This document shows positions 1 to 64,000 of a stretch of DNA of 64,000 bases, piece after piece. The translations under genes and the position numbers were made by a program. The notes under the pieces were generated by a model. It ran no database searches and was not told where the DNA came from. It saw only the letters and a list, made by a program, of their open reading frames with translations. Position 1 is the stretch's first letter. Each line of letters begins with the position of its first letter. The DNA comes from an uncultured Pseudomonadota bacterium (GTDB lineage: Bacteria; Pseudomonadota; Alphaproteobacteria; RF32; CAG-239). The DNA lies in the NCBI GenBank assembly GCA_902763905.1, contig CACWUA010000001.1, positions 11 through 64,010 of the forward strand, in the 5' to 3' direction.

Positions 1-145
1 GAAGTTCCCCGACGAGTAAGGTAGCGAAAGCGCCCCGCAACGAGGCGATGGGAACGAGTGTCCGAAGCTTAAATTTGCTACTGAAAAAACAGTGAAAAAA
101 TTTAAGCAAGAAGATCCTCCCTATCTCCACCAATCAAACGAAAGA

Positions 146-175
146 CGGGATTTAGTCCCGTCTTTTTGTTTTAAG
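146..175 (+). terminator. Rho-independent terminator (GACGGGA-tttag-TCCCGTC followed by TTTTTGTTTT)
   Basis: Perfect 7-bp stem with a 5-nt loop followed by a T-run. It lies upstream of the typA promoter region and would terminate whatever + strand gene or RNA ends in the first ~140 nt. Confidence 0.55.
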
Positions 176-324
176 GTTCTACCAGTATATTCTTTAGTGC
201 CTTTTGTTTTACATAAATAAATACGAAAATGCTTGAAAATAAAAAAAAATGCGCTATGGTATGTCGAATTTGAATGACAAGTTTTTAATTTGTTGAACTG
301 ATGCATTTTAAGGGAATGAAACAG

Positions 325-2154
325 ATGAGTATGAGAAATATTGCGATTATAGCTCACGTTGACCATGGTAAGACCACGTTGGTTGACGGATTGTTGAGAC
401 AAAGCGGAACTTTCCGCGATAACCAAAAAGTTGTTGACTGCGTTATGGATAGTAATGACTTGGAGCGTGAACGCGGTATTACCATACTTTCCAAATGTAC
501 ATCAGTTGATTGGAACGGTACCCATATTAATATTGTTGACACACCGGGACACGCTGATTTCGGCGGCGAAGTTGAGCGTATTCTCTCGATGGTGGACGGT
601 GTGGTGTTGTTGGTGGATGCTTCCGAAGGACCGATGCCGCAAACCAAATTTGTGTTGGGAAAAGCCTTAAAAATCGGCTTAAAACCGATTGTGGTAATCA
701 ACAAAGCCGATAAGGCTGATGCGCGTCCGGATGAGGTGCTGAATGAGATTTTTGATTTGTTTGTCAGCCTCGATGCCAATGATGAACAGCTTGATTTTCC
801 GACATTGTATGCTTCGGGACGTAACGGTTGGGCCGTACGCGATTTGGCTGACGAGCACAAGGATTTAACCCCGTTGTTTGAAACTATTTTAAGCTATGTC
901 AGTGAGCCGGTTTGCGAGCCGGATAAACCGTTCAGAATGTTGGCAACCACGTTGGAAGCCGATAAATTCGTCGGCCGTATTCTTACCGGTAAAATCCAGA
1001 GCGGTAGCGTCAAAGTTAATGATACGGTAAAGGTTATCAATCAAAACGGCGAAGTCGAACGCACCAAAATTACCAAAATTATGGCCTATCAGGGGCTTGA
1101 CCGTGTTGCCTTAAACGAGGCGCATGCCGGCGATATCGTCGCGGTGGCCGGTATTGTTAAAGGTACGGTGGCGGATACGATTTGTGCGCTTGATGTGCCG
1201 GTAACAGATTATATTCACGCTCAGCCGATTGACCCACCGACACTTGTGATGACTTTTTCGGTTAATGATTCTCCGCTTGCCGGTCGTGAGGGCGACAAAG
1301 TTACGTCGCGCGTAATTTGGGCTCGCTTGGAAAAAGAAGCTGAAGGCAATATTGCACTCAAAATTTCACGCACCGACAATACCGACAGTTTTGAAGTTGC
1401 CGGTCGCGGCGAATTGCAGCTCGGTGTGCTGATTGAAACTATGCGCCGTGAAGGCTTTGAACTTTCGATTTCGCGTCCGCGCGTGATTATGAAACGCGAC
1501 GAAAACGGTCAACTTTTGGAGCCGATTGAGGAAGTTGTGGTTGATGTTGACGAAGAATTTTCCGGTACTGTGGTAGAAAAAATGGGGCAGCGCCGTGCTG
1601 AAATGACGGATATGATTCCGTCGCAAGTCGGCAATAAAGTGCGTTTGATTTTCCATGCACCTTCCCGCGGTTTAATCGGTTATCATTCCGAGTTTTTAAC
1701 CGATACGCGCGGTACCGGTGTCATGAACCGTATTTTTTACGGTTTTGAGCCGTACAAAGGAGAAATCGAAAATCGGCGCAATGGTGTGATGATTTCGAGC
1801 GAAGACGGGCAAGCAATCGCTTATTCGTTGTGGAAGTTGCAAGACCGCGGCCCGATGTTTGTTGAACATAATTCACCTGTTTATGTCGGTATGATTATCG
1901 GCGAACACAATAAATATAACGATATTGATGTTAACCCGACCAAGTCAAAACAGTTGACGAATATTCGTGCCGCCGGCAAAGACGAAGCCATTGATTTGAT
2001 TCCGCCGAGAAAACTCAGTTTGGAACAGGCTTTGTCGTACATTCAAGCTGACGAGTTGTTGGAAGTTACACCGAAATCGTTGCGTCTGCGCAAGCGTATT
2101 TTGGACCCGATTGCCCGCAAGCGTGCGAGAATAGCTGCCGGCGAAGCGGAATAA
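325..2154 (+). CDS. typA: Translational GTPase TypA/BipA
   Basis: The N-terminus NIAIIAHVDHGKTTLVDGLL is a G1 motif. The ORF is full length (~610 aa) with EF-G-like domains. An AAGGGA Shine-Dalgarno sits ~9 nt upstream of the ATG at 325; in-frame ATGs at 301 and 316 are less likely starts. Confidence 0.9.
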   Translation: MSMRNIAIIAHVDHGKTTLVDGLLRQSGTFRDNQKVVDCVMDSNDLERERGITILSKCTSVDWNGTHINIVDTPGHADFGGEVERILSMVDGVVLLVDASEGPMPQTKFVLGKALKIGLKPIVVINKADKADARPDEVLNEIFDLFVSLDANDEQLDFPTLYASGRNGWAVRDLADEHKDLTPLFETILSYVSEPVCEPDKPFRMLATTLEADKFVGRILTGKIQSGSVKVNDTVKVINQNGEVERTKITKIMAYQGLDRVALNEAHAGDIVAVAGIVKGTVADTICALDVPVTDYIHAQPIDPPTLVMTFSVNDSPLAGREGDKVTSRVIWARLEKEAEGNIALKISRTDNTDSFEVAGRGELQLGVLIETMRREGFELSISRPRVIMKRDENGQLLEPIEEVVVDVDEEFSGTVVEKMGQRRAEMTDMIPSQVGNKVRLIFHAPSRGLIGYHSEFLTDTRGTGVMNRIFYGFEPYKGEIENRRNGVMISSEDGQAIAYSLWKLQDRGPMFVEHNSPVYVGMIIGEHNKYNDIDVNPTKSKQLTNIRAAGKDEAIDLIPPRKLSLEQALSYIQADELLEVTPKSLRLRKRILDPIARKRARIAAGEAE

Positions 2155-2271
2155 GAACAGTGTATTTAAATCTTTTTCATTGAGAGTTGTGCATTTTAGC
2201 ATCAGTCTCTTGCGTTTGCAAAAAACAAACTCTAAATAACTCTCATAGAAAAGAATTCAAAGAGTAAAAAA

Positions 2272-3402
2272 ATGGCAGATACCGAATACTATGATTTGTT
2301 GGAAATAAGTCCGACCGCCTCACCGGAGGAGGTTAAGAAGGCCTTTCGCAAACAAGCGATGAAATATCACCCTGACCGCAATCCGGGGGATAAAGAAGCC
2401 GAGCAAAGATTTAAGCAAATTAATGAGGCTTATGAAGTTTTGAAAGATGAGCAAAAACGTGCCGCTTATGACCATTACGGCAAAGAAGGTATAAACGGAA
2501 TGGGTGGCATGGGCGCCGGCGGATTTGACTTCGGCGGCGGATTTGCCGATGTATTTAATGATATTTTTTCGGAATTTATGGGCGGTGGACGCGGACGTGG
2601 CAATAGAGCCGCTTACGAACAACGCGGCAGTGATTTGCGCTACAATCTCAATATAACGCTGGAAAAAGCCTTTAGCGGAACCGAAGAAGAAATTACCTAC
2701 CCGACCACCGAAAATTGCGAAGCTTGCCACGGCCACGGTACCAAAAACGGCGAAAAACCGTCAGAATGTCCGACTTGTCACGGCAGCGGCAAAGTGCGTC
2801 GGCAACAGGGCGGATTTTTGTTTTTTGAAACTGTCTGCCCGACTTGCGGCGGCAGCGGTTATGCCGTAACCGATCCGTGTCCGAAATGTCATGGTGCGGG
2901 ACAGAAAAAAATCAATAAAACCATCAAAGTCAAGATTAAACCTGGGATTGAAAGTAATATGCGGATTCGCGTTGCCGGTGCCGGTATGGCTGGTATTCAC
3001 GGCGGCGAAAACGGCGATTTGTATGTCGGAGTGGTTGTTGAGCCGCATAAGCTCTATGAAAGAAACGGTGCCGATTTATATACGGCAGTTCCGATTTCGG
3101 TTTGCTGTGCCATTTTAGGCGGTAAAGTGGAAATTCCGGGGATTGACGGCAAAAAAGTTGAAGTAAATGTGCCGGCCGGCACGCAAAATGATACTTTGAT
3201 TAAAGTCAAAGGCGAAGGAATGTGCCTGTATGATACGGAGAAGCGCGGCGATTTATATGTCAGCATCAAAGTTGTGATTCCGACTAAGCTCAGCGACAAA
3301 CAAAAGGAGCTGATTGAAGCTTTCCGTGCTGAAAGCAAAGACGATTCTTGCCAACCGGAAATCAAGGGATTTTTTGATAAAGTAGCCGACTTATTTAAAT
3401 AG
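2272..3402 (+). CDS. dnaJ: Chaperone DnaJ
   Basis: J domain with an HPD motif (KYHPDRN), a Gly/Phe-rich linker, four CxxCxGxG zinc-finger repeats and a C-terminal substrate-binding domain. Confidence 0.92.
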   Translation: MADTEYYDLLEISPTASPEEVKKAFRKQAMKYHPDRNPGDKEAEQRFKQINEAYEVLKDEQKRAAYDHYGKEGINGMGGMGAGGFDFGGGFADVFNDIFSEFMGGGRGRGNRAAYEQRGSDLRYNLNITLEKAFSGTEEEITYPTTENCEACHGHGTKNGEKPSECPTCHGSGKVRRQQGGFLFFETVCPTCGGSGYAVTDPCPKCHGAGQKKINKTIKVKIKPGIESNMRIRVAGAGMAGIHGGENGDLYVGVVVEPHKLYERNGADLYTAVPISVCCAILGGKVEIPGIDGKKVEVNVPAGTQNDTLIKVKGEGMCLYDTEKRGDLYVSIKVVIPTKLSDKQKELIEAFRAESKDDSCQPEIKGFFDKVADLFK

Positions 3403-3551
3403 AAATGTTGTGAAAGATATACATACAATTTGAATAATCGGTCTTGTTGTCTGCAATCTGTATGGCAGTATTCAGGCGTACCCTTCGGCGATAGTTAACA
3501 ACATTTTATGCTTGTGGACTTTTATCCGGATTTTTAAAAACCGTAAATTAT

Positions 3552-5575
3552 TTAATTAGTACGATCAATTAAATCACCGATAGCATCTTCATCGGTGTCA
3601 TCGTCAATCAAATCACCGATATCTTCTTTCGGCAGTTGCAAAGCCGGATATTTCGGTGCACCGGCCGGCGTATCTTTGATGGTGGTCATCATGATATCAT
3701 GCCAAATCTTTGCCGGTAAATTCCCTCCCCCTATTTTATTCATCGGTTTATCATTGTCATTACCTACCCATACGGCGGTGATATATTTGTTAGTCCAACC
3801 GATAAACCATGCATCGCGATAGTTCTGGGTGGTACCGGTTTTTCCGGCAGCAAATATCGGCAGACGCGCATTATGTCCGGTTCCCTGATTAATCACGGCC
3901 TCCAACATTTTGGTTAAATTAAGCACATCGGCGGCATCTAAAATTCGAGCCGGTTTTTCGGTTTGGCGCAAGTAGAGCTGCCGTCCGTCATGTGTTGCAA
4001 TTTCATTGATGGCATACGGCCATACTTCGTATCCTCCGTTAGCTAACACTGCGTAAGCTGTCGCCATATCAATAAGTTTAACGGTGTTTGTTCCCAAAAC
4101 CATTGACGGATCCAACGATAAATCAGTCGTGATACCCATTTTATGTGCATTGGCGGCAATATCTTTAAGATACAGCTCTCGCGAAAGTCTTACCGTTGCA
4201 GCATTGAGCGATTGAGCCAAAGCATAAGTTAAAGAAACATCACCGTAATAACGTTTAGTGTAATTTTCCGGTTTCCATTTACCGATGCTTATAGGGGAGT
4301 CTGAGATGATGCTGGATGGTGTAAAACCGACTTGCAAAGCAGTCAAATAAACAAAAGGCTTGAATGAAGAGCCGGCTTGTCGCCTTGCCTGAACCGCCCG
4401 ATTGAATTGGCTGCGATTATAATCTACTCCACCTACCATGGCTTTAATAGCACCGCTTTTATCTAAAATAACCACAGCACCTTCGCTCACGTTTTTATCT
4501 TTTGCCTCACTGATTTTAGCACGCATGATTTTTTCGGCGGTTTCCTGTAGTTTTTGATCAAGGGTTGTCATAACCACCAAGTCCTCGGTGCGTTCTCCGA
4601 CAAATTCATTGACTTTATCATAAACATATTGTGCAAAATGTTTGCCACCTGTAACGCGATATTCTTGTCCGTTGCCGATAGGCTGATTGAGCGCTTGCTT
4701 ATATTCTTTTTCGCTGATGAATTTATATTTTTTCATGCTGTTCAATACAATGTCAGCACGTTTTAAAGCCGATTCTCGGCGCAAAATCGGATTATAACGA
4801 TTCGGAGCTTTCAGCATACCGGCCAAAATTGCCGCTTCGCGCAAGTTAAGGTCATTTACATTTTTATTGAAATACCAATTTGCAGCGGCATCAGCACCAT
4901 AGTTACCCGAGCCGAAATAAACTCTATTAAGATATAGCGCCATAATCTGCTCTTTACTCATTTTCTTTTCGAGCCACAGCGCCAACAACAGTTCTTGCAC
5001 TTTACGCCGTACCGTCTTATTCGGGGTTAAGAAAATATTTTTTGCCACTTGCTGAGTTATTGTCGATGCTCCTTGAGCATAACGCTTGCGAAAAACATTG
5101 GTAAACACGGCTCGGGTAAATCCGAAAACGTCAAAACCGAAGTGCTTATAAAAACGGTGATCTTCAATGGCAATAACGGCATCTGTCAGATTTTTAGGCA
5201 GATTATTCGGATAAATTACCTGCGCATAAATATTGCCGAATTTCGCTATATCATTACCATTCTCTGCCATAATAACCGTTGACGGCTGTCGAGTGCGCGC
5301 CACGGCTTTTTGAATATTGGGCATGGTAATGTAGCAATAAAAAACATAACCGCATATAAGCAAAAATATTGCCAATCCGCTCCAAAAGGTAAATTTAAGC
5401 AATTTTCTTTTCCATGAAACCCGATGCTTGGATGTTTTCGCATTTTTTTTGCGTTGCATTGCCGGTTGTTTACGCGCAGAAGTAACTTGCTTTGTTGAAT
5501 TTCCGCGTTTGGCTGTGGTTTGCTTTTTCAGCGGTATGGTTTTGTTTTTGCTTGTTTTATTTGTTGCTACTGTCA
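3552..5575 (-). CDS. mrcA: Penicillin-binding protein 1A (bifunctional transglycosylase/transpeptidase)
   Basis: An N-terminal TM segment, a GT51 transglycosylase region (EDHRFYKHFGFD, RKVQELLLALWLEKK) and a transpeptidase region (SSFKPF, KTGTT) are present. The start was moved to the ATG at 5575 because a GAGGAAATC Shine-Dalgarno sits immediately upstream; the longer ORF to 5645 has no RBS. Confidence 0.85.
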
Positions 5576-5706
5576 TGATTTCCTCGTTGCTGATGACTGC
5601 ATTATGCCTTTTATAAGTTAAAGAAATCATAAAGTTTGGGAGCAAAATTTAAAATACTTTGCGCTGTACATAAAACATGATTATATTTTACCCAAGGAGA
5701 AAAAAT

Positions 5707-8421
5707 ATGAGTAAAGTTTGCCTGATTGATGGTTCCGGATATATTTTTCGTGCTTTTTATGCCCTACCCGCCATGACCTCACCCGATGGGACTCCGGTTA
5801 ATGCCGTTTACGGCTTTATTACAATGTTTATGCGGCTTTTGAAAAATATTCCGTGTGATTATTGTGTGGTGCTTTTTGATGCCAAACGGCAGAATTTTCG
5901 CAATGATTTTTTTACCGAATATAAAGCAAACCGCGCCGAAATACCGGAATTGCTGATTCCGCAGTTTGATTTAATACATCAAGCTGTGGAATTAATGGGA
6001 TTGCCTTATGTGATGCAAGAAGGATATGAAGCTGATGATTTGATTGCTACTTACGCACGTCAGGCTCTAGATTCGGGTAAAGAGGCCGTGGTGGTTTCGG
6101 CAGACAAAGATTTAATGCAGCTGATTCGTTCGGGAATTACTTATTATGACGGTATGAAAGATAAATTTTACACATCGGAAGATGTTAAAGAAAAATTTGG
6201 CGTATATCCTGATAAAGTCGTAGATGTACAAGCACTTTCCGGTGATAAAATCGATAATATTCCGGGTGTGCCCGGTATCGGTCCAAAAACCGCTGCCGAA
6301 TTGGTGAACGAATATGGTTCATTACAGGGAGTGCTGGCTAACGCCGATAAAATTAAGCAGCAAAAACGCCGCGAATTGCTGATTTCTCATCACGACGATG
6401 CCGAAATTTCTCTTAAATTGGTTACGCTGAAAAATGATGTTCCGGTTGAACATAATTTGGAAGAATTTAAGTGCAAGGCTCCGCAAAACACAAAATTGTT
6501 GGAATTTATTGATAAATACGGTTTTAAAAGTATTCGTCCAAAGCTGGAAAGATGGATTAATGACCGTTGCAATGAGGTTGGAGCCGAACCGGTACTGCAG
6601 CAATCAGAACCGGAGCCGCAAACTCATTATACCAAAATAGAAAATCGCCGGCAATTGGAAGAACTTTACAAAGAAATTAAAAGAGCCGGACAGATGGCAT
6701 TTCAGACAATGTTTGACGGTCAAAAAACAGTAGGAATCAGTATAAGTCCGCAAGTTTATACGGCTTATTATTTACCGATTCCGAACCAAGCAATCGGGAC
6801 GGATTTGTTTGCTTTTGACAACATTCAGATAAGAGATATGGATTTTGTTGCGGTAAGCAATTTTTTGCAAGCGGTTTTGAATGATAGATATATCTTAAAA
6901 ATTGCAGCAGATATTAAAGCACAGTGGCATCGTTTAAATATGCTTTGCGGAAAAAGAATGAATTTATGGCCGTATGATGATTTGGCAATAATATCATATG
7001 ACTTGGATTCTTCGGAGCATGAGCACACACTTCCGGTGCTGTCGAAAATGTTCTTGGATAAATCATTGGAGGAGCCGAAATCTTCTTCGCGCCGCGAAAT
7101 AATCAATTTTGAAGCGGAAGAAAATGGCGAATATATTTATGCTGTTGCCGATTACGCTTCGCGTCTTTATCCTCTGCTTAAAGAACGTTTATTGGTTGAG
7201 AAAAAGAATTATGTGTATGAATGCATTGATCGCCGTCTGGTCGAGGTTTTATTGGATATGGAAGATGCCGGCATAGTGGTCAACGATAAAACTTTATTGG
7301 AACTCGATGCCGAATTTGAAAAACAGCTGAATCTCATAGAAAAAGATATTTTCGAATTGGCCGGAGAAGAATTTAATATCAGCTCTCCGGTGCAAATAGG
7401 ACATATTCTGTTTGAAAAAATGGGACTTAAAGGCAAGAAAACCACCACCGGACGTTATAATACCGGTGCCGAAGTTTTGGAACAACTGGCGGATGAATAT
7501 GAAATTGCCGCCAAAATTTTGGAATGGCGCACCTATGCCAAACTAAAATCGACTTATACTACCTCGCTGTTGGAAGCACGCGATTCGCATAATCGGGTTC
7601 ACACAACTTTTTCGCAAATCGTTGTTAATACGGGACGCTTGGCATCATCAAATCCCAACTTGCAAAATATTCCGAACCGCACAGATATAGGTCGCCGGAT
7701 TCGCGCATGTTTTGAGGCACAAAAAGGTTATAAATTGGTTGCCGCCGATTATAGCCAGATGGAGCTACGTTTGATGGCTTCGGTTGCCGGCGTAAAAGCT
7801 TTAAAAGAAGCGTTTGCGGACGGTGTTGATGTCCATGCGGCAACGGCAGCGCGGGTGTTCGGGGTGGCACCGGATAAAGTTGATCGTGAGCATCGTACTC
7901 GTGCCAAAGCCATAAACTTCGGTATCATTTACGGGATATCGCAGTTCGGTTTAGCCAAACAAATCAATGTATCGCGTGATGCGGCTAAACAATACATCGA
8001 TTCGTATTTTACCATTATGCCGGAAGTCAGGAGTTTTATGGATAAAACCATAGAGTTTGCCCATCGTTACGGTTATGTGGAAACGCCGTATGGGCGTAAA
8101 TGTTCGGTACCTGACATAAATAACCAAAATCATAGATTATCTTCGTTTGCGGAACGTGCAGCCATTAATGCTCCGATACAAGGCGGAGCGGCCGATATCG
8201 TAAAGCTGGCAATGCAAAGGATTGCCGCTGCTCTCAAAGAGAGAAATTGGGATGCTCGTTTGTTGTTGCAAGTGCACGATGAACTTGTGATAGAGGCAAA
8301 AGAAGACATAGTACCTCAAGTTTCCGCGCTGCTAAAGCAAATAATGGAGGAAACAGCAGATACCGCTGTAAAAATGGTGGCGGAAGTGGGAAGCGGCAGC
8401 AATTGGAATGATGCACATTGA
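5707..8421 (+). CDS. polA: DNA polymerase I
   Basis: 5'-3' exonuclease domain (LIDGSGYIFRAFYA), a 3'-5' exonuclease-like region and a family A polymerase domain (RRIRACF..ADYSQMELR..QVHDELV). An AGGAGA RBS precedes the ATG at 5707. Confidence 0.92.
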   Translation: MSKVCLIDGSGYIFRAFYALPAMTSPDGTPVNAVYGFITMFMRLLKNIPCDYCVVLFDAKRQNFRNDFFTEYKANRAEIPELLIPQFDLIHQAVELMGLPYVMQEGYEADDLIATYARQALDSGKEAVVVSADKDLMQLIRSGITYYDGMKDKFYTSEDVKEKFGVYPDKVVDVQALSGDKIDNIPGVPGIGPKTAAELVNEYGSLQGVLANADKIKQQKRRELLISHHDDAEISLKLVTLKNDVPVEHNLEEFKCKAPQNTKLLEFIDKYGFKSIRPKLERWINDRCNEVGAEPVLQQSEPEPQTHYTKIENRRQLEELYKEIKRAGQMAFQTMFDGQKTVGISISPQVYTAYYLPIPNQAIGTDLFAFDNIQIRDMDFVAVSNFLQAVLNDRYILKIAADIKAQWHRLNMLCGKRMNLWPYDDLAIISYDLDSSEHEHTLPVLSKMFLDKSLEEPKSSSRREIINFEAEENGEYIYAVADYASRLYPLLKERLLVEKKNYVYECIDRRLVEVLLDMEDAGIVVNDKTLLELDAEFEKQLNLIEKDIFELAGEEFNISSPVQIGHILFEKMGLKGKKTTTGRYNTGAEVLEQLADEYEIAAKILEWRTYAKLKSTYTTSLLEARDSHNRVHTTFSQIVVNTGRLASSNPNLQNIPNRTDIGRRIRACFEAQKGYKLVAADYSQMELRLMASVAGVKALKEAFADGVDVHAATAARVFGVAPDKVDREHRTRAKAINFGIIYGISQFGLAKQINVSRDAAKQYIDSYFTIMPEVRSFMDKTIEFAHRYGYVETPYGRKCSVPDINNQNHRLSSFAERAAINAPIQGGAADIVKLAMQRIAAALKERNWDARLLLQVHDELVIEAKEDIVPQVSALLKQIMEETADTAVKMVAEVGSGSNWNDAH

Positions 8422-8441
8422 CAAATCCTTGTTTTATTGAC

Positions 8442-8471
8442 CAAATCGGCAATAAAATACTAAAATGTAAC
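8442..8471 (+). promoter_or_regulatory. Putative sigma70-like promoter (TTGACC-18-TAAAAT) for the Cys-rich protein gene
   Basis: A -35-like and a -10-like hexamer with 18-nt spacing lie ~75 nt upstream of the ATG at 8545. This is a sequence-pattern call only. Confidence 0.25.
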
Positions 8472-8544
8472 AAAAAATTCACATTTCTTCTTTAAAAAGT
8501 ATGTTACACTTATGATGTGGGGATATGTTTAAAGGAGAAATAAA

Positions 8545-10326
8545 ATGCGTATTAAGATGAATATGTCTCGATGTATAGGAGGCATGGCTGTAATGGCTTT
8601 ATGGTTTGTTACGGCCGTATATCCGGCGAGGGCAGACGTCTGCTTTTTGCCGACGGGAATATGTGAGCAAGGAGTTACCACCAAAAACGACACCGCCCAG
8701 TGCACTTTGAATCTCAGTATTTACAAGAGTGCGCCGGTAGAGGGCAAAAAGTGTACAAAAGTCGAGGTTCCCGGGTGTCCGACGGTGTATGAATGTTTTG
8801 ATGACAGCTGCGATGCCCGCGGTTATAAGATCAAAGGCACCACCAGTCAGACTACCTACCCGAACAGTTATAATCCGAATACTTGGACCTGTAACAGTTG
8901 TTTGCAGGGTAAGACGTATTTTTGGAATTGTACTCCGAAACCTTGCTCTAGAGGTACCACCAAAGCCAAAGCATCTTGTGCGGCCGGTTATGAGTGGCAA
9001 GCTCAGAATGATTACGGAATGTCCGGTAATGATAAATGCGGAACTTGCGTTATGAGCAGCTGTCCGTCCGGAACAACTTCGGCTCCGGCCAGCGGATGTC
9101 AAATTTGCGAAGTTAGCAGCAGACTGGTAAATGGCACTAAGTGTTACAAATGCCACAGCATGTCAACTGATTATAAAACTCAAACGCAGATTGACTCTAC
9201 ATACAGAAGAAACTTAGCCGGTTCTTGCTATCACTTTAATTCCAAACAAGCAGCTGACAACACAGTATGTTACAATGTTACGGAAAGTGAATGCGGCACT
9301 GATCAATACAAAGGTAAAGCAACCGTCAACGGCCAGATGGCTTGTCAGTGCGTTAATTATGCATACACTTTTGTAACAACAGACGGCAAAGAAGAAGTCA
9401 ATCTTAATTTTCCGGCAACCGGCGGTACTAGCAGTGTAGGGATAAGTTCGGCAAGGAGTGCTACATATTATGGCGGTGGTTTCAGTGAAGGAATTTATTT
9501 TTCGTCTCGAAATACTGAAGGCAGCGGTTTAAGTGTTAGCACATCTGGTAACGTAACAACAATATCCGCTCCTAAAAATGAGGATCAAACCACGGATAAA
9601 ACTTATACCGTACAACTTATCCAACAGTATTCAAACAAAGTAATTACCATCCATGTAAAAGTGGCTCATGATGCTTGTCCGAATGATTATAAATTTGATG
9701 ATAAATGTGAGCAAACCGGTTGGAGAACAAAAACCGATAACAGAACATCTACCACTGGTAAAGCGTGCTATAAGTGCTATAATGATAATTGCTCGACAGG
9801 GTTTACCAAGGGAACAACTCCGACTAACGGCAACTATGATACCGAGACAACACCGTATGGCTCTAACTGCTATAAAGCAAAGCCGGATGATTGCCCGAGC
9901 GGATATACCAAGGGTTCAACTCCGCTGCCGACAAATCACTATAACACCAGCACCACGCCATTTGGTAGCAACTGCTATCAGCAGATATCGGATGATTGCA
10001 CATACGGTTCTCTGAATCCGGGGTACTGCCCGTATGGCCGGAGTTATGTAGGTAAATCAACTTTAGGCAATGATTGCTATGAATGCGATTCGCCGTCTTA
10101 TTGGTGGGATGACGATGACGACGATGACGACGACGATGACGATGATGATGGTTGCCCAGCCGGTGAAACAATGACTACACACGCAGGTTGCTGTAAATGG
10201 GGTGAATTATATCATACTAGTGGATATTATAGCTGCTGCGAGTGCGGTTCAGATTCCGATTGCCCTAGTACAGGCATCCATGGTACGTATATTGGATGTG
10301 TCGGTTGTGAATGTGAGGGCTATTAA
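8545..10326 (+). CDS. Secreted Cys-rich, Thr/Ser-rich repeat protein with a poly-Asp(14) tract (no recognisable family)
   Basis: An AGGAGA RBS lies 7 nt upstream. The N-terminus is signal-peptide-like (MAVMALWFVTAVYPARA|DV). The protein has more than 60 Cys and internal repeats (TTPYGSNCYKAKPDDCPSGYTKGSTP / TTPFGSNCYQQISDDCTYG). A D14 run is followed by a Cys-dense C-terminus. Confidence 0.6.
   Translation: MRIKMNMSRCIGGMAVMALWFVTAVYPARADVCFLPTGICEQGVTTKNDTAQCTLNLSIYKSAPVEGKKCTKVEVPGCPTVYECFDDSCDARGYKIKGTTSQTTYPNSYNPNTWTCNSCLQGKTYFWNCTPKPCSRGTTKAKASCAAGYEWQAQNDYGMSGNDKCGTCVMSSCPSGTTSAPASGCQICEVSSRLVNGTKCYKCHSMSTDYKTQTQIDSTYRRNLAGSCYHFNSKQAADNTVCYNVTESECGTDQYKGKATVNGQMACQCVNYAYTFVTTDGKEEVNLNFPATGGTSSVGISSARSATYYGGGFSEGIYFSSRNTEGSGLSVSTSGNVTTISAPKNEDQTTDKTYTVQLIQQYSNKVITIHVKVAHDACPNDYKFDDKCEQTGWRTKTDNRTSTTGKACYKCYNDNCSTGFTKGTTPTNGNYDTETTPYGSNCYKAKPDDCPSGYTKGSTPLPTNHYNTSTTPFGSNCYQQISDDCTYGSLNPGYCPYGRSYVGKSTLGNDCYECDSPSYWWDDDDDDDDDDDDDDGCPAGETMTTHAGCCKWGELYHTSGYYSCCECGSDSDCPSTGIHGTYIGCVGCECEGY
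10108..10149 (+). repeat. (GAY)14 trinucleotide microsatellite encoding poly-Asp
   Basis: Fourteen consecutive GAT/GAC codons lie inside the Cys-rich protein gene. Confidence 0.85.
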
Positions 10327-10380
10327 TCTCAATCAGACAGGTTAATATACCCAATCCATAATCAGGTACAAATATAAAAC

Positions 10381-10411
10381 AAAGGGAGGTGGTTTTATCC
10401 TCCCTTTTTTG
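10381..10411 (+). terminator. Rho-independent terminator (GGGAGG-loop-CCTCCC followed by T7)
   Basis: A 6-bp GC stem with a 9-nt loop followed by TTTTTTT, directly downstream of the Cys-rich protein gene. Confidence 0.7.
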
Positions 10412-10459
10412 TTGCATCTTGCGGATTCTTATGCTATACACCTCATCTGAGGTATAAAC

Positions 10460-11032
10460 ATGGCTGATGATGATAAATATAAAAGATGTCCGGAATATTG
10501 TCCGTTTTTGAAGGCTAACGGCACGTTTTGTGAATTGTTTCGCCGACCGCTGCAAACTGTTCAAGGAATATCACAAAAATGCGAAGAATGTAAAAATCCG
10601 GAACAGCGTAAAAGTTCTTATAAAGCACTCGGATTGTCTGTAGATGCTCGTGAACAGATATGGCAAAAAGCAATCTTGAAATATAACGAGATAGAACTGG
10701 GTAAAAAACGTGAAGAAGAAGGTGTGCGCAAAAAATTTGCGGCTCTTTTGGAAGATAAATACGGAGCACGTCCTCCGCTTGAAGGTAATGCGTTCTTAAA
10801 GAATTTGATAATCAATCTTTATATGGTGCTTGATGCCACCGAGCGCAGTATGATGGCGGCCATCTTAAACGGGCGCAACGGCGATAGATTGATTGAAGCC
10901 ATTGAACGTGCGCCCAAAGATGAAACTTTACTGCGTAATTTTCGCCGTGAACTTGATGGGCAATTTCAAGAGCATCAGCTGGAAATTAAACGAGAACAGC
11001 AGCAAAGAGACAATATAAATCAGCGTATTTAA
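10460..11032 (+). CDS. Hypothetical protein with an N-terminal Cys cluster (zinc-ribbon-like) and a charged coiled C-terminal half
   Basis: The ORF is 190 aa and a GAGGT Shine-Dalgarno lies 5 nt upstream. The N-terminus reads CPEYC..C..C-x2-C. No family was recognised. Confidence 0.45.
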   Translation: MADDDKYKRCPEYCPFLKANGTFCELFRRPLQTVQGISQKCEECKNPEQRKSSYKALGLSVDAREQIWQKAILKYNEIELGKKREEEGVRKKFAALLEDKYGARPPLEGNAFLKNLIINLYMVLDATERSMMAAILNGRNGDRLIEAIERAPKDETLLRNFRRELDGQFQEHQLEIKREQQQRDNINQRI

Positions 11033-11094
11033 AATATTTGTTGTATTTTTGTCAAATTGGTTTATAATCTATATAAATCAAAGGAGCAATGATA

Positions 11095-13023
11095 ATGACA
11101 GTTGAGACATTACTTACCAGAACCAAAGACAATTGTGTTATCGCATTTACCGTTTACTTTGGCAATGCGGCTGAAAAAACGCGCTTAAAACACGAGTGCG
11201 AAAACTTGTGCCGAAACCTGAATTATAATGAGTTTAACAGCAATATGCTGCGCTCGCACGGGATATCCTTTGATGCCGACAATACCAATTTTTTACACAA
11301 AGAAATTTCCGGATATCATTATCGCAAAGACCGTGCAAACTTTCGTAATGATATGCGTACCGATCCGCCGGCACAAACAAACACGTTGTCCCTATCCTAC
11401 CGGCTTACCGATGATGAATTTCCGGAGATGTTAAAGAATCTCGGTTTTAAAATCACACCGGTTGATAAGGCGTATAATGTGCGCTATAATCCTTCTCAAG
11501 GAAAGTTTGAGGCAGAAAATTTTGTAAGTACTACAGCAACTGTTTATTCAGATGACCGTAAAATAGAAATAGTCCGTAATCATTTTCGTTTTTCGAGTGC
11601 CGATTATCGCCGCTTAAACGAACTAAAAAATGATTTTTTTAATGCAAGGCAAAGCAATCCGCACTTAAGCATGTCATCTTATGTAAGCGCAATTCCGGAT
11701 TTACGCGACAGAGCCTTATTTGATTTTTATGCCCGCGAAAAAAGTAAAGTGGACAATCGCCGGACGACAATAGCTCACGAAATCAAGCATATTAAAAACG
11801 CTGTGTTACGAGACGGTTTAAACCTTAAGTCAAATAACAAACGCTTAAGCGTTGAAAATTATTACCGTATTGCCGTAGAAAACGAGCGTAGTGCGTATTT
11901 AGAAGAACTTGTGCAGAATATTAATGAGTATTTGCAAAAAGGTAATTATAACGATTTTTCGATGTTTTATGTTAATAATGCGGATTTTGTTGCTGAGCTG
12001 AAGCGCTTGCGTACACCGGCCGAACGTTTGGCATACGTGCGAAATTGGCCGCAATTGCTGGCAGTAAAAATGCGTGATTTTAACAGTAATTATTTGGATA
12101 AATACTTTAATCAGTTTAAGCAAATAACCGAATCGAGTATTGAAAATGCACCGCTCAATGCGCAGCCTGACAATGACGATGCAGAGTTCAAAAAATTGCG
12201 CTCGCTATTTTATAATTATCAGATTTATAATCCGGCGTCACATAGTATGGAATCCGTGAATTTGGCGGATTATCTTACTGCTGATTTGGAGATAAGTATC
12301 AATGATAGAGTGCGTCGTGAAATTATTGAACCGCAGCAAAATTGTTTGAATAGGCAGTTAAGCGATTTTGCCAGCGATAAAGCTGCCGGAAACATAAATC
12401 CGGAATTGATTGAGCCGGCAAAAGCACTAATGCGCGGAGGATTGCAAAGCAGCGAGTTTATAAACGAAGTGGATAATTTTCGTGTCTCTTCTTTGTATGA
12501 AGATGATGGTAATTCATTTCCGCAGCCGACAGCACCGTCGATTCCCAGCGATCATGCTCAATGGAGCAACAATTTGCAGCAATATTGGAGTAATACTGTC
12601 GGATATACCGAACTCGCCAAGAATAATGAAGAATATAAGTTTAAGATTAATGGTGCAACAGTACGGTACTCTTCGGATAAAGATGTTCAGGTTAGTCAAA
12701 ATGCAAATTACCAGTTGTATGTCAAGTTATTGAATGAACCGAGCAAACAGAATGCTCCGATTGAATTTTTGGAGACGCTGCGCAAAGAACAAAAACTGCT
12801 TCTTTATATTGCCTGTATCAATAACGGACGCAAACCTATCGGAGCAGTTCCGACAGATTTTTCGGATATTGAAAATTTGCAAGGCATAGCTCCGGCAGAA
12901 ATAAATAAATTCCGCCATCGGATGCAGCAACAATCAGGTGCGGCTCAAAATGCCAATGCGCAAAGCACTCAAACTCGGGCTCAAAAGATGTGTATGCAAA
13001 AGACTATGCAAAATACGCGCTAA
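11095..13023 (+). CDS. Hypothetical 642-aa protein with an HExxH..E (gluzincin-like) motif and no signal peptide
   Basis: TIAHEIKHIKN contains an HExxH motif, and ENERSAYLEE ~35 aa downstream is a candidate third zinc ligand. The C-terminus is Gln/Asn/basic-rich. The ATG at 11095 was chosen because it lies 9 nt after an AGGAG Shine-Dalgarno, whereas the ATG at 11089 is too close to it. Confidence 0.5.
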   Translation: MTVETLLTRTKDNCVIAFTVYFGNAAEKTRLKHECENLCRNLNYNEFNSNMLRSHGISFDADNTNFLHKEISGYHYRKDRANFRNDMRTDPPAQTNTLSLSYRLTDDEFPEMLKNLGFKITPVDKAYNVRYNPSQGKFEAENFVSTTATVYSDDRKIEIVRNHFRFSSADYRRLNELKNDFFNARQSNPHLSMSSYVSAIPDLRDRALFDFYAREKSKVDNRRTTIAHEIKHIKNAVLRDGLNLKSNNKRLSVENYYRIAVENERSAYLEELVQNINEYLQKGNYNDFSMFYVNNADFVAELKRLRTPAERLAYVRNWPQLLAVKMRDFNSNYLDKYFNQFKQITESSIENAPLNAQPDNDDAEFKKLRSLFYNYQIYNPASHSMESVNLADYLTADLEISINDRVRREIIEPQQNCLNRQLSDFASDKAAGNINPELIEPAKALMRGGLQSSEFINEVDNFRVSSLYEDDGNSFPQPTAPSIPSDHAQWSNNLQQYWSNTVGYTELAKNNEEYKFKINGATVRYSSDKDVQVSQNANYQLYVKLLNEPSKQNAPIEFLETLRKEQKLLLYIACINNGRKPIGAVPTDFSDIENLQGIAPAEINKFRHRMQQQSGAAQNANAQSTQTRAQKMCMQKTMQNTR

Positions 13024-13154
13024 AAGTCGACCTCGATAAATGAGCAAGAAACTTGCAATTTGCAAAAAAATGATTTACGGTACTCAAAAGAGTAAAACAC
13101 CTCTCCAGAGTCAAAAAAACAGCCCTTATCGGCATTAGGAGTTTTGGGATAAAA

Positions 13155-14495
13155 ATGGATAGCAAAACAATATATGCTCTGTCGACATTGTTCGGCAAGT
13201 CAGGAATAGCGGTCATACGAATTTCCGGAAGCGATGCTTTTTCAGTATTTGATAAATTGACGGATATTGATTCTGCAAAAGCAATAAGTCGCAAAATGTA
13301 TTATTCGAAGATTTTTGACAGTGTTTCACATGAAACATTGGATAATTGTATGATAGTCGGTTTTCGTGCGCCTAACTCGTTTACGGGAGAAGATACGGTA
13401 GAAATCAACTGCCATGGCTCTAAAGCTGTAATTCGCAGTATATTGGAAGCTTTGTCTGCCCTGCCCTCTTTTCGTTTAGCCGAGCCGGGAGAGTTTTCGC
13501 GCCGCGCTTTCTATAACGGGAAAATGGATTTAACCGAGGCCGATGGTTTGGCAGACTTAATTGATGCAGAAACTAAAATTCAGCAAAAAACAGCGTTACG
13601 CCAAATGGGAGGAACACTGTTCAACCTCTATAATTCATGGCGCGAAGAACTTGTGGCAATGCAAGCGTATTTGGAGGCTTTTATTGATTTTCCGGATGAA
13701 GAAATTCCTGAGGACACTGTTTTTAAAATTGAAAACACCGTATTTAAATTGATGGAGCAAATATCCGATCATATTGAGGATAATAAGATTGAGGAACGAC
13801 TGCGCGATGGGTTTCAAGTAGTTATATCCGGTCCGACCAACGCCGGTAAATCAAGTTTGATAAATGCACTGGTTAAAAGAAATGTGGCTATAGTTTCCGA
13901 TATTGCCGGAACAACTCGTGATGTTATTGATGCGTACGTTGATATAAATGGTTTTCCGGTTATATTTTCCGATACGGCCGGATTGCGTGAATCATCGGAC
14001 ATTATAGAGCAATTGGGCGTGAAGCTGGCTCAAGAAAAAGTTGCCGCGGCCGATTATAATATTTTCTTGTTTGATGCAGAAAACACTTCACCGGATATTT
14101 TTGCTCAATATTGTAAGCAAAACAGTCACTATTTATTGGTGGCAAATAAGGCAGATAAGATTTCAAACTTTCGCAAAAACGAGCTCGAGGCGCAGGGGTG
14201 CATTGTCATCTCCGCTAAAAATAATGAAAATATTTCTGCAATTTCCAATCGTTTATCTCAATATTTTGATTCGATATATCAACAAAGTTCTGCATCTCTG
14301 ATTACCCGACATCGCTATAAAGAGTCTCTTAAGGAATGCTTGGATAACTTGCAAAGGTTTAATTTGCAAAAGAATATTGAACTTGCTGCCGAAGATATTC
14401 GCTTGGCTTGTCGTGCCATAGGTAAAATTACCGGTCGCGTTGAGGTTAATGAAATACTCGATAAGATATTTAGCAGTTTTTGTATTGGAAAATAA
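13155..14495 (+). CDS. mnmE: tRNA modification GTPase MnmE (TrmE)
   Basis: N-terminal domain GIAVIRISG, a G domain (GPTNAGKSSLINAL, DTAGLRE) and the C-terminal CIGK motif. Confidence 0.9.
   Translation: MDSKTIYALSTLFGKSGIAVIRISGSDAFSVFDKLTDIDSAKAISRKMYYSKIFDSVSHETLDNCMIVGFRAPNSFTGEDTVEINCHGSKAVIRSILEALSALPSFRLAEPGEFSRRAFYNGKMDLTEADGLADLIDAETKIQQKTALRQMGGTLFNLYNSWREELVAMQAYLEAFIDFPDEEIPEDTVFKIENTVFKLMEQISDHIEDNKIEERLRDGFQVVISGPTNAGKSSLINALVKRNVAIVSDIAGTTRDVIDAYVDINGFPVIFSDTAGLRESSDIIEQLGVKLAQEKVAAADYNIFLFDAENTSPDIFAQYCKQNSHYLLVANKADKISNFRKNELEAQGCIVISAKNNENISAISNRLSQYFDSIYQQSSASLITRHRYKESLKECLDNLQRFNLQKNIELAAEDIRLACRAIGKITGRVEVNEILDKIFSSFCIGK
13322..13337 (+). promoter_or_regulatory. parS-like site (TGTTTCACATGAAACA, 1 mismatch to consensus)
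   Basis: One mismatch to the 16-bp TGTTTCACGTGAAACA palindrome; the site is inside mnmE. Confidence 0.5.
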
Positions 14496-14665
14496 CACTG
14501 TATTTAAAGAAATTGAATCAAATTTTTAACTTTCTTTAATAAGATTTTGAAAAGACTCGTCAAATTTTGAATGTATGAGCAGTGTATTTAAATAAATATA
14601 TTTGATTTTTGTTTGCAATTTAAAATGACTTGTTTTATGTTAGGCGCAGTTTAAAAGAGGTGAAA

Positions 14666-16513
14666 ATGATCGAGCAAACAGATGTAATTGTGGTCGGCGG
14701 TGGTCATGCCGGCTGTGAAGCAGCTGCTGCAGCTGCTCGCATGGGTGTAAATACCCTGCTTATAACACATAAAATTGATAAGATAGGTGAAATGTCATGC
14801 AATCCGGCAATAGGCGGCTTGGGCAAAGGGCACTTGGTGCGTGAAATTGATGCTTTAGACGGATTGATGGCTCGCGTGATTGACAAGGCCGGTATCCAGT
14901 TTCGTATGCTGAACTTATCTAAGGGACCTGCCGTTCGCGGACCGCGTGCGCAAGCCGATCGCTCGCTATATAAAAAATTTATGCTCGATGAATTACGTAA
15001 AATCAATAAGTTAGATATAATGGAAGCGTCTGTCGAGGGGCTAATTATAGAAAAAAATCATATCTCCGGCATAGTGTTGTCTGATGGCAGAAAAATTTCT
15101 GCTGCAGCCGTTGTTCTTACTACAGGTACTTTTTTAAATGGAATAATGTTTACCGGCCATCAAACGTCTGAAGGCGGACGTATCGGTGACGAGTCATGTA
15201 AGGGAATAACACCGTATTTAAAACAGGCCGGACTGACATTGGGGCGGCTGAAAACAGGCACTCCGGCTCGTCTTAACGGTAAAACGATTAATTGGGAAAT
15301 TTTGGCGAAACAAGCAGGCGACGAATTGCCTCAAGCCTTTTCATTTTTAACTGATAAAATCACGAATCCGCAGATTGAGTGTGGAATAACCTGCACAAAT
15401 GAATCAACACATAAAATTATTCGAGAAAACTTTTCAAAATGCGCGCTTTTTTCGGGTTTGATTACCGGTCGTGGCCCGCGCTATTGTCCGAGTATCGAAG
15501 ATAAGTTGGTGCGTTTTGCCGATAGAACGTCGCATCAGATATTTTTGGAACCGGAGGGTTATGACACTGATGTTGTATATCCTAATGGTATTTCGACTTC
15601 ATTGCCGGCTGATGTGCAAGATGCCTTTATTCATACAATGATGGGCTTGGAAAATGTGGAAATTCTGCGTTACGCCTACGCTATTGAATATGATTATGTT
15701 GATCCGCGGGAATTAGACCATTGTTTGCAAACCAAAAAGGTAAAAGGATTATATCTGGCCGGACAAATTAATGGTACAACCGGATACGAAGAAGCAGCAG
15801 CGCAAGGACTGTTGGCTGGAATTAACGCGGCATTGAGCGTTGCAGGCGGCGAACAAGAATTTTATATAGATCGCAGTCAAGGATATATCGGAGTCATGGT
15901 GGACGATTTGATTACCAAAGGCGTTGATGAACCATATCGTATGTTTACATCGCGCTCTGAGTACCGCTTAGTGTTGCGGGCTGATAATGCTGATATGCGT
16001 TTGACTGAATTGGGGTATAAAATCGGCTGTGTGAGCGAAGATAGATACAGCGTATTTAAACAAAAAAAACAAGCAATTGAATCTTTTGATATGTATTGCA
16101 GGTCTGTTCCGGTACCTTTTTCTGAAATAGAGAAGCAAGGTTTGAGTGTTAAGCATAATGGCAAAAAGACACTGAAAGATGTTATGAGTTACCCTGATGT
16201 TTCACGTGAAACAATGTGCAAAATTGATTCTAAAATCAATGAGATTGATGATAAAATTTATGAACAAGTTGAAATTGATGCAAAGTATTCGGGGTACATA
16301 AAGCGTGAATATGAGGATATTGCTGTGTTTAAACGCGATGAAAATCTAAAAATACGTGAAGATATTGATTACACCAAGATAGGCGGACTCTCAACCGAAA
16401 TGATCCATCGCTTTTCAACAGTTCGCCCTAAAACTATCGGAGAGGCCTCGAGAATCACCGGCGTGACTCCGGCTGCCATAACAGCATTATTGGGATATAT
16501 TAAAAATGCTTAG
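14666..16513 (+). CDS. mnmG: tRNA uridine 5-carboxymethylaminomethyl modification enzyme MnmG (GidA)
   Basis: An FAD-binding N-terminus ([15 protein letters not shown]) and the full-length GidA architecture. A GAGGTG RBS precedes the ATG at 14666; the in-frame ATG at 14630 is unlikely. Confidence 0.9.
16198..16213 (+). promoter_or_regulatory. parS site (perfect TGTTTCACGTGAAACA)
   Basis: Exact 16-bp parS consensus palindrome inside the mnmG coding sequence. Confidence 0.7.
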
Positions 16514-17351
16514 CGTTCAAAATTATTCATATCATAATCACACCGATTTTTCTGACGGCATAGATTCTCTTATCGCCATGGTTAAGCGAGCTAAAGAAAT
16601 CGGCTTTGCCGAACTTGGTATCAGCGATCATTTAATTGTCCACAAAAATATGTATCAAAGTCCGAGTTGGGCTGATATGCAGCAAAAAAGTGCGGCATAT
16701 ATATATAATGCAGATTTTAAAAGTATATTGGATAAGTATCGTTATCACTGTGATGAAATACGCCGGCTTTCACGTAGCGAAAATTTCAAACTCTATGTTG
16801 GTTTTGAGGTCGATTATTTTACCTACGATGGCTGGGAAGAAGAATTTAAATGGTTTGTATCACAATTGGATTATGATTATTTGCAGAGCGGAAATCATTT
16901 TTTTTGCAACGAGAGCTGTGAAAAAATTATAAATATGGCAAACTTCTTACTGCTATGCCAAGATAATCAATTGCAATATAAATATATTGCGCAGCATTTT
17001 TCTATATTAAAAAAAGCGGTAGAAAGCAGAATGTTCAAATTTCTCGCTCATTTTGATTACTTAAAACGATTTTGCGGAAATGCTTATAGATTTGATCTCT
17101 TTAAGAATGATATTGCTGTAGTGTTAGATGGCTTACAGCAAACGCAAACAGCGCTGGAGGTTAGTACTAAAGGATTGCGAAAAGCCGGAGAACTCTACCC
17201 AGGTGCGGAAATTTTGCAAGAAACTGCCAAACGCGATATAGCAGTTATTATCAATGATGACGCGCATTGTGCAGCCGAACTGGGAATGAGCTTTGATAAA
17301 GCTGAGGCTGAGCTCGTAAAATATGGTATCACCAAGCGTTTAAAATTTTAG
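16506..17351 (+). CDS. PHP-domain phosphoesterase (histidinol-phosphatase/TrpH-like family)
   Basis: The N-terminus HNHTDFSDG...GISDH matches PHP metal-binding motifs. The start ATG overlaps the mnmG stop (ATGCTTAG). Confidence 0.6.
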
Positions 17352-17416
17352 TTTAATAACCGAGATATTTTGTTGCAAATTTAAAAGAATCTCTCATACT
17401 ATTCTGAGAGGATAAA

Positions 17417-18043
17417 ATGGATATAAATTTTGAATTGCAAAAATATGCTGTTTCACGTGAAACAATCCAAAAATTAAACAATTTTGTGGAAATTCTTCGC
17501 GATTGGAATAATAAGATGAATCTGGTCAGTAAAAATTCTATGAATGACGTTTGGGAACGTCATGTTTTGGATTCGTTGCAATTGCTGGATTATATTCCAC
17601 AAAATGCAAAGCACTTGGTCGATATTGGCAGCGGAGCAGGATTTCCGGCTGTCGTGCTGGCGATTGCTATGCAAGAAAAAATGCCACAAACTAAAATAAC
17701 AATGGTTGAAAGTATTACTAAAAAAACGGTGTATTTAAACGATGTGTCGCAAAAATTAGGTTTATCGAATGTTGAAATTGAAAATAATCGTGTTGAAAAT
17801 ATTGTATTTAAAAGTGTTGATGTTGTTACGGCACGTGCAGTTGCTGCTTTGGATATTTTGTGCGGGTATGCCTATAAAATAATCGGTAAAAGCGGTAAAT
17901 TGCTCTTTTTGAAGGGTAAAACATATGAACAAGAACACGCCGTGGCGTGTCAAAAATGGGGCTATGATTTAACTGTTTATCCAAACAAATACTGCGGCGA
18001 TGGTGTGTTGATGGAATTGTGTAATTTGAGGAAAAAACAATGA
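17417..18043 (+). CDS. rsmG: 16S rRNA (guanine527-N7)-methyltransferase RsmG (GidB)
   Basis: SAM-binding motif DIGSGAGFPAVVLAI, ~208 aa, located between mnmG and parA. Confidence 0.85.
   Translation: MDINFELQKYAVSRETIQKLNNFVEILRDWNNKMNLVSKNSMNDVWERHVLDSLQLLDYIPQNAKHLVDIGSGAGFPAVVLAIAMQEKMPQTKITMVESITKKTVYLNDVSQKLGLSNVEIENNRVENIVFKSVDVVTARAVAALDILCGYAYKIIGKSGKLLFLKGKTYEQEHAVACQKWGYDLTVYPNKYCGDGVLMELCNLRKKQ
17449..17464 (+). promoter_or_regulatory. parS site (perfect TGTTTCACGTGAAACA)
   Basis: Exact parS palindrome at the 5' end of the rsmG coding sequence. Confidence 0.7.
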
Positions 18044-18807
18044 AGATAATTTCGATAGCAAACCGCAAAGGCGGAGTTGGTAAGACTACCACAACAATTA
18101 ATATAGCCACAGCATTGTCAGCTATAAATAAAAGAGTGATGGTAATTGATTTTGATCCGCAGGGAAATGCCACAACGTCATTGGGAATAGCCAAAAAGAA
18201 AAATCAGTATTCATCATACAGTGTTCTGACCGGAGGCTGCAAGGCGGCAGAAGCTATAGTGCATACTGATATTCCACGGTTCGATATAATGCCGTCATCA
18301 CCTGATCTGGCTGCGGCCGAAATAGAGTTGGTGGACTTATCGGATCGTGAGTTTGTATTAAAAAAAGCACTGCAAAACTTGGCACAAAATTATGACTATA
18401 TACTCATCGATTGCCCGCCGTCCTTAAATCTAATAACCATCAATGCTCTTGTTTGTTCTGACTCGGTGATTGTCCCTTTGCAGTGCGAATTTTTGGCACT
18501 TGAGGGGTTGGCAGATTTGATTAAGAATATTAATGCGATAAAGAGAAATTTTAATCCTAACTTAAAATTACAGGGAATTATTTTGACAATGTTCAGCCGT
18601 CAAAATAATTTGAGCAAAATGATTGAGGCAGATGTGCGTAAATACTTCGGCGATAAAGTTTATCGCACCGTTATTCCGAGGTGCGTTCGCATTGCTGAAG
18701 CACCGTCATTCGGAAAACCGATTTTGGTATATGATTTTAAGAGTACCGGCGCTCAAGCATATATTCAGCTGGCAAAAGAGTTTTTAATGCGTGAAAAGGA
18801 GGCGTAG
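18040..18807 (+). CDS. parA: Chromosome partitioning ATPase ParA (Soj)
   Basis: Deviant Walker A (KIISIANRKGGVGKTTTTINIA) and a 4-nt overlap with the rsmG stop. Confidence 0.9.
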   Translation: MKIISIANRKGGVGKTTTTINIATALSAINKRVMVIDFDPQGNATTSLGIAKKKNQYSSYSVLTGGCKAAEAIVHTDIPRFDIMPSSPDLAAAEIELVDLSDREFVLKKALQNLAQNYDYILIDCPPSLNLITINALVCSDSVIVPLQCEFLALEGLADLIKNINAIKRNFNPNLKLQGIILTMFSRQNNLSKMIEADVRKYFGDKVYRTVIPRCVRIAEAPSFGKPILVYDFKSTGAQAYIQLAKEFLMREKEA

Positions 18808-19704
18808 ATGAACGCAAGCAATAAAAAATTTGGTTTAGGCAGAGGTATAGAAGCCTTATTGGGAGACGACGAACTGAATTTTAATGACATTGATGGCGAT
18901 GATAAAATTGCAAATAACACTGTATTTAAAGATTTGGATACAGATATTTCGGAAGCTGCGGTTGATAATATAATGCCATGTCAGTTTCAGCCGCGAACAG
19001 CGTTTGATGAGGAATCTCTGCAATCATTAAGTGAGTCCATCAAGGAAAAAGGCGTGTTGCAGCCGCTCTTGGTAAGAAAACAGGGTTTGCATTATGAGAT
19101 TGTTGCCGGAGAGCGCCGTTGGCGTGCCGCACAGAAAGCCGGATTAAAAACCGTTCCGATCATTATTAAAGAATTATCGGATCAAGAAACATTGGAAGTT
19201 GCGTTGATAGAAAATCTGCAGCGCGAAAATTTAACTCCGATTGAAGAGGCGGAGGGATTTAATAAACTTATGCAAGAATATGAGTATACGCAAGATGCTT
19301 TAGGTAAAGTTATCGGCAAATCACGCAGTTATGTTGCCAATAGCCTTCGTTTGCTTGTCTTGCCGGCGGATGTTAAACAAATGCTGAATGATGGTTTGCT
19401 GACGGCAGGTCATGCGCGCGCTCTTGTCGGTTTGCCGGCGGCTTCTGAAATAGCAAAAAAAATTGTAACCAAAGGTTTGAATGTGCGTCAGACTGAGCAG
19501 CTTATCGTCGACATCAAAAACAAAAAAACAAAGCCTGAAAAGATAGCTGATAGGGATTTGTTGCAAATAATTGCCGATTTGGAACGTAAATTAAGCCTAA
19601 AAGTCAAAATTAATGCTGGAAAAAACGGAAAAGGTAGTGTAACATTAAAATATAACAATCCGGCGGAGCTGAGCTCTATACTGGATATTTTGGAACAACG
19701 CTGA
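18808..19704 (+). CDS. parB: Chromosome partitioning protein ParB (Spo0J)
   Basis: ParB box GERRWRAAQKAGL, an HTH region and a C-terminal dimerisation region. The gene abuts the parA stop. Confidence 0.9.
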   Translation: MNASNKKFGLGRGIEALLGDDELNFNDIDGDDKIANNTVFKDLDTDISEAAVDNIMPCQFQPRTAFDEESLQSLSESIKEKGVLQPLLVRKQGLHYEIVAGERRWRAAQKAGLKTVPIIIKELSDQETLEVALIENLQRENLTPIEEAEGFNKLMQEYEYTQDALGKVIGKSRSYVANSLRLLVLPADVKQMLNDGLLTAGHARALVGLPAASEIAKKIVTKGLNVRQTEQLIVDIKNKKTKPEKIADRDLLQIIADLERKLSLKVKINAGKNGKGSVTLKYNNPAELSSILDILEQR

Positions 19705-19722
19705 TTTTATAAGGAGAAGAAA

Positions 19723-19968
19723 ATGCCTACAATCTTGGAAATGATGTTGGAAAATTGCAAAAAAGCCGGATATCACCCGACTGCAAATATTGAAAAAATC
19801 GCCAAAGCTAAAAATATGATGTTTGGCGAAAGCGAATGGCGTCGTTGCCCATGTGATGGGCAAAACGAAAAAAGATACTGCATTTCCGATTTATGCCGCA
19901 GCGATATTGAACGTGATGGTATTTGCCATTGTCGTTGTTATCAAAAATCAGGTACTGACAACGGATAA
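19723..19968 (+). CDS. Small Cys-rich protein with CPC...CHC motifs (ferredoxin-thioredoxin-reductase catalytic-subunit-like)
   Basis: The ORF is 81 aa and a GGAGAAG RBS lies 8 nt upstream. The sequence RRCPCDGQNEKRYCISDLCRSDIERDGICHCRCY resembles the CPC/CHC arrangement of FtrC-type [4Fe-4S]-disulfide proteins. Confidence 0.4.
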   Translation: MPTILEMMLENCKKAGYHPTANIEKIAKAKNMMFGESEWRRCPCDGQNEKRYCISDLCRSDIERDGICHCRCYQKSGTDNG

Positions 19969-19989
19969 ATTTTTATATGGAATTTATGA

Positions 19990-22900
19990 ATGAGGGATCC
20001 CAAGTTTATACATTTGCGGGTACACACGGCGTATTCATTATCGCTGGGAGCCATAACTGTTAAGGATCTTGTTCATAAATTACATGATTTAGATGTGCCG
20101 GCCTGTGCGATTACTGATAGAGGGAATCTGTTTGGGGGTAAAGCATTTTCCAAATTTGCATCTGATGAAGGGATTAAGCCGATACTCGGCTCAGAGTTGA
20201 GTTTACATAACGATGATTCAGAGAATCTATCAATCTCCAAAGGCAATGAACTTGAGCCTAAAAGATTGATTTTGCTGGTGCAAAATCAGGAAGGCTACAG
20301 CTCACTTATGAAACTGTATCGCCGCTATTATATGGATAATACCGAAAACAGTATTTATCCGCAAATTAAAATGGAGAATTTACGGGAATTTAATCGTGGT
20401 CTGATTTGCCTTACCGGCGGCTATGACGGACCGATAGGAGATTTGATTTTACAAAACAGACTTGCCGATGCCGAAAAGAAATTGCTCGAATTAAAAGAGA
20501 TTTTTAATGATAGGTTATATGTGGAAATTTCGCGGGTAGGGTATGCCGAAGAGCAAGCAACCGAAGCACCCTTTTTGGAACTGGCATTTAAACATGAAAT
20601 CCCGCTGGTGGCAACAAATGATGTATTTTTCTTTGATGAGGATATGTATGAGGCACATGATGCTTTGGTTTGTATTGCTGCCGGAGAATATGTAGAAGAA
20701 GAAAATCGCCGCAAATACCTGCCGACAAATCGTTGGCGCAGCGAACAGGAAATGGTCGAGCTCTTTGCTGATATTCCGGAAGCTGTTGAAAATACGGTAA
20801 AAATTGCTGAAAGATGCAATTATTTATCTAAAAAAGTCGAGCCTTTGTTGCCGATATTTATTTGTCCGGACGGAAAAACGCAGGATGAGTTTATTACCGA
20901 AGAAGCGTATAAAGGCTTACACGAGCGTATGGAAGCGCAGGTTTATACACCGGAAACAACACCGGAAGAGCGATTGGCGATTGATGAAGAATATTACGCG
21001 CGCTTGGAATATGAACTCAGCGTAATTAAGAAAATGGGCTTTCCGGGATATTTTCTCATCGTGTCTGATTTTATTCGCTGGTCTAAAACACATGGTGTGC
21101 CAATTGGGCCGGGGCGCGGTTCCGGTGCCGGTTCTATTGTGGCATGGTCGCTTAAAATTACGGACTTGGATCCGATTCGGTTGGATTTGCTTTTTGAACG
21201 TTTTTTGAATCCGGAACGCGTAAATATGCCGGATTTTGACGTCGACTTATGTCAGGAAAATCGTCATAAAACCATTGAATATGTGCAGGAAAAATACGGT
21301 CACGAAAAAGTGGCGCAGATTATAACATACGGCAAGTTGCAATCTAAAGCGGTGATTCGTGATGTGGCACGTGTTTTGCAAATGCCGTATAGTCAAGCAG
21401 ATAAAATTTCCAAGATGATACCACCCGGCTCCGGTGGTAAAAATCCGACACTGCCGGAATCATTGGAACTTGTGCCGGAATTACGGCAGTTACGCGACAG
21501 CGATCCACAGATTAATAAATTGTTTGAGATAGCTATTAAACTTGAGGGATTATATCGCAACTCCGGTATGCACGCGGCCGGTGTGGTTATCGGTGACCGT
21601 CCGCTCGATGAATTGGTGCCTTTGTATAAGGACCCGCGCGCCGATATGCCGGTAACACAATATGACATGAAGTTTGTGGAAGAAACCGGTTTAATTAAGT
21701 TTGACTTCTTGGGTTTGAAAACCCTAACCGTCATTGAGCGCGCTGTGGAATGGGTAAAGAAAATACACGGGATTGAATTGAAAATGGCCGAAGTGCCACT
21801 TGACGATGCCGATACTTATAAAATTTTGCAGGAAGGCAATACCAGTGCTGTATTCCAGTTTGAATCCGCAGGTATGCGTGATGTTATGAAGCAAATAAAA
21901 CCGGACCGTTTTGAAGATTTAATTGCGGTTATTTCATTGTACCGTCCGGGGCCGATGGCTAATATTCCAACCTTTATCAATCGCAAGCACGGCATTGAAA
22001 AAATAGAGTATTTGCACCCTGATTTGGCACCGATTCTTGATGAAACCTACGGGATTATGGTGTATCAGGAACAAGTGATGAAAATTGCCCAAGTGCTCGG
22101 CGGATATACACTCGGCGGTGCCGATAAATTGCGTAAGGTTATGGGTAAAAAAATGGTGGCGGAAATTCCGCACCAGCGAGAAATGTTTACCGAGGGTGCC
22201 ACCAAAAAAGGAATAGATCCTAAAATTTCCGGAGCGATTTTTGACCAGATGGCCAAGTTTGCCGAATATGGTTTTAATAAATCGCACGCTGCCGCATATT
22301 CGCTGATATCTTACCAAACAGCGTATTTAAAAGCCCATTATCCGGTGGAGTTTATGTGCGCAGTTATGGATTTTGATATTACCAATACCGATAAAATCGC
22401 ATTTTATACCGATGAAGTGCGGAAGATGGGATTCAAAGTTTTGCCGCCGGATATAAATTACTCCGATGCGTTATTCAAAGTAGAGGACGGCAATATTCGT
22501 TTTGCCCTTGCCGGAATCAAAAACGTTGGCGAAGCCAATATGAACGCAATCGTTGAAGAACGTGGGCAGAACGGTGTATTTAAAAATCTGTCTGACTTTA
22601 TTCATCGGGTTGATATCAAGCAAATCAACCGCCGACAGATGGAGCAACTGGTAAAAGCCGGAGCTTTTGACGGTTTGGAACAAAACAGAGCAAAATTATA
22701 TAATAATATCGATACGATTTTGCGCCATATTGCCGCAGCGTGCGAAACAAAAAGCAGTGCACAGGCTTCACTGTTCGGAAATCAGGAATTGGCGGCTGAA
22801 GTAAAACTGGATAACACAGGAGGTTGGTCTGACTTAGAGAAGTTGCAGTATGAATCTGAAGCCATTGGCTTCTATTTATCTGCGCATCCCTTGGATGTTT

Positions 22901-23463
22901 ATAAGGACAGCGTTGAAAGATTGGGTATCAAAAAATATACGGACGCAGTAAAAGGTATCAAAAACGGTGATAAGGTGTTGGTTAATCTGGCCGGTTGTGT
23001 GCAGAGCCTGCAAAAGCGCATTGGTAAAACCGGTAAAGAATACGGAATATTGCGGGTAAGCGATACATCTTCGGCTTTTGACGGTTTTGTGTGGAGCGAT
23101 ATGCTGCCGGCGGCAAAAGAGGCGGTGGCACAGGGTGTTCCACTGTTTTTGAGTGCCAAAATAGAGAAAAAAGATGATGATACTCCGCTCCGTATTAATT
23201 TTGATATTGTACGCACACTTGACGAGCAGATTACCTACAACTCCAAAGGTTTGGTAATCGGTATATCCGATGTGGCAGCAGTGCGTCCGATCAGAGAAAT
23301 GCTGTCACACGAAGATTACGGACCTTATAAAATATATATAGTACCGGAACTTGATGACTGGGATGTACGTATACAATTAAAAAACAGTTATGCGTTGGAT
23401 AATGGTAAATTGATGACAGCTATTCGTGCTATATCCGGTGTAACTTTGGTTAAGGAATTGTAA
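19990..23463 (+). CDS. dnaE: DNA polymerase III subunit alpha
   Basis: The PHP N-terminus (IHLRVHTAYSLSLGA), polymerase core (GPGRGSGAGS, FDFLGLKTLTV), OB fold and C-terminal region are all present. Confidence 0.95.
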   Translation: MRDPKFIHLRVHTAYSLSLGAITVKDLVHKLHDLDVPACAITDRGNLFGGKAFSKFASDEGIKPILGSELSLHNDDSENLSISKGNELEPKRLILLVQNQEGYSSLMKLYRRYYMDNTENSIYPQIKMENLREFNRGLICLTGGYDGPIGDLILQNRLADAEKKLLELKEIFNDRLYVEISRVGYAEEQATEAPFLELAFKHEIPLVATNDVFFFDEDMYEAHDALVCIAAGEYVEEENRRKYLPTNRWRSEQEMVELFADIPEAVENTVKIAERCNYLSKKVEPLLPIFICPDGKTQDEFITEEAYKGLHERMEAQVYTPETTPEERLAIDEEYYARLEYELSVIKKMGFPGYFLIVSDFIRWSKTHGVPIGPGRGSGAGSIVAWSLKITDLDPIRLDLLFERFLNPERVNMPDFDVDLCQENRHKTIEYVQEKYGHEKVAQIITYGKLQSKAVIRDVARVLQMPYSQADKISKMIPPGSGGKNPTLPESLELVPELRQLRDSDPQINKLFEIAIKLEGLYRNSGMHAAGVVIGDRPLDELVPLYKDPRADMPVTQYDMKFVEETGLIKFDFLGLKTLTVIERAVEWVKKIHGIELKMAEVPLDDADTYKILQEGNTSAVFQFESAGMRDVMKQIKPDRFEDLIAVISLYRPGPMANIPTFINRKHGIEKIEYLHPDLAPILDETYGIMVYQEQVMKIAQVLGGYTLGGADKLRKVMGKKMVAEIPHQREMFTEGATKKGIDPKISGAIFDQMAKFAEYGFNKSHAAAYSLISYQTAYLKAHYPVEFMCAVMDFDITNTDKIAFYTDEVRKMGFKVLPPDINYSDALFKVEDGNIRFALAGIKNVGEANMNAIVEERGQNGVFKNLSDFIHRVDIKQINRRQMEQLVKAGAFDGLEQNRAKLYNNIDTILRHIAAACETKSSAQASLFGNQELAAEVKLDNTGGWSDLEKLQYESEAIGFYLSAHPLDVYKDSVERLGIKKYTDAVKGIKNGDKVLVNLAGCVQSLQKRIGKTGKEYGILRVSDTSSAFDGFVWSDMLPAAKEAVAQGVPLFLSAKIEKKDDDTPLRINFDIVRTLDEQITYNSKGLVIGISDVAAVRPIREMLSHEDYGPYKIYIVPELDDWDVRIQLKNSYALDNGKLMTAIRAISGVTLVKEL

Positions 23464-23464
23464 G

Positions 23465-24403
23465 ATGGGCAATGATAATCAATATACATTTTTGAGAGTT
23501 TGTCGAACATTCTTAAAAGCAATTTTGCACACTTTTGTGCAATGGAGAATGTTTATCGTTTATGCCGCGTCGCTGACGTTTTTGAATGCTCTGTTTGGTC
23601 GTTGGACTTATTCCTGCAATACGGATATAAAATATTGGTGCTCTTTTGCTCCGGAGAACAGATATATTTTTATAATATATTTGTTATTTTACTGCGGAGC
23701 GGTGTTTTATCTCTTTGCTTCTTTTATAACAGACTTTAAGAACAGTGTATTTAAAGATACTCTTTTTAAGCCTCGTGATATGTTATGTTGTGTTTACTAT
23801 AAAATGCGTATGACATTGTTGCTGTTTATTTTTACTGTCAGCTTAATTCTGGCACTGAGCGGAGCTATATATATAATTCAGAAGCCGGCAGATCCGGATT
23901 TCATAATAGAATTTTGCTGGTTCCTTCTGACCTTTTCTTTGTTGCTCTGGCCGCTATTTATGATACGCTGTTGTGCATGTTTTGCATATTATCTGCAAAC
24001 GGGTAGGTTAGAAATAAAAAAAGTATTTAGCAACACTTCAGGTCGAACACATGTCAGCATAGTTTGGTTTATGCTGCTCATGATGACTCTGCTGATATTG
24101 AATATGCGCTTTATGTTTGATGCAATTTATGTCGAACAGCATTACAATTATTTATTTACAGCTGTTGCAGTAGAATTTCTCGGCAGTGTGTTTAAGTTTA
24201 TATGCTTGGCATTGTATCTTTTGCTCTTTTATTCTCAATATGTGCAAATGGAAAAGAATTCGGCAGAAAAAAATATGGTCTTGGCAAACGATGACAATGC
24301 ATCGGGCAGCCTTGCCATAACACCAACATTATACAATGCATTGGGTAAAAAGAAAAAACATAAGATAAAGTCAAAAGCTGTAAGCCGGAAGAAAAGGAAC
24401 TGA
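23465..24403 (+). CDS. Hypothetical polytopic membrane protein
   Basis: The ORF is 312 aa with ~7 predicted hydrophobic helices and a Lys-rich C-terminus. Its ATG lies 1 nt after the dnaE stop. Confidence 0.45.
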   Translation: MGNDNQYTFLRVCRTFLKAILHTFVQWRMFIVYAASLTFLNALFGRWTYSCNTDIKYWCSFAPENRYIFIIYLLFYCGAVFYLFASFITDFKNSVFKDTLFKPRDMLCCVYYKMRMTLLLFIFTVSLILALSGAIYIIQKPADPDFIIEFCWFLLTFSLLLWPLFMIRCCACFAYYLQTGRLEIKKVFSNTSGRTHVSIVWFMLLMMTLLILNMRFMFDAIYVEQHYNYLFTAVAVEFLGSVFKFICLALYLLLFYSQYVQMEKNSAEKNMVLANDDNASGSLAITPTLYNALGKKKKHKIKSKAVSRKKRN

Positions 24404-24599
24404 TATTTATTATCATGATGTTAACAATAAAATATATGCTGAAATCGAAAAAAATGCTGTCCGATGATTTTATCCACGATATGTAAAATTTTATCATAAA
24501 GATAGTGAAAAGTAAATTTTTATGCTTTAGTATACACTTAACCGGTCAGAGGAACGTAGGTTGCTTTGATCATAGTTTAATTTTTAAAAGGAAGGAAAA

Positions 24600-27119
24600 A
24601 TGTTTAGCAAAGCAAAAATTTGTAAGGTTGTGTTATCAGCCTTGACTGTATTGTTTTCTGCTGTAAGCGTTGCTTCCGCTTCGGAACTTGATTTGGTTAT
24701 TCCGAATTTGGCGGATGCAACATACAGCATATTCGGTCATGATTCTATATTTAATCAGCCGATTACCGGTAACTTTCTGCTTTTGTGTGGTATGGGTATT
24801 TGCCTGCTCGGAATGATTTTCGGTTTGTGGGAATTTTTCAGTATCAAAAAAATGCCGGCTCACGAAGCCATGTTAAAGGTATCTGAAACGATTTATGCCA
24901 CTTGTACGACATACATGAAGCAACAAGCTAAATTGCTGTTTGTTCTTGAGTTGTTTATCGGCGCATGTATTGTTTATTATTTTGCCGGCTTAAACCATAC
25001 ACCATTGCCGCAAGTTGCCATTATCTTGTTATGGTCAATTTTGGGTATTTTAGGTTCGTTTACGGTTGCATGGTTCGGTATGCGGATTAATACTTATGCC
25101 AATTCCCGTACTTCTTTTGCTTCCTTAAAAGGAAATGCTTATCCTGTAATGCACTTACCGCTTCGCTCCGGTATGTCCATCGGTGTATTGCTGATTTGCG
25201 TTGAATTGATTATGATGATGTTCATTTTGGTATTCGTTCCGCGCGAAACGGCCGGCGCTTGCTTTATCGGCTTTGCTATCGGTGAATCTCTGGGGGCATC
25301 GGCTTTACGTATTTGCGGCGGTATCTTTACCAAAATTGCCGACATCGGCGCCGATTTAATGAAGATTATCTTCAAAATTGACGAAGACGATGCACGCAAC
25401 CCTGGCGTTATTGCCGACTGCACCGGCGACAATGCCGGCGATTCTTGCGGCCCGACTGCCGATGGCTTTGAAACATACGGCGTAACCGGAGTAGCTCTTA
25501 TCAGCTTTATCGTATTGGCTGCCGGTAACTTCTTTACCGCTGACGGGGCTTTGGCTTCCGACATCCATGCTCAACAGTTGCAGGCGCGCTTGATTACATG
25601 GATTTTTGTAATGCGCATTTTGATGATTATCACATCGGTATTCTCTTATGCCATTAATGGTTTCTTCTCTAAGCTGATTTACGGTAATTCCAAAGAGTTT
25701 GATTTTGAAAAACCGCTAACCAGCCTGATTTGGATTACTTCCATTATATCCATTGCCGTAACTTTTGCCGCTTCTTATTTCATGTTACCGATTAGAAGCT
25801 TTGGTCCGAATATATGGTGGGAATTGTCGGTAATCATCAGTTGCGGTACATTGGCTGCAGCCATTATTCCTGAATTTACAAAGATATTTACTTCATCTAA
25901 GTCTAAGCATGTTCAAGAAGTTGTAAACGCCAGCCGTGAAGCTGGTGCGTCCTTAAACATCTTATCAGGTATCGTATCCGGTAACTTCTCCGGTTTCTGG
26001 CAAGGCATTGTTATTGCCGGTTTAATGAGTTTGGCATATGCTACCGCATCCGGCCATTTGGCTGATATGATAGCGGGTTTCTTCGGTTATGATGTTTTGC
26101 CTCAATCGCATATCGGTGCAATTATGATTTATCCGACAGTATTTGCGTTTGGGTTGGTTGCCTTCGGCATGCTCGGAATGGGACCGGTTACAATTGCCGT
26201 AGACAGTTATGGTCCGGTTACCGATAATGCTCAGTCCGTATTTGAATTGTCGCAGATTGAAAGCATTAAAGGTATCAAGAAAGAAATTAAGAAGGATTAC
26301 GGTTTTGAACCTGATTTTGAACATGGCAAGCACTTGCTTGAAGCCAACGATTCGGCAGGTAACACCTTTAAGGCCACTTCCAAGCCGGTGCTGATCGGTA
26401 CGGCCGTAATCGGTGCCACTACAATGATTTTCTCAATCATTTTGCTGTTGCATCTTGAATTGAATTTGATTGATGCCCGCGTATTAATCGGTTTGATTTT
26501 GGGCGGTGCCGTGATTTACTGGTTCTCCGGTGCGGCGATCCAAGCTGTTTCCACCGGTGCTTATCGTGCCGTAAACTACATTAAAGAGCACATTAAGCTT
26601 GATACCAAAAAAGCGGCTTCGGTTGAAGATTCCAAGACGGTTGTGAAGATTTGCACGCAATATGCGCAAAAAGGTATGTTCAATATCTTTATCGTAATTT
26701 TCTCGTTTGCGATTGCGTTTGCGTTCTTCGGTCCGGAATTGTTCGCCAGCTACCTGATTTCCATTGCTATTTTCGGCTTGTATCAGGCGCTTTATATGGC
26801 CAATGCCGGCGGTGCATGGGATAACGCCAAAAAGGTGGTTGAAGTTGATTTGAACGAAAAAGGTACACCGTTACACGATGCTTCCGTTGTCGGCGATACG
26901 GTGGGCGATCCGTACAAAGATACAGCTTCGGTTGCCTTGAACCCGATTATTAAATTTACCACCTTGTTCGGCTTGTTGGCAGCAGAAATGTCGGCAAAAG
27001 TATCGGAAGAAAATCCGAACCTTGCCTTAGGCATTGCCTGTGCCTTCTTGGCCATCGGTTTGGTATTTGTATGGCGTTCATTCTACGCTATGCGCATTGA
27101 AGCCAAAAAAATGGATTAA
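24600..27119 (+). CDS. hppA: Membrane-bound H+-translocating pyrophosphatase
   Basis: V-PPase motifs (GDNAGD, VGDTVGDPYKDTASVALNPIIK, DNVGD-like). An AGGAAGGA RBS lies upstream, and the N-terminus carries an ~35-aa signal-peptide-like extension. Confidence 0.9.
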   Translation: MFSKAKICKVVLSALTVLFSAVSVASASELDLVIPNLADATYSIFGHDSIFNQPITGNFLLLCGMGICLLGMIFGLWEFFSIKKMPAHEAMLKVSETIYATCTTYMKQQAKLLFVLELFIGACIVYYFAGLNHTPLPQVAIILLWSILGILGSFTVAWFGMRINTYANSRTSFASLKGNAYPVMHLPLRSGMSIGVLLICVELIMMMFILVFVPRETAGACFIGFAIGESLGASALRICGGIFTKIADIGADLMKIIFKIDEDDARNPGVIADCTGDNAGDSCGPTADGFETYGVTGVALISFIVLAAGNFFTADGALASDIHAQQLQARLITWIFVMRILMIITSVFSYAINGFFSKLIYGNSKEFDFEKPLTSLIWITSIISIAVTFAASYFMLPIRSFGPNIWWELSVIISCGTLAAAIIPEFTKIFTSSKSKHVQEVVNASREAGASLNILSGIVSGNFSGFWQGIVIAGLMSLAYATASGHLADMIAGFFGYDVLPQSHIGAIMIYPTVFAFGLVAFGMLGMGPVTIAVDSYGPVTDNAQSVFELSQIESIKGIKKEIKKDYGFEPDFEHGKHLLEANDSAGNTFKATSKPVLIGTAVIGATTMIFSIILLLHLELNLIDARVLIGLILGGAVIYWFSGAAIQAVSTGAYRAVNYIKEHIKLDTKKAASVEDSKTVVKICTQYAQKGMFNIFIVIFSFAIAFAFFGPELFASYLISIAIFGLYQALYMANAGGAWDNAKKVVEVDLNEKGTPLHDASVVGDTVGDPYKDTASVALNPIIKFTTLFGLLAAEMSAKVSEENPNLALGIACAFLAIGLVFVWRSFYAMRIEAKKMD

Positions 27120-27149
27120 GTCGTTGACTAATTCGTTTTAGTTTGTTAG

Positions 27150-27186
27150 AACGGCGGCATTATCACGATGTCGTCGTTCTTTTTTA
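27150..27186 (+). terminator. Rho-independent terminator downstream of hppA
   Basis: GAACGGCG...CGTCGTTC stem (1 mismatch) followed by TTTTTTAT. Confidence 0.45.
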
Positions 27187-27200
27187 TAAAGGAGTTTGTT

Positions 27201-27830
27201 ATGCTTAATTCTGCGCTTGAATTTATAAAAAGCTTTAATATAACGCAATTTACCGGAGCGTTTATCGTTTTGTTCGCTATTATAGACATTATCGGCACTT
27301 TGCCGATTGTGATGAATTTGCAACGCAACGGCCGCATTGTCAGCGCCTCTCGCGCCAGTATCATATCGTTTATTTTGTTTGTCGGGTTTATGTATATGGG
27401 AGAGGCTTTTTTGGGGTTGTTCAGCCTTGATTTATCTTCATTTGCGGTTGCCGGTTCAATTATCATTTTTGTGATTGCCATGGAGATGGTGTTGGACTTG
27501 GAGATTTTTCGTTCCAATAATGCCACCGGAAACGATGCCACTTTTACACCGGTGGTGTTTCCGCTGATAGCCGGTGCCGGTTCTTTTACGACCTTACTGT
27601 CGATTCGTTCGCAGTACTCTGATTTTAATATTCTGTTGGCGGTGCTGGCAAACGTAATCATTGTTTATTTTGCGCTCAAATCATCGCAAAAGCTCGAAAA
27701 AATATTGTCTCCGGGGGTTATCTGCATCTTTCAAAAGGCTTTCGGGATTATTCTTCTTTCCATTTCCGTAAAGCTGTTTACTTCCAACCTGACCATGATT
27801 GTCGAAAACATCTCCAAGTGTGCGGAATAA
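27201..27830 (+). CDS. marC: MarC family (UPF0056) integral membrane protein
   Basis: The protein is ~210 aa with 6 TM helices and the MarC-type pattern. An AAAGGAG RBS lies 8 nt upstream of the ATG at 27201. Confidence 0.75.
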   Translation: MLNSALEFIKSFNITQFTGAFIVLFAIIDIIGTLPIVMNLQRNGRIVSASRASIISFILFVGFMYMGEAFLGLFSLDLSSFAVAGSIIIFVIAMEMVLDLEIFRSNNATGNDATFTPVVFPLIAGAGSFTTLLSIRSQYSDFNILLAVLANVIIVYFALKSSQKLEKILSPGVICIFQKAFGIILLSISVKLFTSNLTMIVENISKCAE

Positions 27831-27859
27831 CTTTTGCTTGCAATTTTGTTTTGATACGC

Positions 27860-28023
27860 TAATATAAACCTGTCGGCGAGAGGTCGTCGGCGGAGTGTAA
27901 CGGCTCCTCTCAAATAAAATAACTCCTCTGCAACGGGGAGCCGATGGAATATATTGAATACATCGGACTGTATTTGAGCAGTCGTTAACTCCCCACCTTA
28001 AAGGAATTTAGGGTGGTTTTTTT
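27860..28023 (+). ncRNA. Candidate small structured RNA or attenuator ending in a strong intrinsic terminator (27993-28023)
   Basis: Nested inverted repeats: GAGAGG..CCTCTC, GGGGAG..CTCCCC enclosing CCGATGG..CATCGG. They are followed by a 10-bp stem, a GGAA tetraloop and T7 (CCACCTTAAA-GGAA-TTTAGGGTGG-TTTTTTT). Confidence 0.3.
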
Positions 28024-28055
28024 GTTGTGATATTAACAAAAGAGGAGTTACGCAA

Positions 28056-28283
28056 ATGAAAATAAAGTCTTGCTGTATGGATAAACAAACCATACAAGAA
28101 ATCGGTCATCAACTATGGCAAATGCGCCAAGAACGCAGAATGTATCTGCATACGGTATCTTTCCAAACCCGCATTCCCGAGAGAGTAATAGAGGGTATGG
28201 AAATCGGTAAGTTTATTAAATATTCCGCTTTTCGGTGCCTGATGGAGTTCTATGGCAAAAAAATGCGGATTGTTTTTGAATAA
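28056..28283 (+). CDS. Small XRE-family helix-turn-helix protein
   Basis: The ORF is 75 aa and a GAGGAG RBS lies 7 nt upstream. IGHQLWQMRQERRMYLHTVSFQTRIPERVIEGMEIGK fits a Cro/C1-type HTH. It is convergent with virD4. Confidence 0.5.
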   Translation: MKIKSCCMDKQTIQEIGHQLWQMRQERRMYLHTVSFQTRIPERVIEGMEIGKFIKYSAFRCLMEFYGKKMRIVFE

Positions 28284-28285
28284 AA

Positions 28286-28315
28286 GAAAAGCCTCGCTTA
28301 GCGGCGGGGCTTTTA
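28286..28315. terminator. Bidirectional intrinsic terminator between the HTH gene (+) and virD4 (-)
   Basis: AAAAGCCTCGC-ttagcg-GCGGGGCTTTT: an 8-bp stem flanked by an A-run and a T-run. Confidence 0.6.
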
Positions 28316-28333
28316 TCGTTAATAAGGCACTTT

Positions 28334-30547
28334 TTAGGCTTGTGGAGCGTCCATCTCGAAACCTTCGCTGTCATCCTCCTCGGCGTTGTATTCAATACCC
28401 AATTTGGCCAGCATATCGTCATTGATATCTTCACGCTGTGCCACCACCCAATCCGGCACGTTGGCACACGGCGGGAGTTTAGCCAGTTTAGTCATCTTCT
28501 TATCCAAATACCAACGCGGCGAATCGGCAATAATCGGCCGGTCAATATGACTTTGCATCAGTACCACTTGCTTTAACATCGGCAAACTCAAAAGTTGAGT
28601 CGAGCTGATTACCGGAATACCTTGCAGCTGGTAGTTAACGTTTTTCGCCAGCGGGTTAAAGTCTTTACCAAGTGAACCTTCCGTTCGCGAGAACGAAGAA
28701 ATACGAACAGTCTTGTTTCCTATCATCTTAGAGAAACGCTGTGCCGTAACCTCGTTGTTCTGCGAAAGAATAACTTTGCAGGCGGTAGTAGAAATCACCG
28801 TTTCCAAGTCATCTTTTCCGTATTTACCGGAAATTTGCCCCAAGTCTTGTCCGATTAGGAGGTACGACACTTTTTGACCACGACCTACGGCCGGTCCGTC
28901 AATAATGGCCTTCATTTTCGGCATTTGCGGAAACTCGTCGAGCACAAACAGGGCAGGGAACGGTCCCATTTTGCCGTCGGTACGGTTGACGTGATTCGGC
29001 GGATTGGAAATCAGATAAGAGCTCATCAATTCAATAAAGGTCGAACTGATAACGCCCAAAGCGCGCGCATCAACTTGGTTAACCGACAAATACACAGAAA
29101 TAGGCTTCCATTCACCGGTAATCGGGTCTTTCATACCGCGCAAATCCTTAAATTGCAAATCGGAGAAACTGGTACGCGCCTTAACCGCTTGGTTCTTAAA
29201 TACGTTAATACCGGCAAATGCCGTAGAAAGAATGGAACCGCGCTCCTTATCCGGCGTGTTACTCAAAGTACTCAATTCCGTAATACAGCGCTGAGCATAA
29301 CCGTAGTTGCGAGCCTCTTTGATAGCTTCTTCCAACATATCGTGCGTCGGGTCAGCCATTGCCGCCATTTGATCGCCTTCATCCAAACGACGTTGAATTT
29401 CTTGTGCCGCATTAATTTGCGCCTCAGTAATCCATTCCATAATCATGGCAATGCAGGCTTCACGCCCCATCCACCTTGACGGTAGCAGATTCCACGTACC
29501 GATTGGCAGATAGTTTTCCATGGTTAAAGTGCCGTTTTTTAAGTTTTGAATGGCACGCGGAGCTCCCGGATCACGCATATCCTGATAATATCCTTCAAGC
29601 ACTTCTTTGTCTTTTTCATCAAGTTTGCCCTCATAGATGCGACCGATAAAATAGTCGTTGGCGCGGGCGCGATCACACTTTGAAACCACAAATTGAATAA
29701 ATCCGGTTAAGGCTGCACGGCCGGTTTGTGACCAGTGCGGGTCGGCACCGCCTTTCGGATCTTCTACCAAAATATTGCACATGGAATCCACATACATATC
29801 GCGATCCGGCCCTTGTTCCGGAATACAATTCGGCGACAACGGATTCCAGCTTGGATAATAAATACCTTCACTCGGGTTATCTTCCGCACCCCAGTTAATG
29901 ATAAATACCGGCCCCACCTTGGCACGTGCACCGGAAGTTTTGTAACAAAGCTCCGGTTTCGGGTCATTAATCACCAAACTCAAGCCCTCCGAGTGGAAAA
30001 TCGTCGGCATCACCACACCCACGGTTTTACCGGTACCAGGAGGCGCACAGCACAGGGTTGCCAATGTTTCTTTCAAAAGCAAAAACTTGCCGTCAAATTT
30101 TCCCACCACTTGGCAGAAACCGTCAAATCCCAATAATGGCATCTTTTTTATATCGCGCAAATCGGCAATTTTGGCTTGACCTTGATAGTTGACTTGGAAT
30201 TTGTACGGACTGAAAATGGCACTGATGATTATACCGAGTGGAATTGTTATAAAAGGCAGAAGAGGAATCCATAAACTTAAAGAAAATGGTCCGCGGTGAT
30301 TCCATAATTGTTTCCACCATCTTCCATACATTGTAAACAAATGATTAGGATCATGCATAATAATTGTTAAAAACTTCTGTACCACGGTTGTTGACGACTT
30401 AGATAACCCATGACCTACAACATAAGAAAGAGGTAGACTGAAGATAAATAAGATTATGGTGAGACCTATGCAAATAAACAATGTTATCAACATCCATCGA
30501 ACGGCTTTGTCATATTCTTTCCATTCTTCACCACGATCGTTGGCCAT
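28334..30547 (-). CDS. virD4: Type IV secretion coupling protein VirD4/TraG family ATPase
   Basis: Two N-terminal TM helices, a Walker A (CCAPPGTGKTVGVVMPT), the TraG/VirD4 core and an acidic C-terminal tail (EEDDSEGFEMDAPQA). Confidence 0.85.
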   Translation of the reverse strand: MANDRGEEWKEYDKAVRWMLITLFICIGLTIILFIFSLPLSYVVGHGLSKSSTTVVQKFLTIIMHDPNHLFTMYGRWWKQLWNHRGPFSLSLWIPLLPFITIPLGIIISAIFSPYKFQVNYQGQAKIADLRDIKKMPLLGFDGFCQVVGKFDGKFLLLKETLATLCCAPPGTGKTVGVVMPTIFHSEGLSLVINDPKPELCYKTSGARAKVGPVFIINWGAEDNPSEGIYYPSWNPLSPNCIPEQGPDRDMYVDSMCNILVEDPKGGADPHWSQTGRAALTGFIQFVVSKCDRARANDYFIGRIYEGKLDEKDKEVLEGYYQDMRDPGAPRAIQNLKNGTLTMENYLPIGTWNLLPSRWMGREACIAMIMEWITEAQINAAQEIQRRLDEGDQMAAMADPTHDMLEEAIKEARNYGYAQRCITELSTLSNTPDKERGSILSTAFAGINVFKNQAVKARTSFSDLQFKDLRGMKDPITGEWKPISVYLSVNQVDARALGVISSTFIELMSSYLISNPPNHVNRTDGKMGPFPALFVLDEFPQMPKMKAIIDGPAVGRGQKVSYLLIGQDLGQISGKYGKDDLETVISTTACKVILSQNNEVTAQRFSKMIGNKTVRISSFSRTEGSLGKDFNPLAKNVNYQLQGIPVISSTQLLSLPMLKQVVLMQSHIDRPIIADSPRWYLDKKMTKLAKLPPCANVPDWVVAQREDINDDMLAKLGIEYNAEEDDSEGFEMDAPQA

Positions 30548-30563
30548 TTTGCTTTACTCCACT

Positions 30564-32081
30564 TTATTTTATGTTTTTCAAAACGTTGCGTATATTATCC
30601 AGTTGTTTTTTAGTTACTTTTTCATCAGCCTCGCTGAGAATCTTAGAAAACAGCTTAATTTCCTTCGGTGCACCGCGATTTATGCGTGTAACCTCAATTC
30701 CCATTTCGTTCCATATATCAAACATATCATCAGCATTAATAATATTTGCCATTTGAATAATCACACATGAAGTGATTTTTTGCTCAAATTCGTTTTCATC
30801 GAGTGCGGTCTCAATCAGCTTTTTCACATTATTAAGCTTACAAACCGGTGAAACACGATGACTGCTTTCAGAGAACCACAACGGCTCTTCTCCGTTAAAC
30901 ATCTCCTCATCGGCCAACCAATCACCGCTTTCTTTATCGACTAAACATAAGTAGATATCATTTTGTGAAACACCGACAAAGTCAATAAGTGTACCTTTAA
31001 CCGAAATATTGGTAATAACATCATAATTCTTTTGCAACAATGTTTCATAAACCGGACTGCGTGGCGTATCATTTGTTTTGTTATCCGAATTTCTGGAGCG
31101 CCGTTCACTGCTTCTCTCTTCGTCATCGGTATCACGCTGACGTGAACTGCGCCTAGATGTTTCATCAGATTTACGCGAAGATTTGCGCGAAACTTTATCT
31201 CTGTTGTCGCGTCGATTCGCACGCGGTGATTCAAAGTTTTCTTCATCTTCATCATTATCTTCGTCGTCATCATCATCAAAGTCGTATTTCGGCTTGGAGT
31301 GTTTACTCGGCTGGTTGATTTTCTCTTCATTATCATCCGAATGTTTTTGGGATTTTCTCTCGTTTGTCGGTTTTTTCTTTCCTATATCGGCTTTTTCAAA
31401 GGAGTCGATATCCAAATCGAAATCATCATCATCGTCATCGTCAAATTTGAATAATGCGTGGTCAATTGTGGCGGCCACATCAGTCTTTTTCTTAGCCGTA
31501 GCCGGAGCCGGCGACTGAGCTACCATCGGAGCCGCATAAGACGAACCGGCAACTGCTGCCGCCATCGGTGCGGAAGTAGCCGAATTGCCGTAATCGGAAA
31601 TAGGCACTCGCAAAGTATTAATTCCCGTCGGTCGAATCAACTTATATGATTTACGTTTAACCACTCCATAGCGGTTATTGCCTGTAGATACCGACGAAAG
31701 AGGCGACTTGTCGCTATATTTTTTATAGAGTGTATACGGAAGCTTTATTATATTCCATATAACTTCTTCCCAAGCCACCATGCATAGTGTCCACCAACCG
31801 GTAATCAGCATCGGGAAAAATACAATCATTAAAAGAATAAATGCCCACTCTTTAGGCGCGCGCGGAATCCAACCCGCTTTCCATGTTGTAGCGAATTGAT
31901 GCCAATGATCAGGCCAGAAAATATCAAAATGCCAATTACACAGCATAATTACGCGAATACCCTCTGTGAAGACAATCCCCCACAGGCATCCGACAATTAG
32001 AATTCTAAGAAATACCAATATGGATTTCAACTGCGCACTCCGTAAATTTGCCAATACACTCACTATATTAATAGCACTCAA
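30564..32081 (-). CDS. Hypothetical two-TM membrane protein with poly-Asp/Glu and Arg-Ser-rich disordered tracts (DotM-like position and topology)
   Basis: The ORF is 505 aa and its stop lies 16 nt upstream of the virD4 start. It has two N-terminal hydrophobic helices, low-complexity D7/D5EDNDEDEE and SRKSSRKSDETSRRSSRQRD tracts and a ~150-aa C-terminal globular region. Confidence 0.55.
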   Translation of the reverse strand: MSAINIVSVLANLRSAQLKSILVFLRILIVGCLWGIVFTEGIRVIMLCNWHFDIFWPDHWHQFATTWKAGWIPRAPKEWAFILLMIVFFPMLITGWWTLCMVAWEEVIWNIIKLPYTLYKKYSDKSPLSSVSTGNNRYGVVKRKSYKLIRPTGINTLRVPISDYGNSATSAPMAAAVAGSSYAAPMVAQSPAPATAKKKTDVAATIDHALFKFDDDDDDDFDLDIDSFEKADIGKKKPTNERKSQKHSDDNEEKINQPSKHSKPKYDFDDDDDEDNDEDEENFESPRANRRDNRDKVSRKSSRKSDETSRRSSRQRDTDDEERSSERRSRNSDNKTNDTPRSPVYETLLQKNYDVITNISVKGTLIDFVGVSQNDIYLCLVDKESGDWLADEEMFNGEEPLWFSESSHRVSPVCKLNNVKKLIETALDENEFEQKITSCVIIQMANIINADDMFDIWNEMGIEVTRINRGAPKEIKLFSKILSEADEKVTKKQLDNIRNVLKNIK

Positions 32082-32108
32082 ATATTAAAAAAGTGAATAT
32101 ATTTTTCG

Positions 32109-32585
32109 TTAATTGTTCGATTCTTGTATTTTCTCAATAATTTCTTTGCGAAAATCAGTAACATTTTCGGATTTGGTTTTTTTCTTTTCTTGATCAAGCC
32201 TCTCCTTAATGAACTGATCCAACGATTTTTTTTCTTCTATTTTTAAGTTTTTGATATTAACATCGGGAGCCACATAGCCGTCAAACCCGCTGTTAAAGAT
32301 TTTGTTGAGCGGCACCGTCAGTAATTTCATATACTTAAAGTGATATAATTTATACCAACCGTAAAAACAAAGCGGCACCACTGATAAAACCATTGCAATG
32401 ACAATTAAATCCTTGCCCTGCAAGACATTTCCTCTGTTCCAAAAGTTGGACAAACTGCGATAGAACACCGGCGGCGTGGTATGATAAACCAATAGTATAA
32501 TGAGCTGTACCAAGCCGGCCAGAATGGCCATCCACAAAACACAGGCAACTAACACGCAAATAAAATGAAAAAACTTTTTAATCAT
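32109..32585 (-). CDS. Hypothetical small membrane protein (2 TM) with a charged C-terminus
   Basis: The ORF is 158 aa with two hydrophobic helices and sits in the same operon, 27 nt upstream of the next gene. Confidence 0.45.
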   Translation of the reverse strand: MIKKFFHFICVLVACVLWMAILAGLVQLIILLVYHTTPPVFYRSLSNFWNRGNVLQGKDLIVIAMVLSVVPLCFYGWYKLYHFKYMKLLTVPLNKIFNSGFDGYVAPDVNIKNLKIEEKKSLDQFIKERLDQEKKKTKSENVTDFRKEIIEKIQESNN

Positions 32586-32652
32586 CAGCGGCCTTCTCTT
32601 GTACCCTGCGGTCTGATTTGCTGCATCTCATGCTTTTTATTTATGCGGTTTT

Positions 32653-34695
32653 TCATCCTATCGAGATTAATTTTGCGTTTTTTGTTATTCTCTTTGCTTG
32701 CGGCGTTTTGTTCTTTTTTCCTTCAATATCTCTATCCCATTGCTGTTCTTTTTTATGTCCGGAATTTTCCTCTCGTGCCGCTTCATCCGGTCCCATTTTG
32801 GTGGATTTCTTCGGTTTATTGTTACCTTGCACTTGCGCTCGCTCTCCTTCGCTGGGTGTGCGGTAATGATTGTAGAACTTATCAAACTCGACTTCCTGCG
32901 CTTTCATCTGCTGTTCCAGAACTTTTTTCTTGGCCGGATCTTGTTCGGTATGGTATGCACATTGCAAATCTCTCAGAGTCTTACCCTCACAACAGATATC
33001 TGCATAATATCCACCCAATTCTTTTGCCGCCGAATTGGCAATCTTAAGTTTTTCTTTAGGCGGGATTTCGGCATCCGGAGCAAGATGATGCTCAACTCGA
33101 TAATCATTTTCTTTTTGCTTAAATATGACTGAGGTTGTTTCCATCATATCAAACATTTTAATCAATGTTGCTTTCTGAACATAAGCTGCGGCCTCAGCAT
33201 TGCCGTCCAGCTCTTTATCCGGATTTTTTCGAACATATTCATTGGTCGCAAGATGCGCACACAATTTGACCAAATCATTCTTTTTGCCGTCTTTATGGAT
33301 AGGAAAAACAGTTTCCAATTTTTGGGGATCCTTTTCCAATTCTGTAATTTTTTGCATAAAATAACCCTTATCGGAGGCAAAAATCTCATTCATGGTTTCG
33401 GCAAAATTTTGATGTATTTTCGGATCAAATACCACAAACGGCACACCTTTTTGCGGAGCGCCGATAACAGGCTGCCATTTGTCCGGATTTTTGCCGATAT
33501 TGTTTTGAATGCAGCGCAGCATCGGTTGTAATCTTTGCGGATTTTTCATCAAGTCTCCGAATTTATCGACAAAGTCGGCGCGAGTAGCATCAGCCAGTCG
33601 GCTCATTTGCTGCGCAAAAGCGTTAGCTTCCGGCGAAAGCTCAACCGCAGCGGCATTTTGAGGGCTATTACCACTGTTGCCGGCTTTACCAGCAGCTTTG
33701 GCCGCAGCAGAAGTTCTAACCGGAGCTTGTCCTTCTCCGCATAAATAATCCAAACCGGTATCAAGTGTCTTAAATGCTTTTTGCATAACATAGTTAATTA
33801 AACCGAGAAACCAAACGTTATAAAGGTATTGAATTAAATCTTGTTCTTTTACCGGATCAAAATTAAAATCACCTTTTTTACCGCGTTCGGAATCGCGTTT
33901 AGAATCTTCGAGTTGAGCTGTATTTTCCGCTTTTTCATCGTCATTCGGCTTGTTTTCCGGCGGAGTTTCAGCTGAGATATTGAGTTTGTTGCCATCAGCC
34001 GAGAAATTTAATGTATCTGCCTCATTTTCTGGCAATCCTCCCATTCTTATCGGTTCCGATTCGGATTTTTGTTCTTCTGTGCTCTGATTCAATCCTGACT
34101 TTTTTAAGGATTCATTCAGCGCATTTTGCAAAATAAAAGATTTTTTTGCCAAATCCTTATATTTAAGGCTACGTGGTTTGGAGGCATCAACTGCATTAGC
34201 CGCTTTACTTAAAACTTCATCATAATCCAACTTTGCCAATGTTTCGGAAATATCTATCATCACATTGCTGTTTTTATCAAGCAGTTCCAGAGTGTTTTTG
34301 TCTTTAATGCGTTTTTGCTTAAATTCGGCGGCGTACGTATTAAGCGCAACAATTGTCATAATATTTTTGCCGCTTTGCGGATTCTTTTCCGTTAAAAATT
34401 GTACCATTTGCTCGTTGCTTATTTTTCCATCTTCATTAAGCTCTTGCATGGCTTTTAGGGCATTTTTGATACCTGTCAGATTCTGGAATCCGAGTTTTTT
34501 GGTTTCCTCTTTACTCCCGTTCGGAATAGGAGCAGGAAAGATCGCGGCTTTCAGAGCATCGGGCAAATGACCGATACCATATCTAAGCATACCGGCTTTT
34601 ATCAGCTCCATGTCCATATTTACTTCTTTATTCAATTCTGCGCAGAAGAGTTTAAAATCATCAGCTTCATTTGCATTTTTTATATCTTCAGCCAT
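32653..34695 (-). CDS. Hypothetical 680-aa soluble protein, acidic and Lys-rich, no recognised domain
   Basis: Long ORF on the same strand within the virD4 operon. It has no TM segment and no known motifs; codon usage is consistent with its neighbours. Confidence 0.55.
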   Translation of the reverse strand: MAEDIKNANEADDFKLFCAELNKEVNMDMELIKAGMLRYGIGHLPDALKAAIFPAPIPNGSKEETKKLGFQNLTGIKNALKAMQELNEDGKISNEQMVQFLTEKNPQSGKNIMTIVALNTYAAEFKQKRIKDKNTLELLDKNSNVMIDISETLAKLDYDEVLSKAANAVDASKPRSLKYKDLAKKSFILQNALNESLKKSGLNQSTEEQKSESEPIRMGGLPENEADTLNFSADGNKLNISAETPPENKPNDDEKAENTAQLEDSKRDSERGKKGDFNFDPVKEQDLIQYLYNVWFLGLINYVMQKAFKTLDTGLDYLCGEGQAPVRTSAAAKAAGKAGNSGNSPQNAAAVELSPEANAFAQQMSRLADATRADFVDKFGDLMKNPQRLQPMLRCIQNNIGKNPDKWQPVIGAPQKGVPFVVFDPKIHQNFAETMNEIFASDKGYFMQKITELEKDPQKLETVFPIHKDGKKNDLVKLCAHLATNEYVRKNPDKELDGNAEAAAYVQKATLIKMFDMMETTSVIFKQKENDYRVEHHLAPDAEIPPKEKLKIANSAAKELGGYYADICCEGKTLRDLQCAYHTEQDPAKKKVLEQQMKAQEVEFDKFYNHYRTPSEGERAQVQGNNKPKKSTKMGPDEAAREENSGHKKEQQWDRDIEGKKNKTPQAKRITKNAKLISIG

Positions 34696-34775
34696 TAAAG
34701 TATCTCCTTCAAAGCAACTTGATTTTTATTAATTGTATCATAAAAAAATGTTTTTGTCCACAACTATTTCTTTGC

Positions 34776-35738
34776 CTAAACTTTTACTTTTTTCATAAAT
34801 TTACCGATTTCAATATTGACGCGAATGCCATCTTTGGGAGTAACCTTTACCAATCCGAAAAAACGCGGTTTTATTTTGGCAAATTCAATCGGGGCAAAAA
34901 TTGCCGGATTGGTGGTTAGAGCCTTAAATGCGCCGTCAACATCTTTTTGTGCCACACGGAAATAATTGCTGACAAGGCGTTCGGCATCTATCGGAAAATT
35001 TTTTTTCTTTACGGCTTCAACCAAACGTTTTTGACGTTCTTTGCGTTCTAAATATTCTTCATAAAGCATTCGTTTTATGTGTTTTTCCTGATATTTAAGC
35101 AATTTAGCCTGATAAGTCAGTTCACAGCTTTCCATGTCAATCAAGATCTCGACATACGAGATTACGGCTAATTGCAAGTCCTGATCGCGTAAAGTCTCGG
35201 CAAAATTCAAAAATTCTTCATCGGTGGCAGAAACGTTAAATCCACCGACACTGTCCGGATAAATCTCACGCAATACATTCCAGCCGGCAACTAAGTCAGT
35301 CGCCAATAAATGTCCTATACTAGGTTTATAGTTCGGGTACAAAAAATCAATTTCAAACTCCCAGTTTAATGAAGGTATACTCTTGGCCGCACAAATCTTA
35401 TCAATAGAACCGCGATAATTTATATAAGCCTGCGCTAATTCGGATTCTTCACTTCTCAATTCTGGTTTCTTTTCTTCATCTTCAATAACTGTGCGAGCCT
35501 GCTCAAAAGTTTCAGCCAGTTCTTTTTCAAATGCATCTGAAGCGGCATCGTTTTCCGTCTGTCCTTGCTGACTCAAAGCCGGTTCTTCCGGTTTTTCTGC
35601 CGGTGCGGTTACAGCGGTTTCATCATCTTCCTCTAAATCATCAACTTTAGAGTTAATAAAGCTGTTTAAAAGCTTTTCAAAATCATCACCTTGGCTAAAT
35701 TCATTTTCATCACTCATAAAATCAGTACTCCTTTGCAA
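34776..35738 (-). CDS. Hypothetical 320-aa protein with a strongly acidic N-terminal third
   Basis: First gene of the minus-strand operon, divergent from rluD. No recognised domain. Confidence 0.5.
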   Translation of the reverse strand: MQRSTDFMSDENEFSQGDDFEKLLNSFINSKVDDLEEDDETAVTAPAEKPEEPALSQQGQTENDAASDAFEKELAETFEQARTVIEDEEKKPELRSEESELAQAYINYRGSIDKICAAKSIPSLNWEFEIDFLYPNYKPSIGHLLATDLVAGWNVLREIYPDSVGGFNVSATDEEFLNFAETLRDQDLQLAVISYVEILIDMESCELTYQAKLLKYQEKHIKRMLYEEYLERKERQKRLVEAVKKKNFPIDAERLVSNYFRVAQKDVDGAFKALTTNPAIFAPIEFAKIKPRFFGLVKVTPKDGIRVNIEIGKFMKKVKV

Positions 35739-35817
35739 ACTCTTCTTGCATTTAATTATATCAACCCTTATTATAAAATAAAAGTAAAATCATAAAATAA
35801 GATTAAAATAAGGCGAA

Positions 35818-36792
35818 ATGAATACTCAAAATTTAATAATTACCCCAGAAGTAGAAGCAAAATCAGCTAAAATAAGATTGGATAAATATTTGACGCAAAT
35901 TTTGCCGGATATGTCGCGGGCCAGAATCCAAAAACTTATTGCGAGCGGTATGGTAGAGTGTGAAGATGTGATAATTGTCGATAATTCTTTTAAAGTGCGC
36001 ATCGGAGACATTTTTCAGATTACGCTTCCTCCGCCGGAAGAGGCCGCGCCCGTGGCGGAAAATATTGCCTTAGATGTTGTATATGAAGATAATGATTTAA
36101 TTGTGGTGAACAAACCGGCCGGAATGACGGTGCATCCGGCAGCGGGAGCATATAGAGGTACATTAGTTAATGCTCTTTTGTACCATTGTCGCGATAATTT
36201 ATCCGGCATCGGCGGCGTTAAGCGGCCGGGGATAGTACATCGCATCGACAGAGATACCAGCGGTTTGTTGGTTGTAGCTAAAAATGACTTTGCTCATAAT
36301 TTTTTGAGCGAGCAGTTTGCCGAACATTCAATAGAACGAACATATCTTGCGGTTGTATATGGACTGATAAATCCGCCGAGCGGCCGCATCGAAGGCAATA
36401 TAGGACGCAGTAGGTTCGATCGGAAGAAAATGGCAATTGTTGAAAACGGCGGCAAATATGCAGCCACAAATTATAAAACTTTACAAACATATAAAAACGC
36501 AATCTCATTGGTGCAGTGCAATCTTGAAACCGGCCGTACCCATCAAATCAGAGTGCACTTAAGCTCACATGGATACGCGCTTGTCGGCGATAAAGTTTAT
36601 GTAAAAAATAAAAAATCGGAACTTGCTTTATCGGCAGATTTAAAAAATTATGTAAATACGTTTCCGCGTCAGGCTCTTCATGCCAAGAGTTTGGGCTTTA
36701 TTCATCCGCGGAGCAAAAAAATGCTGCAATTTGATTCCGAATTACCTGCAGATATGCAGGAATTAATCGCAAAATTATCAACAGCCATCTAG
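35818..36792 (+). CDS. rluD: 23S rRNA pseudouridine synthase RluD
   Basis: S4 domain plus the RluA-family catalytic motif (HRIDRDTSGLLVVAK). Confidence 0.9.
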   Translation: MNTQNLIITPEVEAKSAKIRLDKYLTQILPDMSRARIQKLIASGMVECEDVIIVDNSFKVRIGDIFQITLPPPEEAAPVAENIALDVVYEDNDLIVVNKPAGMTVHPAAGAYRGTLVNALLYHCRDNLSGIGGVKRPGIVHRIDRDTSGLLVVAKNDFAHNFLSEQFAEHSIERTYLAVVYGLINPPSGRIEGNIGRSRFDRKKMAIVENGGKYAATNYKTLQTYKNAISLVQCNLETGRTHQIRVHLSSHGYALVGDKVYVKNKKSELALSADLKNYVNTFPRQALHAKSLGFIHPRSKKMLQFDSELPADMQELIAKLSTAI

Positions 36793-36892
36793 ATTTTATA
36801 TAAGCGGTTATATATTTTTAAATCTAAAGTTCAGGTTGTGAAACCTTTCGACGATTCTTATCATTTGAACAGTCAACAGAAAGGAGGACAAT

Positions 36893-37765
36893 ATGGAAAC
36901 TGCTCTTACCGGACTGGACTTTTCACCTGATACAAATTTGGGACGTTATTTACAACACATTCGCAAATATCCACTACTCTCGCAAGAAGAAGAATATGAA
37001 CTGGCGGTAAAATATAAACAAACTCAGGATAAAGCGATTGCTTACAAACTTATCACTTCGCACTTACGCTTGGTTATCAAAGTTGTTTCTAAATATAAAG
37101 GATATGGTTTGCCGATTAATGAAATGATATCCGAGGGCAATATAGGTTTATTGTATGCCATAAATAAATTTGAACCGGATAAAGGATTTCGTTTTTCAAC
37201 GTATGCACTTTGGTGGATTAAGGCTGCGGTACAGAAATATATACTTAATTCATGGTCGTTGGTAAAACTTGGCACCACAGCCGCTCAGAAAAAATTATTT
37301 TTTAATCTGCGCAAAATTAAAAACAGTATGAATTTAACCGATGACCGCGAATTATCAAATAAAATTATACAAGATATTGCCGATTCGCTCGACGTCAGCA
37401 CACAGGAAGTAACCGATATGAATACACGGCTTAAAGCTCATGACGGTTCGCTTAATGTATCGGTAGACAGCCAAAACGGCGATGGCGGTACGGAATGGAT
37501 GGATTTTATATATGATACAAAACCCAATCAGGAAGAACAATTCGCATACCGTGAAACCATGAATTATCGCCGCAAACTTTTTCGTCGGGCAATCACGGTA
37601 CTGAATCCGCGTGAAAAGGATATTCTCTATAAACGCCGCATGTGCGAAGATAATATTACGCTGGATGATTTAAGCAAAGTCTACAACATTTCAAAAGAAA
37701 GAGTGCGCCAAATTGAACTTAACTCGATTCGTAAAATAACCAAAGCCATAGAATTAATGCAGTAA
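36893..37765 (+). CDS. rpoH: RNA polymerase sigma-32 factor RpoH
   Basis: Region 2 (ISEGNIGLLYAINKFEPDKGFRFSTYALWWIKAAV), an RpoH-box-like region and region 4 HTH. An AGGAGG RBS lies upstream. Confidence 0.9.
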   Translation: METALTGLDFSPDTNLGRYLQHIRKYPLLSQEEEYELAVKYKQTQDKAIAYKLITSHLRLVIKVVSKYKGYGLPINEMISEGNIGLLYAINKFEPDKGFRFSTYALWWIKAAVQKYILNSWSLVKLGTTAAQKKLFFNLRKIKNSMNLTDDRELSNKIIQDIADSLDVSTQEVTDMNTRLKAHDGSLNVSVDSQNGDGGTEWMDFIYDTKPNQEEQFAYRETMNYRRKLFRRAITVLNPREKDILYKRRMCEDNITLDDLSKVYNISKERVRQIELNSIRKITKAIELMQ

Positions 37766-37824
37766 ACGATATTGAAAAAGACTTGATTGCACATATTTAA
37801 GAAGACATCAATGCGGAGAAAATT

Positions 37825-38955
37825 ATGAAAGAACAGCATAAAAAAATTATCTCAAGAGTGGGAGCAATTGCTCTGTTGGTTATTATTTTAAATATAGGAT
37901 ATTGGACTTATCATCATCGGCATTCTCCGATATCCGTTACAAATGCCGACTTACCTCAAATATCGGTTTTACTGCCGGAGTCGCAGAATATAACTTTGAC
38001 TGATAATTATATCGGGAGGGTTGATGCTATTAATCAGGCGCAAATTGTTCCGTATATCAGCGGTTATATCATCGAAATATCCGCAATCGGCGGCCAATTT
38101 GTGAAAAAAGGTGAAGTATTGGCAACTATCAAACAATCGGAATATGTTGCCGCTCTTGCGCAGGCAGAAGCAGATGTATCTTCAGCCATGGCAGATTTAT
38201 ATAATGCAAAAATAAAATACGAAAGAATGCAAAAAGCCGGTAATAAGGCCGTTTCTCCAACCGATTTGGATAATGCCGAAGCCGGATATCTGACGGCTGC
38301 AGCTGCCTTAAAAAAGGCCGAAGCCGGTCAAGAAACGGCGCAGACCGAATTGGAATATACAAATTTAACCGCACCGTTTGACGGAGTTTTGGGAAATATA
38401 AATATGTCGGTGGGGGAATATGTTTCTCCGCAAAGCCGTAACCTAATGGAAGTGGTGCAATATGATCCGATTCGTGTGGTATTCTCCATTTCAGATAAAG
38501 AATACTTAAATCACTTTCAAAATGAGGCGGTGCAGAATCTGGTGGTCAGATTAAAGATGGCAAACGGTGATATATATGAAAATACAGGTGTGATACAATA
38601 TACGGAAAATGTTGTGAATAATCAAACCGGATCTGTTGCCGTTTATGCTGAATTTGCTAATCCCGAGCGCAAATTGATGCCTAATGCCTATGTTGAGATT
38701 CTGTTGGAAAGAGCTTACGACGATGCCGTTCTTTATCCCAAAAATTATGTAGATATGCGCTCCGACGGTAATTATATCAATGTGGTGCAAAACGGAATTT
38801 TAAAAACTCAGAAGATCCATATTTACGGTACTTATAATAACCAATATGTATTACGCAACGATTTTGCGGCTGATACCTATTTGGTTAATGAAAATATTGA
38901 ACCGCGCATGCTTAATCAAAAAGTGGCAATACATCTGCCGCAAGCGGAGAATTAA
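37825..38955 (+). CDS. RND/HlyD-family efflux periplasmic adaptor subunit
   Basis: N-terminal TM anchor, coiled-coil hairpin and beta-barrel adaptor architecture. The gene is immediately upstream of acrB. Confidence 0.8.
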   Translation: MKEQHKKIISRVGAIALLVIILNIGYWTYHHRHSPISVTNADLPQISVLLPESQNITLTDNYIGRVDAINQAQIVPYISGYIIEISAIGGQFVKKGEVLATIKQSEYVAALAQAEADVSSAMADLYNAKIKYERMQKAGNKAVSPTDLDNAEAGYLTAAAALKKAEAGQETAQTELEYTNLTAPFDGVLGNINMSVGEYVSPQSRNLMEVVQYDPIRVVFSISDKEYLNHFQNEAVQNLVVRLKMANGDIYENTGVIQYTENVVNNQTGSVAVYAEFANPERKLMPNAYVEILLERAYDDAVLYPKNYVDMRSDGNYINVVQNGILKTQKIHIYGTYNNQYVLRNDFAADTYLVNENIEPRMLNQKVAIHLPQAEN

Positions 38956-38958
38956 CGA

Positions 38959-41900
38959 ATGTTTTCTGAATTCTTTATAAATCGACCGCGTTTTGCAATT
39001 GTTGTCTCCATAGTAATGATATTGCTCGGATTATTGGCTTTAGCGGTTTTGCCGGTAGCACAATATCCGGAAATTACTCCGCCGCAAATCGTAGTTTCCA
39101 CAAATTATATTGGCGCCAATGCTCAAGTTCTGGCCGATACGGTTGCCATACCAATAGAAAATGAAGTTAACGGAGTGGATAATATGCTTTATATGTCATC
39201 GTCTTCTGATGACAACGGAGCATATAAACTGACGGTAACTTTCGAAGTAGGAACCGATGCAGACATAGCACAGGTAAAAGTACAAAACCGTTTGCAACAG
39301 GTAATGTCGGAATTACCTCAAGAGGTAACACAATACGGTTTGAATGTCAAAACACAGAATTCCAATATCTTGGCAATGCTGGTGTTGCGTTCACCCAATC
39401 ATACTTACGACGATTTATTTTTAAGTAATTATGCTTACACAAATCTGAAAAACACATTATCGCGTGTCAAAGGGGTTGGAGATGTACAAATTTTCGGCCC
39501 GCAATACAGTATGCGGATATGGCTTAACAGTGATAAACTTTACAGTATGGGATTAACGGCCGATGATGTTATGAATGCCGTCAAAACGCAAAATGTTCAG
39601 GCTTCTGTCGGAAGTGTCGGTGCGGCGCCGAGCAGCAGTGCCAATAAAATAGTCCTGTCACTGACAGCCAAAGGTTTATTGAAAACTGTGGAGGATTTCG
39701 AAAATATTGTGGTCACTTCGGCTGCGGCCGGTGGTATCGTCTATTTAAAAGATGTGGCACATATTGAGCTGGGAGCAGATATCTATAATTTGAAATCGGC
39801 CTATAATGATTCACCTGCTTTAATTATGGCTATTAATCAAACACCTAACTCAAATTCTTTACAAATTATGCAAAACATTCGTAAAAAAATGGCGGAAATA
39901 AGCAAACGTTTACCTTCGGATATTGAATTCCGTGTTTTATATGATTCAACCGATTATGTGCGAGCTTCAATCAAAAGTATTTTGGATACTTTAATTATTA
40001 CGTTTATTTTGGTGGTATTGGTAACATATGTATTTTTACAAAAAATAACTACAACCATGATTCCTCTTTTGACGATACCGGTTTCACTGATAGCCACTTT
40101 TGCTGTGATTTATATTTTGGGATTTAACATCAATATTTTGACTCTGTTTGCCATGATTTTAGCCATAGGTTTAGTGGTTGATGATGCCATTATCGTAGTT
40201 GAGCGGGTACAATATCTTATTTCTAAAGAAAGCTTAAATGCGCATGATGCGGCAGTTAGGGCTATGCACGAAATCGGCGGAGCGGTAATTGCCACAACTT
40301 TTGTTTTGTTGGCGATATTTATTCCGGTCGGCTTAATGGCTGGCATTACCGGAAAAATATATCAACAATTTGCGGTTACTATTGCCACCTCGGTAAGTTT
40401 TTCTTCAATTAACGCATTGACCTTAAGTCCGGCACTATGTGCGATATTTTTACGTAACGAGACAACTCGAGCCGTCGGTGTCTTTTTTCAAAAATTCGAT
40501 ATGTTTCTGAATTGGACGCGCGGTCATTATTTGCGTTTTGTAGGTTATTTGGCCGAGCGGCTGAAGATGACATCATTGCTTGTTTTGATAACAATAGGAA
40601 TTATCGGATTGTTGTTTAAGTTCATGCCCACATCTTTTTTGCCGGAGGAAGATCAGGGAATTTTATTTGCAAATATCCAATTGCCGGACATTGCCGGCAT
40701 CAATCAAACCAATGAAGTAATCAGTGAAATGAATCGACGCATTCAAAAAACACCGGGCGTAAAATATTTTATGACGGTTGCCGGTTATAGTATGCTCGGA
40801 GGGGGCGGAGAAAATGTCGCTTTCGGTGTTGTGGGTTTGGAGCCTTGGGCTGATCGCACCGATAAAAAACTTTCCGCTGATGCGATTCGTAATAGATTGA
40901 GTCAGGAATTTATCGGGTTTAATCAAGCCAAAATAAACTTTTTTGCGCCACCGGCAATTGTCGGAGTGGGACAGAGTAACGGTATTTCTTTTGAATATTT
41001 GGTAACCGACAATGAAATATCCGCTTCGGAATTGGCACAGCAATTAAATAAGTATCTGTCGGAAGTAAACAGCTCACCTGATTTCAGCTATGCTTTTTCC
41101 ACTTTTACCGCCGACACACCGCATATTTACCTCGATATAGACCGCCGCAAAGCCGAATATTATAAAGTAAGTGTGGCAGACTTATTTGCGGTTTTGCAGA
41201 ATAATCTCGGTTCACGTTATATAAATAATATCACCTTAAGCGGACAGGTGAACAAAGTCATATTACAAGCGGACTATGCGTACCGCGGCAGTATCGATGA
41301 TATTAGACGCTTACAGGTGCGCACACAAGATGGAAAACTCATCAGAATAGATAGTTTTGCGGATATCAAAACGGAGCTTTCTCCTAAAATTGTTTATCGA
41401 TTCAATCAATATACATCGGCCGGAGTAACTGCATTATCGCGAGACGGTATCAGCAGCGGTACGGCACTTGATACGTTGGAAAACATTCAGAAAAAAAGCG
41501 GAAACAATTATGATATTGCTTGGACCGGATTGAGCTTGCAAGAGGTAGAAAATCGCGGAGTCGCCGGTATTCTCATTGCTTTGGCAGCCGTATTTTGCTA
41601 TCTGTTTTTGGTGGCATTGTATGAAAGTTGGTTTTTGGCTCTTTCCGTAATTTTCTCGACGATTTTTGCCATATTTGGTGCGCTAATAGGCTTATTTTTC
41701 ATGGGAGAAGCACTTAGCATATATGCTCAGCTCGGTTTGGTGATGCTTATCGGTTTATCGGCAAAAAATGCAATTTTGATTGTTGAATTTACTAAAATGT
41801 ACCGTGAACAGGGATACAGCATAGCCGAGGCTGCGCAAAAGGGAGCAGAGGAACGTTATCGGGCGGTGTTGATGACGGCATTTACTTTTATTTTGGGCGT

Positions 41901-42090
41901 ATTTCCGATGATTATAGCTAAGGGAGCCGGTGCCGGTTCGCAAATAGCCATCGGCTCAGCGGTATTCTTCGGTATGATTTTTGCAACGGTTATCGGCATA
42001 ATTTTTATTCCGGCGCTTTTTGCAATTTTTGAAACGATTAAAGAATATTTTCAAAAACAATCAGAAAACAAGGAGATTGCCGATGTATAA
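38959..42090 (+). CDS. acrB: RND multidrug efflux transporter (AcrB/AcrD/AcrF family)
   Basis: The protein is 1043 aa with 12 TM helices and large periplasmic loops; the AcrB N-terminus [15 protein letters not shown] is present. Confidence 0.9.
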
Positions 42091-43465
42091 AGCCTTATTT
42101 TGCAGCGTGGTTTGCCTGTTCTGTTTATCTTGCAGTGTCGGACCTGATTATAAGCGTCCTCAGTTTTATAATGAAGCAACTATAGCGCAAGAACTCAATC
42201 TCCAAAATATCGCTTCTTTACCATGCAATTGGTATAAGCAGTTTGCTGATTCGCAATTAACCGGCTTGGTGGAACAAGGTTTACAAAATAGCACAAATGT
42301 CAATATTGCCATAGCTCGACTGTGGCAAGCACGGGCTACATTACGGATCAATCAGGCTGATTATTTGCCGCAAGTCGGTTTGAAAGGCGGATATAATTAT
42401 AATAAGGCCAGTGAAAATATCGGATTGACAGCAGATTCACATTATTATTCTGCCGGATTCGATGCTTCTTGGGAACTTGATTTATGGGGTAAAGGACGAC
42501 AACAAATCAAGGCAGATACGGCAACTTTATCGGCGGCAGAATATACGGTACGTGATGTGCGCTTAACGGTAGCTGCTGAAATTGTTGCCGACTATATATA
42601 TTTGCTGCAAAATATGGAAAATTTACGCATAGCAGAACAAAATGTTCGTCTGCAACAAGATATTTTAGATACGGTAAAGGCCAAGTATCAAAACGGGTTA
42701 AGTGATGAAACAGCATATAGCGAAGCACAATATTTGCTTGAGAATACTAAGGCCCAGATTCCTGTTTATCGTGAGCAGACAGAACAATATAGAAATGCTT
42801 TGGCGACGGTTGTCGGCGTAATTCCGTCGGAATTGTCTCTGAAAAAAGCCGATGCTTATAAGTTCATACATCAAAAAGTTGAGCCGGAACTTAATTCCTT
42901 TCCACTATATGTTATACGATTGCGGCCTGACGTGGCGGCTGCCGAACAGCAGTTGATAGCGCAAAATGCTTTGGTCGGCAAAGCTGTGGCCGAATTGTAT
43001 CCGGATATAAGTATCAGTGGGTTATGGGGATATGCGGCATCGGGTGGCAGTAAATTGATTCGCTCAAGCAGTCAGACATATAATTATGCACCCTTGTTAA
43101 CTATGCCTTTATTGGATTGGAATAAGCTACAAAATAATATTGAGATGCAAGAGCACATCCGTCAGGAAATATCGGAAAACTATAAACAAACGGTGCTTAA
43201 TGCGATAGCAGAAATAAAAAATGCTCAAACTTCATTTAAGCAAAATCAAATTGCCGCTAGCAGGAAATATGCTGCCGTAACCAATATGCAAACCGCAGCA
43301 AAACTGACACAGCAAAAATATATCAATGGTTTGATAGAATTTTCAGAGGTTGTTCGCACCCAACAAAATCTTTTAAGCGCACAGCAAGAGTATATTGCCT
43401 CTCAGGCTCAGATTTTGCAAAGTCTTGTCGCTTTTTATAAAGCTGTCGGGGCTCCGGTACAGTGA
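42083..43465 (+). CDS. Outer membrane efflux lipoprotein (NodT/OprM family)
   Basis: A lipobox follows the ATG at 42083 (LFCLSC). The ATG overlaps the acrB stop (ATGTATAA). Two OEP repeats are present. Confidence 0.8.
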
Positions 43466-43469
43466 AGAT

Positions 43470-43928
43470 TTATTGATAATTAAGATCTTCAAACGGAATT
43501 CTGTCGGCCGGTCTTTGCGGTTTATAAACAAATACGTTACTCACTGTCGGAATATCATATCTGCGATGCCAGTAGCCTTTCTTTTCCATACATAAACGAT
43601 ACTCTTTCGGATTCGATTCGGCAGAATCGCGTATAGAATTCACTAACAGCGGCGAAGCCCCGCGGTATGGCACATAACTGGCCCAAATACCTTTTTCTTT
43701 ATGCCAATCTACATGGATATTATAGCGATATTCTTCCGAATAAAACCAGTTTGATATGTGTGGCCAATGAAACCAACCTTCGGCCTGTTTCAAACATTCG
43801 GAATGGTCGCGTGAAAATTTGGCAACACCGGTATTTTCGCGTTCCCAGTGATAAATAATTTGACCTTTACCGCCGTAGGAGGAACAGGCACCTAAAAAGA
43901 AACTCATTAAAATCAATAAATATCTCAT
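43470..43928 (-). CDS. Hypothetical lipoprotein
   Basis: The lipoprotein signal is MRYLLILMSFFLGAC. The start was trimmed to the ATG at 43928 so the gene does not overlap the GST gene. Trp/Tyr-rich; no family recognised. Confidence 0.45.
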   Translation of the reverse strand: MRYLLILMSFFLGACSSYGGKGQIIYHWERENTGVAKFSRDHSECLKQAEGWFHWPHISNWFYSEEYRYNIHVDWHKEKGIWASYVPYRGASPLLVNSIRDSAESNPKEYRLCMEKKGYWHRRYDIPTVSNVFVYKPQRPADRIPFEDLNYQ

Positions 43929-43929
43929 A

Positions 43930-44595
43930 TTAAAAATCCAAATTTGTATAATGGGTTGACGGATAAATATTCTTGATTCGATCATTTAAAATCTCTTTAA
44001 AACTCGGTCGTGATTTAATTTGCGAATACCATTGCTTGGCGTTCTTAAAATCTTCCCACGGCACATCGCCCAAATAATCGATGACGGAAAGTTGCGCCGC
44101 CGCACTGATATCTGCCAGCGAAAAACCGCCGTTGACAAGATAATTATTGCGCTCAACCATCCAATCAATATATTCCAAATGAAAGCGCAGATTATTGATT
44201 CCGACTTGGATTCGTTTAGATTCGGGAGGTTGATGCAAAGCAAAACGCTTATAAACTTTTTCACCTACAATATATTGATAAACTTCGCGATAAAACTTGT
44301 TGTCAAACCAATCAATCAATCTTCTGGTTTCGGCGCGTTCTTTATTGTTACCGTTAATTAAGCGGTTTTGAGTATAAGTTTCTTCCAAAAATTCGGTAAT
44401 GGCATAATTACCGGCGATAATATTGCCGTCAAAAATAAACACCGGTAATTCGCCTGCCGGATTGATTTTCTTTATATCCGTTGATAATGCCCACGGTGTT
44501 TCTTCTTTTAAAACATACAGCATCCTCTTTTCGGCCATCAAAATCCGAATCTTACGGCAGTGCGGTAAAATATTGCTATGCACCAAAAGAACCAT
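43930..44595 (-). CDS. Glutathione S-transferase family protein
   Basis: GST N-terminal thioredoxin-like domain (CRKIRILMAEKRM..ELPVF) and a C-terminal helical domain. An AGGAGG RBS lies upstream. Confidence 0.75.
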   Translation of the reverse strand: MVLLVHSNILPHCRKIRILMAEKRMLYVLKEETPWALSTDIKKINPAGELPVFIFDGNIIAGNYAITEFLEETYTQNRLINGNNKERAETRRLIDWFDNKFYREVYQYIVGEKVYKRFALHQPPESKRIQVGINNLRFHLEYIDWMVERNNYLVNGGFSLADISAAAQLSVIDYLGDVPWEDFKNAKQWYSQIKSRPSFKEILNDRIKNIYPSTHYTNLDF

Positions 44596-44603
44596 ATAAC
44601 CTC

Positions 44604-45602
44604 CTAAATTCCTTCCAAAACATCATCAATTGATTTTTCTTTGACCTGTTGCTCGATAATGTGTCCTGAATTAATCGTTACACCATAGTCGAGATCCTGA
44701 TGTTCTTCCTGTTTTTCTTCAATATTATGCCGTGCAAAGGACGGAGGAACCGTTCCGGCATAAAAATTTTCTTCCTCAGTAACCATTCGCAAAATTTCTT
44801 TCTTTACGGCATTGGCATAATCCGGTTTGGAGAACTCTTCCTGAAAAATTTCCATATATTGAGAAAGTCGCGGTGTTACTTTGGATATAGCAATAAATAA
44901 CGGAATTTTAAATAGCGGTTGATGAGAATAAGCCAAAAAACTGCCTAATCCGTAATGGCTGGCCATCATACGATTATAATACAGTCCACCCAGCATATAA
45001 TCGGCATCTCCCATAATAAGTTTTTCATAACCTTCGTAAGGAGTATCTACGTATTCTACACCCAATTCTTTTATTTGCTGCGCTATAAAATCGCTTATTT
45101 GTTCGGTTTTGGATATTACACCGCGCAAATTTTTCAATTCATTGCGGTTCTTAATTTCAGAGGCTTTTTCCTGTATTGTAATCAGATGTATCGGGTTGGC
45201 AATACTCGCCGGAAAAATCAACTGTAAGCCATTGTATAGATGAGTGTTTGAATAAGCACCGATATATAAATGATATTTACCGCTGCGAACAGCCAGTGTC
45301 AGCATTTTGGGATCTAATTCATCTGCCGTGAGTAATTGAGGCTCTATATTGATACCGTGTTTTCTTAAAACATCTATTGTCGGCTGCAATAAAGCACTCT
45401 CCAAATCAAGCATCGAACTGTTTTTTCTTTTTGAAACATAGCGCGAAAAAGGAGGATAATCTACCAACCCTACGGTTAAAAGAGGTGTGTTGAAATAATT
45501 TTCCACTTTTACCATACCTGAGGTTTCTTCAGCCGAAACGGATGCAATAAAACCGAAAATTAACAAAAAGATAAAAAAACAAAAATTTTTCATTGTCCGC
45601 AC
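44604..45602 (-). CDS. Periplasmic solute-binding-like protein (signal peptide; PBP type-2 fold suspected)
   Basis: Signal peptide MKNFCFFIFLLIFGFIASVSA, ~330 aa. Weak resemblance to amino-acid/transglycosylase-associated SBP folds. Confidence 0.45.
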   Translation of the reverse strand: MRTMKNFCFFIFLLIFGFIASVSAEETSGMVKVENYFNTPLLTVGLVDYPPFSRYVSKRKNSSMLDLESALLQPTIDVLRKHGINIEPQLLTADELDPKMLTLAVRSGKYHLYIGAYSNTHLYNGLQLIFPASIANPIHLITIQEKASEIKNRNELKNLRGVISKTEQISDFIAQQIKELGVEYVDTPYEGYEKLIMGDADYMLGGLYYNRMMASHYGLGSFLAYSHQPLFKIPLFIAISKVTPRLSQYMEIFQEEFSKPDYANAVKKEILRMVTEEENFYAGTVPPSFARHNIEEKQEEHQDLDYGVTINSGHIIEQQVKEKSIDDVLEGI

Positions 45603-45732
45603 CTGTTTTATATCTCCGACATTGCCATATAAGTGTTTTAAGCATAAATAAATTGTGTTAAAAAGATTTTAACCGATTGCATAAAAACAATTATTTTGTA
45701 ACATAATACAAAAGAAAAATGAAAAGTACAAG

Positions 45733-46515
45733 ATGATAAATATAAATAAAAACTTATTTTTGCAGCGAAAGAACAATATAATTGCCATAACCTCGGGTGT
45801 GGGCAGTATGGGCAAAACATGGCTTGCGGTTACATTATCGCACGCATTGAATATGCTGCAACAATCTGTTTTGCTGTTTGATGCGGATAATGGTTTACTG
45901 AATGTTTCCGCACAGATTGAACAAACGGCGCCTTTTTCACTGAATGATGTGGTATCATCGGCGGCAACGCTCAATCAAGCAATAATCTCCGTTAATCGGC
46001 GCAAATTTGATGCTATATCAGGTGATACGGGAGGTAATATATTGGAGAGTACTCCTGTCGGTCGTCTGCAAATTTTGCGGGATGACATAATGTGTCTTGC
46101 TTGCGATTATGATTATTTATTGTTGGATTTGCCGGCATCGGAAAAGATAGCACAAAATATTTTGCCGCCTGAAAGCAATTTGATTTTGGTGTGTACCAAA
46201 GAACCTTCAAATTTGGTATCTACATATAAGTTTTTGCAGACCGCGGCAGCTGCCGAGCGTTATAAGAACATGCAGATTATCGTTAATTATGCTCAATCTT
46301 ATGAGGAAGGTTTGCAAACCTATAATATTTTACGTCGCGCTTGTGAAGAATATATTACACAAACCCCTTTATTATTGGGAGTTGTCCGCCGTGATACCAG
46401 AGTGAGAGATGCTATCCGTAATCGCTTTCTGTTGCTGAACCGCTATCCGAATTCCGAGGCCGCGGCCGATATTATGCAAATTGCTCGCAAAATACTGCAA
46501 AAAGGAGAAAAATAG
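45733..46515 (+). CDS. Degenerate ParA/MinD-family P-loop ATPase (orphan)
   Basis: IIAITSGVGSMGKTWLAVTL is a P-loop that departs from the deviant Walker A KGGxGK[ST]. Downstream it has the MinD/ParA-like LLFDADNGL pattern. Confidence 0.55.
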   Translation: MININKNLFLQRKNNIIAITSGVGSMGKTWLAVTLSHALNMLQQSVLLFDADNGLLNVSAQIEQTAPFSLNDVVSSAATLNQAIISVNRRKFDAISGDTGGNILESTPVGRLQILRDDIMCLACDYDYLLLDLPASEKIAQNILPPESNLILVCTKEPSNLVSTYKFLQTAAAAERYKNMQIIVNYAQSYEEGLQTYNILRRACEEYITQTPLLLGVVRRDTRVRDAIRNRFLLLNRYPNSEAAADIMQIARKILQKGEK

Positions 46516-47660
46516 TGTCGAATTTTGATGCTCTTGGGTATTATGCGATTTTGGAGGTTGATTATGCGGAAGATATTTCCGTAATAAAAAAACAGTATTA
46601 TCAAAAAGCAAAATATTGGCATCCTGATCATAATACCAGTCCCAAAGCTCAGGATATGTTTCAGATGACGTCGGTAGCATACGGTATTCTGCAAAATCCG
46701 CGAACCAGATTGATTTATGACTTGCTGTCATGCATTTACACTACCAAAGATTTTCCACTTATCGGATCATTGAAAATTTATAAAAATCAAAAAGACAATG
46801 ATGATAAAGCACTTCGTGTCTTAAAGCAGCGTATTTGTGTCGGTAAAAGTTTGCAGGAACGTAAAGATATTTGCAATATTCGTGAAGCCGGCAATATGGT
46901 GTTGACCACTGCAATAAACAACTGGCTTAAAGGTTGGTGGCACAAAAACGGATTTAATCGAACATTGTCTGCGATTCGCTATAATATGCAAACAGTGTCT
47001 GCCGATGATAAAGATAACTTGAAATTGCTGATACATAACGCAGTGGCTTATGAACAGGAAAACAACAAGGAAATGGCATGGATTTATGCCAAACAGGCCG
47101 AATCAATGCAAATTACCGATGAGCATACACGGTTATATATCGGTAAGTTTATAGAAATGCTGGATTTTCGTCCGGATAAAAAAGTTGTTTTGCCGTACTG
47201 GAATTCCACCGAATTAAAACGCAAACAGATGATTTTCCCGCTGATAGTTTTTCTATGTGTATTTTTATCGGCCTTATATGTTATGGAGCGCAACGGCATA
47301 TTTGTACGCGGCACAGCTACGGAAAACGAGTATTATGAAGTGCGGCAAATCGGAGGATATCTTGTGCCGTCTGATATGGTGGAATCTCGCATTATAAAAA
47401 CAGGCAGCAATCCTTATGAACAAGATGATATTTGGCATATTGCGGATGATTGCGTAATTTATTACGGTCCGGATACACGTTACTCTCCACTGCGTCATGC
47501 GTATAAAATGCAAACCGTTCGGATTGTCGGATATACTGTTGACAAGAAGTGGTATCAGATTATTATGGATGACGGAGCTATCGGATATGTCCGTCAGAAT
47601 AATTTAGAAAAAGGTTTCGGCACATCGGTACCAGCCGGAAGCCATGTTTTTAAGGGATAG
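46515..47660 (+). CDS. J-domain protein with a central TM helix and C-terminal SH3b-like domain
   Basis: A GTG start overlaps the upstream TAG stop. The J domain carries an HPD motif (YYQKAKYWHPDHN). A TM segment (IFPLIVFLCVFLSALYV) is followed by a C-terminal WYQIIMDDGAIGYVRQNNLE SH3_3-like motif. Confidence 0.6.
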   Translation: MSNFDALGYYAILEVDYAEDISVIKKQYYQKAKYWHPDHNTSPKAQDMFQMTSVAYGILQNPRTRLIYDLLSCIYTTKDFPLIGSLKIYKNQKDNDDKALRVLKQRICVGKSLQERKDICNIREAGNMVLTTAINNWLKGWWHKNGFNRTLSAIRYNMQTVSADDKDNLKLLIHNAVAYEQENNKEMAWIYAKQAESMQITDEHTRLYIGKFIEMLDFRPDKKVVLPYWNSTELKRKQMIFPLIVFLCVFLSALYVMERNGIFVRGTATENEYYEVRQIGGYLVPSDMVESRIIKTGSNPYEQDDIWHIADDCVIYYGPDTRYSPLRHAYKMQTVRIVGYTVDKKWYQIIMDDGAIGYVRQNNLEKGFGTSVPAGSHVFKG

Positions 47661-48788
<1,128 letters not shown>

Positions 48789-48789
48789 T

Positions 48790-49740
48790 ATGGCAAATAA
48801 AACAGAAGTTAATGAAAAGTATCTGGAAAGCTTTAAAAAAGAGAATAAAAAGGCCGGTATCAGAGTTTTTGTGGCCGGCGGCTCGCGTTCCGGCAACGAA
48901 AAACAATATGCGCATGAAGCATATATTCTGGGGCGTAAAATTGTTGAAATGGAATTTAAACTCGACTTCGGACTCTCTAACAGAGGGATTATGGGTGCGG
49001 TGGCCAGAGGTGTTCTCGACGGGTGGAACGATAAACAGGAAGGAAAGGGCGAGTTCCCGATTCAGGGTATTACCACCAAAAAATATTTTGATTTATATCC
49101 GAGTGATGATGACCTTATCCGCAAAATGGATATTGTGGTGGCGCGCACACTGGAAGAACGTAAACGTAAATTATTGAAAGCCGATTTTGTGGTGTTTACC
49201 CCGGGCGGTGTCGGCACTTTGGATGAGTTGGCATACGATTGCGTGGCTATGCAAGACGAAATGTTGCCGATTAAACCATTTATTATCTATAATATCAACG
49301 GTTTTTTTCACCATCTGCTCGAATTTTTGAAGCATATCGCGCAAGAAGGATTTGCCGATCCGGTACCATTTATTGTGGTGGATAATGCCGATGAGCTGGA
49401 AATAGCTTTTCGCTGGCTGAAGCTCAAAAAAATAGATTGCCACAACAGTAAAGAAGTTTTTGTAATGGCACGTAAACTGATTTATGAGTTGCCGTATTAT
49501 AGCAAACAAAAAGAAAATTATGATATGGATGTAGAAACTTGCGCCGAGCGAATGGATTTTATCAAAGAACACGGCTCTGATTTTGACAGACAGGTGCTGC
49601 AGGATGAAATTCGCACAGCATATTTTGAAAACGAAATAGAAAAAATGTATAATCGATTGGCGCAAGCCGGCAAAGATACCGGTATTGTAAGCGAAAAGTT
49701 GGCTGCACTGAAGAAACGGCGTAAAGAGATGATGGAATGA
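48790..49740 (+). CDS. LOG family (TIGR00730) cytokinin riboside 5'-monophosphate phosphoribohydrolase-like protein with a C-terminal extension
   Basis: PGGVGTLDEL motif and a Rossmann-like N-terminus. The stop overlaps the next gene's start (ATGA). Confidence 0.7.
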   Translation: MANKTEVNEKYLESFKKENKKAGIRVFVAGGSRSGNEKQYAHEAYILGRKIVEMEFKLDFGLSNRGIMGAVARGVLDGWNDKQEGKGEFPIQGITTKKYFDLYPSDDDLIRKMDIVVARTLEERKRKLLKADFVVFTPGGVGTLDELAYDCVAMQDEMLPIKPFIIYNINGFFHHLLEFLKHIAQEGFADPVPFIVVDNADELEIAFRWLKLKKIDCHNSKEVFVMARKLIYELPYYSKQKENYDMDVETCAERMDFIKEHGSDFDRQVLQDEIRTAYFENEIEKMYNRLAQAGKDTGIVSEKLAALKKRRKEMME

Positions 49741-51473
49741 ACGTATTTGCCTTCATCTTAAAATATTTGCGCAAAACCAAATTCATGGCTTCGGTCATCG
49801 TTGTGGCGATGATTGTCCGCAGTATTGCCGATAGAGGCGAAGTTTATGCCATGTCGCAGACAATAGGTATATTGCCGGATTACGCCACCGATAAAAGCGT
49901 TCTGAACAAGATTATATTTTATATCGGACTTATGGCCTTCTTTTTGCTGTTGGAAGGCATTACCAATTATATTTGGCGTTATTTCGGCGGCAAATTTCAG
50001 CCGTATTTTTCGAGTTTGATTTATAAAGATCTTTTTGTTGCCGTGCACCATCAATCCATTAATTTTTTTAATATAGAAATGTCGGGAAAAGTTGCATCCA
50101 AAGCCAAAAATATTGTATCCGGAATTCGTGATATTTACGGCAGCGTTTTGTTTGGTTTGCTGCGACCGATAACCGGAATAATTGCCAGTTTGTTCCTAAT
50201 CTGCCGCGCCGATTTATTGATGGGCGGGATTATCAGCGTTTTGAATCTGATTTTTTTGGGCGTAAATGTCGTTATTCGTAAAAAAATCGGCTCATATTCG
50301 GAAAAACGTGCACGCTTTCATGCCGAAGCCGACGGAGTTTTTATCGATACGGTGACCAATTCCGACTTGGTTAAAAGTTTTGCCAATTATTTTTATGAAA
50401 AAGGCTATTTTTACCGTGTTTTGCGCACTGCCGTACGTTCCGAACAGGAAGAACGCACCAAAGACGCATTATATGATTTGCAGGGCAAAACTTTGTTCTA
50501 TATTGTATATTTGGCATCATGCGTTTGCGTGTTTTATTTTTGGTATCTCGGCCGGTTGGAATTGGGTGATGTGGTGATGTCGACATCGCTGATGAACGGT
50601 TTGATGATGGAAATTACCAATATTGGCTTTTTTGCGGGAGAATTTTCACAGGATTACGGACAAGTCAGGGACGGCTTGAACCTGATTTTTCAGCCGTATC
50701 AGGTTAAAGATGCGTCTGATGCTCATAATATAAAAATGCGCGGTCAAGCCGTCAATTTTGATAAAATTACCTATCACTATGAAGATAAAGAAAATCTGTT
50801 TGATAGTTTTAATCTCAAAATTAAGTCCGGCGAAAAAGTCGGTTTGGTCGGTCATTCCGGCAGCGGTAAATCAACACTGATAAAGCTATTGGTGCGTTAT
50901 TATGATGTAAACGGCGGCAAAATTACGGTGGGCGGAGAAGATATATCTAAAGTGCGGCAGAACAGCCTGCGCGCACAAATTGCTGTGATTCCGCAAGATA
51001 CCACGTTGTTTAATCGTACCATAATGGAAAATATTCGCTATGGCAGAATAGACGCTTCTGATGAAGAAGTAATAAAGGCGGCCGAAATGGCCTATGCCGA
51101 TGAATTTATTCGCCGTCTTCCGCACGGATATGACAGCAAGGTCGGCGAGCGCGGCGTTATGCTTTCCGGCGGCGAGCGGCAGCGAATTGCCATTGCCAGA
51201 GCTATTTTGAAAGATTCGCCGATTCTGATTTTGGACGAGGCCACTTCGGCACTTGATAGCGAAAGCGAGCAATATATTCAAAAGTCGCTCAAAAAACTGA
51301 TGAAAAACAAAACGGTAATAGCGATTGCCCATCGGCTTTCCACTTTGCGCGAGATGGATAGGTTGGTGGTGATGGATAACGGCAAAATCATAGAAGAAGG
51401 AAGTCACGATAAACTGTTGGCGGCAAAAGGTGCTTATTACGAATTTTATCAAATCCAAAGTTTGAACAAATAA
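49737..51473 (+). CDS. ABC transporter permease/ATP-binding protein (MsbA-like exporter)
   Basis: Six-TM domain plus NBD motifs: Walker A (GHSGSGKST), signature (LSGGERQR) and Walker B (ILILDEATSALD). Confidence 0.85.
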   Translation: MNVFAFILKYLRKTKFMASVIVVAMIVRSIADRGEVYAMSQTIGILPDYATDKSVLNKIIFYIGLMAFFLLLEGITNYIWRYFGGKFQPYFSSLIYKDLFVAVHHQSINFFNIEMSGKVASKAKNIVSGIRDIYGSVLFGLLRPITGIIASLFLICRADLLMGGIISVLNLIFLGVNVVIRKKIGSYSEKRARFHAEADGVFIDTVTNSDLVKSFANYFYEKGYFYRVLRTAVRSEQEERTKDALYDLQGKTLFYIVYLASCVCVFYFWYLGRLELGDVVMSTSLMNGLMMEITNIGFFAGEFSQDYGQVRDGLNLIFQPYQVKDASDAHNIKMRGQAVNFDKITYHYEDKENLFDSFNLKIKSGEKVGLVGHSGSGKSTLIKLLVRYYDVNGGKITVGGEDISKVRQNSLRAQIAVIPQDTTLFNRTIMENIRYGRIDASDEEVIKAAEMAYADEFIRRLPHGYDSKVGERGVMLSGGERQRIAIARAILKDSPILILDEATSALDSESEQYIQKSLKKLMKNKTVIAIAHRLSTLREMDRLVVMDNGKIIEEGSHDKLLAAKGAYYEFYQIQSLNK

Positions 51474-51627
51474 ATGCAAAAAAATACTTGATTTTTAATA
51501 TAAACCGCATAATATAAACTCAATATGTTGCGACTGCGAAGTGATTCTGCAGTCGGATTTTTTAACCTTAAAGAGGATACCTATATAACAAATATAGGTG
51601 TTTTTTGTTTGATTTTTGGAGGATTAA

Positions 51628-52101
51628 ATGGAAAAGTTTCCGTTGACAAAGACAGGCTATGCCATGTTGGAGCAGGAATTAAAGAGACGTAAGGGAGAGG
51701 ATCGTCCGAGCATTATTGAAGAAATTGCCGAAGCGCGTGCCAAAGGGGATTTATCGGAGAATGCCGAATATTCCGCAGCAAAAGAAAAACAGAGTTTTAA
51801 CGAAGGCCGGATTCAGGAATTGGAAGCGGTTATCAGCCGTGCCCAAGTGATTGACCCGACACAAATGAGCGGCAATATCGTACGTTTCGGCGCTACGGTT
51901 TTGGTGGCTAATGTTGATACCGATGAAGAACGTGAATATCAAATTGTCGGCGATTATGAAGCCGATATCGAAAAAAATAAAATCTCGCTCTCTTCGCCGT
52001 TGGCAAAAGCGCTTATCGGTAAAGAAATCGGCGATATAGCCGAATATCTTGCTCCGTCGGGCAAACGTTCGTACGAAATTTTGCAAGTTAAATGGTTATA
52101 A
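51628..52101 (+). CDS. greA: Transcription elongation factor GreA
   Basis: An N-terminal coiled coil with acidic tip residues and a C-terminal FKBP-like domain; 157 aa. Confidence 0.9.
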   Translation: MEKFPLTKTGYAMLEQELKRRKGEDRPSIIEEIAEARAKGDLSENAEYSAAKEKQSFNEGRIQELEAVISRAQVIDPTQMSGNIVRFGATVLVANVDTDEEREYQIVGDYEADIEKNKISLSSPLAKALIGKEIGDIAEYLAPSGKRSYEILQVKWL

Positions 52102-52108
52102 ACCTTTA

Positions 52109-52133
52109 AGGCCCTCTTTTGAGGGCTTTTTTC
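52109..52133 (+). terminator. Rho-independent terminator after greA
   Basis: GCCCTC-tttt-GAGGGC followed by TTTTTTC. Confidence 0.7.
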
Positions 52134-52199
52134 TTATTATTATGCGCATACTTAAAATCGTTCTTGCCAATTATAAAAAAATAAAATAACTTATAAACA

Positions 52200-52412
52200 G
52201 GTTGTGTTCCTTAGAAAAGAATACGACCGAGGGCTTAGAAAACCCTTTATACAACCAGTCATGGATCCATGACTTTAAATAACAGTGACTGACAATACGT
52301 CTTTGTTGGACGGATGTCGGCTTAATAAGGCTTTGCGCGCGAAAACGTCGAGCCGTCTGGTTGTATACGGTTTTCTAACATCCGCCCGCCTCAAAACGCG
52401 GGCTTTTTTGTA
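52200..52412 (+). ncRNA. Candidate structured RNA or leader with a long-range stem, internal palindrome and intrinsic terminator
   Basis: AGAAAACC..TATACAACCAG (52239-52260) pairs with CTGGTTGTATA..GGTTTTCT (52357-52376). The 16-bp palindrome GTCATGGATCCATGAC lies in between. The 3' end is GCCCGC-ctcaaaac-GCGGGC + T6 (52385-52412). It sits directly upstream of the glycosyltransferase gene RBS. Confidence 0.3.
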
Positions 52413-52430
52413 ACCAAAAGGACGTTAGAA

Positions 52431-53939
52431 ATGAGTATAGATAGTGAAAAAATCGGAAAACCCAAAGTTTCCGTCTTAATGCCGGTTTATAAAACACCGG
52501 AAAATTATTTGAAAGAAGCGATTGAAAGTATTTTAAATCAAACTTTTAGCGATTTTGAATTTTTAATTCTGGACGATTGTCCCGAGCAATCAGTCGAAAA
52601 TATTGTAAAATCATATAGGGATAAACGCATAATATATGCTAAAAATCAGCATAATATGGGGATATCGACAACCCGCAACAAATTGATGAGTATGGCAAGA
52701 GGGGAATATCTTGCAATTATGGATCATGATGATGTCGCTTTGCCCGAGCGTTTTGCCAAAGAGGTGGAATTTCTGGATTTGCATCAGGATGTGGGGGTGG
52801 TTGGTACTTGGTATGAACGATTTCCCCGCACAAAAATTAAAAAGAGGTATATAATAAACAGCCAAATCGAGCGCGATTTAATGTATAATTGCAGTATCTT
52901 GCATCCGTCGGCGATGATTAGAAAATCGGTTTTGACAGATAATAATATTTGTTACGAAGCCGAATTTTCTCCAGCTGAAGACTATCGTTTATGGACACGG
53001 CTCATTGGCAAAACCAAATTCGCCAACATACCGGAGGTTTTGCAAAAATATCGTGAATATGTCGGTAACACTTCTAAAACGCAATCTCAAAAAATGCGGG
53101 AATCCACCCTTAAGATACATAAACTCTTAATTCAGGAACACCCGCAATTAGCACAAAGAAGTGCTCTTGTGCAAACATATAAAATATGCGGTATTCCGCT
53201 GTATAGGCGCAAGTATAAAGGTTGCATCATCAAAGATTCTTATTGCGGATTGATTAAAAGAACTTATCACGAGCCGATTATGATGTTTGATACTTCGACT
53301 TTACCGATTTATATAATCAACTTTAATCGTTTATCTTATTTAAAAAAGATGATAGAAATGCTTGAAAAATATGGTTTACATAATATTCACATCATTGATA
53401 ATGCTTCAACTTATCCGCCGATGTTGGAATATTTAAAACAAACACCGTACACAGTACATTATATGCAAAAAAATCAAGGACACATGGTGTTCTTTTGGAA
53501 CGATGAATTTAAGAGTGTACGTGAAAATAAATATTATGTTTTAACAGATCCTGATGTTATAGCCATTGAAGATTGTCCGTCTGACTTTATGGATTATTTT
53601 TATCTGCTTTTGCAACAATATCCAGAATTCAATAAGGTGGGGTTTTCGCTTAAAACGGACGATATAACCGGAACGCCGGAAGCTACGGAATTGCTAATCA
53701 AATGGGAAAAAATATTCTATAAAAAGCGCTTGAATCGGTTAAAACCGTATATTTATAACTCTTCAATTGATACTACTTTTGCTATGTATCGCCCGCAGAA
53801 AGAATGGAAAAATAAAGATTTTTATAAGGCGATTCGCACCGGATATCCGTATGAAGCGCGCCATTTGCCGTGGTATAAAAATTTATATGATTTATCGGAA
53901 GAAGACAAATTTTATAATAAGACGGATTGTGGCAGCTGA
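52431..53939 (+). CDS. Two-domain glycosyltransferase (N-terminal GT2 domain plus a second GT-A-like C-terminal domain)
   Basis: The N-terminus VSVLMPVYKTPENYLKEAIESILNQTFSDFEFLILDD..IMDHDD is GT2 with a DxD motif. The C-terminal half has a second IINFNRLSYL..IIDNAS..TDPD pattern. Confidence 0.7.
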   Translation: MSIDSEKIGKPKVSVLMPVYKTPENYLKEAIESILNQTFSDFEFLILDDCPEQSVENIVKSYRDKRIIYAKNQHNMGISTTRNKLMSMARGEYLAIMDHDDVALPERFAKEVEFLDLHQDVGVVGTWYERFPRTKIKKRYIINSQIERDLMYNCSILHPSAMIRKSVLTDNNICYEAEFSPAEDYRLWTRLIGKTKFANIPEVLQKYREYVGNTSKTQSQKMRESTLKIHKLLIQEHPQLAQRSALVQTYKICGIPLYRRKYKGCIIKDSYCGLIKRTYHEPIMMFDTSTLPIYIINFNRLSYLKKMIEMLEKYGLHNIHIIDNASTYPPMLEYLKQTPYTVHYMQKNQGHMVFFWNDEFKSVRENKYYVLTDPDVIAIEDCPSDFMDYFYLLLQQYPEFNKVGFSLKTDDITGTPEATELLIKWEKIFYKKRLNRLKPYIYNSSIDTTFAMYRPQKEWKNKDFYKAIRTGYPYEARHLPWYKNLYDLSEEDKFYNKTDCGS

Positions 53940-54194
53940 AATTGGAACAGCGTTCTCGGCTTGGAGCGCATCAGAGATTGTCTGGTTAGTAAGAGAGTTG
54001 ACCATTGGTGGGAAAATATATTTTCAATTAAAAAATCATATCGGCGCACCATTATTCGCATCTTCGGTATAAAAATAACACTTAACAAAGATATGCGAGG
54101 TGATTAGACATACGCAATCAAAAACAAATAATGCTTGCAAAAAGCGTCAAATGTCATATATTCAAGCCAGTTTAATATTTTTTAGGAGATAAAT

Positions 54195-55244
54195 ATGGCT
54201 TTAGTTTCTATGCGTCAGATTCTTGACGATGCGGCCGAGCACAATTACGGTGTTCCGGCATTTAATATCAACAATATGGAACAAATTATCGCCGTAATGC
54301 AGGCGGCGCAAAAAGTAAACGCTCCGGTGATTATGCAAACTTCTACCGGCGCGCGCAAATATGCCGGCGACCCGATGATTCGTCATATGATGGCCGCCGC
54401 TATCGAAATGTTTCCGAATATTCCGGTATGCGTTCACCAAGACCACGGGACTTCGGTTGATATTTGCCAATCGGCAATCGTTAACGGCTATTCGTCGGTA
54501 ATGATGGACGGTTCGCTCGAAACTGACGGTAAAACTCCGGCCTCTTTTGAATATAACGTTCGCGTAACTCAAGAGGTTGTGGCTCGTGCTCACGCCGTCG
54601 GCGCTTCGGTTGAAGGTGAGTTGGGTGTTATCGGTTCTCTCGAAACCGGCAAAGCCGATAAGGAAGACGGTATCGGAGCCGAAGGCAAACTCGACCGCAA
54701 GCGTTTGGTAACAGATCCGGATGAAGCTGCCGAATTTGTGGCGCTCACTCATTTGGATGCCTTGGCAGTGGCTGTCGGTACTTCGCATGGTGCTTATAAA
54801 TTCACGCGCAAGCCTGACGGCGAAATCTTAGCCATCGACGTGATTGAAAAAATTCATGCCAAATTGCCGAATACACACCTCGTAATGCACGGTTCTTCGT
54901 CTGTTCCGCAAGAATTGCAAGATTTAATCAATGCTTATGGCGGCCAGATTCCGCAGACCTACGGTGTGCCGATGGAAGAAATCGTTCGCGGCATTAAATC
55001 CGGCGTGCGCAAAGTCAATGTCGATACCGATTCGCGTATGGCAATCACCGGTGCGATTCGCAAAGTTTATGCCGAAAAACCGTCGGAATTTGATCCGCGT
55101 AAATATCTCAAACCGGCAATTGAAGAAATGCAAAAAGTTTGCGAAGAACGCTATATTGCCTTCGGTGCGGCCGGTTACGGCGATAAAATCAAGCCGATTA
55201 AACTTTCGGATATGGCAAAGCGTTACGCCGCCGGCGAAATTTAA
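54195..55244 (+). CDS. fba: Fructose-bisphosphate aldolase, class II
   Basis: The N-terminus [30 protein letters not shown] and the class II FBA zinc-binding His pattern (HQDHG, HGSSSV). Confidence 0.9.
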
Positions 55245-55261
55245 TCGTTACCATAATAAAA

Positions 55262-55301
55262 AACAAAACCCGTCGAAGAAATTCGGCGGGCTTTATTTTT
55301 T
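55262..55301. terminator. Bidirectional intrinsic terminator between fba (+) and atpF (-)
   Basis: CCCGTCGAA-gaaa-TTCGGCGGG stem (one G·U) flanked by an A-run and a T-run. Confidence 0.6.
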
Positions 55302-55314
55302 ATTGTATTATAAA

Positions 55315-55962
55315 TTAAGAAGCAAATTTATCCAACTCTGTAATTGCCTCATCAATCAGTTGGCTCTTATCTGCATTTTGCAAATAGCGGTTAATGGTTT
55401 TCTGAGCCAAATCCACGGAAACTTTGCTTGCCGATAGATTTATTTCTCCTTGCGCTTTTTGAGTAGAGGCCAATATGCGCCGTTCCGCTTCTTTTTCTTT
55501 GTCTTTTAACTCATTTTTCAAATTAGCTAACTCGCGTTTTTTTAGATTCTCCAAACTGATTTTTGATTTCTGCACAATTTGTTCTGCTTCTTTTTGTGCG
55601 TCAACAAATTTTCGTTCGTAGTCAGCCAGCAGAATTTGGGCATCATCACGCAGTTTAGCAGCATCATCAATGTCCTGCACCACCTTGTCGATACGATTAT
55701 GCAAGGAACTACGTATAACTTTTGACAGAGGTTTCAGCAAAAGCAACACCGCAAGCACAAATGCCATTGCCACCCAAAATTCCACTTCGGCATAAAACGG
55801 AACCTCATGAATTTCCGCAGCCACGTTTTTGCCTACAGAAATCACTTCGGATACGTTTTCGGCTGCGTCCATAATGATATTTTGTGTGGCATCAATTATT
55901 TCTTGACCGGCTGAGATGGCAGCAGCACCGTCATCTGTTTCCGCTATAATTTCTTCATTCAT
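55315..55962 (-). CDS. atpF: F0F1 ATP synthase subunit b (with an ~50-aa acidic N-terminal extension)
   Basis: A TM helix (FWVAMAFVLAVLLLL) followed by a long charged helix. The start overlaps the b' stop by 8 nt. It is the last gene of the atpI-B-E-F'-F operon. Confidence 0.8.
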   Translation of the reverse strand: MNEEIIAETDDGAAAISAGQEIIDATQNIIMDAAENVSEVISVGKNVAAEIHEVPFYAEVEFWVAMAFVLAVLLLLKPLSKVIRSSLHNRIDKVVQDIDDAAKLRDDAQILLADYERKFVDAQKEAEQIVQKSKISLENLKKRELANLKNELKDKEKEAERRILASTQKAQGEINLSASKVSVDLAQKTINRYLQNADKSQLIDEAITELDKFAS

Positions 55963-56443
55963 GCGTTTTTCCCTTTAGAGCTTGCATAGAAACATCCTCT
56001 TTGCTGATTTGCGAGAAACCGAGCTTTTGCACAATTTCGTATGCCAAATCAACGGCAATGGTTTCAATTTGTTGCAAGGTGTCCTTCTTTTCTTTCGCCA
56101 AAGTGAATTCGTTATCGGCAATTTTCTTATTGAGACGCTGCGATAAATCAGCCTCGGCATTGTGCAAATAGCGATTTAATTCATCTTTGCCTTTTTGCAT
56201 TTCGGCTTGCGATGTTTGTTCTGCTTGCATTAAAACCGCGTGATACTTTTCAAGCGATTCTTTTGCTTGCTTATTCAAAGCATCGGCCTTTTGGATATAC
56301 TCATCGATTTTACGCTTGCGCTGCTCTGTTATATCGGCTATTTTCGGAATCACAAAAAACGAAAGCAGAGCCCACAGGGTGCAAAAGCAGACGAGCATCC
56401 AAAAGAACTGCGAAATATACGATGACGGATCTAATTGCGGCAT
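55955..56443 (-). CDS. atpG: F0F1 ATP synthase subunit b'
   Basis: An MPQLDPSSYISQ N-terminus followed by a single TM and then a coiled coil, which is the typical alphaproteobacterial b' arrangement. Confidence 0.8.
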   Translation of the reverse strand: MPQLDPSSYISQFFWMLVCFCTLWALLSFFVIPKIADITEQRKRKIDEYIQKADALNKQAKESLEKYHAVLMQAEQTSQAEMQKGKDELNRYLHNAEADLSQRLNKKIADNEFTLAKEKKDTLQQIETIAVDLAYEIVQKLGFSQISKEDVSMQALKGKTHE

Positions 56444-56464
56444 AGTATATCCTTTGGTTAGTTA

Positions 56465-56701
56465 TTACAAAATCATCAACAGAGCGATAACCAGAATGTA
56501 CAAAGCGATGGATTCGATAGTACCCATTCCGAGGAAGCCGAAAACGGTTACGTCTTTCTTGACTTGCGGGTTGCGACCAACCGTTTCAATCAAAGAAGTC
56601 CAAAGTTTAGTCAAACCCCAAGCGGCAACACTCATGCCCAAAGCGCAGATACCGGCGGCGATGAATGCCAAAGACTTGTCTTGTAAAATTTCGTTTTCCA
56701 T
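56465..56701 (-). CDS. atpE: F0F1 ATP synthase subunit c
   Basis: A 78-aa two-helix proteolipid with the conserved GLGMGTIESIALY pattern. Confidence 0.9.
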   Translation of the reverse strand: MENEILQDKSLAFIAAGICALGMSVAAWGLTKLWTSLIETVGRNPQVKKDVTVFGFLGMGTIESIALYILVIALLMIL

Positions 56702-56731
56702 TTTTTTATCCTTTCGTTAAAGTTAGTTAAA

Positions 56732-57457
56732 TTATTCTTCGTTGCTGATTGCCTGACTCAGGTAAACGCAGCTCAAAATTGTATATATGTAAGCTTGCAA
56801 TAAAGCTATAAACATTTCAAACATAATGATACACATATCCGCAATTAACGGTATAAAACCGAAAAATTGCATAGCAATGATAAATGTACCCAAAACTTTC
56901 AGCATAATATGACCGACAGACATGTTGATGGCAAGACGCAGCGTCAGACTGAACGGTTTGGCCAATAGTGAAAGAGTTTCCACCGGAATAATCATCGGAG
57001 CCATAAATATCGGCAATCCTTCCGGACAAAAAGTATGAAAATAGGAGAGACCGCGATGCTTAATTCCCAAAATTATATTCAGCACAAAACAAAACATTGA
57101 AAGTGTGCCGACAGCGGCAATATGCGAAGTAAAGGTAAAGCTGTATGGGAACAATCCCAACAGGTTGCCGAAAGCTACAAACACAAATAGCGTAAATACA
57201 AACGCTACAAATTTAACTCCTTCTTTGCCCAATGTTTCACCGATAATACTTTGCACAAAATCATAAATAGCCTCAGAAAATGCTTGTCCCATCGTCGGTA
57301 CTATACTGCGCTTTCGCAAACACAGACACAGTCCGAAAAATATTACCGCTACCGTAATTACCATACATAAAGAAGAGTTTGTGAAAGATATATCAGTCCC
57401 GTTTATATCAATCGGAAATATTTTTTTAATTTCAAACTGTTCCAAAGGGTTTTCCAT
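56732..57457 (-). CDS. atpB: F0F1 ATP synthase subunit a
   Basis: Five-TM subunit a with the conserved TLRLAINMSVGH region. Confidence 0.9.
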   Translation of the reverse strand: MENPLEQFEIKKIFPIDINGTDISFTNSSLCMVITVAVIFFGLCLCLRKRSIVPTMGQAFSEAIYDFVQSIIGETLGKEGVKFVAFVFTLFVFVAFGNLLGLFPYSFTFTSHIAAVGTLSMFCFVLNIILGIKHRGLSYFHTFCPEGLPIFMAPMIIPVETLSLLAKPFSLTLRLAINMSVGHIMLKVLGTFIIAMQFFGFIPLIADMCIIMFEMFIALLQAYIYTILSCVYLSQAISNEE

Positions 57458-57462
57458 CTGAA

Positions 57463-57768
57463 CTACTCCTTATTCATATCTTTATCAACTTGTTGTGCCG
57501 CGCGATATAAGTTAAGCGTTCCGGCCGCAACTCCAAACATCGCCAAAACCAGCATTCCTATTGGTTTTGAACCGAAAAGTCTGTCAAATACATAACCGAT
57601 GCACAAGCCAACAATAACCGGTGCTGCAAAATCTGCCGCCATTCGAAATGCGTATTCACAGAACGAACGCAAACGAGAATATTTAGGCTTCGCGCTTTGC
57701 AACGATTTTGTTTTCAGATTGCGAATGCGTTTGTCTATCTCTTGAATGTCATTTGGTAAGTTGTTCAT
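57463..57768 (-). CDS. atpI: ATP synthase protein I-like small membrane protein
   Basis: The ORF is 101 aa with two TM helices and lies immediately upstream of atpB in the canonical alphaproteobacterial F0 operon position. Confidence 0.55.
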   Translation of the reverse strand: MNNLPNDIQEIDKRIRNLKTKSLQSAKPKYSRLRSFCEYAFRMAADFAAPVIVGLCIGYVFDRLFGSKPIGMLVLAMFGVAAGTLNLYRAAQQVDKDMNKE

Positions 57769-57777
57769 TCTCGATTC

Positions 57778-58545
57778 CTAATTATGCAGTCGCATCAGCC
57801 GGTTGTCCAAATATTCTTTAAATGATGAATAGCTGACAGCACCGTAAATAATTTCATTCCCGTCCGCACCGCTGATTAAAAATGCCGGTGTCCCTTGCAT
57901 GTTAAGTTGCTTAAGTGCTTCGTGCCTGGTTGTTACGATGTCAGATGCTTTCTTCTTATCTTTAATACATGCCTGAGCTTCGTCATAGCTCAAGCCGAAT
58001 TGCGTCGCGTAACGCAGCAAGCGCTCGTCTTTGTCATCCATCCACCAAGAACGTTGATTATAAAACAGTTCGTCTAAGAAACCGGCGTAATTATCATAAG
58101 TCATACACTCTGACAACAACGCCGCTTTCATCGAATTTTTATCGAGAGGAAAATTAACAAATATTACCCTCAGCAAGCCCTTATCCACATATTCTCTGAC
58201 GATGAAAGGCATTATATCCAGATGAAAATCGGCACAATGTGGACAGGTGAGTGAGGAATATTCAAACATTGTCAACGGAGCACTTGCGGAACCTACGGCA
58301 TATTTTTGCGAAGCGTTGATAGCAATGTCTTTCGGCAAAACAACGGCAATACCGTTGTATTCAGCGGCATCAGCTATTTGCTTTTTTAAGACAACCGTCC
58401 CGTTTTCATAAACAAATCCTTTGTAATTAAAATAAATCACGGCGGATAAACAGAACATTACAATCAAAGAAAGTGTGTTACTTATTTTCTTTACTATTTC
58501 CTCCACAATATCACTCCTGACGGTTGTTATCGGCATAAACGGCAC
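57778..58545 (-). CDS. dsbA: DsbA-family thiol:disulfide interchange protein
   Basis: A thioredoxin fold with a CPHC active site (SSLTCPHCADFH) and an N-terminal membrane anchor or signal. Confidence 0.75.
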   Translation of the reverse strand: MPFMPITTVRSDIVEEIVKKISNTLSLIVMFCLSAVIYFNYKGFVYENGTVVLKKQIADAAEYNGIAVVLPKDIAINASQKYAVGSASAPLTMFEYSSLTCPHCADFHLDIMPFIVREYVDKGLLRVIFVNFPLDKNSMKAALLSECMTYDNYAGFLDELFYNQRSWWMDDKDERLLRYATQFGLSYDEAQACIKDKKKASDIVTTRHEALKQLNMQGTPAFLISGADGNEIIYGAVSYSSFKEYLDNRLMRLHN

Positions 58546-59038
58546 GTCCCAGTTTTTCGATTGCTTCGCGCAGATCGGGACGCTTAATATTTTTAACTAA
58601 TTCGGTAATATATGATTCTTCATCGGCAGATACAACAGTTTTTTTCACTTTATCAATCGGTTTTTTACCGATGGAAAAGTTCTCAGGTTTGTCATTTTGC
58701 AATATCTTAATTTTGCTTATGGCTTGATAACCGAAAAAAGCATTGATTTGAGCCATGATTTTTGCTTCGTTTTGTTTTATTTCCATGGCAAAGGCACCGG
58801 CCGGAACCGCAATTGTCAAACAGCCGTCGCTCCGCATGTTTTTGGGAAAAACCAATTTTTGCGGCAAACTGTATTGAGCAATTTGCATACCGACAATGCT
58901 GTCCCACGAGGATAATAGTTCTGCCTGCATAAATCCGTTTGCTCCCAAAAGCTGACGGGTAATCGGCAACGCGGTTTGGGCAATGCTGGTCAAGCCTTTG
59001 GCATTGTGTTCCGTATTTATGGTAATTTTACGAGCCAT
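58511..59038 (-). CDS. DUF721-domain protein (DciA-like)
   Basis: The N-terminal ~100 aa (W..IVG..IA..S.P..L....L.I.V) fit the DUF721 pattern found in DciA replicative-helicase operators. The gene abuts xerD. Confidence 0.5.
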   Translation of the reverse strand: MARKITINTEHNAKGLTSIAQTALPITRQLLGANGFMQAELLSSWDSIVGMQIAQYSLPQKLVFPKNMRSDGCLTIAVPAGAFAMEIKQNEAKIMAQINAFFGYQAISKIKILQNDKPENFSIGKKPIDKVKKTVVSADEESYITELVKNIKRPDLREAIEKLGRAVYADNNRQE

Positions 59039-59968
59039 TTATTTTGTATCCTTTTTTGTGATTGTTTCGGTGTATCGCATCAGCGGGTGCTTTTGACATA
59101 TTGTGTTAAATAATTTTTGCGACGTAATATGGGTATAAATTTCCGTAGTTGTTATGTTTTCGTGTCCGAGCATTTTTTGAACTGAGCGTAAATCAGCATC
59201 ATTATTGAGTAAGTGCGTGGCAAACGAATGACGTAATACGTGCGGGGAAATTCGTGACGGATAAATACCGCATTCCGCAGCCAATTTTTTTAAGTCTTTG
59301 TAGAAAGCATCGCGGGTAAAATGCCCGTCTGCAGCGGTTAATGATGGAAAAAGATAGTTGGATGGCACGTTTTTGTTTATAAATTTTTGCCGTAAACTTT
59401 CGTATTTTTTTAATGTGTTGATGGAACTCGCTGCAACCGGTACGATGCGCTCTTTGCTGCCTTTGCCGAAAATTGTAACCTGACCTTTGCTGAAATTGAT
59501 TGCCGTCAACGGCAGTGCCACCAATTCGGAAACACGCATTCCGGTTGCATACATCAAATCCATCATAACTGCGATTCGCTGAATACGATAGTCCTCACTT
59601 GCGGCTGCGGTCTCTGTCAGTAGCTTAATTTCATCTACCGTCAAATATTTCGGCAGTGGTTTTTCCTGCTTTGGGGTTAAAATATTTTGCGCCGGATTTT
59701 CGTTGATAATCTTTTCGGAATATAAAAATTTGCAAAATTCTTTTATCACCGATAGTTTTCGAGCAATAGACTTCGGAGCGAACAGCTGTGTATGCAGATA
59801 TTGCATGTATGCTTCAATGCTTTGTTTGGTTATTTGGACGGCATCTTCAAAATTACCGTGCAGCAAAAATTGTTGCAAGTCATGTTCGTACGCGGCAATT
59901 GAGTTGCGGGCAGCACCTTTTTCAGCCGCCATCATCTGCAAAAAATTATCAATATGTTGTCCGAGCAT
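59039..59968 (-). CDS. xerD: Site-specific tyrosine recombinase XerD
   Basis: The N-terminal core-binding domain and the C-terminal catalytic R..HxxR..Y motifs (LRHSFATHLL...TEIYTHI) are present. Confidence 0.85.
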   Translation of the reverse strand: MLGQHIDNFLQMMAAEKGAARNSIAAYEHDLQQFLLHGNFEDAVQITKQSIEAYMQYLHTQLFAPKSIARKLSVIKEFCKFLYSEKIINENPAQNILTPKQEKPLPKYLTVDEIKLLTETAAASEDYRIQRIAVMMDLMYATGMRVSELVALPLTAINFSKGQVTIFGKGSKERIVPVAASSINTLKKYESLRQKFINKNVPSNYLFPSLTAADGHFTRDAFYKDLKKLAAECGIYPSRISPHVLRHSFATHLLNNDADLRSVQKMLGHENITTTEIYTHITSQKLFNTICQKHPLMRYTETITKKDTK

Positions 59969-59970
59969 GC

Positions 59971-60126
59971 TTATTTATCTAAACTAACAGCAACCTCTTG
60001 CAAAACATGTTCGGTAGGTGCCTGTATATCTTGAATAACAACAAAGCCGATGCCGAGCACAAGCGCGATTAACACGGTATATGCAACAATTCGCGAATTA
60101 TTTGATTTGGTGTAATAGCTTTTCAT
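59971..60126 (-). CDS. Putative 51-aa single-TM membrane peptide upstream of xerD
   Basis: An AGGAAGG RBS lies 7 nt upstream of the ATG at 60126. The stop is 2 nt from the xerD start. The sequence is MKSYYTKSNNSRIVAYTVLIALVLGIGFVVIQDIQAPTEHVLQEVAVSLDK. It is absent from the ORF track only because of the 60-aa cut-off. Confidence 0.3.
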   Translation of the reverse strand: MKSYYTKSNNSRIVAYTVLIALVLGIGFVVIQDIQAPTEHVLQEVAVSLDK

Positions 60127-60179
60127 TTTATCCTTCCTATAAGTATTAAAAAAGATTGATTATATATTAACAAGGTTAT

Positions 60180-60827
60180 ATGCTGAGGTCAATAGTTAAG
60201 AATATAAAAGAAATGAAAATGCCAGAAATAAATAAAATAATACTTCTGGTCGGGTTGATGGGGAGCGGAAAGACAAGCGTCGGAAAGCGTTTGGCGCGGA
60301 GATTGTCTTTGCCGTTTGTCGACGGCGATCAGGAAATCGAAAAAGCCGCCGGTTTATCGCTTGTTGACGTACTTAAGTGTTTCGGCGAAAAAGAATATCG
60401 TGCCGGCGAGGAGCGTGTGATGAAACGTTTATTGCAAGGAGCGCCGTGTGTGCTTGCTTCCGGCGGTGGCTCGTTTGTTGCCGAGACAACTCGCAGATTG
60501 GCTAGAGAAAAAGCACTGACAATCTGGCTTAAAGCTGATATAGATACGCTTTATCATCGCACTGCCGGCCGTACCCGCCGCCCGTTTTTGCTGGGTGATA
60601 ATAATACCGTAAAAAATAAACTTCAGGAATATATCAAGGAGGAATATCCGTATTATTCCGAGGCCGATATTGTGGTGGAAACCAGTGACGAAAGAGTGGA
60701 AAATACCGTGCGTCATGTGGTTGCCGCCATAAATAAATTCTATAAACGTAACAAACAGCAGAGGAAAGAAAATGCGCCCGAACAATCGCACGGCCGAACA
60801 AATGCGGCCGCTGGAAATCATTCCTGA
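60180..60827 (+). CDS. aroK: Shikimate kinase
   Basis: P-loop LVGLMGSGKTSVGKRLA and the rest of the shikimate kinase core. The start is uncertain (ATGs at 60180, 60213 and 60219). A basic C-terminal tail overlaps rph by 56 nt. Confidence 0.8.
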   Translation: MLRSIVKNIKEMKMPEINKIILLVGLMGSGKTSVGKRLARRLSLPFVDGDQEIEKAAGLSLVDVLKCFGEKEYRAGEERVMKRLLQGAPCVLASGGGSFVAETTRRLAREKALTIWLKADIDTLYHRTAGRTRRPFLLGDNNTVKNKLQEYIKEEYPYYSEADIVVETSDERVENTVRHVVAAINKFYKRNKQQRKENAPEQSHGRTNAAAGNHS

Positions 60828-61482
60828 CGTTAATATTTATGCCGAGGGATCATGTTTAATAAAAGTAGGTAATACTCAGGTTTTATGCACAGCCAGCATC
60901 GATAGAAACGTACCGGCATGGCTTAAAGGGCAGAATCGCGGCTGGATAACGGCAGAATATTCACTTTTGCCGCGCGCCACGCAAGCCCGTGTTTCAAGGG
61001 AAACCAAGGGAGTAGGTGGACGTACTCATGAAATTCAGCGCCTTATCGGGCGTTCCCTGCGTGCGGTTACAGATTTGGAGGCAATGCCGGAAATTTGTGT
61101 GCAAATAGATTGCGACGTGCTGCAGGCAGATGGCGGAACCAGAACTGCGTCAATATCCGGCGCATTTGTGGCTTTATATAAAGCAATGCGAAAATTGGTG
61201 CAATCAGGTGAGTTGCCGCGCAATCCGATTCGCGAATACATGGCGGCGATTTCTTGCGGGATTTATGACGGAGAACCGATTCTCGATTTGGAATACGTTG
61301 AGGATTCGCATGCCGGAGCCGATACAAATTTTGTGTTGACCGAAAGCGGAAGAATTGTGGAAATTCAAGCAACAGCCGAAGGTGCTACATTCGGCGAACC
61401 GGAGTTTAACGAATTATTGCGCTTGGCTAAATCAGGGATTCACCAAATTATTTGCGCACAGAAAAAAGTTTTAGGAGAATAA
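60772..61482 (+). CDS. rph: Ribonuclease PH
   Basis: MRPNNRTAEQMRPLEI..AEGSCLIKVGNTQVLCTAS is the canonical RNase PH N-terminus. Confidence 0.92.
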   Translation: MRPNNRTAEQMRPLEIIPDVNIYAEGSCLIKVGNTQVLCTASIDRNVPAWLKGQNRGWITAEYSLLPRATQARVSRETKGVGGRTHEIQRLIGRSLRAVTDLEAMPEICVQIDCDVLQADGGTRTASISGAFVALYKAMRKLVQSGELPRNPIREYMAAISCGIYDGEPILDLEYVEDSHAGADTNFVLTESGRIVEIQATAEGATFGEPEFNELLRLAKSGIHQIICAQKKVLGE

Positions 61483-61483
61483 G

Positions 61484-62077
61484 ATGAAAATAACCGAAAT
61501 TTTGTTTGCCAGCCACAATACCGGAAAAATAAAAGAAATAAAGCAAATATTGGAACCATTTGGTATCAGTGTTAAAACCGCAGCGGATATGGATTTTCCC
61601 GACGTTGAAGAAACCGGCTCTACCTTTGCCGAAAATTCACTTTTAAAATCTCAAACTATTGCCGCGGCTCTCGGTATTCCTTGCCTTGCCGACGATTCGG
61701 GATTGTGTGTTGATGCGCTTGACGGTGCTCCCGGAGTATATTCGGCACGCTATGCTCCCAATCGTGATTTTGATAAGGGTATGGATAAACTTTTGGCAGC
61801 AATGGCGCAAAGTGAGAATAAAAGTCGCAAAGCTCACTTTTCTTGCGTTATATCGTTGGCTTATCCCGATGGTAAATATAATTTGTTTGAAGGTCGTGTT
61901 GATGGTGTTATTGCCGAACATAAAATGCCCGGAGCCGAAGGTTTCGGATACGATCCGCTGTTTATCCCAGACGGTTATGATGTCAGTTTCGCCCAAATGT
62001 CTAAAGAAGATAAAAATAAAATATCGCATCGCGGTCGAGCTATGCGTCAGTTTAAAGATTTTTTGACTTCCATGTAA
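61484..62077 (+). CDS. rdgB: dITP/XTP pyrophosphatase (RdgB/HAM1 family)
   Basis: N-terminus ILFASHNTGKIKEI plus the FGYDPLF motif; 197 aa. Confidence 0.88.
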   Translation: MKITEILFASHNTGKIKEIKQILEPFGISVKTAADMDFPDVEETGSTFAENSLLKSQTIAAALGIPCLADDSGLCVDALDGAPGVYSARYAPNRDFDKGMDKLLAAMAQSENKSRKAHFSCVISLAYPDGKYNLFEGRVDGVIAEHKMPGAEGFGYDPLFIPDGYDVSFAQMSKEDKNKISHRGRAMRQFKDFLTSM

Positions 62078-62087
62078 GGACTTTAAA

Positions 62088-64000
62088 ATGAAACAAAAGA
62101 TTTTTAACATCAATGCAGGAAGCTCATTTGTTGATGTTTTGGCTGAGCGTTATTTGAAAGAATATGAAAGCAATCCTGAAGGCTTGGCTAATGTTTTGTT
62201 CTTATTGCCAAACCGCAGGGCTTGCCAGAGTTTATCTGAGGCATTTGTGCGCTGTCGTGGTCTAACTCCGACTATTTTGCCGCAAATAAAACCGATTGCC
62301 GAGGCTGATGAAGATGAAGTTATTTTGACTTTGGATTCTTCGGTATTGGAAAATTTGCTTCCGGCAATCAATGAAACCGATAGGGTTTTGCAATTTACCA
62401 AACTGATTCTGAAAAAATCAGAGCTTGGGCTGGATAAAGTAACGTTGGCTCAAGCATACGTTTTGGCACGAAATCTTTCTTCTTTGATGGATATGACTTA
62501 TAACGAACAACTTAAATTTGATAAAATCAAAGATTTGGTAGATGCCGAGTATGCGGAGCATTGGCAACAGACATTGGAACTGTTGGAAATTATTACCCGA
62601 AATTGGCCGGAAATATTGCGCGAAAACCAAAAAAATGATGTGGCGGAACGACGTAATTTACTGTTATCTGCAGAGATGGACTTATGGCAAAAAATGCAGA
62701 CTTCTCAGCGGATTGTTGTTGCCGGAACTACGGCAGCATTTCCGATATTGAAACAACTTACCTATACTGTATTGAACTTACCGAACGGAGAAGTTTATTT
62801 ATACGGATTGGATAAATATTTATCGGCGGAAGATTGGGAAAAAATAGATGAGAATCATCCGCAGTATGAGCTTAAAGAATTGTTGGAATATCTGCATATA
62901 TCACGTGATGCAGTGGAAAATATCGATACCGCGTTTTTTACCGTTCGTGAAAAAATCGCGGCGGAGACCATGCGTCCGGCTGAAACAACCGCAGCATGGC
63001 GTGATTTAACTTTACATCCGCTACCCGCAGAGGCGTTTACACATATAAAATTAATCAACTGCGATGATGTCAGACAAGAAGCACAGGCTATTGCTCTGAT
63101 AATCCGTCATACTTTGGAAACGCCGGAAAAAACTGCGGCACTTGTTACAATGGATAGAAATTTATCACGCCGTGTTGTTTCCGAATTACAGAAATGGAAT
63201 ATTGCCGCCGATGATTCTGCCGGAAAACCGCTGAGCCTGTCGCCGATAGGTATTTATTTGCAGCTTATATGCAAATATATGGAAGAACGTACCGATACGG
63301 CGATGATTTCATTGCTTAAGCATCCGTTTACGGCGTGTGGAAAAGCCGTGCCGATATTTTATCATAATGTGCGCAAGCTGGAGTATGCTTTGCGTTCCGG
63401 TATCGATTTTGATGATGAGATTCAAAACTTTTATGATGATTTCTGCGCTCGTATCAGGCCATTGATTGACTTATATGAACAGCCTGCTGTAGATTTACAA
63501 ACCATATTTAAAACTCATATCAGGGTTGCCGAGAATTTGGCTGACACCGACAATAAAAAAGGTGCGCAGATTATTTGGAAAAATGATGCAGGTAATGTTG
63601 CAGCCGAATGGGTAAGCGATTTTGCCATACGCAGTGCTGAATTGCAAACCATAAAGACATCTGAATACAGCGCGTTTATAAGAATGATGCTTTCGGAAAA
63701 AAGTGTTCGCGCCCGTTACGGAACGCATCCGCGGGTTAAGATTTTAGGACCGATTGAAGCCAGACTCACTCAATATGACGTTACTATTATCGGTGAGGCC
63801 AACGAAGGGACATGGCCGAAAATACCGGAAGCTGATATGTGGATGTCGCGTCCGATGAAAAAAAGTTTCGGTTTCCCGCTGCCGGAGCGTCAAATCGGCG
63901 TAATGGCCGCTGATTTTGCCCACTTGCTGAATGCACCGGAGGTATATATAACTCGTGCCAAAAAAGTAGGTAAAGACCCTACAAACAAATCGCGGTGGTG
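62088..64000 (+). CDS. addB: Double-strand break repair protein AddB (alphaproteobacterial type), 5' portion; continues past the window end
   Basis: The frame-0 ORF stays open from the ATG at 62088 to the end of the window. It is missing from the ORF track because it is truncated at the window edge. The translation matches the alpha-type AddB N-terminal region (LFLLPNRRACQSLSEAF...). Confidence 0.7.
   Translation, partial: MKQKIFNINAGSSFVDVLAERYLKEYESNPEGLANVLFLLPNRRACQSLSEAFVRCRGLTPTILPQIKPIAEADEDEVILTLDSSVLENLLPAINETDRVLQFTKLILKKSELGLDKVTLAQAYVLARNLSSLMDMTYNEQLKFDKIKDLVDAEYAEHWQQTLELLEIITRNWPEILRENQKNDVAERRNLLLSAEMDLWQKMQTSQRIVVAGTTAAFPILKQLTYTVLNLPNGEVYLYGLDKYLSAEDWEKIDENHPQYELKELLEYLHISRDAVENIDTAFFTVREKIAAETMRPAETTAAWRDLTLHPLPAEAFTHIKLINCDDVRQEAQAIALIIRHTLETPEKTAALVTMDRNLSRRVVSELQKWNIAADDSAGKPLSLSPIGIYLQLICKYMEERTDTAMISLLKHPFTACGKAVPIFYHNVRKLEYALRSGIDFDDEIQNFYDDFCARIRPLIDLYEQPAVDLQTIFKTHIRVAENLADTDNKKGAQIIWKNDAGNVAAEWVSDFAIRSAELQTIKTSEYSAFIRMMLSEKSVRARYGTHPRVKILGPIEARLTQYDVTIIGEANEGTWPKIPEADMWMSRPMKKSFGFPLPERQIGVMAADFAHLLNAPEVYITRAKKVGKDPTNKSRW

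Follow-up and report, generated by a model that had tools for sequence, protein, structure and literature searches.

The locus described here, from the chromosome of an uncultured Alphaproteobacterium, raises the question of what kind of protein is specified by a gene lying directly in front of that for a VirD4-type coupling protein (T4CP). Type IVA coupling proteins are thought to recognize their substrates largely alone or via soluble adaptors, and accessory subunits embedded in the membrane have been described chiefly for the type IVB system of Legionella. The original prediction, made from the sequence alone, was that the gene encodes a two-TM protein resembling the type IVB subunit DotM (IcmP) in topology and gene position and containing a eukaryote-like, low-complexity central region. 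We have analysed the gene, its homologs and its neighbours in the 64,000-nucleotide stretch of DNA in which it lies (the window). The gene product is the first member of a family not described before, in which a membrane hairpin and a disordered linker are combined with a NERD-fold domain, and it probably serves as a membrane-tethered accessory subunit, the dedicated partner of a chromosomal VirD4-type ATPase in uncultured host-associated Alphaproteobacteria.

The features of the locus are listed below; residue numbers of the protein refer to the 505-aa frame throughout.

28334..30547, minus strand: VirD4-type T4CP, 737 aa (Pfam domains, Walker motifs, profile matches)
30564..32030, minus strand: the gene under study, 488 aa (mechanical ORF extends to 32081, 505 aa)
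30567..31055, minus strand: C-terminal NERD-like domain of PD-(D/E)xK fold, aa 343–505 (Pfam, predicted structure, fold comparison, conservation)
31056..31376, minus strand: polyampholyte spacer, aa 236–342 (charge composition, alignment, AlphaFold)
31377..31487, minus strand: acidic-aromatic motif KKTDVAATIDHALFKFDDDDDD(D)FDLDIDSFEKADI, aa 199–235 (conservation; contains the D7 run)
31590..31676, minus strand: basic linear motif NNxYGVVKRKSYKxIRPxG...PISDYG, aa 136–164 (conservation among homologs)
31713..31772, minus strand: juxtamembrane helix, aa 104–123 (AlphaFold)
31779..31856, minus strand: TM helix 2, aa 76–101 (hydropathy, AlphaFold)
31857..31931, minus strand: predicted periplasmic loop, aa 51–75 (conservation, AlphaFold; side inferred from charge distribution)
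31932..32027, minus strand: TM helix 1, aa 19–50 (hydropathy, AlphaFold)
32109..32585, minus strand: orf158, two-TM protein with a K/E-rich tail
32653..34695, minus strand: orf680, same operon, without a family match, with a basic C-terminal tail
34776..35738, minus strand: orf320 (313 aa by gene callers), first gene of the operon, with a conserved C-terminal domain

The gene and its membrane anchor

The ORF at 30564..32081 on the minus strand was confirmed as real. Read from its first TTG it encodes 505 aa; the likely start is the TTG at 32030 (residue 18), which is preceded by GGAG 7 nt upstream and was chosen because all homologs and two independent gene calls begin there. The end of the gene is separated by 16 nt from the ATG of the T4CP gene. 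At least 941 homologs were found, with 50–93% identity over 97% of the length, and the T4CP is the next gene in all 53 GTDB species loci, with a gap of at most about 20 nt, so that both the gene and the gene order are beyond chance. A scan for promoters and terminators gave no signal above the shuffled expectation.

Two hydrophobic segments (aa 20–48 and 79–103) were identified by the Kyte–Doolittle method, and AlphaFold places helices at aa 19–50 and 76–101 with a pLDDT of about 96. The outer end of the first helix, MLCNWHFD, is invariant, as are P90, M91 and TGWWT in the second. Between them lies a Trp/His-rich outer loop that is nearly invariant (H51, F52, D53, F55, H59, W60, W67, G70 and W71) and includes a short predicted helix (aa 57–68); the confidently modelled part of the membrane domain ends with the juxtamembrane helix that follows TM helix 2. 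The net charge of +11 over aa 111–198, after the second TM helix, favours a cytoplasmic C-terminus by the positive-inside rule, and the protein is probably an N-in/C-in helical hairpin of the inner membrane with its large part in the cytoplasm. The predicted pair of N-terminal hydrophobic helices directly 5' of a coupling ATPase is thus borne out by hydropathy, AlphaFold, the 16-nt gap and conserved synteny, and the large cytoplasmic region is retained as probable on the basis of charge distribution.

A nuclease-fold domain at the C-terminus

The C-terminal domain was modelled with a pLDDT of about 90 and has the alpha-beta-beta-beta-alpha-beta core of restriction-endonuclease-like proteins, its fold matches being restriction endonucleases, nickases (N.BspD6I), NucS and Hjc. 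The Pfam family NERD (PF08378) matched the protein with a score of 20.2 bits (E 9e-4), the gathering cutoff being 22.1; the same family is precomputed on four close homologs and three distant ones, and was matched by 8 of 51 distant family members at E <= 0.01 (best E 2e-6). For the family as a whole, Pfam matches to NERD range from weak to moderate and pass the threshold in a few members. NERD proteins anchored in the membrane are a known class. However, the family described here differs from NERD in being tied to a T4CP gene, in having no conserved (D/E)xK lysine and in having as the most conserved element of the domain a family-specific insert, GDWLADEE.FNGE.PLWFSE.SHRVSP, an acidic loop that lies off the catalytic positions; NIINADDM is the second signature. 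Literature searches found no description of NERD proteins linked to a coupling protein or to VirD4.

Residues D367, D382 and E384 form a putative metal site. Across 184 family members they are kept in 88, 92 and 68%, respectively, and in the gut clade they are invariant or nearly so. The canonical nuclease lysine (position K383), on the other hand, is kept in only 23% of the 184, so that the D...(D/E)xK pattern is generally absent. The arrangement D367...D382-x-E384, as read from the sequence, is presumably like that of a BamHI-type D...(D/E)xE site, and a BamHI-like D...DxE variant is possible in most family members; some residual nuclease activity may have been retained.

These features bear on the possibility that the protein is an active membrane-tethered PD-(D/E)xK nickase or endonuclease, similar to a MOBC relaxase, that prepares or cuts DNA for export or uptake by the T4CP. 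The fold matches and the near-invariance of the putative site in the gut clade are consistent with such an enzyme, T4CPs being DNA translocases in conjugation, and no relaxase gene was found near the module. MOBC relaxases (such as pAD1 TraX) are likewise PD-(D/E)xK-fold proteins and work next to a conjugative coupling protein. However, besides the rarity of the lysine, the first Asp is absent from about 12% of the family and E384 from about 32%, the strongest conservation lies elsewhere in the domain, and the folded domain is acidic (28 D+E against 19 K+R, net charge −9), an unusual property in a DNA-binding protein. In distant lineages, moreover, what follows the T4CP gene has the look of a toxin/immunity pair: conserved genes for a KRARRDF...LIQTHPYH protein and for a SUKH-like protein of roughly 145 aa, with a weak match to SUKH_6 (E 0.014), suggesting that the substrates are proteins and not DNA. 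Our protein further differs from MOBC relaxases in its membrane anchor, its place in the core chromosome and its degenerate catalytic motif; it had no relaxase match in Pfam or NCBIfam, and no oriT or mobile element is evident at the locus. We therefore consider a DNA-processing enzyme unlikely.

Soluble relatives of the domain are fused to AAA+ ATPases or occur in TPR-Roc-COR-TIR proteins, indicating that this type of domain is not specific to T4CPs. Fusions to AAA+ ATPases are also seen in other phyla, an observation that touches on the view of the domain as a ring-ATPase adaptor taken up below. The gene neighbourhoods of the soluble domain-AAA+ relatives were uninformative, and no homolog of the domain was present on the 72,556 plasmids searched.

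The coupling ATPase and its genomic setting

The downstream gene product has all three T4CP Pfam domains, each above its cutoff (T4SS-DNA_transf, 193.7 bits, E 7e-57; TrwB_AAD_bind, 63.1 bits; TraG-D_C, 76.3 bits), Walker motifs A (APPGTGKT) and B (LFVLDEFP) and an N-terminal two-TM domain, and is thus a coupling protein. In a profile search of the PDB, Cagβ was the best solved relative (1e-7), TrwB was marginal and DotL was not matched; the closest plasmid T4CPs (best 33% identity) sit in virB8-B9-B10-B11-D4 order. As judged from these sequence comparisons, the neighbour is a type IVA, VirD4/Cagβ-like coupling protein, which removes the analogy to a type IVB system that had been drawn for the locus. 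Its acidic tail ends in DDSEGFEMD and, in containing a Phe, presumably resembles the tail of F-plasmid TraD. Unlike VirD4, Cagβ and TrwB, this coupling protein is encoded in the core chromosome, away from virB genes: searches of the 64-kb window and of 1.10 Mb of flanking sequence of about 65 genomes turned up no T4SS channel gene, neither VirB4, VirB6 and VirB8–11 nor any other. To our knowledge, none of the known VirD4 accessory factors (e.g. CagZ–Cagβ, TraM with the TraD acidic tail, XVIPCD–VirD4) combines two TM helices with a nuclease fold.

Indeed, the partnership extends well beyond close homologs. The wider family comprises 352 cluster representatives (E <= 1e-3), many of them of 330–540 aa and of the same architecture; it is large, unannotated and confined to uncultured Alphaproteobacteria. 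In five of six distant relatives (P0146, P0167, P0173, P0156 and P0295) a T4CP is again the next gene, the exception being P0188, and the T4CPs of distant relatives are 48–59% identical to that of this window. In tandem duplicates (L065, L072) and in the truncated paralog orf158, too, the membrane domain remains next to the T4CP. The surroundings of the module are core chromosomal, with rluD, rpoH, dnaE, parAB and gidAB nearby, and between species the T4CP has a median identity of 86%, as compared with 77% for DnaE; the module is vertically inherited in a fixed core-genome position. Its hosts are gut and rumen Alphaproteobacteria, from human (Hadza, Nepal) and ruminant guts. Literature searches on RF32 together with type IV secretion found nothing relevant.

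The remaining operon genes lie upstream. The HMM of orf158 matched the N-terminal regions of distant members of the family (E 1e-14 to 1e-5), and it is these profile matches that identify it as a truncated paralog of the membrane domain, pairwise BLAST against the corresponding protein of the same window not being significant. orf680 is fast-evolving, with a median identity of 29% between species, and orf320 has a conserved N-terminal motif, DDDFEKLLNSFIN, that resembles DDFDLDIDSFEK of the protein under study; acidic-Phe motifs are common to the T4CP tail, orf320 and this protein. HMM searches found no homologs of orf320 or orf680 in distant lineages.

The genomic setting also bears on whether the pair could form a conflict or defence module outside secretion, in which a nuclease-fold effector or sensor would act with a repurposed T4CP-like ring ATPase. 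Defence systems often contain NERD-like and PD-(D/E)xK domains as well as ring ATPases, and one relative of the C-terminal domain is a TPR-Roc-COR-TIR protein. However, defence islands are variable, whereas this module is vertically inherited in a fixed position with an ATPase as conserved as DnaE; PADLOC matched none of the five operon proteins, and the absence of the domain from the plasmids searched points the same way. A defence role is thus very unlikely.

Linker motifs and the comparison with DotM

Residues 124–337, about 215 in all, are predicted to be disordered (pLDDT below about 56 in AlphaFold). The translation contains the D7 and D5EDNDEDEE runs as well as SRKSSRKSDETSRRSSRQRDTDDEERSSERRSRNSD, so the charged runs that suggested a low-complexity centre are real, but the first acidic run falls within the best-conserved part of the protein: the 37 residues of the acidic-aromatic motif (aa 199–235; FKFDDDDDDFDLDIDSFEK) have a mean identity of 89%. 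In the basic motif (aa 136–164), KSYK..RP is kept even in distant family members. In the single-chain AlphaFold prediction these conserved linear motifs fall in no structure.

The basic motif, which is juxtamembrane and lies in the +11 stretch, is relevant to the proposal that the protein is a DotM-like receptor of the coupling complex that catches acidic effector signals. DotM is predicted to span the membrane three times, and its cytoplasmic domain consists entirely of helices, 13 in number, and has basic patches to which Glu-rich signals bind (PMC5802825). Gene position and membrane-anchored topology do resemble those of the icmP(dotM)-icmO(dotL) pair (PMC5802825), and the basic motif together with the acidic-Phe motifs of the T4CP tail, orf320 and the protein itself could form a charge-based recognition system. 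Homology to DotM is nevertheless ruled out by sequence, fold, charge and the type of T4SS. No DotM/IcmP family was among the Pfam or NCBIfam matches at E <= 0.1, and no DotM chain among the PDB matches at E <= 10, whether a single sequence or a 94-sequence profile was used. Comparison of the C-terminal region, in which a DotM-like fold had been anticipated, returned the alpha/beta PD-(D/E)xK NERD-like fold and no DotM match. The binding of acidic signals foreseen by analogy likewise fits poorly with a folded domain of net charge −9, in place of the basic patches of DotM, in a protein that itself carries an acidic motif. The general layout of the N-terminal anchor is common to both proteins, but with two TM helices plus a loop helix here and three predicted TM helices in DotM. 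The ~215 disordered residues are a further difference, the partner is of VirD4 and not DotL type, and no dot/icm Pfam families occur in the window. What the two proteins share is a membrane anchor, a gene directly upstream of that for the coupling ATPase and a largely cytoplasmic bulk, and an accessory T4CP role is plausible for both. In position and topology the protein is thus an analogue of DotM-type subunits, but not a homologue, and a DotM-like receptor for acidic signals is most improbable.

The second half of the linker evolves in a different manner. The polyampholyte spacer consists of alternating acidic and basic blocks, among them D5EDNDEDEE and an R/S-rich stretch, and in the homolog alignment its sequence is conserved less than any other part of the protein (27% identical), whereas its composition (~26% D+E, ~26% K+R) and length (58–128 aa) are kept. 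The R/S-rich stretch had been compared to eukaryotic RS domains. The copy in this window is indeed locally enriched in R, S, D and E and has nine RS/SR dipeptides, but the number of these ranges from 0 to 11 among 121 homologs (median 4), a Pfam search found no RRM as would be expected next to an RS domain of an SR protein, and only the mixed-charge composition is kept. The eukaryote-like reading was rejected, the low-complexity eukaryotic matches in the PDB not being significant (E 0.7–6); the stretch is a generic mixed-charge, fast-evolving bacterial linker. It is accordingly extremely improbable that the protein is itself a substrate of the T4CP, e.g. a eukaryote-like disordered effector delivered into host cells by these gut and rumen bacteria, as the charged linear motifs and long disordered region might have suggested, since it has a strongly conserved, confidently modelled two-TM anchor, its RS-like stretch is unconserved, and the 1:1 conservation of its synteny is what one expects of machinery, whereas effectors usually evolve fast, as orf680 does.

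Discussion

The conserved linkage to the T4CP makes a role in the coupling complex a reasonable inference, and our current working hypothesis is that of a dedicated, membrane-tethered accessory subunit of the VirD4-type ATPase. In this hypothesis, the hairpin would hold the protein beside the N-terminal two-TM domain of the hexameric T4CP, and the flexible linker would allow both the nuclease-fold domain and the short motifs to extend to the ring of the ATPase in the cytoplasm, where they might help to recruit, hold or gate the cargo of the T4CP. The C-terminal domain may either bind or cut nucleic acid or be purely a protein-binding module.

A bolder extension, which we regard as quite unlikely at present, is that the protein, the VirD4-like ATPase, orf158, orf320 and orf680 together form a device for membrane translocation that is encoded in the core genome and needs no classical VirB channel, the nuclease-fold domain being an adaptor for the ring ATPase. 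If true, such a VirB-less device would be a machine for export or import of DNA or protein, maybe one essential to the lifestyle of gut Alphaproteobacteria.

Three short conserved motifs and a separate subfamily of NERD-like domains emerge from this study. A conserved nuclease-fold membrane partner of VirD4 would add a new type of subunit to the coupling complexes known so far, and would provide a handle on an uncharacterized secretion-related module that is conserved at the level of DnaE in abundant uncultured Alphaproteobacteria.

Architecture of the two-TM protein

Read from its first TTG, the ORF directly upstream of the virD4-type gene (30564–32081, minus strand) encodes 505 aa, the frame in which residues are numbered here. 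The true start is most likely the TTG at 32030, since the 22 aligned homologues all start at or after residue 18 (MKS...), the product is 488 aa long according to both of two independent gene calls for the source contig, and this TTG is preceded by GGAG, 7 nt upstream. The original prediction of two N-terminal hydrophobic helices in a protein encoded directly 5' of the coupling ATPase (T4CP; 28334–30547, minus strand) was borne out by a Kyte–Doolittle scan (aa 20–48 and 79–103), by a full-length AlphaFold model and by the 16 nt separating the stop codon from the T4CP ATG; the D7 and D5EDNDEDEE runs and the R/S-rich stretch are likewise all present as first described. In the AlphaFold model, built from a 94-sequence alignment, the membrane domain is helical with a pLDDT of ~96:

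aa 19–50, TM1
aa 57–68, loop helix
aa 76–101, TM2
aa 104–123, juxtamembrane helix

The ~215 residues that follow (aa 124–337) have a pLDDT below ~56, and aa 338–505 form a confident C-terminal domain. Because the stretch after TM2 carries a net charge of +11, the positive-inside rule would place the C-terminal part in the cytoplasm.

Family and conservation

A word-indexed search returned at least 941 homologues, the best 120 of which cover 97% of the query at 50–93% identity; they are without exception unnamed or 'hypothetical' and come from metagenome-assembled Alphaproteobacteria, and the database name is 'hypothetical protein' throughout the family. With each GTDB species represented by one genome, a scan gave 58 loci, every one from rumen, gut or faecal MAGs (RUG, RGIG, Hadza/Nepal, UBA3307, UBA1254).

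Mean identity to the window protein over 120 homologues, by segment
Residues 18–110, membrane domain, 76%
Residues 111–198, juxtamembrane stretch, 50%
Residues 199–235, acidic-aromatic motif, 89%
Residues 236–342, polyampholyte linker, 27%
Residues 343–505, C-terminal domain, 67%

The best conserved element is thus KKTDVAATIDHALFKFDDDDDDFDLDIDSFEKADI, which contains the first acidic run. The R/S-rich stretch falls within the least conserved element, the linker, of which only the mixed-charge composition (~26% D+E, ~26% K+R) and the length (58–128 aa) are kept; its RS/SR dipeptides number 0–11 among homologues (median 4; nine in the window copy), and the eukaryotic low-complexity proteins matched by sequence in the PDB fell short of significance (E 0.7–6). 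The proposed eukaryote-like RS domain is not supported.

Searched by profile, 1.84 billion cluster representatives gave 352 relatives of the C-terminal domain, many of them 330–540 aa long and laid out as in the window protein, distant members having an N-terminal W.FD..HW..W..GW hairpin, a KSYK..RP motif, an acidic Phe-containing disordered linker and the C-terminal domain. Soluble relatives of GDWLADEE type (P0235, P0244, P0245, P0268, P0232, P0246, P0249, P0250 and P0182) carry the domain N-terminal to one to three AAA+/AAA_lid_6 (CbxX/SpoVK-type) ATPase modules or inside a TPR-Roc-COR-TIR protein, fusions which show that it recurs beside ring or signalling NTPases outside Alphaproteobacteria.

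A NERD-like domain unrelated to DotM

The sole Pfam match, to NERD (PF08378; aa 348–442), scored 20.2 bits against a cutoff of 22.1 and is therefore sub-threshold, and the same family was found in 8 of 51 distant members (best E 2e-6). A model of aa 338–505 from 52 sequences (pLDDT 87, pTM 0.84) has as fold relatives Can2, N.BspD6I, NucS, VC1899, FokI, Hjc, McrC and others, with which Foldseek was concordant for the domain and full-length models alike. The domain is thus predicted to adopt a NERD-like nuclease fold.

Gut-clade sequences keep D382 and E384 without exception, and D367 is at least 90% conserved among them; the spacing of the three could represent a candidate BamHI-like D...DxE site, a reading based on known PD-(D/E)xK variants. 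Among 184 membrane-type family members, retention is 88% for D367, 92% for D382 and 68% for E384, and just 23% have K at the position of the canonical lysine. The residues kept in ~100% of them (W388, A390, E392, W402, S411, P412 and N449) fall in GDWLADEE.FNGE.PLWFSE.SHRVSP and NIINA(D/E)DM, outside the catalytic positions, which points to a specific acidic loop, not a catalytic triad, as the family signature; a putative binding role appears more likely than catalysis. The protein is a divergent member of the NERD/PD-(D/E)xK fold class, and its active site is degenerate.

The proposal that it is DotM-like fails as a statement of homology. In DotM three TM helices are predicted, and the cytoplasmic domain, all-helical with 13 helices, binds Glu-rich peptides through basic patches (PMC5802825); the present protein has two TM helices and a NERD-like domain of net charge −9. 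No DotM chain appeared in any sequence or fold search (PDB sequence, domain and full-length models), the fold searches giving nuclease folds instead, and the neighbouring ATPase is of the type IVA kind discussed below. We therefore reject DotM homology; what is left is analogy, in gene position and in having a membrane anchor, and the protein at most works like a coupling-complex accessory subunit outside the DotM family.

Conserved linkage to a coupling protein

The T4CP (737 aa) matches the Pfam families T4SS-DNA_transf (7e-57), TraG-D_C and TrwB_AAD_bind, the three domains of type IV coupling proteins. Its profile matches Cagβ (8dol, 1e-7) and, marginally, TrwB, with no match to DotL, and the nearest plasmid T4CPs (33% identity) lie within virB8-virB9-virB10-virB11-virD4 operons; by sequence it is assigned to type IVA. 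It is encoded by the next gene in all 53 species loci that extend past the two-TM gene, with gaps of at most ~20 nt, and the following order is kept beside rluD and rpoH, near dnaE, parAB and gidAB, a core chromosomal setting:

34776–35738, minus strand, orf320
32653–34695, minus strand, orf680
32109–32585, minus strand, orf158
30564–32081, minus strand, two-TM protein
28334–30547, minus strand, T4CP

On inspected contigs, five of six distant relatives lie directly upstream of a T4CP, among housekeeping genes, the sixth having none directly downstream. These T4CPs are 48–59% identical to that of the window, far above any plasmid T4CP, so that a specific T4CP subfamily co-occurs with this protein. 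Of the clues to function, synteny with the coupling protein is the strongest.

Median between-species identity is 86% for the T4CP, 77% for DnaE, 80% for RpoH, 53% for the two-TM protein and 29% for orf680. The T4CP is remarkably constrained, a core-chromosome gene conserved between species above DnaE and RpoH (window and L001–L062 loci). No VirB-type gene had a Pfam match anywhere in the 64-kb window, and tblastn with VirB8–11 and neighbour proteins of related plasmid operons found none in 1.10 Mb of flanks from ~65 genomes; genes for a T4SS channel may lie elsewhere, scattered as they are in Rickettsiales.

Converging on the 3' end of the T4CP gene is a small HTH protein (28056–28283, plus strand, 75 aa, weak HTH_25 match), present in some species only (loci L007, L011 and L021). 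In one distant genome (L071, 1–8750) a prophage-like block (T7-like capsid, head-tail connector, nozzle, S24 repressor) is encoded on the opposite strand directly upstream of the module, probably by coincidence. Elsewhere in the window, three consecutive genes between polA and mnmE (8545–13023, plus strand; 593, 190 and ~642 aa) have no Pfam match on record.

Operon partners and acidic-aromatic motifs

The orf158 product has two TM helices and a K/E-rich tail. Its HMM matches the membrane domain of distant family members (E 1e-14 to 1e-5), which makes orf158 a truncated paralogue of that domain, a kinship detectable only by profile against those members. Full-length tandem paralogues occur at two loci:

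L065, 5177–6331 and 6391–7500
L072, 8891–9964 and 10001–11065

The orf680 product, which evolves far faster than its operon neighbours, has one hydrophobic stretch (YLYNVWFLGLINYV), a lysine-rich C-terminal tail and no family match; it may be a substrate or a surface protein.

The T4CP tail ends in ...DDSEGFEMD, in orthologues (acidic)n-F-E-x-D, and the N-terminus of orf320 bears a conserved acidic-aromatic motif:

~35652–35690, minus strand, DDDFEKLLNSFIN, about aa 17–29 of orf320

This aligns with DDFDLDIDSFEK of the two-TM protein and with DDFDKLLDDFINS of P0235, a soluble protein in which a NERD-like domain precedes DDFDKLLDDFINS and AAA+ modules. The four acidic-Phe motifs may represent a shared short linear motif, and their recurrence suggests, speculatively, a common charge-plus-aromatic recognition code. 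The idea recalls F plasmids, in which the TraD tail interacts with TraM.

Proposed role

The anatomy, fold, conservation pattern and obligate synteny with a VirD4-type ATPase rest on data. In the mechanism we propose, the hairpin would lie in the inner membrane next to the two-TM domain of the T4CP itself, its invariant Trp/His-rich outer loop touching a periplasmic partner; the long polyampholyte linker would serve as a flexible tether, and the basic motif (VVKRKSYKxIRP), the acidic-Phe motif and the NERD-like domain would engage the cytoplasmic ATPase ring or substrates. In the literature we found no membrane protein with a NERD-type or other nuclease fold described as the partner of a T4CP, and we regard this protein as a putative T4CP accessory protein of a new sort, well-defined and testable.

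In distant lineages two genes follow the T4CP (L065, 9846–11372; L066, 13397–15138; L071, 13535–14676; L072, 13448–14964). The first encodes 220–430 aa whose N-terminus varies and is often rich in Pro/Gln and whose C-terminal domain is conserved (KRARRDF...LIQTHPYH...DRSVYAGF), the second ~145 aa with a weak SUKH_6 (SMI1/KNR4) match (E 0.014). They may encode a toxin–immunity pair, in which case the system would secrete proteins rather than DNA.

Follow-up and report, generated by a model that had tools for sequence, protein, structure and literature searches.

Five genes lie side by side on the minus strand of the window, by which we mean the whole 64-kb stretch of DNA analysed here, and all five (p320, p680, p158, p505 and virD4) are under purifying selection. 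The two open reading frames singled out in the preliminary description are indeed present: p320 at 34776–35738 (320 aa, with a TTG start) and p680 at 32653–34695 (680 aa, with an ATG start). As had also been described, p158 (32109–32585) is placed between these two and the 505-aa and 737-aa genes.

From its domain matches, it is clear that the 737-aa product (28334–30547, minus strand) belongs to the VirD4/TraG type IV coupling proteins, and its earlier assignment as virD4 is borne out by PF02534 (7.3e-57), PF12696 (2.6e-21) and PF10412 (3e-17). A Walker A motif (GTGKT) and a Walker B-like motif (VLDEF) are visible in the sequence, hydrophobic windows cover residues 14–32 and 88–106, and the C-terminal tail is acidic. 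On plasmids, its nearest relatives show 33% identity and belong to a virB8-9-10-11-D4 cluster. Across the clade the median identity of VirD4 is 84.5% with a dN/dS of 0.01–0.03, a constraint equal to that of sigma-32 and H+-pyrophosphatase.

In the p505 protein (30564–32081, minus strand), two transmembrane (TM) segments at the N-terminus are followed by a long linker that is charged and of low complexity, and then by a predicted cytoplasmic NERD-like domain (residues 348–442, at 30756–31040, minus strand). The listed TTG is not the true start of p505, which is situated further downstream, near 32030. Of 19 orthologs, 13 give a match of the C-terminal domain to NERD (PF08378); the domain of the window protein scores 22.7 bits (cut-off 22.1), and by eye the NERD-like domain reads VDKE in place of the canonical D...ExK motif. 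No match to DotM/IcmP/TrbA or any other type IV secretion system (T4SS) family was found in Pfam, NCBIfam or the PDB sequences, including the DotL-complex entries, and searching the PDB sequences with p505 or VirD4 as single sequences gave nothing relevant. We have thus dropped the earlier label "DotM-like" for NERD-like, the resemblance to DotM being one of topology only (a TM hairpin followed by a cytoplasmic domain). The small membrane protein p158 (minus strand) has two to three hydrophobic segments, a median identity of 41% and no match in Pfam, NCBIfam or PADLOC; it is akin to the membrane portion at the N-terminus of p505-family proteins, and is matched by the p505-like proteins of loci L094 and L096.

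p320, an acidic protein of three parts

Since the p320 orthologs (616 homolog clusters) all begin at the equivalent of M8, the coding sequence probably spans 34776–35717 and encodes 313 aa, with the ATG at 35717 as the likely true start. The protein has a pI of 4.71 and a net charge of −20, nearly all of it (−19) within the first 80 residues, in agreement with the strongly acidic N-terminal region already pointed out; the last 40 residues, on the other hand, carry a net charge of +7. Its dN/dS of 0.06–0.07, and that of about 0.2 for p680, show that both are real genes. The AlphaFold2 (AF2) model of p320 is all-alpha and of modest confidence overall, with a pLDDT of 70 that rises to around 90 in the core. 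Neither p320 nor p680 has a 19-residue Kyte–Doolittle window of ⩾1.6 or a signal-peptide-like N-terminus, and neither gave a match in Pfam, NCBIfam, PADLOC, the PDB sequences or a Foldseek search of the PDB; the earlier statement that both lack TM segments, signal peptides and recognisable catalytic motifs is therefore confirmed.

Three parts can be told apart in p320: a helix at the N-terminus together with an acidic linker, a domain in the middle and one at the C-terminus. The N-terminal amphipathic motif DDFEKLLNSFIN (residues 18–29, at 35652–35687, minus strand) has the consensus DDFEKLLNxFIN, and in an alignment of 47 sequences its F20, E21, L23, L24, F27, I28 and N29 residues are invariant, while the acidic linker that directly follows (residues about 30–90, at 35469–35651, minus strand) is variable. 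The middle domain, or M-domain (residues about 91–225, ESELAQ...LYPNYKPS...DEEFLNFAE...DQDLQLAVISYVEILIDME, at 35064–35468, minus strand) is the part of the model predicted with the best confidence. The C-domain (residues about 245–320, FPIDAERL.SNYF...TNPAIFAPI...GKFMKKVKV, at 34779–35006, minus strand) ends in the basic C-terminus. With its N-terminal helix, acidic linker and helical C-domain, this layout resembles that of PopZ; a PopZ-like reading found no support in Pfam and was rejected.

Relatives of the M-domain and the C-domain were found by exhaustive profile search. The M-domain aligns with the Bacteroidales Sel1/TIR-Sel1 family over 146 columns (hhalign probability 99%, E 8e-18), and the TIR-Sel1 proteins, its closest relatives beyond the Alphaproteobacteria, also carry the DDFEKLLNxFIN motif at their extreme C-terminus. 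They occur without any T4SS context, and the M-domain is therefore not T4SS-specific. The C-domain is shared with stand-alone proteins of 205–217 aa in alphaproteobacterial MAGs, whose genes are divergent from tandem VirB6/TrbL-like genes; it is also the part that is kept (35% identity) in P0331, a distant p320 homolog adjoining virD4.

p680, a hypervariable protein heading the virD4 operon

Both proteins had been described as acidic, which is true of p320 but not of p680. The latter is near neutral (pI 6.27; D+E 15.3% versus K+R 14.7%; net charge −4), and the argument from composition that it is an adaptor or effector thus fails. It is a soluble, all-helical and disordered protein, whose AF2 model has a pLDDT of 62 (modest confidence) and long disordered stretches. 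A word index yielded 15 homologs, at 27–45% identity. Each of the 73 usable loci has one open reading frame of 381–1069 aa in the p680 slot, and two profile rounds bring 69 of them into the p680 family. Even at E ⩽10, the slot proteins of L084–L087, L094 and L096 escape the p680 profile. The sequence is very fast-evolving; a single hydrophobic helix and a basic tail ending in Arg are kept. The best-conserved segment, PVKEQDLIQYLYNVWFLGLINYVMQKAF (residues about 280–318, at 33742–33858, minus strand), is marked by a cluster of invariant columns from V282 to K306 and is the only part that tblastn still finds in distant loci; aromatic helices analogous to it were noticed by eye in the slot proteins that cannot be aligned.

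The tail itself is absent from the window protein because of a frameshift. Alignment of the DNA, and of the protein with P0001, revealed a 1-nt deletion in an adenine run (A6 at 32715–32720, minus strand; A7 in the same-species relative L008), so that the last ~21 codons are read in another frame and the conserved basic tail with its terminal Arg is lost. Intact p680 would have 703 aa and end at 32585, its stop overlapping the p158 start (TGATG) as seen in relatives. In the p680 family, the last 30 residues have a mean net charge of +4.1 (+0.9 in background open reading frames), an Arg is found among the last three residues in 54 of 69 tails (14% of the background), and GR among the last four in 30 of 69 (4% of the background). 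The moderately conserved, modular p320 and the hypervariable p680 behave so differently that they should not be put in a single class.

The 80-bp spacer between p320 and p680 contains a sigma-70-like promoter site, TGGACA-17-TG-TACAAT followed by the ribosome-binding site (RBS) GGAGAT (34732–34760, minus strand), which is the best consensus match in the 8-kb region. Its −35 element, extended −10 element and RBS are all kept in nine species whose synonymous sites are saturated, and p680, p158, p505 and virD4 form one unit under this conserved promoter. Since in some species this unit is also inverted relative to p320, the latter does not necessarily belong to the virD4 operon. Both genes had been proposed to head that operon; judging from the promoter and the gene order, only p680 clearly does so.

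Conservation of the locus and its link to type IV secretion

The genes for both soluble proteins are conserved beside the VirD4 gene in more than 100 species of uncultured gut and rumen Alphaproteobacteria, and the order p320, variable slot (p680), p158, p505, virD4 is kept in more than 60 of them; the goat-rumen MAG RGIG3536 is a near relative of the window. About 123 GTDB species have a p320 gene. Among 80 loci from different GTDB species, the complete order, with rluD divergent from p320, was found in 64 (virD4 ⩽7 kb from p320, order unchanged), and 12 of the remaining 16 are broken by contig ends. Loss of the two genes where the same virD4 is retained, which would have spoken against the earlier proposal, was not seen. 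The position of the locus is fixed among housekeeping genes (the rluD/rpoH neighbourhood), and p320 is divergent from rluD throughout the window's clade, even where the virD4 unit is inverted or missing nearby. The four-gene unit is inverted in L005, L006 and L024, was not found within 10 kb of p320 in L023, L043 and L044, and is not present in the ~2 kb of sequence covered at L027. p320 can thus be uncoupled from the virD4 unit.

No VirB channel genes are present in the 64-kb window, and no VirB6-like or other T4SS genes were found within 10 kb of p320 in the window or the 80 species loci; an apparent link to VirB6 genes on p320-bearing contigs was rejected as coincidence. The window contains no immunity-type neighbour, and Pfam and NCBIfam detected no relaxase, oriT-like feature or DNA-binding domain in the cluster. 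PADLOC matched none of the five proteins, giving no sign of membership in an anti-phage defence system, and p320 and p680 have no housekeeping, defence or enzyme signature in Pfam, NCBIfam or PADLOC. Homology to housekeeping or metabolic proteins, which would have undermined the preliminary description, was likewise absent from Pfam, NCBIfam and the comparison of profiles with the PDB. A literature search on the T4SS of RF32, on VirD4 with NERD and on gut alphaproteobacterial VirB6 found nothing relevant.

The link to type IV secretion comes from more distant lineages. In L094, L095 and L098, two to three VirB6/TrbL genes are divergent from a cluster of a p320-like gene, a variable gene, two p505-like genes and a virD4 whose product is 59% identical, and rluD is not there. 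Since a p320 homolog, p505-like genes and virD4 thus stand beside VirB6/TrbL without rluD, we consider the T4SS link to be real. In L092 a C-domain-only p320 paralog lies beside three VirB6-like genes, and in L096 the association of p320 with p505-like genes is kept; the idea of p320 as a housekeeping gene of the rluD neighbourhood is weakened by L094, L098 and L092. In L094 and L098 a further protein encoded after virD4 has LGR as its C-terminal residues, and a small, overlapping open reading frame comes next. A toxin–immunity reading of this pair in L094 (367 aa and 144 aa) found no support in Pfam, and shorter homologs lack the GR tail.

Proposed roles and comparison with known systems

Taken together, the gene neighbourhoods suggest that p320 and p680 most likely act for VirD4 as helper and client proteins specific to this lineage. 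More specifically, we give a probability of about 0.5 to a lineage-specific accessory set of a chromosomal VirD4-type coupling ATPase, in which p320 would be the scaffold or adaptor and p680 the client or substrate. The conserved linkage with the coupling protein, in 64 of 80 loci as well as in L094 and L098, is what one would look for in an adaptor. The earlier proposal thus holds as far as accessory proteins tied to a coupling ATPase are concerned, but their adaptor or effector type finds no parallel: the remote-homology search that it had called for, using family profiles against all PDB sequences and Foldseek against the PDB, gave nothing, and no homology to IcmS/IcmW/LvgA, DotN, DotY/DotZ, VirE1, CagF or CagZ was found. 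Since neither search turned up a resemblance to known adaptors, chaperones, effectors or structural proteins of a T4SS, the roles proposed here are read from genomic context only.

In such a set, VirD4, p505 (with its membrane hairpin and cytoplasmic NERD-like domain) and p158 would build an inner-membrane coupling platform, and p320 would serve as a soluble scaffold or adaptor. Its C-domain may be a T4SS-associated docking module, with the M-domain and the acidic N-terminal helix making protein–protein contacts, possibly including self-association. The fast-evolving, cytoplasmic p680 would be the cognate client of p320, received by VirD4 via the conserved hydrophobic helix and the basic, Arg-ended C-terminal tail, and would then be exported as a substrate or else stay in place as a variable recognition subunit. 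Several points speak against this reading: a client fixed in position in every species is atypical for effectors, the 64-kb window has no VirB channel genes, p320 is uncoupled from the virD4 unit in some loci, the M-domain has relatives outside T4SS contexts, and the AF2 models are of modest confidence.

Other explanations have to be weighed against this one. Both p320 and p680 could be translocated effectors encoded beside their own coupling protein, with no adaptor involved, which we regard as possible but rather unlikely. Both are cytoplasmic, lack a signal peptide and have basic tails (+7 in the last 40 residues of p320, Arg-ended in p680), p680 is hypervariable and rich in disorder, and the LGR-ended protein behind virD4 in L094 and L098 with its small overlapping open reading frame would suit such a reading as well. 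However, p320 is found in essentially every species, is under constraint (dN/dS about 0.07) and stays at the head of the cluster even where VirD4 is down to 59% identity; this presence, constraint and fixed position are the behaviour of machine parts and not of effector repertoires. Patchy presence and effector domains, as expected of effectors, were not observed: almost all species have both genes in a fixed position, Pfam and NCBIfam detect no toxin, enzyme or eukaryote-like domain in either, and the window has no immunity-type neighbour. Alternatively, p320 might be a cellular protein independent of the T4SS, for example a scaffold tied to the rluD/rpoH neighbourhood, leaving only p680 in the operon. 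Its constant divergence from rluD in the window's clade, its position where the virD4 unit is inverted or absent, the separate promoter before p680, and the M-domain and motif in Bacteroidales proteins unrelated to T4SS all fit this idea, but we think it unlikely, given that a p320 homolog heads a virD4 cluster by VirB6/TrbL with no rluD near (L094, L095 and L098), that a C-domain paralog adjoins VirB6-like arrays, and that L096 keeps the association with p505-like genes.

The NERD-like domain of p505 raises the question of whether the module, rather than secreting effectors, is a DNA-handling translocase, in which VirD4 as the motor and a NERD nuclease-like protein anchored in the membrane would export, import or process DNA, with p320 and p680 as nucleoprotein or relaxosome-like accessory factors. 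In its favour, VirD4 is as constrained as sigma-32 and H+-pyrophosphatase, as might be expected of a core role in the cell, the window is devoid of VirB genes, and the tail of p680 is basic. We nevertheless find this reading highly improbable: the cluster has no detected relaxase, oriT-like feature or DNA-binding domain, VDKE, as read by eye, is not the canonical D...ExK motif, and related lineages have the cluster beside VirB6/TrbL channel genes. Rather speculative, and in our opinion improbable as a whole, is the idea that the M-domain and the DDFEKLLNxFIN helix form a portable, head-to-tail self-associating module put to two uses, as the cytoplasmic hub of an unusually constrained, VirD4–NERD-centred translocation machine in gut Alphaproteobacteria, and in the TIR-Sel1 proteins of co-resident Bacteroidales. 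The module could have been exchanged across phyla, or the p320-like domain of the TIR proteins could be a built-in decoy or sensor directed at this T4SS. On this idea, the clade would have in its VirD4 module a core lifestyle organelle, perhaps an interbacterial one, whose client is hypervariable and GR-tailed.

Returning to the preferred reading of p320 as adaptor and p680 as client, the locus combines a VirD4 constrained like sigma-32 with two membrane partners, a modular acidic scaffold and a hypervariable basic-tailed client, and these partners have no known homolog. Accessory complexes of coupling proteins are known in detail only for Legionella Dot/Icm, and substrate selection by the VirB/D4 type is largely open; with more than 100 species, the locus is a naturally replicated data set. 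If the proposed roles are true, the locus would represent a second coupling platform that evolved independently, the Arg-ended basic tail would be a candidate C-terminal signal, and abundant uncultured Alphaproteobacteria of the rumen and the human gut would carry a conserved T4SS-type machine, with a bearing on their ecology. The M-domain and motif shared with Bacteroidales TIR proteins across phyla are a separate lead.

The Legionella Dot/Icm coupling complex (DotL, DotM, DotN, IcmS/IcmW, LvgA and DotY/DotZ) likewise combines a coupling ATPase with a membrane partner having N-terminal TM segments and a cytoplasmic domain, has acidic, soluble accessory proteins of a kind that minimal VirB/D4 systems lack, and follows the scheme of a platform with adaptors presenting clients. 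However, profiles against all PDB chains and Foldseek against the PDB show no similarity in sequence or fold, the membrane partner p505 is NERD-like and not of the DotM fold, the window ATPase groups with VirB/D4-type coupling proteins, and p320 (313 aa) is far larger than IcmS or IcmW. In Helicobacter pylori, the acidic, soluble CagF (~270 aa) binds the substrate CagA at its C-terminal region and passes it to the VirD4 homolog. The proposed pairing of p320 and p680 would follow the same chaperone–client logic as CagF/Cag-beta/CagZ, although no homology is detectable, the gene arrangement is different, and p320 is modular with relatives outside T4SS contexts.

The rvh T4SS of the Rickettsiales is alphaproteobacterial and chromosomal, split over several loci, and has tandem large VirB6-like paralogs and a strongly constrained VirD4. 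The system described here is likewise alphaproteobacterial and chromosomal and would be split over several loci, and it is like rvh in the tandem large VirB6-like paralogs of L092, L094 and L098 and in the strongly constrained VirD4; the rvh virD4, however, comes after virB8–11, whereas here it comes after p680, p158 and p505, and rvh has no counterpart of p320 or p680. With respect to the substrate signals of VirB/D4 systems (the Arg-rich tails of Agrobacterium, the BID domain with basic tail of Bartonella and the XVIPCD of Xanthomonas), no Pfam match to families of the BID or XVIPCD type is present here, the tail pattern of the p680 slot is a terminal G-R in place of the R-x7-R-x-R-x-R consensus, and the M-domain relatives lie in Bacteroidales TIR-gene arrays and are not effectors of the same organism. 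The p680-slot proteins, hypervariable as their bodies are, keep a net-positive tail with an Arg at or near the last residue, which may be comparable to these signals, and p320 has a portable domain that is found in other multidomain proteins as well.

Gene models and the coupling protein

Five consecutive ORFs, named here by the lengths of their products, run on the minus strand from 35738 to 28334: p320 (34776-35738, 320 aa, TTG start), p680 (32653-34695, 680 aa), p158 (32109-32585, 158 aa), p505 (30564-32081, 505 aa) and a VirD4 homolog (28334-30547, 737 aa). All five are present as in the preliminary description, including the 158-aa ORF between p680 and p505. Since all 47 aligned p320 orthologs start at the equivalent of M8, the p320 coding sequence is probably 34776-35717 (313 aa). 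In p505 orthologs, stop codons interrupt the opening ~17 codons of the ORF as listed, which puts the true p505 start further downstream. The flanks are chromosomal housekeeping genes (dnaE, H+-pyrophosphatase and marC on one side; rluD, rpoH and acrAB-tolC on the other), and the remainder of the window holds typA, dnaJ, polA, mnmE/G, parAB, ATP synthase genes and others alike. VirB genes were found neither within the 64-kb window nor, in the 80 species loci searched, up to 10 kb from p320.

Two further ORFs, one of 160 aa antisense to the p680 gene (32565-33047, +) and one of 171 aa antisense to marC (27146-27661, -), match no family and are probably spurious. Between polA and mnmE (8545-13023, +), three ORFs in a row, 593, 190 and 644 aa long, have no Pfam family at E<=1e-5 and no similarity to the T4SS-linked ORFs of two relatives' loci, L092 and L094.

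The 737-aa product belongs to the VirD4/TraG-type coupling proteins (PF02534, 7e-57; PF12696; PF10412) with Walker A and B motifs and two N-terminal hydrophobic segments. Its best plasmid relatives, 33% identical, lie in a virB8-9-10-11-D4 cluster, and by sequence it is assigned to the VirB/D4 type. Across the clade L008-L087, its median identity to the window protein (84.5%) exceeds that of sigma-32, RpoH (77.7%), and of RluD (68.2%). The dS of VirD4, like that of the H+-pyrophosphatase, is also lower than in the neighbouring genes. A coupling protein is not usually so conserved, which points to a core role with high expression.

The adjacent p505 had been described as DotM-like, which its sequence does not bear out: the conserved C-terminal domain (30756-31040, -; invariant block GDWLADEE.FN.EEPLWFSE.SHR.SPV) matches the nuclease-related NERD domain (PF08378) in 13 of 19 orthologs, the window domain scoring 22.7 bits (cut-off 22.1). 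Where the canonical ExK would be expected, VDKE is read by eye. Two TM segments followed by basic residues would place this domain in the cytoplasm by the positive-inside rule. p158 is a paralog of the membrane portion at the N-terminus of p505-family proteins.

Distribution and transcription units

A GTDB scan with one genome per species and the p320 alignment as query gave 123 species, and 80 of the loci were retrieved. Every carrier is an uncultured alphaproteobacterium, the sources being rumen, ruminant gut, human gut, horse and rabbit; closest to the window is a goat-rumen MAG, RGIG3536 (p320 98% and VirD4 100% identical). Of the 80 loci, 64 have virD4 no more than 7 kb from p320 in a conserved order, rpoH-rluD divergent from p320, one ORF of 381-1069 aa, p158, p505 and virD4. 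Twelve of the remaining loci are cut by contig ends, and in four (L023, L027, L043, L044) p320 has different downstream neighbours.

More distant lineages keep the association in other surroundings. In L094, L095 and L098, a p320 homolog of 352-368 aa, whose C-terminal 132 residues are 35% identical to p320, heads a cluster of a variable 354-387-aa protein, two p505-like proteins, VirD4 (59% identical) and proteins of 354-367 and 144 aa; two or three VirB6/TrbL genes (PF04610) point away from this cluster, with no rluD nearby. L096 has a 555-aa p320 homolog beside rluD, then two p505-like genes. These arrangements show that the p320-p505-virD4 association predates the rluD neighbourhood, does not depend on it and is linked to T4SS channel genes. 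In L092, a 211-aa protein, mainly the C-terminal domain of p320, heads an operon divergent from three tandem VirB6/TrbL-like genes; a variable 595-aa ORF and a p505-like gene come next.

The tandem arrays of two or three large VirB6/TrbL-like paralogs (L092 1-13611; L094 3290-9736; L098 10001-15116) include one paralog with an RHS repeat and adjoin a highly conserved HTH_3 protein of ~330 aa. Downstream of virD4 stands a conserved overlapping gene pair (L094 17166-18710; L098 1220-2722; also L064, L066, L067, L081 and L082), encoding a 202-367-aa protein (start MWDWSG/MWEWSN), whose long forms terminate in LGR, resembling the p680 tails, and a 144-156-aa protein. The pair has no Pfam support and may be an effector-immunity or effector-chaperone pair.

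The best sigma-70-like site of the region, TGGACA-17-TG-TACAAT (34760-34732), lies in the 80-bp p320/p680 spacer; over the whole region, promoter-like sites are not more numerous than expected by chance. The -35, extended -10 and GGAGAT ribosome-binding site are kept in nine species with saturated synonymous sites, while the rest of the spacer varies. Moreover, in L005, L006 and L024 the unit p680-p158-p505-virD4 is inverted and converges on p320, which is still beside rluD. The conserved promoter and these inversions place p680 at the head of the virD4 operon and leave p320 at least the option of separate expression. The earlier placement of both genes at the operon head is clear for p680 only; p320 need not belong to the operon.

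Architecture and constraint of p320 and p680

Neither protein has a hydrophobic segment above Kyte-Doolittle 1.6, a signal-peptide-like N-terminus or a match in Pfam, NCBIfam or PADLOC, in agreement with the preliminary description that both lack TM segments and signal peptides. It also called both acidic, which is right for p320 (pI 4.71; net charge -20, residues 1-80 contributing -19) but not for p680 (pI 6.27, net charge -4).

p320 is predicted to be all-helical (AF2, pLDDT 70; core near 90). An exhaustive profile search, which gave 140 hits among 1.84 billion representatives, and the ortholog alignment together define three parts: an invariant N-terminal helix, DDFEKLLNxFIN, followed by an acidic linker of variable length; an M-domain (residues about 91-225); and a C-domain (about 245-320), which also forms the C-terminal half of 205-217-aa proteins in Alphaproteobacteria MAGs. 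Homology links the M-domain to the C-terminal region of Sel1 and TIR-Sel1 proteins, 300-1076 aa long (hhalign probability 99%, E 8e-18, 146 columns); one cluster of these carries the name Barnesiella, and one locus is a TIR-domain gene array with Bacteroidota-type neighbours. TIR-Sel1 proteins of ~1000 aa terminate in DDEFEKLLNDFINSSSEED, the p320 N-terminal motif, which thus follows the M-domain there and precedes it in p320. Because motif and M-domain travel together in permuted order, we infer that they may interact.

The TIR-Sel1 proteins in question (P0212, P0215, P0255, P0278; L090 10001-12973 and neighbours) belong to TIR-gene arrays of gut Bacteroidales, so that domain and motif are common to two phyla. 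By eye, the p320 motif DFEKLLNSFIN (35652-35687, -) bears a faint likeness to DAERLVSNYF (about 34965-35000, -), the helix that opens the p320 C-domain. BLAST flagged this region only against a distant homolog, P0331 (DAQKLINNYF, E = 0.16). The likeness may be an internal repeat, a helix mimic or chance.

The slot between p320 and p158 is far more variable. A word-index search found only 15 p680 relatives; two local profile-search rounds united 69 of 73 slot ORFs in one family, with no match for L084-L087, the four most distant, or for the L094 and L096 slot proteins. The 710-aa slot ORF of L084 (11127-13259) has, by eye, a J-domain-like start, DLYEVLEI...KILSD, without HPD. The AF2 model of p680 (pLDDT 62) has helical N- and C-terminal regions with ~130 disordered residues between. 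Three features persist despite the hypervariability. A weakly supported N-terminal amphipathic helix after acidic residues (DFKxFCxEL, looser EKLFxLLNK) was found by eye and regular expression in 14 of 69 proteins. A hydrophobic helix at residues 280-318, rich in invariant positions, is the only segment still detectable in distant loci.

Third, the p680 tails are basic. Compared with ORFs of 250 aa or longer in those loci, the last 30 residues carry a mean net charge of +4.1 (background +0.9), Arg falls within the final three residues in 54/69 proteins (14%) and GR within the final four in 30/69 (4%), counts that are phylogenetically non-independent, although the bodies of the proteins cannot be aligned between subclades. 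This is the pattern expected of a C-terminal recognition signal, for which the tail is a candidate. The window p680 lacks it owing to a frameshift: it differs from the 98%-identical P0001 (703 aa) only at the C-terminus, where one A is missing from a homopolymer (32715-32720, -; A7 in L008 by DNA alignment). With the base restored, the ORF runs to a TGA overlapping the p158 ATG (TGATG), as in relatives; the 1-nt deletion truncates and frameshifts the tail and breaks this overlap. Either an assembly error or a genuine frameshift, possibly phase-variable, could account for it.

Median identities to the window proteins are 51.8% for p320, 50.4% for p505, 40.8% for p158 and 27.6% or less, where detectable, for p680. 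By dN/dS (Nei-Gojobori, window against three relatives), VirD4 (0.01-0.03) is as constrained as sigma-32 (0.007-0.04), followed by p320 (0.06-0.07) and p505 (0.06-0.12), with p680 the least constrained (about 0.2). These values establish p320 and p680 as real genes under constraint.

Possible roles and known systems

Taken together, the occurrence of p320 and p680 beside virD4 is real, and the general idea that they are tied to VirD4 survives the outcomes named earlier as refuting it (homology to metabolic or ribosomal housekeeping proteins, or absence of the genes from relatives with the same virD4). We favour, with a probability of about 0.5, the reading that VirD4, p505 and p158 would together make a lineage-specific coupling platform, which p320 would serve as a modular scaffold or adaptor, p680 being its fast-evolving client. 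p680 would be recognised via its hydrophobic helix and Arg-ended basic tail. Its translocation, as a candidate substrate, is plausible.

The preliminary description proposed adaptors or translocated substrates; that p320 and p680 are both effectors is unlikely. It is still less probable that p320 is independent of the T4SS: although it stays beside rluD where the rest is inverted, its homologs accompany VirB6/TrbL genes where rluD is missing. Least probable of all is a DNA-handling translocase in place of an effector system.

The protein families are new, and the kind of system, accessory proteins of a T4CP, is already known. The module is like the Legionella DotL coupling complex in logic, with its membrane partner and soluble acidic accessories, and like the CagF-CagA chaperone-client pair in the proposed relation of p320 to p680; it is like the Rickettsiales rvh system in the constrained VirD4 and, in related lineages, the tandem VirB6 paralogs. 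All these likenesses are functional analogies, not family memberships.

What the first reader, a model, noticed from the sequence alone, without database searches (positions are those of the whole stretch)
45733..47660. Translationally coupled pair: degenerate ParA/MinD-like ATPase plus a J-domain–TM–SH3b membrane protein
The ATPase has an altered P-loop (SGVGSMGKT instead of KGGxGKT) and no partner parB/minE. The downstream gene starts with a GTG overlapping the ATPase stop. It encodes an N-terminal DnaJ J-domain (HPD), one TM helix and a C-terminal bacterial SH3-like domain. I do not recognise this architecture, which would recruit cytoplasmic DnaK to a membrane site and carry an extracytoplasmic SH3b. 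Paired with a positioning-type ATPase, it suggests a localisation or chaperone-tethering module.
Basis: partly seen in the sequence, partly recalled or inferred. Interest (0 to 1): 0.55.

Follow-up and report, generated by a model that had tools for sequence, protein, structure and literature searches.

The report
Relocated flagellar FlhG ATPase with membrane J-protein
This coupled gene pair descends from a module that sits in flagellar gene clusters of related gut bacteria: a flagellum-placement ATPase (FlhG) that has lost a key catalytic lysine, plus a previously undescribed membrane co-chaperone, now stranded among housekeeping genes and still under selection.

Summary
ORF 45733-46515 is a MinD/ParA-fold ATPase with Walker A SGVGSMGKT. 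ORF 46515-47660 starts at a GTG overlapping the TAG stop and encodes a J domain (HPD), a conserved cytoplasmic domain, one TM helix and a periplasmic SH3b domain.

The ATPase is not a generic ParA/MinD. By sequence profile, predicted fold and tree it is an FlhG/FleN-type flagellar regulator. In related gut Alphaproteobacteria and more distant lineages, orthologues of both genes lie in flagellar clusters as flhA-flhF-flhG-(X)-J, and there FlhG has the canonical SGKGGVGKTW.

In the window's clade (about 50 species-level rumen/gut MAGs) five things changed:
- The pair sits between a GST/unknown gene and tgt.
- Gene X is gone.
- The signature lysine is lost.
- The N-terminus carries a new motif.
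- The ATPase evolved much faster, yet both genes stay under purifying selection (dN/dS about 0.05-0.14).

Most likely this is a repurposed flagellar-placement module: an envelope-anchored J-protein that recruits DnaK and works with an FlhG-derived ATPase. The closest functional precedents are Vibrio SflA and HubP, which are not homologous outside the J domain.

I could not test whether this clade still has flagella. The J-TM-SH3b family and its FlhG linkage appear undescribed in the literature I searched.

The parts
45603..45732 (+). AT-rich intergenic region between the divergent unknown gene (44604-45602, minus strand) and the ATPase; presumed promoter region of the operon
   Evidence: Sequence read. 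The promoter scan is not above chance, so the promoter is inferred from gene arrangement only.
45733..46515 (+). FlhG/FleN-derived MinD/ParA-fold ATPase, 260 aa, lacking the signature lysine
   Evidence: ORF. Pfam and NCBIfam hits. The family profile hits FleN 5j1j at 2.7e-32 and FlhG 4rz2 at 2e-27, against MinD at 2e-13. AF2 model pLDDT 86.9, with top Foldseek hits FlhG/FleN at TM 0.81-0.85. Nested within alphaproteobacterial FlhG in the NJ tree. dN/dS 0.05-0.12.
45733..45765 (+). Clade-specific conserved N-terminal peptide MINxDKNLFLQ, predicted disordered
   Evidence: L8, F9 and L10 are conserved in at least 90% of 72 homologues. It replaces the EELKIMPRG..PRS.RKGRN N-terminus of flagellar-cluster FlhG. 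pLDDT is about 50 for residues 1-10.
45793..45819 (+). Degenerate deviant Walker A, SGVGSMGKT (canonical FlhG: SGKGGVGKT)
   Evidence: Alignments; locus table. K28 and T29 are invariant and the signature-Lys position is V/I/L/F/A/E. 79 of 80 flhF-linked FlhGs keep SGKGGVGKT.
46503..46517 (+). Translational-coupling junction: AGGAG Shine-Dalgarno, TAG stop of the ATPase overlapping the GTG start of the J-protein
   Evidence: Sequence. The overlap is conserved across the derived clade and in the flagellar-cluster loci L121 and L123.
46515..47660 (+). Bitopic inner-membrane J-domain protein, 381 aa (J - cytoplasmic domain - TM - SH3b)
   Evidence: ORF. 184 homologue clusters. AF2 model pLDDT 89.5. 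dN/dS 0.09-0.14.
46539..46730 (+). J domain (residues 9-72) with invariant HPD at residues 36-38 (nt 46620-46628)
   Evidence: Pfam DnaJ 3e-15. H36, P37 and D38 are invariant in 74 sequences. Foldseek rmsd of about 1 A to solved J domains.
46737..47204 (+). Highly conserved cytoplasmic domain (residues 75-230): extended segment, beta-hairpin (a degenerate zinc ribbon), five helices, and a W..GWW motif. No known family.
   Evidence: This is the most conserved part of the protein. No Pfam, NCBIfam or PDB sequence hit and no Foldseek hit. Distant relatives carry CxxC...CxxC at the hairpin.
47229..47291 (+). Single transmembrane helix (about residues 239-259)
   Evidence: The best 19-mer has mean hydropathy 2.7 in 74/74 homologues. 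K+R averages 3.4 on the N side and 1.9 on the C side, and 61/74 sequences have more on the N side. AF2 helix spans 231-259.
47340..47612 (+). Periplasmic beta-rich domain containing a bacterial SH3 (SH3b) fold
   Evidence: Pfam SH3_3 at 318-364. Profile hits to many multi-SH3_3 proteins over these columns. Foldseek matches to NlpC/P60 and endolysin SH3b domains.

Best explanation
The pair is a relocated and modified copy of a flagellar gene module, flhG-(X)-J, that is conserved in flagellar clusters of gut Alphaproteobacteria and more distant relatives.

Shown:
- The ATPase is FlhG/FleN-type by sequence, fold and phylogeny.
- The J-TM-SH3b gene follows flhG in at least six independent flagellar-cluster lineages.
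- In the window's clade the pair has no flagellar neighbours, has lost gene X and the signature lysine, has a new N-terminal motif and evolved faster, yet both genes remain under purifying selection and are translationally coupled.
- The J-protein is N-in/C-out, with an intact HPD J domain in the cytoplasm and an SH3b domain in the periplasm.

Inferred mechanism: the J-protein is held at a particular envelope site by its SH3b domain binding peptidoglycan. Its conserved cytoplasmic domain docks the FlhG-derived ATPase or a shared client. Its J domain recruits DnaK-ATP and triggers hydrolysis there, so that a membrane-proximal assembly is remodelled or released.

The ATPase keeps the nucleotide-binding residues (K28, T29, D50, D132) but lacks the lysine that completes the partner's active site in ATP-sandwich dimers. 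It therefore most likely acts as an ATP-binding switch or scaffold with little or no dimer-stimulated hydrolysis.

I think it more likely than not that this clade uses the module independently of FlhF, for a non-canonical and possibly non-flagellar role in polar or envelope-site organisation.
For: FlhG identity:
- Profile versus PDB: FleN 2.7e-32 and FlhG 2e-27, against MinD 2e-13.
- AF2 plus Foldseek: top hits 4rz2/4rz3/5j1j at TM 0.81-0.85.
- NJ tree: the derived ATPases are sister to the gut flagellar FlhGs, inside alphaproteobacterial FlhG.

Ancestral linkage:
- L053: flhA-flhF-flhG(SGKGGVGKTW)-X533-J.
- 30 or more metagenome loci show the same order.
- L123: fliG-fliH-flhF-flhG-J with overlapping stop/start.
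- L151, L153, L154, L155 and L067 are distant lineages with flhG-X-J or che/fliIJ neighbours.

Linkage survives three different contexts (tgt context, flagellar context, L063).

Change in the window clade:
- Walker A table.
- Identity to distant FlhGs is 34-38%, against 50-61% for flagellar FlhG.
- dN/dS is 0.05-0.12, against 0.014-0.042.
- N-terminal motif swap.

Still functional: invariant K28, T29, D50, D132 and HPD.

Topology.

Precedents:
- SflA is a membrane DnaJ-family inhibitor of flagellation.
- HubP is a peptidoglycan-anchored single-pass protein that binds FlhG.
- FlhG Walker A mutants lose function (PMC7226244).
Against: No direct evidence that the two proteins interact. Rate covariation between them was no higher than with an unrelated neighbour.

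I could not determine whether the window's clade has flagellar genes elsewhere.

The ATPase could be a paralogue coexisting with a canonical flhG.

One flhF-linked FlhG (L126) also lacks the signature lysine (K to H), so its loss does not by itself prove loss of flagellar function.

SH3b-peptidoglycan binding and DnaK recruitment are inferred from domain identity only.

The pair is followed without a terminator by tgt and other housekeeping genes, so operon membership gives no functional hint.
Confidence: 0.5

Rival explanations
1. Unchanged flagellar role. The clade is flagellated, flhF and the other flagellar genes lie elsewhere in the genome, and the pair still sets flagellar number and position as FlhG does, with the J-protein as its lineage-specific partner. 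Only the gene order changed.
For: The orthologous pair is flagellar in every related lineage sampled. Both genes are under strong purifying selection. One flhF-linked FlhG (L126) tolerates K to H at the signature position. JGI pipelines label homologues 'FlhG'.
Against: The signature lysine is lost or displaced throughout the derived clade but kept in 79/80 flhF-linked FlhGs, and Vibrio FlhG K31A is non-functional (PMC7226244).

Gene X is lost, the N-terminal peptide is replaced and the rate is accelerated.

The 64-kb window has no flagellar gene. No flhF locus without an adjacent flhG turned up in the metagenome scan.

The genome is small, about 1.5 Mb. A reduced-genome gut alphaproteobacterial order is reported to lack flagella (PMC12306168), though I could not verify that this clade belongs to it.
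Confidence: 0.3
2. Division-site or cell-pole regulator. The FlhG-derived ATPase has taken on a MinD/MipZ-like role in placing the division machinery. The J-TM-periplasmic-domain protein would act like cyanobacterial ZipN/Ftn2 or plant ARC6, which are J-domain, single-pass division proteins. This is one specific version of the repurposing idea.
For: The domain order (N-terminal J, cytoplasmic domain, TM, extracytoplasmic domain) is the same as in ZipN/ARC6 (my own knowledge of those families, not tested here). FlhG influences division-site choice in Campylobacter (my own knowledge). No minC or minE lies next to the pair, and the canonical ParA is a separate gene.
Against: No sequence or fold similarity to ZipN/ARC6 outside the J domain; Pfam finds only DnaJ and SH3_3, and there is no PDB hit. 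The locus has no division gene. I could not check whether Min or MipZ systems exist in the genome.
Confidence: 0.12
3. No functional partnership. The J-protein is a general membrane-anchored co-chaperone (DjlA-like housekeeping) that merely shares an operon with a decaying FlhG remnant.
For: The operon continues into unrelated housekeeping genes (tgt, LOG-like, ABC exporter) without a terminator. Rate covariation is not specific.
Against: The adjacency and order flhG-(X)-J are kept across very distant lineages and three different genomic contexts. Stop/start overlaps are conserved. The ATPase has dN/dS of 0.05-0.12 and invariant nucleotide-binding residues, so it is not decaying.
Confidence: 0.07

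Closest known systems
FlhG (YlxH/MinD2/MotR) and FleN, MinD/ParA-type ATPases that control flagellar number and position
   Same: Best sequence-profile and structural match. Phylogenetically nested among alphaproteobacterial FlhGs. Orthologues in sister lineages lie directly after flhF. The Walker A lysine, Walker A' and Walker B aspartates are conserved.
   Different: The signature lysine of the deviant Walker A is replaced (SGVGSMGKT). There is no flhF or flhA neighbour. The N-terminal peptide is different and newly conserved. There is no C-terminal extension after the last core helix, though other alphaproteobacterial FlhGs share this. Evolution is faster and selection 2-4 times more relaxed.
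SflA of Vibrio alginolyticus (single-pass membrane DnaJ-family inhibitor of flagellation)
   Same: A bitopic inner-membrane protein with a cytoplasmic J domain and a periplasmic protein-interaction domain, tied to the FlhF/FlhG system (PMC7226244). It is the only described membrane J-protein in flagellar placement that I found.
   Different: The domain order is the reverse: SflA is N-out with a C-terminal J domain. Its periplasmic domain is TPR/Sel1-like, not SH3b. SflA is reported as Vibrio-specific and is not encoded in a flagellar cluster. There is no homology outside the J domain.
HubP / FimV polar landmark proteins
   Same: A single-pass membrane protein with a periplasmic peptidoglycan-binding domain and a cytoplasmic platform. 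In Vibrio it recruits FlhG and other ParA-like ATPases to the pole (PMC7226244). This is the proposed logic for SH3b plus the cytoplasmic domain here.
   Different: HubP uses LysM, is N-out, is very large (1444 aa) with acidic repeats, and has no J domain. It is not homologous.
ZipN/Ftn2 (cyanobacteria) and ARC6 (chloroplasts)
   Same: The same order of parts: N-terminal J(-like) domain, cytoplasmic/stromal domain, one TM, C-terminal extracytoplasmic domain. These work alongside a MinD-type system (my own knowledge).
   Different: No detectable similarity beyond the J domain. They act in division, and nothing here links the pair to division.
DjlA, DjlB/DjlC and TopJ (other specialised bacterial J-proteins)
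   Same: Class C J-proteins that tether DnaK-type chaperones to a membrane or a polar organelle. TopJ models are among the NCBIfam hits to the J domain.
   Different: DjlA has an N-terminal TM and a C-terminal J domain. None of them has the conserved middle domain or an SH3b domain. The hits cover the J domain only and fall far below the family cut-offs.

Membership tests
FlhG/FleN subfamily of MinD/ParA ATPases | Closer in sequence and fold to FlhG/FleN than to MinD, ParA/Soj or BcsQ | tested here: met
   hmmsearch of the family profile against PDB gives FleN 2.7e-32 and FlhG 2e-27, against MinD 2e-13 and Soj 1.5e-7. The top seven Foldseek hits are FlhG/FleN, TM 0.81-0.85.
FlhG/FleN subfamily of MinD/ParA ATPases | Phylogenetic placement among bona fide (flhF-linked) FlhGs | tested here: met
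   In the NJ tree the derived clade is sister to the gut flagellar FlhGs and lies inside alphaproteobacterial FlhG. This is a distance tree without support values.
FlhG/FleN subfamily of MinD/ParA ATPases | Deviant Walker A with signature lysine (xKGGxGK[ST]) | tested here: not met
   The motif is SGVGSMGKT; the lysine is absent in 72/72 close homologues. 79/80 flhF-linked FlhGs have SGKGGVGKT.
FlhG/FleN subfamily of MinD/ParA ATPases | Nucleotide-binding and catalytic core (Walker A K/T, Walker A' Asp, Walker B Asp) | tested here: met
   G27, K28, T29, D50 and D132 are invariant in 72 sequences.
FlhG/FleN subfamily of MinD/ParA ATPases | Gene next to flhF / within a flagellar cluster | tested here: not met
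   The window neighbours are the unknown secreted protein/GST upstream and tgt downstream. The same holds in about 50 derived-clade loci. The feature is met only in sister and distant lineages.
FlhG/FleN subfamily of MinD/ParA ATPases | C-terminal amphipathic membrane-targeting helix | tested here: not met
   The protein ends 6 residues after the last core helix, whereas FleN continues for about 30 residues. Other alphaproteobacterial FlhGs end the same way, so this does not discriminate within the class.
FlhG/FleN subfamily of MinD/ParA ATPases | ATP-dependent dimerisation, ATPase activity, and regulation of FlhF/FliM/FleQ | not testable with these tools
   Needs biochemistry and genetics.
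MinD (septum site-determining protein) | Reaches curated MinD model scores; minC/minE neighbours | tested here: not met
   TIGR01968 scores 54 bits against a cut-off of 212.9, and TIGR01969 scores 78 against 201.75. There is no minC or minE in the locus.
ParA chromosome/plasmid partition ATPase | Adjacent parB or centromere-binding partner | tested here: not met
   The downstream gene is the J-protein. A canonical parA-parB pair lies at 18040-19704.
J-domain proteins (class C / type III) | J domain with HPD motif | tested here: met
   Pfam DnaJ 3e-15. HPD is invariant in 74 homologues and in 14 superfamily representatives. About 1 A rmsd to solved J domains.
DnaJ/CbpA (class A/B J-proteins) | G/F region, CXXCXGXG zinc-finger domain, DnaJ C-terminal domains | tested here: not met
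   Only the J domain matches. The true DnaJ of this genome is at 2272-3402.
SflA | N-out topology with periplasmic TPR/SLR domain and C-terminal cytoplasmic J domain | tested here: not met
   Here the J domain is N-terminal, the topology is N-in/C-out and the periplasmic domain is SH3b. The SflA description comes from PMC7226244.
SflA | Functional connection to FlhF/FlhG-controlled flagellation | tested here: inconclusive
   Gene linkage to flhF-flhG in relatives suggests it. There are no functional data, and linkage to flhF is absent in the window.
Bacterial SH3 (SH3b / SH3_3) | SH3b fold and sequence profile | tested here: met
   SH3_3 scores 22.3 bits, below the gathering score of 27. However, the family profile hits dozens of multi-SH3_3 proteins over the same columns, and Foldseek matches SH3b domains of 3npf, 4r0k and 4krt.
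ZipN/Ftn2/ARC6 | Homology of the non-J regions (FtsZ-binding region, ARC6-type C-terminal domain) | tested here: not met
   No Pfam family other than DnaJ and SH3_3. No PDB sequence or fold match for the middle domain.

The most novel reading that the evidence does not exclude
A flagellar placement module (FlhG plus a dedicated membrane J-protein) outlived the loss of flagella in a reduced-genome gut alphaproteobacterial clade and was rewired. The ATPase gave up dimer-stimulated hydrolysis and gained an N-terminal KNLFLQRK-type peptide, a hydrophobic core flanked by basic residues and so the kind of motif DnaK binds. The ATPase would then be handed to DnaK by its own partner at a peptidoglycan-anchored site. 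That would make a chaperone-driven, rather than ATPase-cycle-driven, positioning switch for some non-flagellar polar or envelope structure.
Probability: 0.25. Interest if true: 0.75.

Novelty: new variant of a known kind. Interest (0 to 1): 0.55.

Why it matters
How FlhG finds the membrane or pole, and how it is reset, is understood only in a few gamma-proteobacteria (HubP) and Firmicutes (its own amphipathic helix). In Alphaproteobacteria it is largely open.

The data here point to an undescribed, widely conserved J-domain membrane protein, and a second unknown protein X, encoded directly after flhG. That suggests Hsp70 recruitment is a built-in part of flagellar placement in these lineages. 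It also gives SflA, so far regarded as a Vibrio curiosity, a possible broader counterpart.

The window's clade adds a natural experiment: the same pair kept under selection after losing its flagellar neighbours and the catalytic signature lysine. If the clade is aflagellate, it is a clear case of a positioning ATPase and co-chaperone pair being re-used.

The immediate practical value is an annotation correction (FlhG-like, not ParA/MinD or BcsQ) and a defined new protein family to test.

Tried and rejected
1. I tested whether the missing C-terminal membrane-targeting helix correlates with presence of the J-protein. Rejected: alphaproteobacterial FlhGs without a J neighbour also end at the last core helix.
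2. Evolutionary rate covariation (partial Mantel) between the ATPase and J was uninformative. r = 0.37, lower than either gene's value with the unrelated neighbour unk332 (0.52-0.53).
3. An FlhA homologue search meant to show whether the derived clade has flagella returned only about 95%-identical 'Azospirillum sp. 47_25' sequences.
4. An FlhF-profile scan of metagenomes looked for flhF loci without flhG. None was found; all 80 have an adjacent flhG. This is weak negative evidence only.
5. I tried to link the low-GC flagellar contigs to the derived clade through shared housekeeping genes. None are shared.
6. I tried to assign the clade to a GTDB order via supplements. There is no taxonomy below 'Proteobacteria', only a genome size of about 1.47 Mb for RUG10838 and a tree showing the two derived subclades as sisters.
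8. PADLOC gave no defence-system hits, and a PDB sequence search of the non-J part found nothing.
9. I considered AF2 on a fused ATPase-linker-J construct and did not run it. The tool returns no PAE or contacts, so an interface could not be judged.
10. Promoter and terminator scans were not above chance.
Full report
**1. Observation**

The two ORFs are real and lie at the stated coordinates. The ATPase is 45733..46515 (260 aa, ATG start). The J-protein is 46515..47660 (381 aa, GTG start).

The junction is AAAGGAGAAAAATAGTG. The TAG stop and the GTG start share one base, and an AGGAG lies 7 nt upstream of the GTG.

Pfam and NCBIfam confirm a MinD/ParA-fold ATPase: CbiA, AAA_31, BcsQ and ParA models, all far below the curated MinD cut-offs. 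They also confirm a J domain (residues 9-69, 3e-15) and a weak SH3_3 match (318-364).

An AF2 model of the J-protein (pLDDT 89.5) has these parts:
- a J domain at residues 9-72;
- an extended segment;
- a beta-hairpin at 101-120;
- five helices at 122-216;
- a TM helix at 231-259;
- a beta-rich C-terminal domain at 276-366.

Foldseek matches the ends to solved J domains (about 1 A rmsd) and to SH3b domains of NlpC/P60 enzymes and an endolysin. The middle domain matches nothing.

All 74 aligned homologues have a single strongly hydrophobic segment. K+R averages 3.4 on its N side and 1.9 on its C side.

**2. Family conservation**

Both proteins have large families, 184 and 331 clusters at 90% identity. 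All come from uncultured gut or rumen Alphaproteobacteria, with matching contig lengths.

In the J-protein:
- HPD is invariant.
- The cytoplasmic region 75-230 is the best conserved part. Its motifs are LKIYKNQ, ALRVLKQ, KDICN..EA, NWLKGWW, DNLKLLIHNAVAY and MAWIYAKQA.
- The TM sequence is variable.
- The SH3b core is conserved.

In the ATPase, G27, K28, T29, D50 and D132 are invariant. The signature-lysine position of the deviant Walker A is V/I/L/F/A/E in every member.

**3. What the ATPase is**

A profile of the family hits FleN (2.7e-32) and FlhG (2e-27) in the PDB, well ahead of MinD (2e-13) and Soj.

The AF2 model (pLDDT 86.9, pTM 0.87) has FlhG 4rz2/4rz3 and FleN 5j1j/8p53 as its top structural neighbours, at TM 0.81-0.85.

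The window also holds a canonical parA-parB pair at 18040-19704. The finding's ATPase is therefore not the partition ParA.

**4. Related loci**

A scan of one genome per GTDB species gave 61 loci in 61 assemblies, all gut, rumen or insect-gut Alphaproteobacteria. The nearest is goat-rumen MAG RGIG3536, at 95-97% identity.

The ATPase lies upstream of the J gene in all of them. There are two arrangements.

- **Arrangement A (the window's).** The order is GST and a secreted unknown on the minus strand, then ATPase-J-tgt-LOG-ABC. The Walker A is degenerate: SG[VILFA]GSMGKTW in the window-type subclade, and SGTKADGKTW or AGTKGIGKTW in a second, deeper subclade.
- **Arrangement B.** The order is flhA-flhF-flhG-X-J. 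FlhG has the canonical SGKGGVGKTW, and X is an unknown 533-aa protein.

A further locus, L063, has ATPase-J in yet another context.

An FlhF-profile scan of metagenomes gave 80 flhF loci:
- All have an adjacent flhG, and 79 carry SGKGGVGKT. L126 has K to H.
- Every gut alphaproteobacterial contig that extends far enough carries X and J downstream.
- In L121 and L123, J follows flhG directly with overlapping stop and start.
- In L123 the order is fliG, fliH-like, flhF, flhG, J.

More distant J-family members carry a CxxC...CxxC zinc ribbon where the window protein has its hairpin. Their contexts are:
- L151: fliN, sigma-54 activator, flhA, flhF, flhG, X, J, J2, with fliJ-fliI opposite.
- L154: flhF, flhG, X, J.
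- L155: flhG, X, J ... fliJ, fliI.
- L153: fliG ... flhA, flhG-like, X, J.
- L067: cheY, cheB, cheR, J, J, with fliJ-fliI opposite.
- L149: a non-flagellar context.

The module flhG-(X)-J is therefore ancestral and flagellar, and the window's arrangement is derived.

**5. What changed in the window's clade**

- In an NJ tree the arrangement-A ATPases form one clade. It is sister to the gut flagellar FlhGs and lies inside alphaproteobacterial FlhG, but on much longer branches.
- Flagellar FlhG (L053) is 50-61% identical to distant alphaproteobacterial FlhGs. The window ATPase is only 34-38% identical to them, and 43% to its sister clade.
- A published rumen MAG tree also places the two arrangement-A subclades as sisters.
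- dN/dS is 0.05-0.12 for the ATPase and 0.09-0.14 for J within the clade. That compares with 0.014-0.042 for flagellar FlhG and 0.01-0.04 for tgt. Both genes are functional, but the ATPase is less constrained than a working FlhG.
- The basic N-terminus of flagellar FlhG (EELKIMPRG..PRS.RKGRN) is replaced by a short, strongly conserved MINxDKNLFL motif, predicted disordered.
- Gene X is absent.
- The stop/start overlap of the pair is kept throughout.

**6. Mechanism**

These points are shown:
- the ATPase is of FlhG origin;
- linkage to the J-protein is conserved;
- the J domain is intact;
- the topology is N-in/C-out;
- the periplasmic domain is SH3b;
- both genes are under purifying selection.

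The rest is inferred. The SH3b domain would anchor the protein to peptidoglycan at a defined site. The conserved cytoplasmic domain would dock the ATPase or a shared client. The J domain would recruit DnaK to remodel or release that assembly.

The ATPase keeps its nucleotide-binding residues but lacks the lysine that reaches across the dimer in MinD/ParA ATPases. [quoted passage not shown] The catalytic D60A mutant still binds ATP and has only a slight effect (PMC7226244). I therefore expect the window ATPase to be an ATP-binding scaffold or switch rather than a cycling ATPase.

The same review supplies two functional precedents:
- SflA is a single-pass DnaJ-family membrane protein that suppresses flagellation and localises with flagella.
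- HubP is a LysM-anchored single-pass protein whose cytoplasmic part binds FlhG.

Neither is homologous to the present protein outside the J domain, and both have the opposite orientation.

**7. Open question: flagella**

I could not establish whether the window's clade is flagellated.

- The 64-kb window has no flagellar or chemotaxis gene.
- A window-type genome, RUG10838, is 92% complete at about 1.47 Mb.
- One paper reports that the reduced-genome gut order Rs-D84 lacks flagella. Some of its members carry F0F1 ATPase and an H+-PPase, as the window does (PMC12306168).
- That paper also says Rs-D84 lacks fructose-bisphosphate aldolase, which the window has. I could not assign the clade to Rs-D84.

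The loss of the signature lysine, of X, of the flagellar N-terminus and of all flagellar neighbours makes a changed role more likely than not. An unchanged flagellar role with flhF elsewhere remains a serious rival, at about 0.3.

**8. Novelty**

No Pfam, NCBIfam, PADLOC or PDB entry covers the J-protein's middle domain. Two full-text searches found no paper on a J-domain protein in alphaproteobacterial flhFG clusters.

The ATPase is a new variant of FlhG. The J-protein is an undescribed family whose nearest functional analogues are SflA and HubP.

I rate the finding as a new variant of a known kind, with interest 0.55.

Noticed in passing
L053 4175-5776; L151 5751-7640; L153 5478-7001; L154 3476-5125; L155 1418-2995: An unknown protein X (507-629 aa; no Pfam or NCBIfam hit; low-complexity N-terminal half and a conserved C-terminal ~200 aa) always sits between flhG and the J gene in flagellated lineages. 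Its stop overlaps the J start. It is absent from the window's clade and from L121/L123.
   Followed up: partly
window 44604-45602 (minus strand): A 332-aa protein with a signal peptide and a 'VDYPPF' motif, with no hit in Pfam, NCBIfam or PADLOC. It is the divergent upstream neighbour of the pair in every derived-clade locus, and its evolutionary rate covaries with both genes as strongly as they do with each other.
   Followed up: partly
window 28334-35738 (minus strand): A TraG/VirD4-type type IV secretion coupling protein is followed by four ORFs (505, 158, 680 and 320 aa) with no Pfam hits, in a stretch where GC skew is reversed. This may be a remnant of an integrated conjugative element.
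   Followed up: no
window 8545-13023: Three consecutive ORFs (593, 190 and 644 aa) between polA and mnmE have no Pfam match.
   Followed up: no
window 45733-48788 versus L010: Against the closest relative (RGIG3536), synonymous divergence is 0.20-0.22 for the ATPase and J genes but 0.87 for the adjacent tgt. This suggests mosaic ancestry or recombination at the J|tgt boundary.
   Followed up: no
L126 531-1334: An flhF-adjacent FlhG with histidine at the signature-lysine position (SGHGGVGKTW). It is the only exception among the 80 flhF-linked FlhGs.
   Followed up: no
L153 2573-5477: A flagellar cluster in which flhA is followed directly by the flhG-like ATPase, with no flhF between them, and then by X and J.
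   Followed up: no
L067 5613-8049; L151 7675-9862: Two tandem J-domain/TM/SH3-type paralogues lie next to fliJ-fliI in distant lineages. These versions keep a four-cysteine zinc ribbon that the window protein has lost; only C120 remains, and it is invariant.
   Followed up: partly
window 47539-47566: A near-consensus sigma-70-like promoter (TTGACA-16-TATTAT, 11/12) lies inside the 3' end of the J gene, about 100 nt before tgt. The scan as a whole is not above chance.
   Followed up: no
window 301-3402 and 13155-19704: The canonical dnaJ (2272-3402) follows typA rather than dnaK. The mnmE-mnmG-(PHP)-rsmG-parA-parB block is the gene set often found near the replication origin, which suggests the window lies close to the origin.
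   Followed up: no
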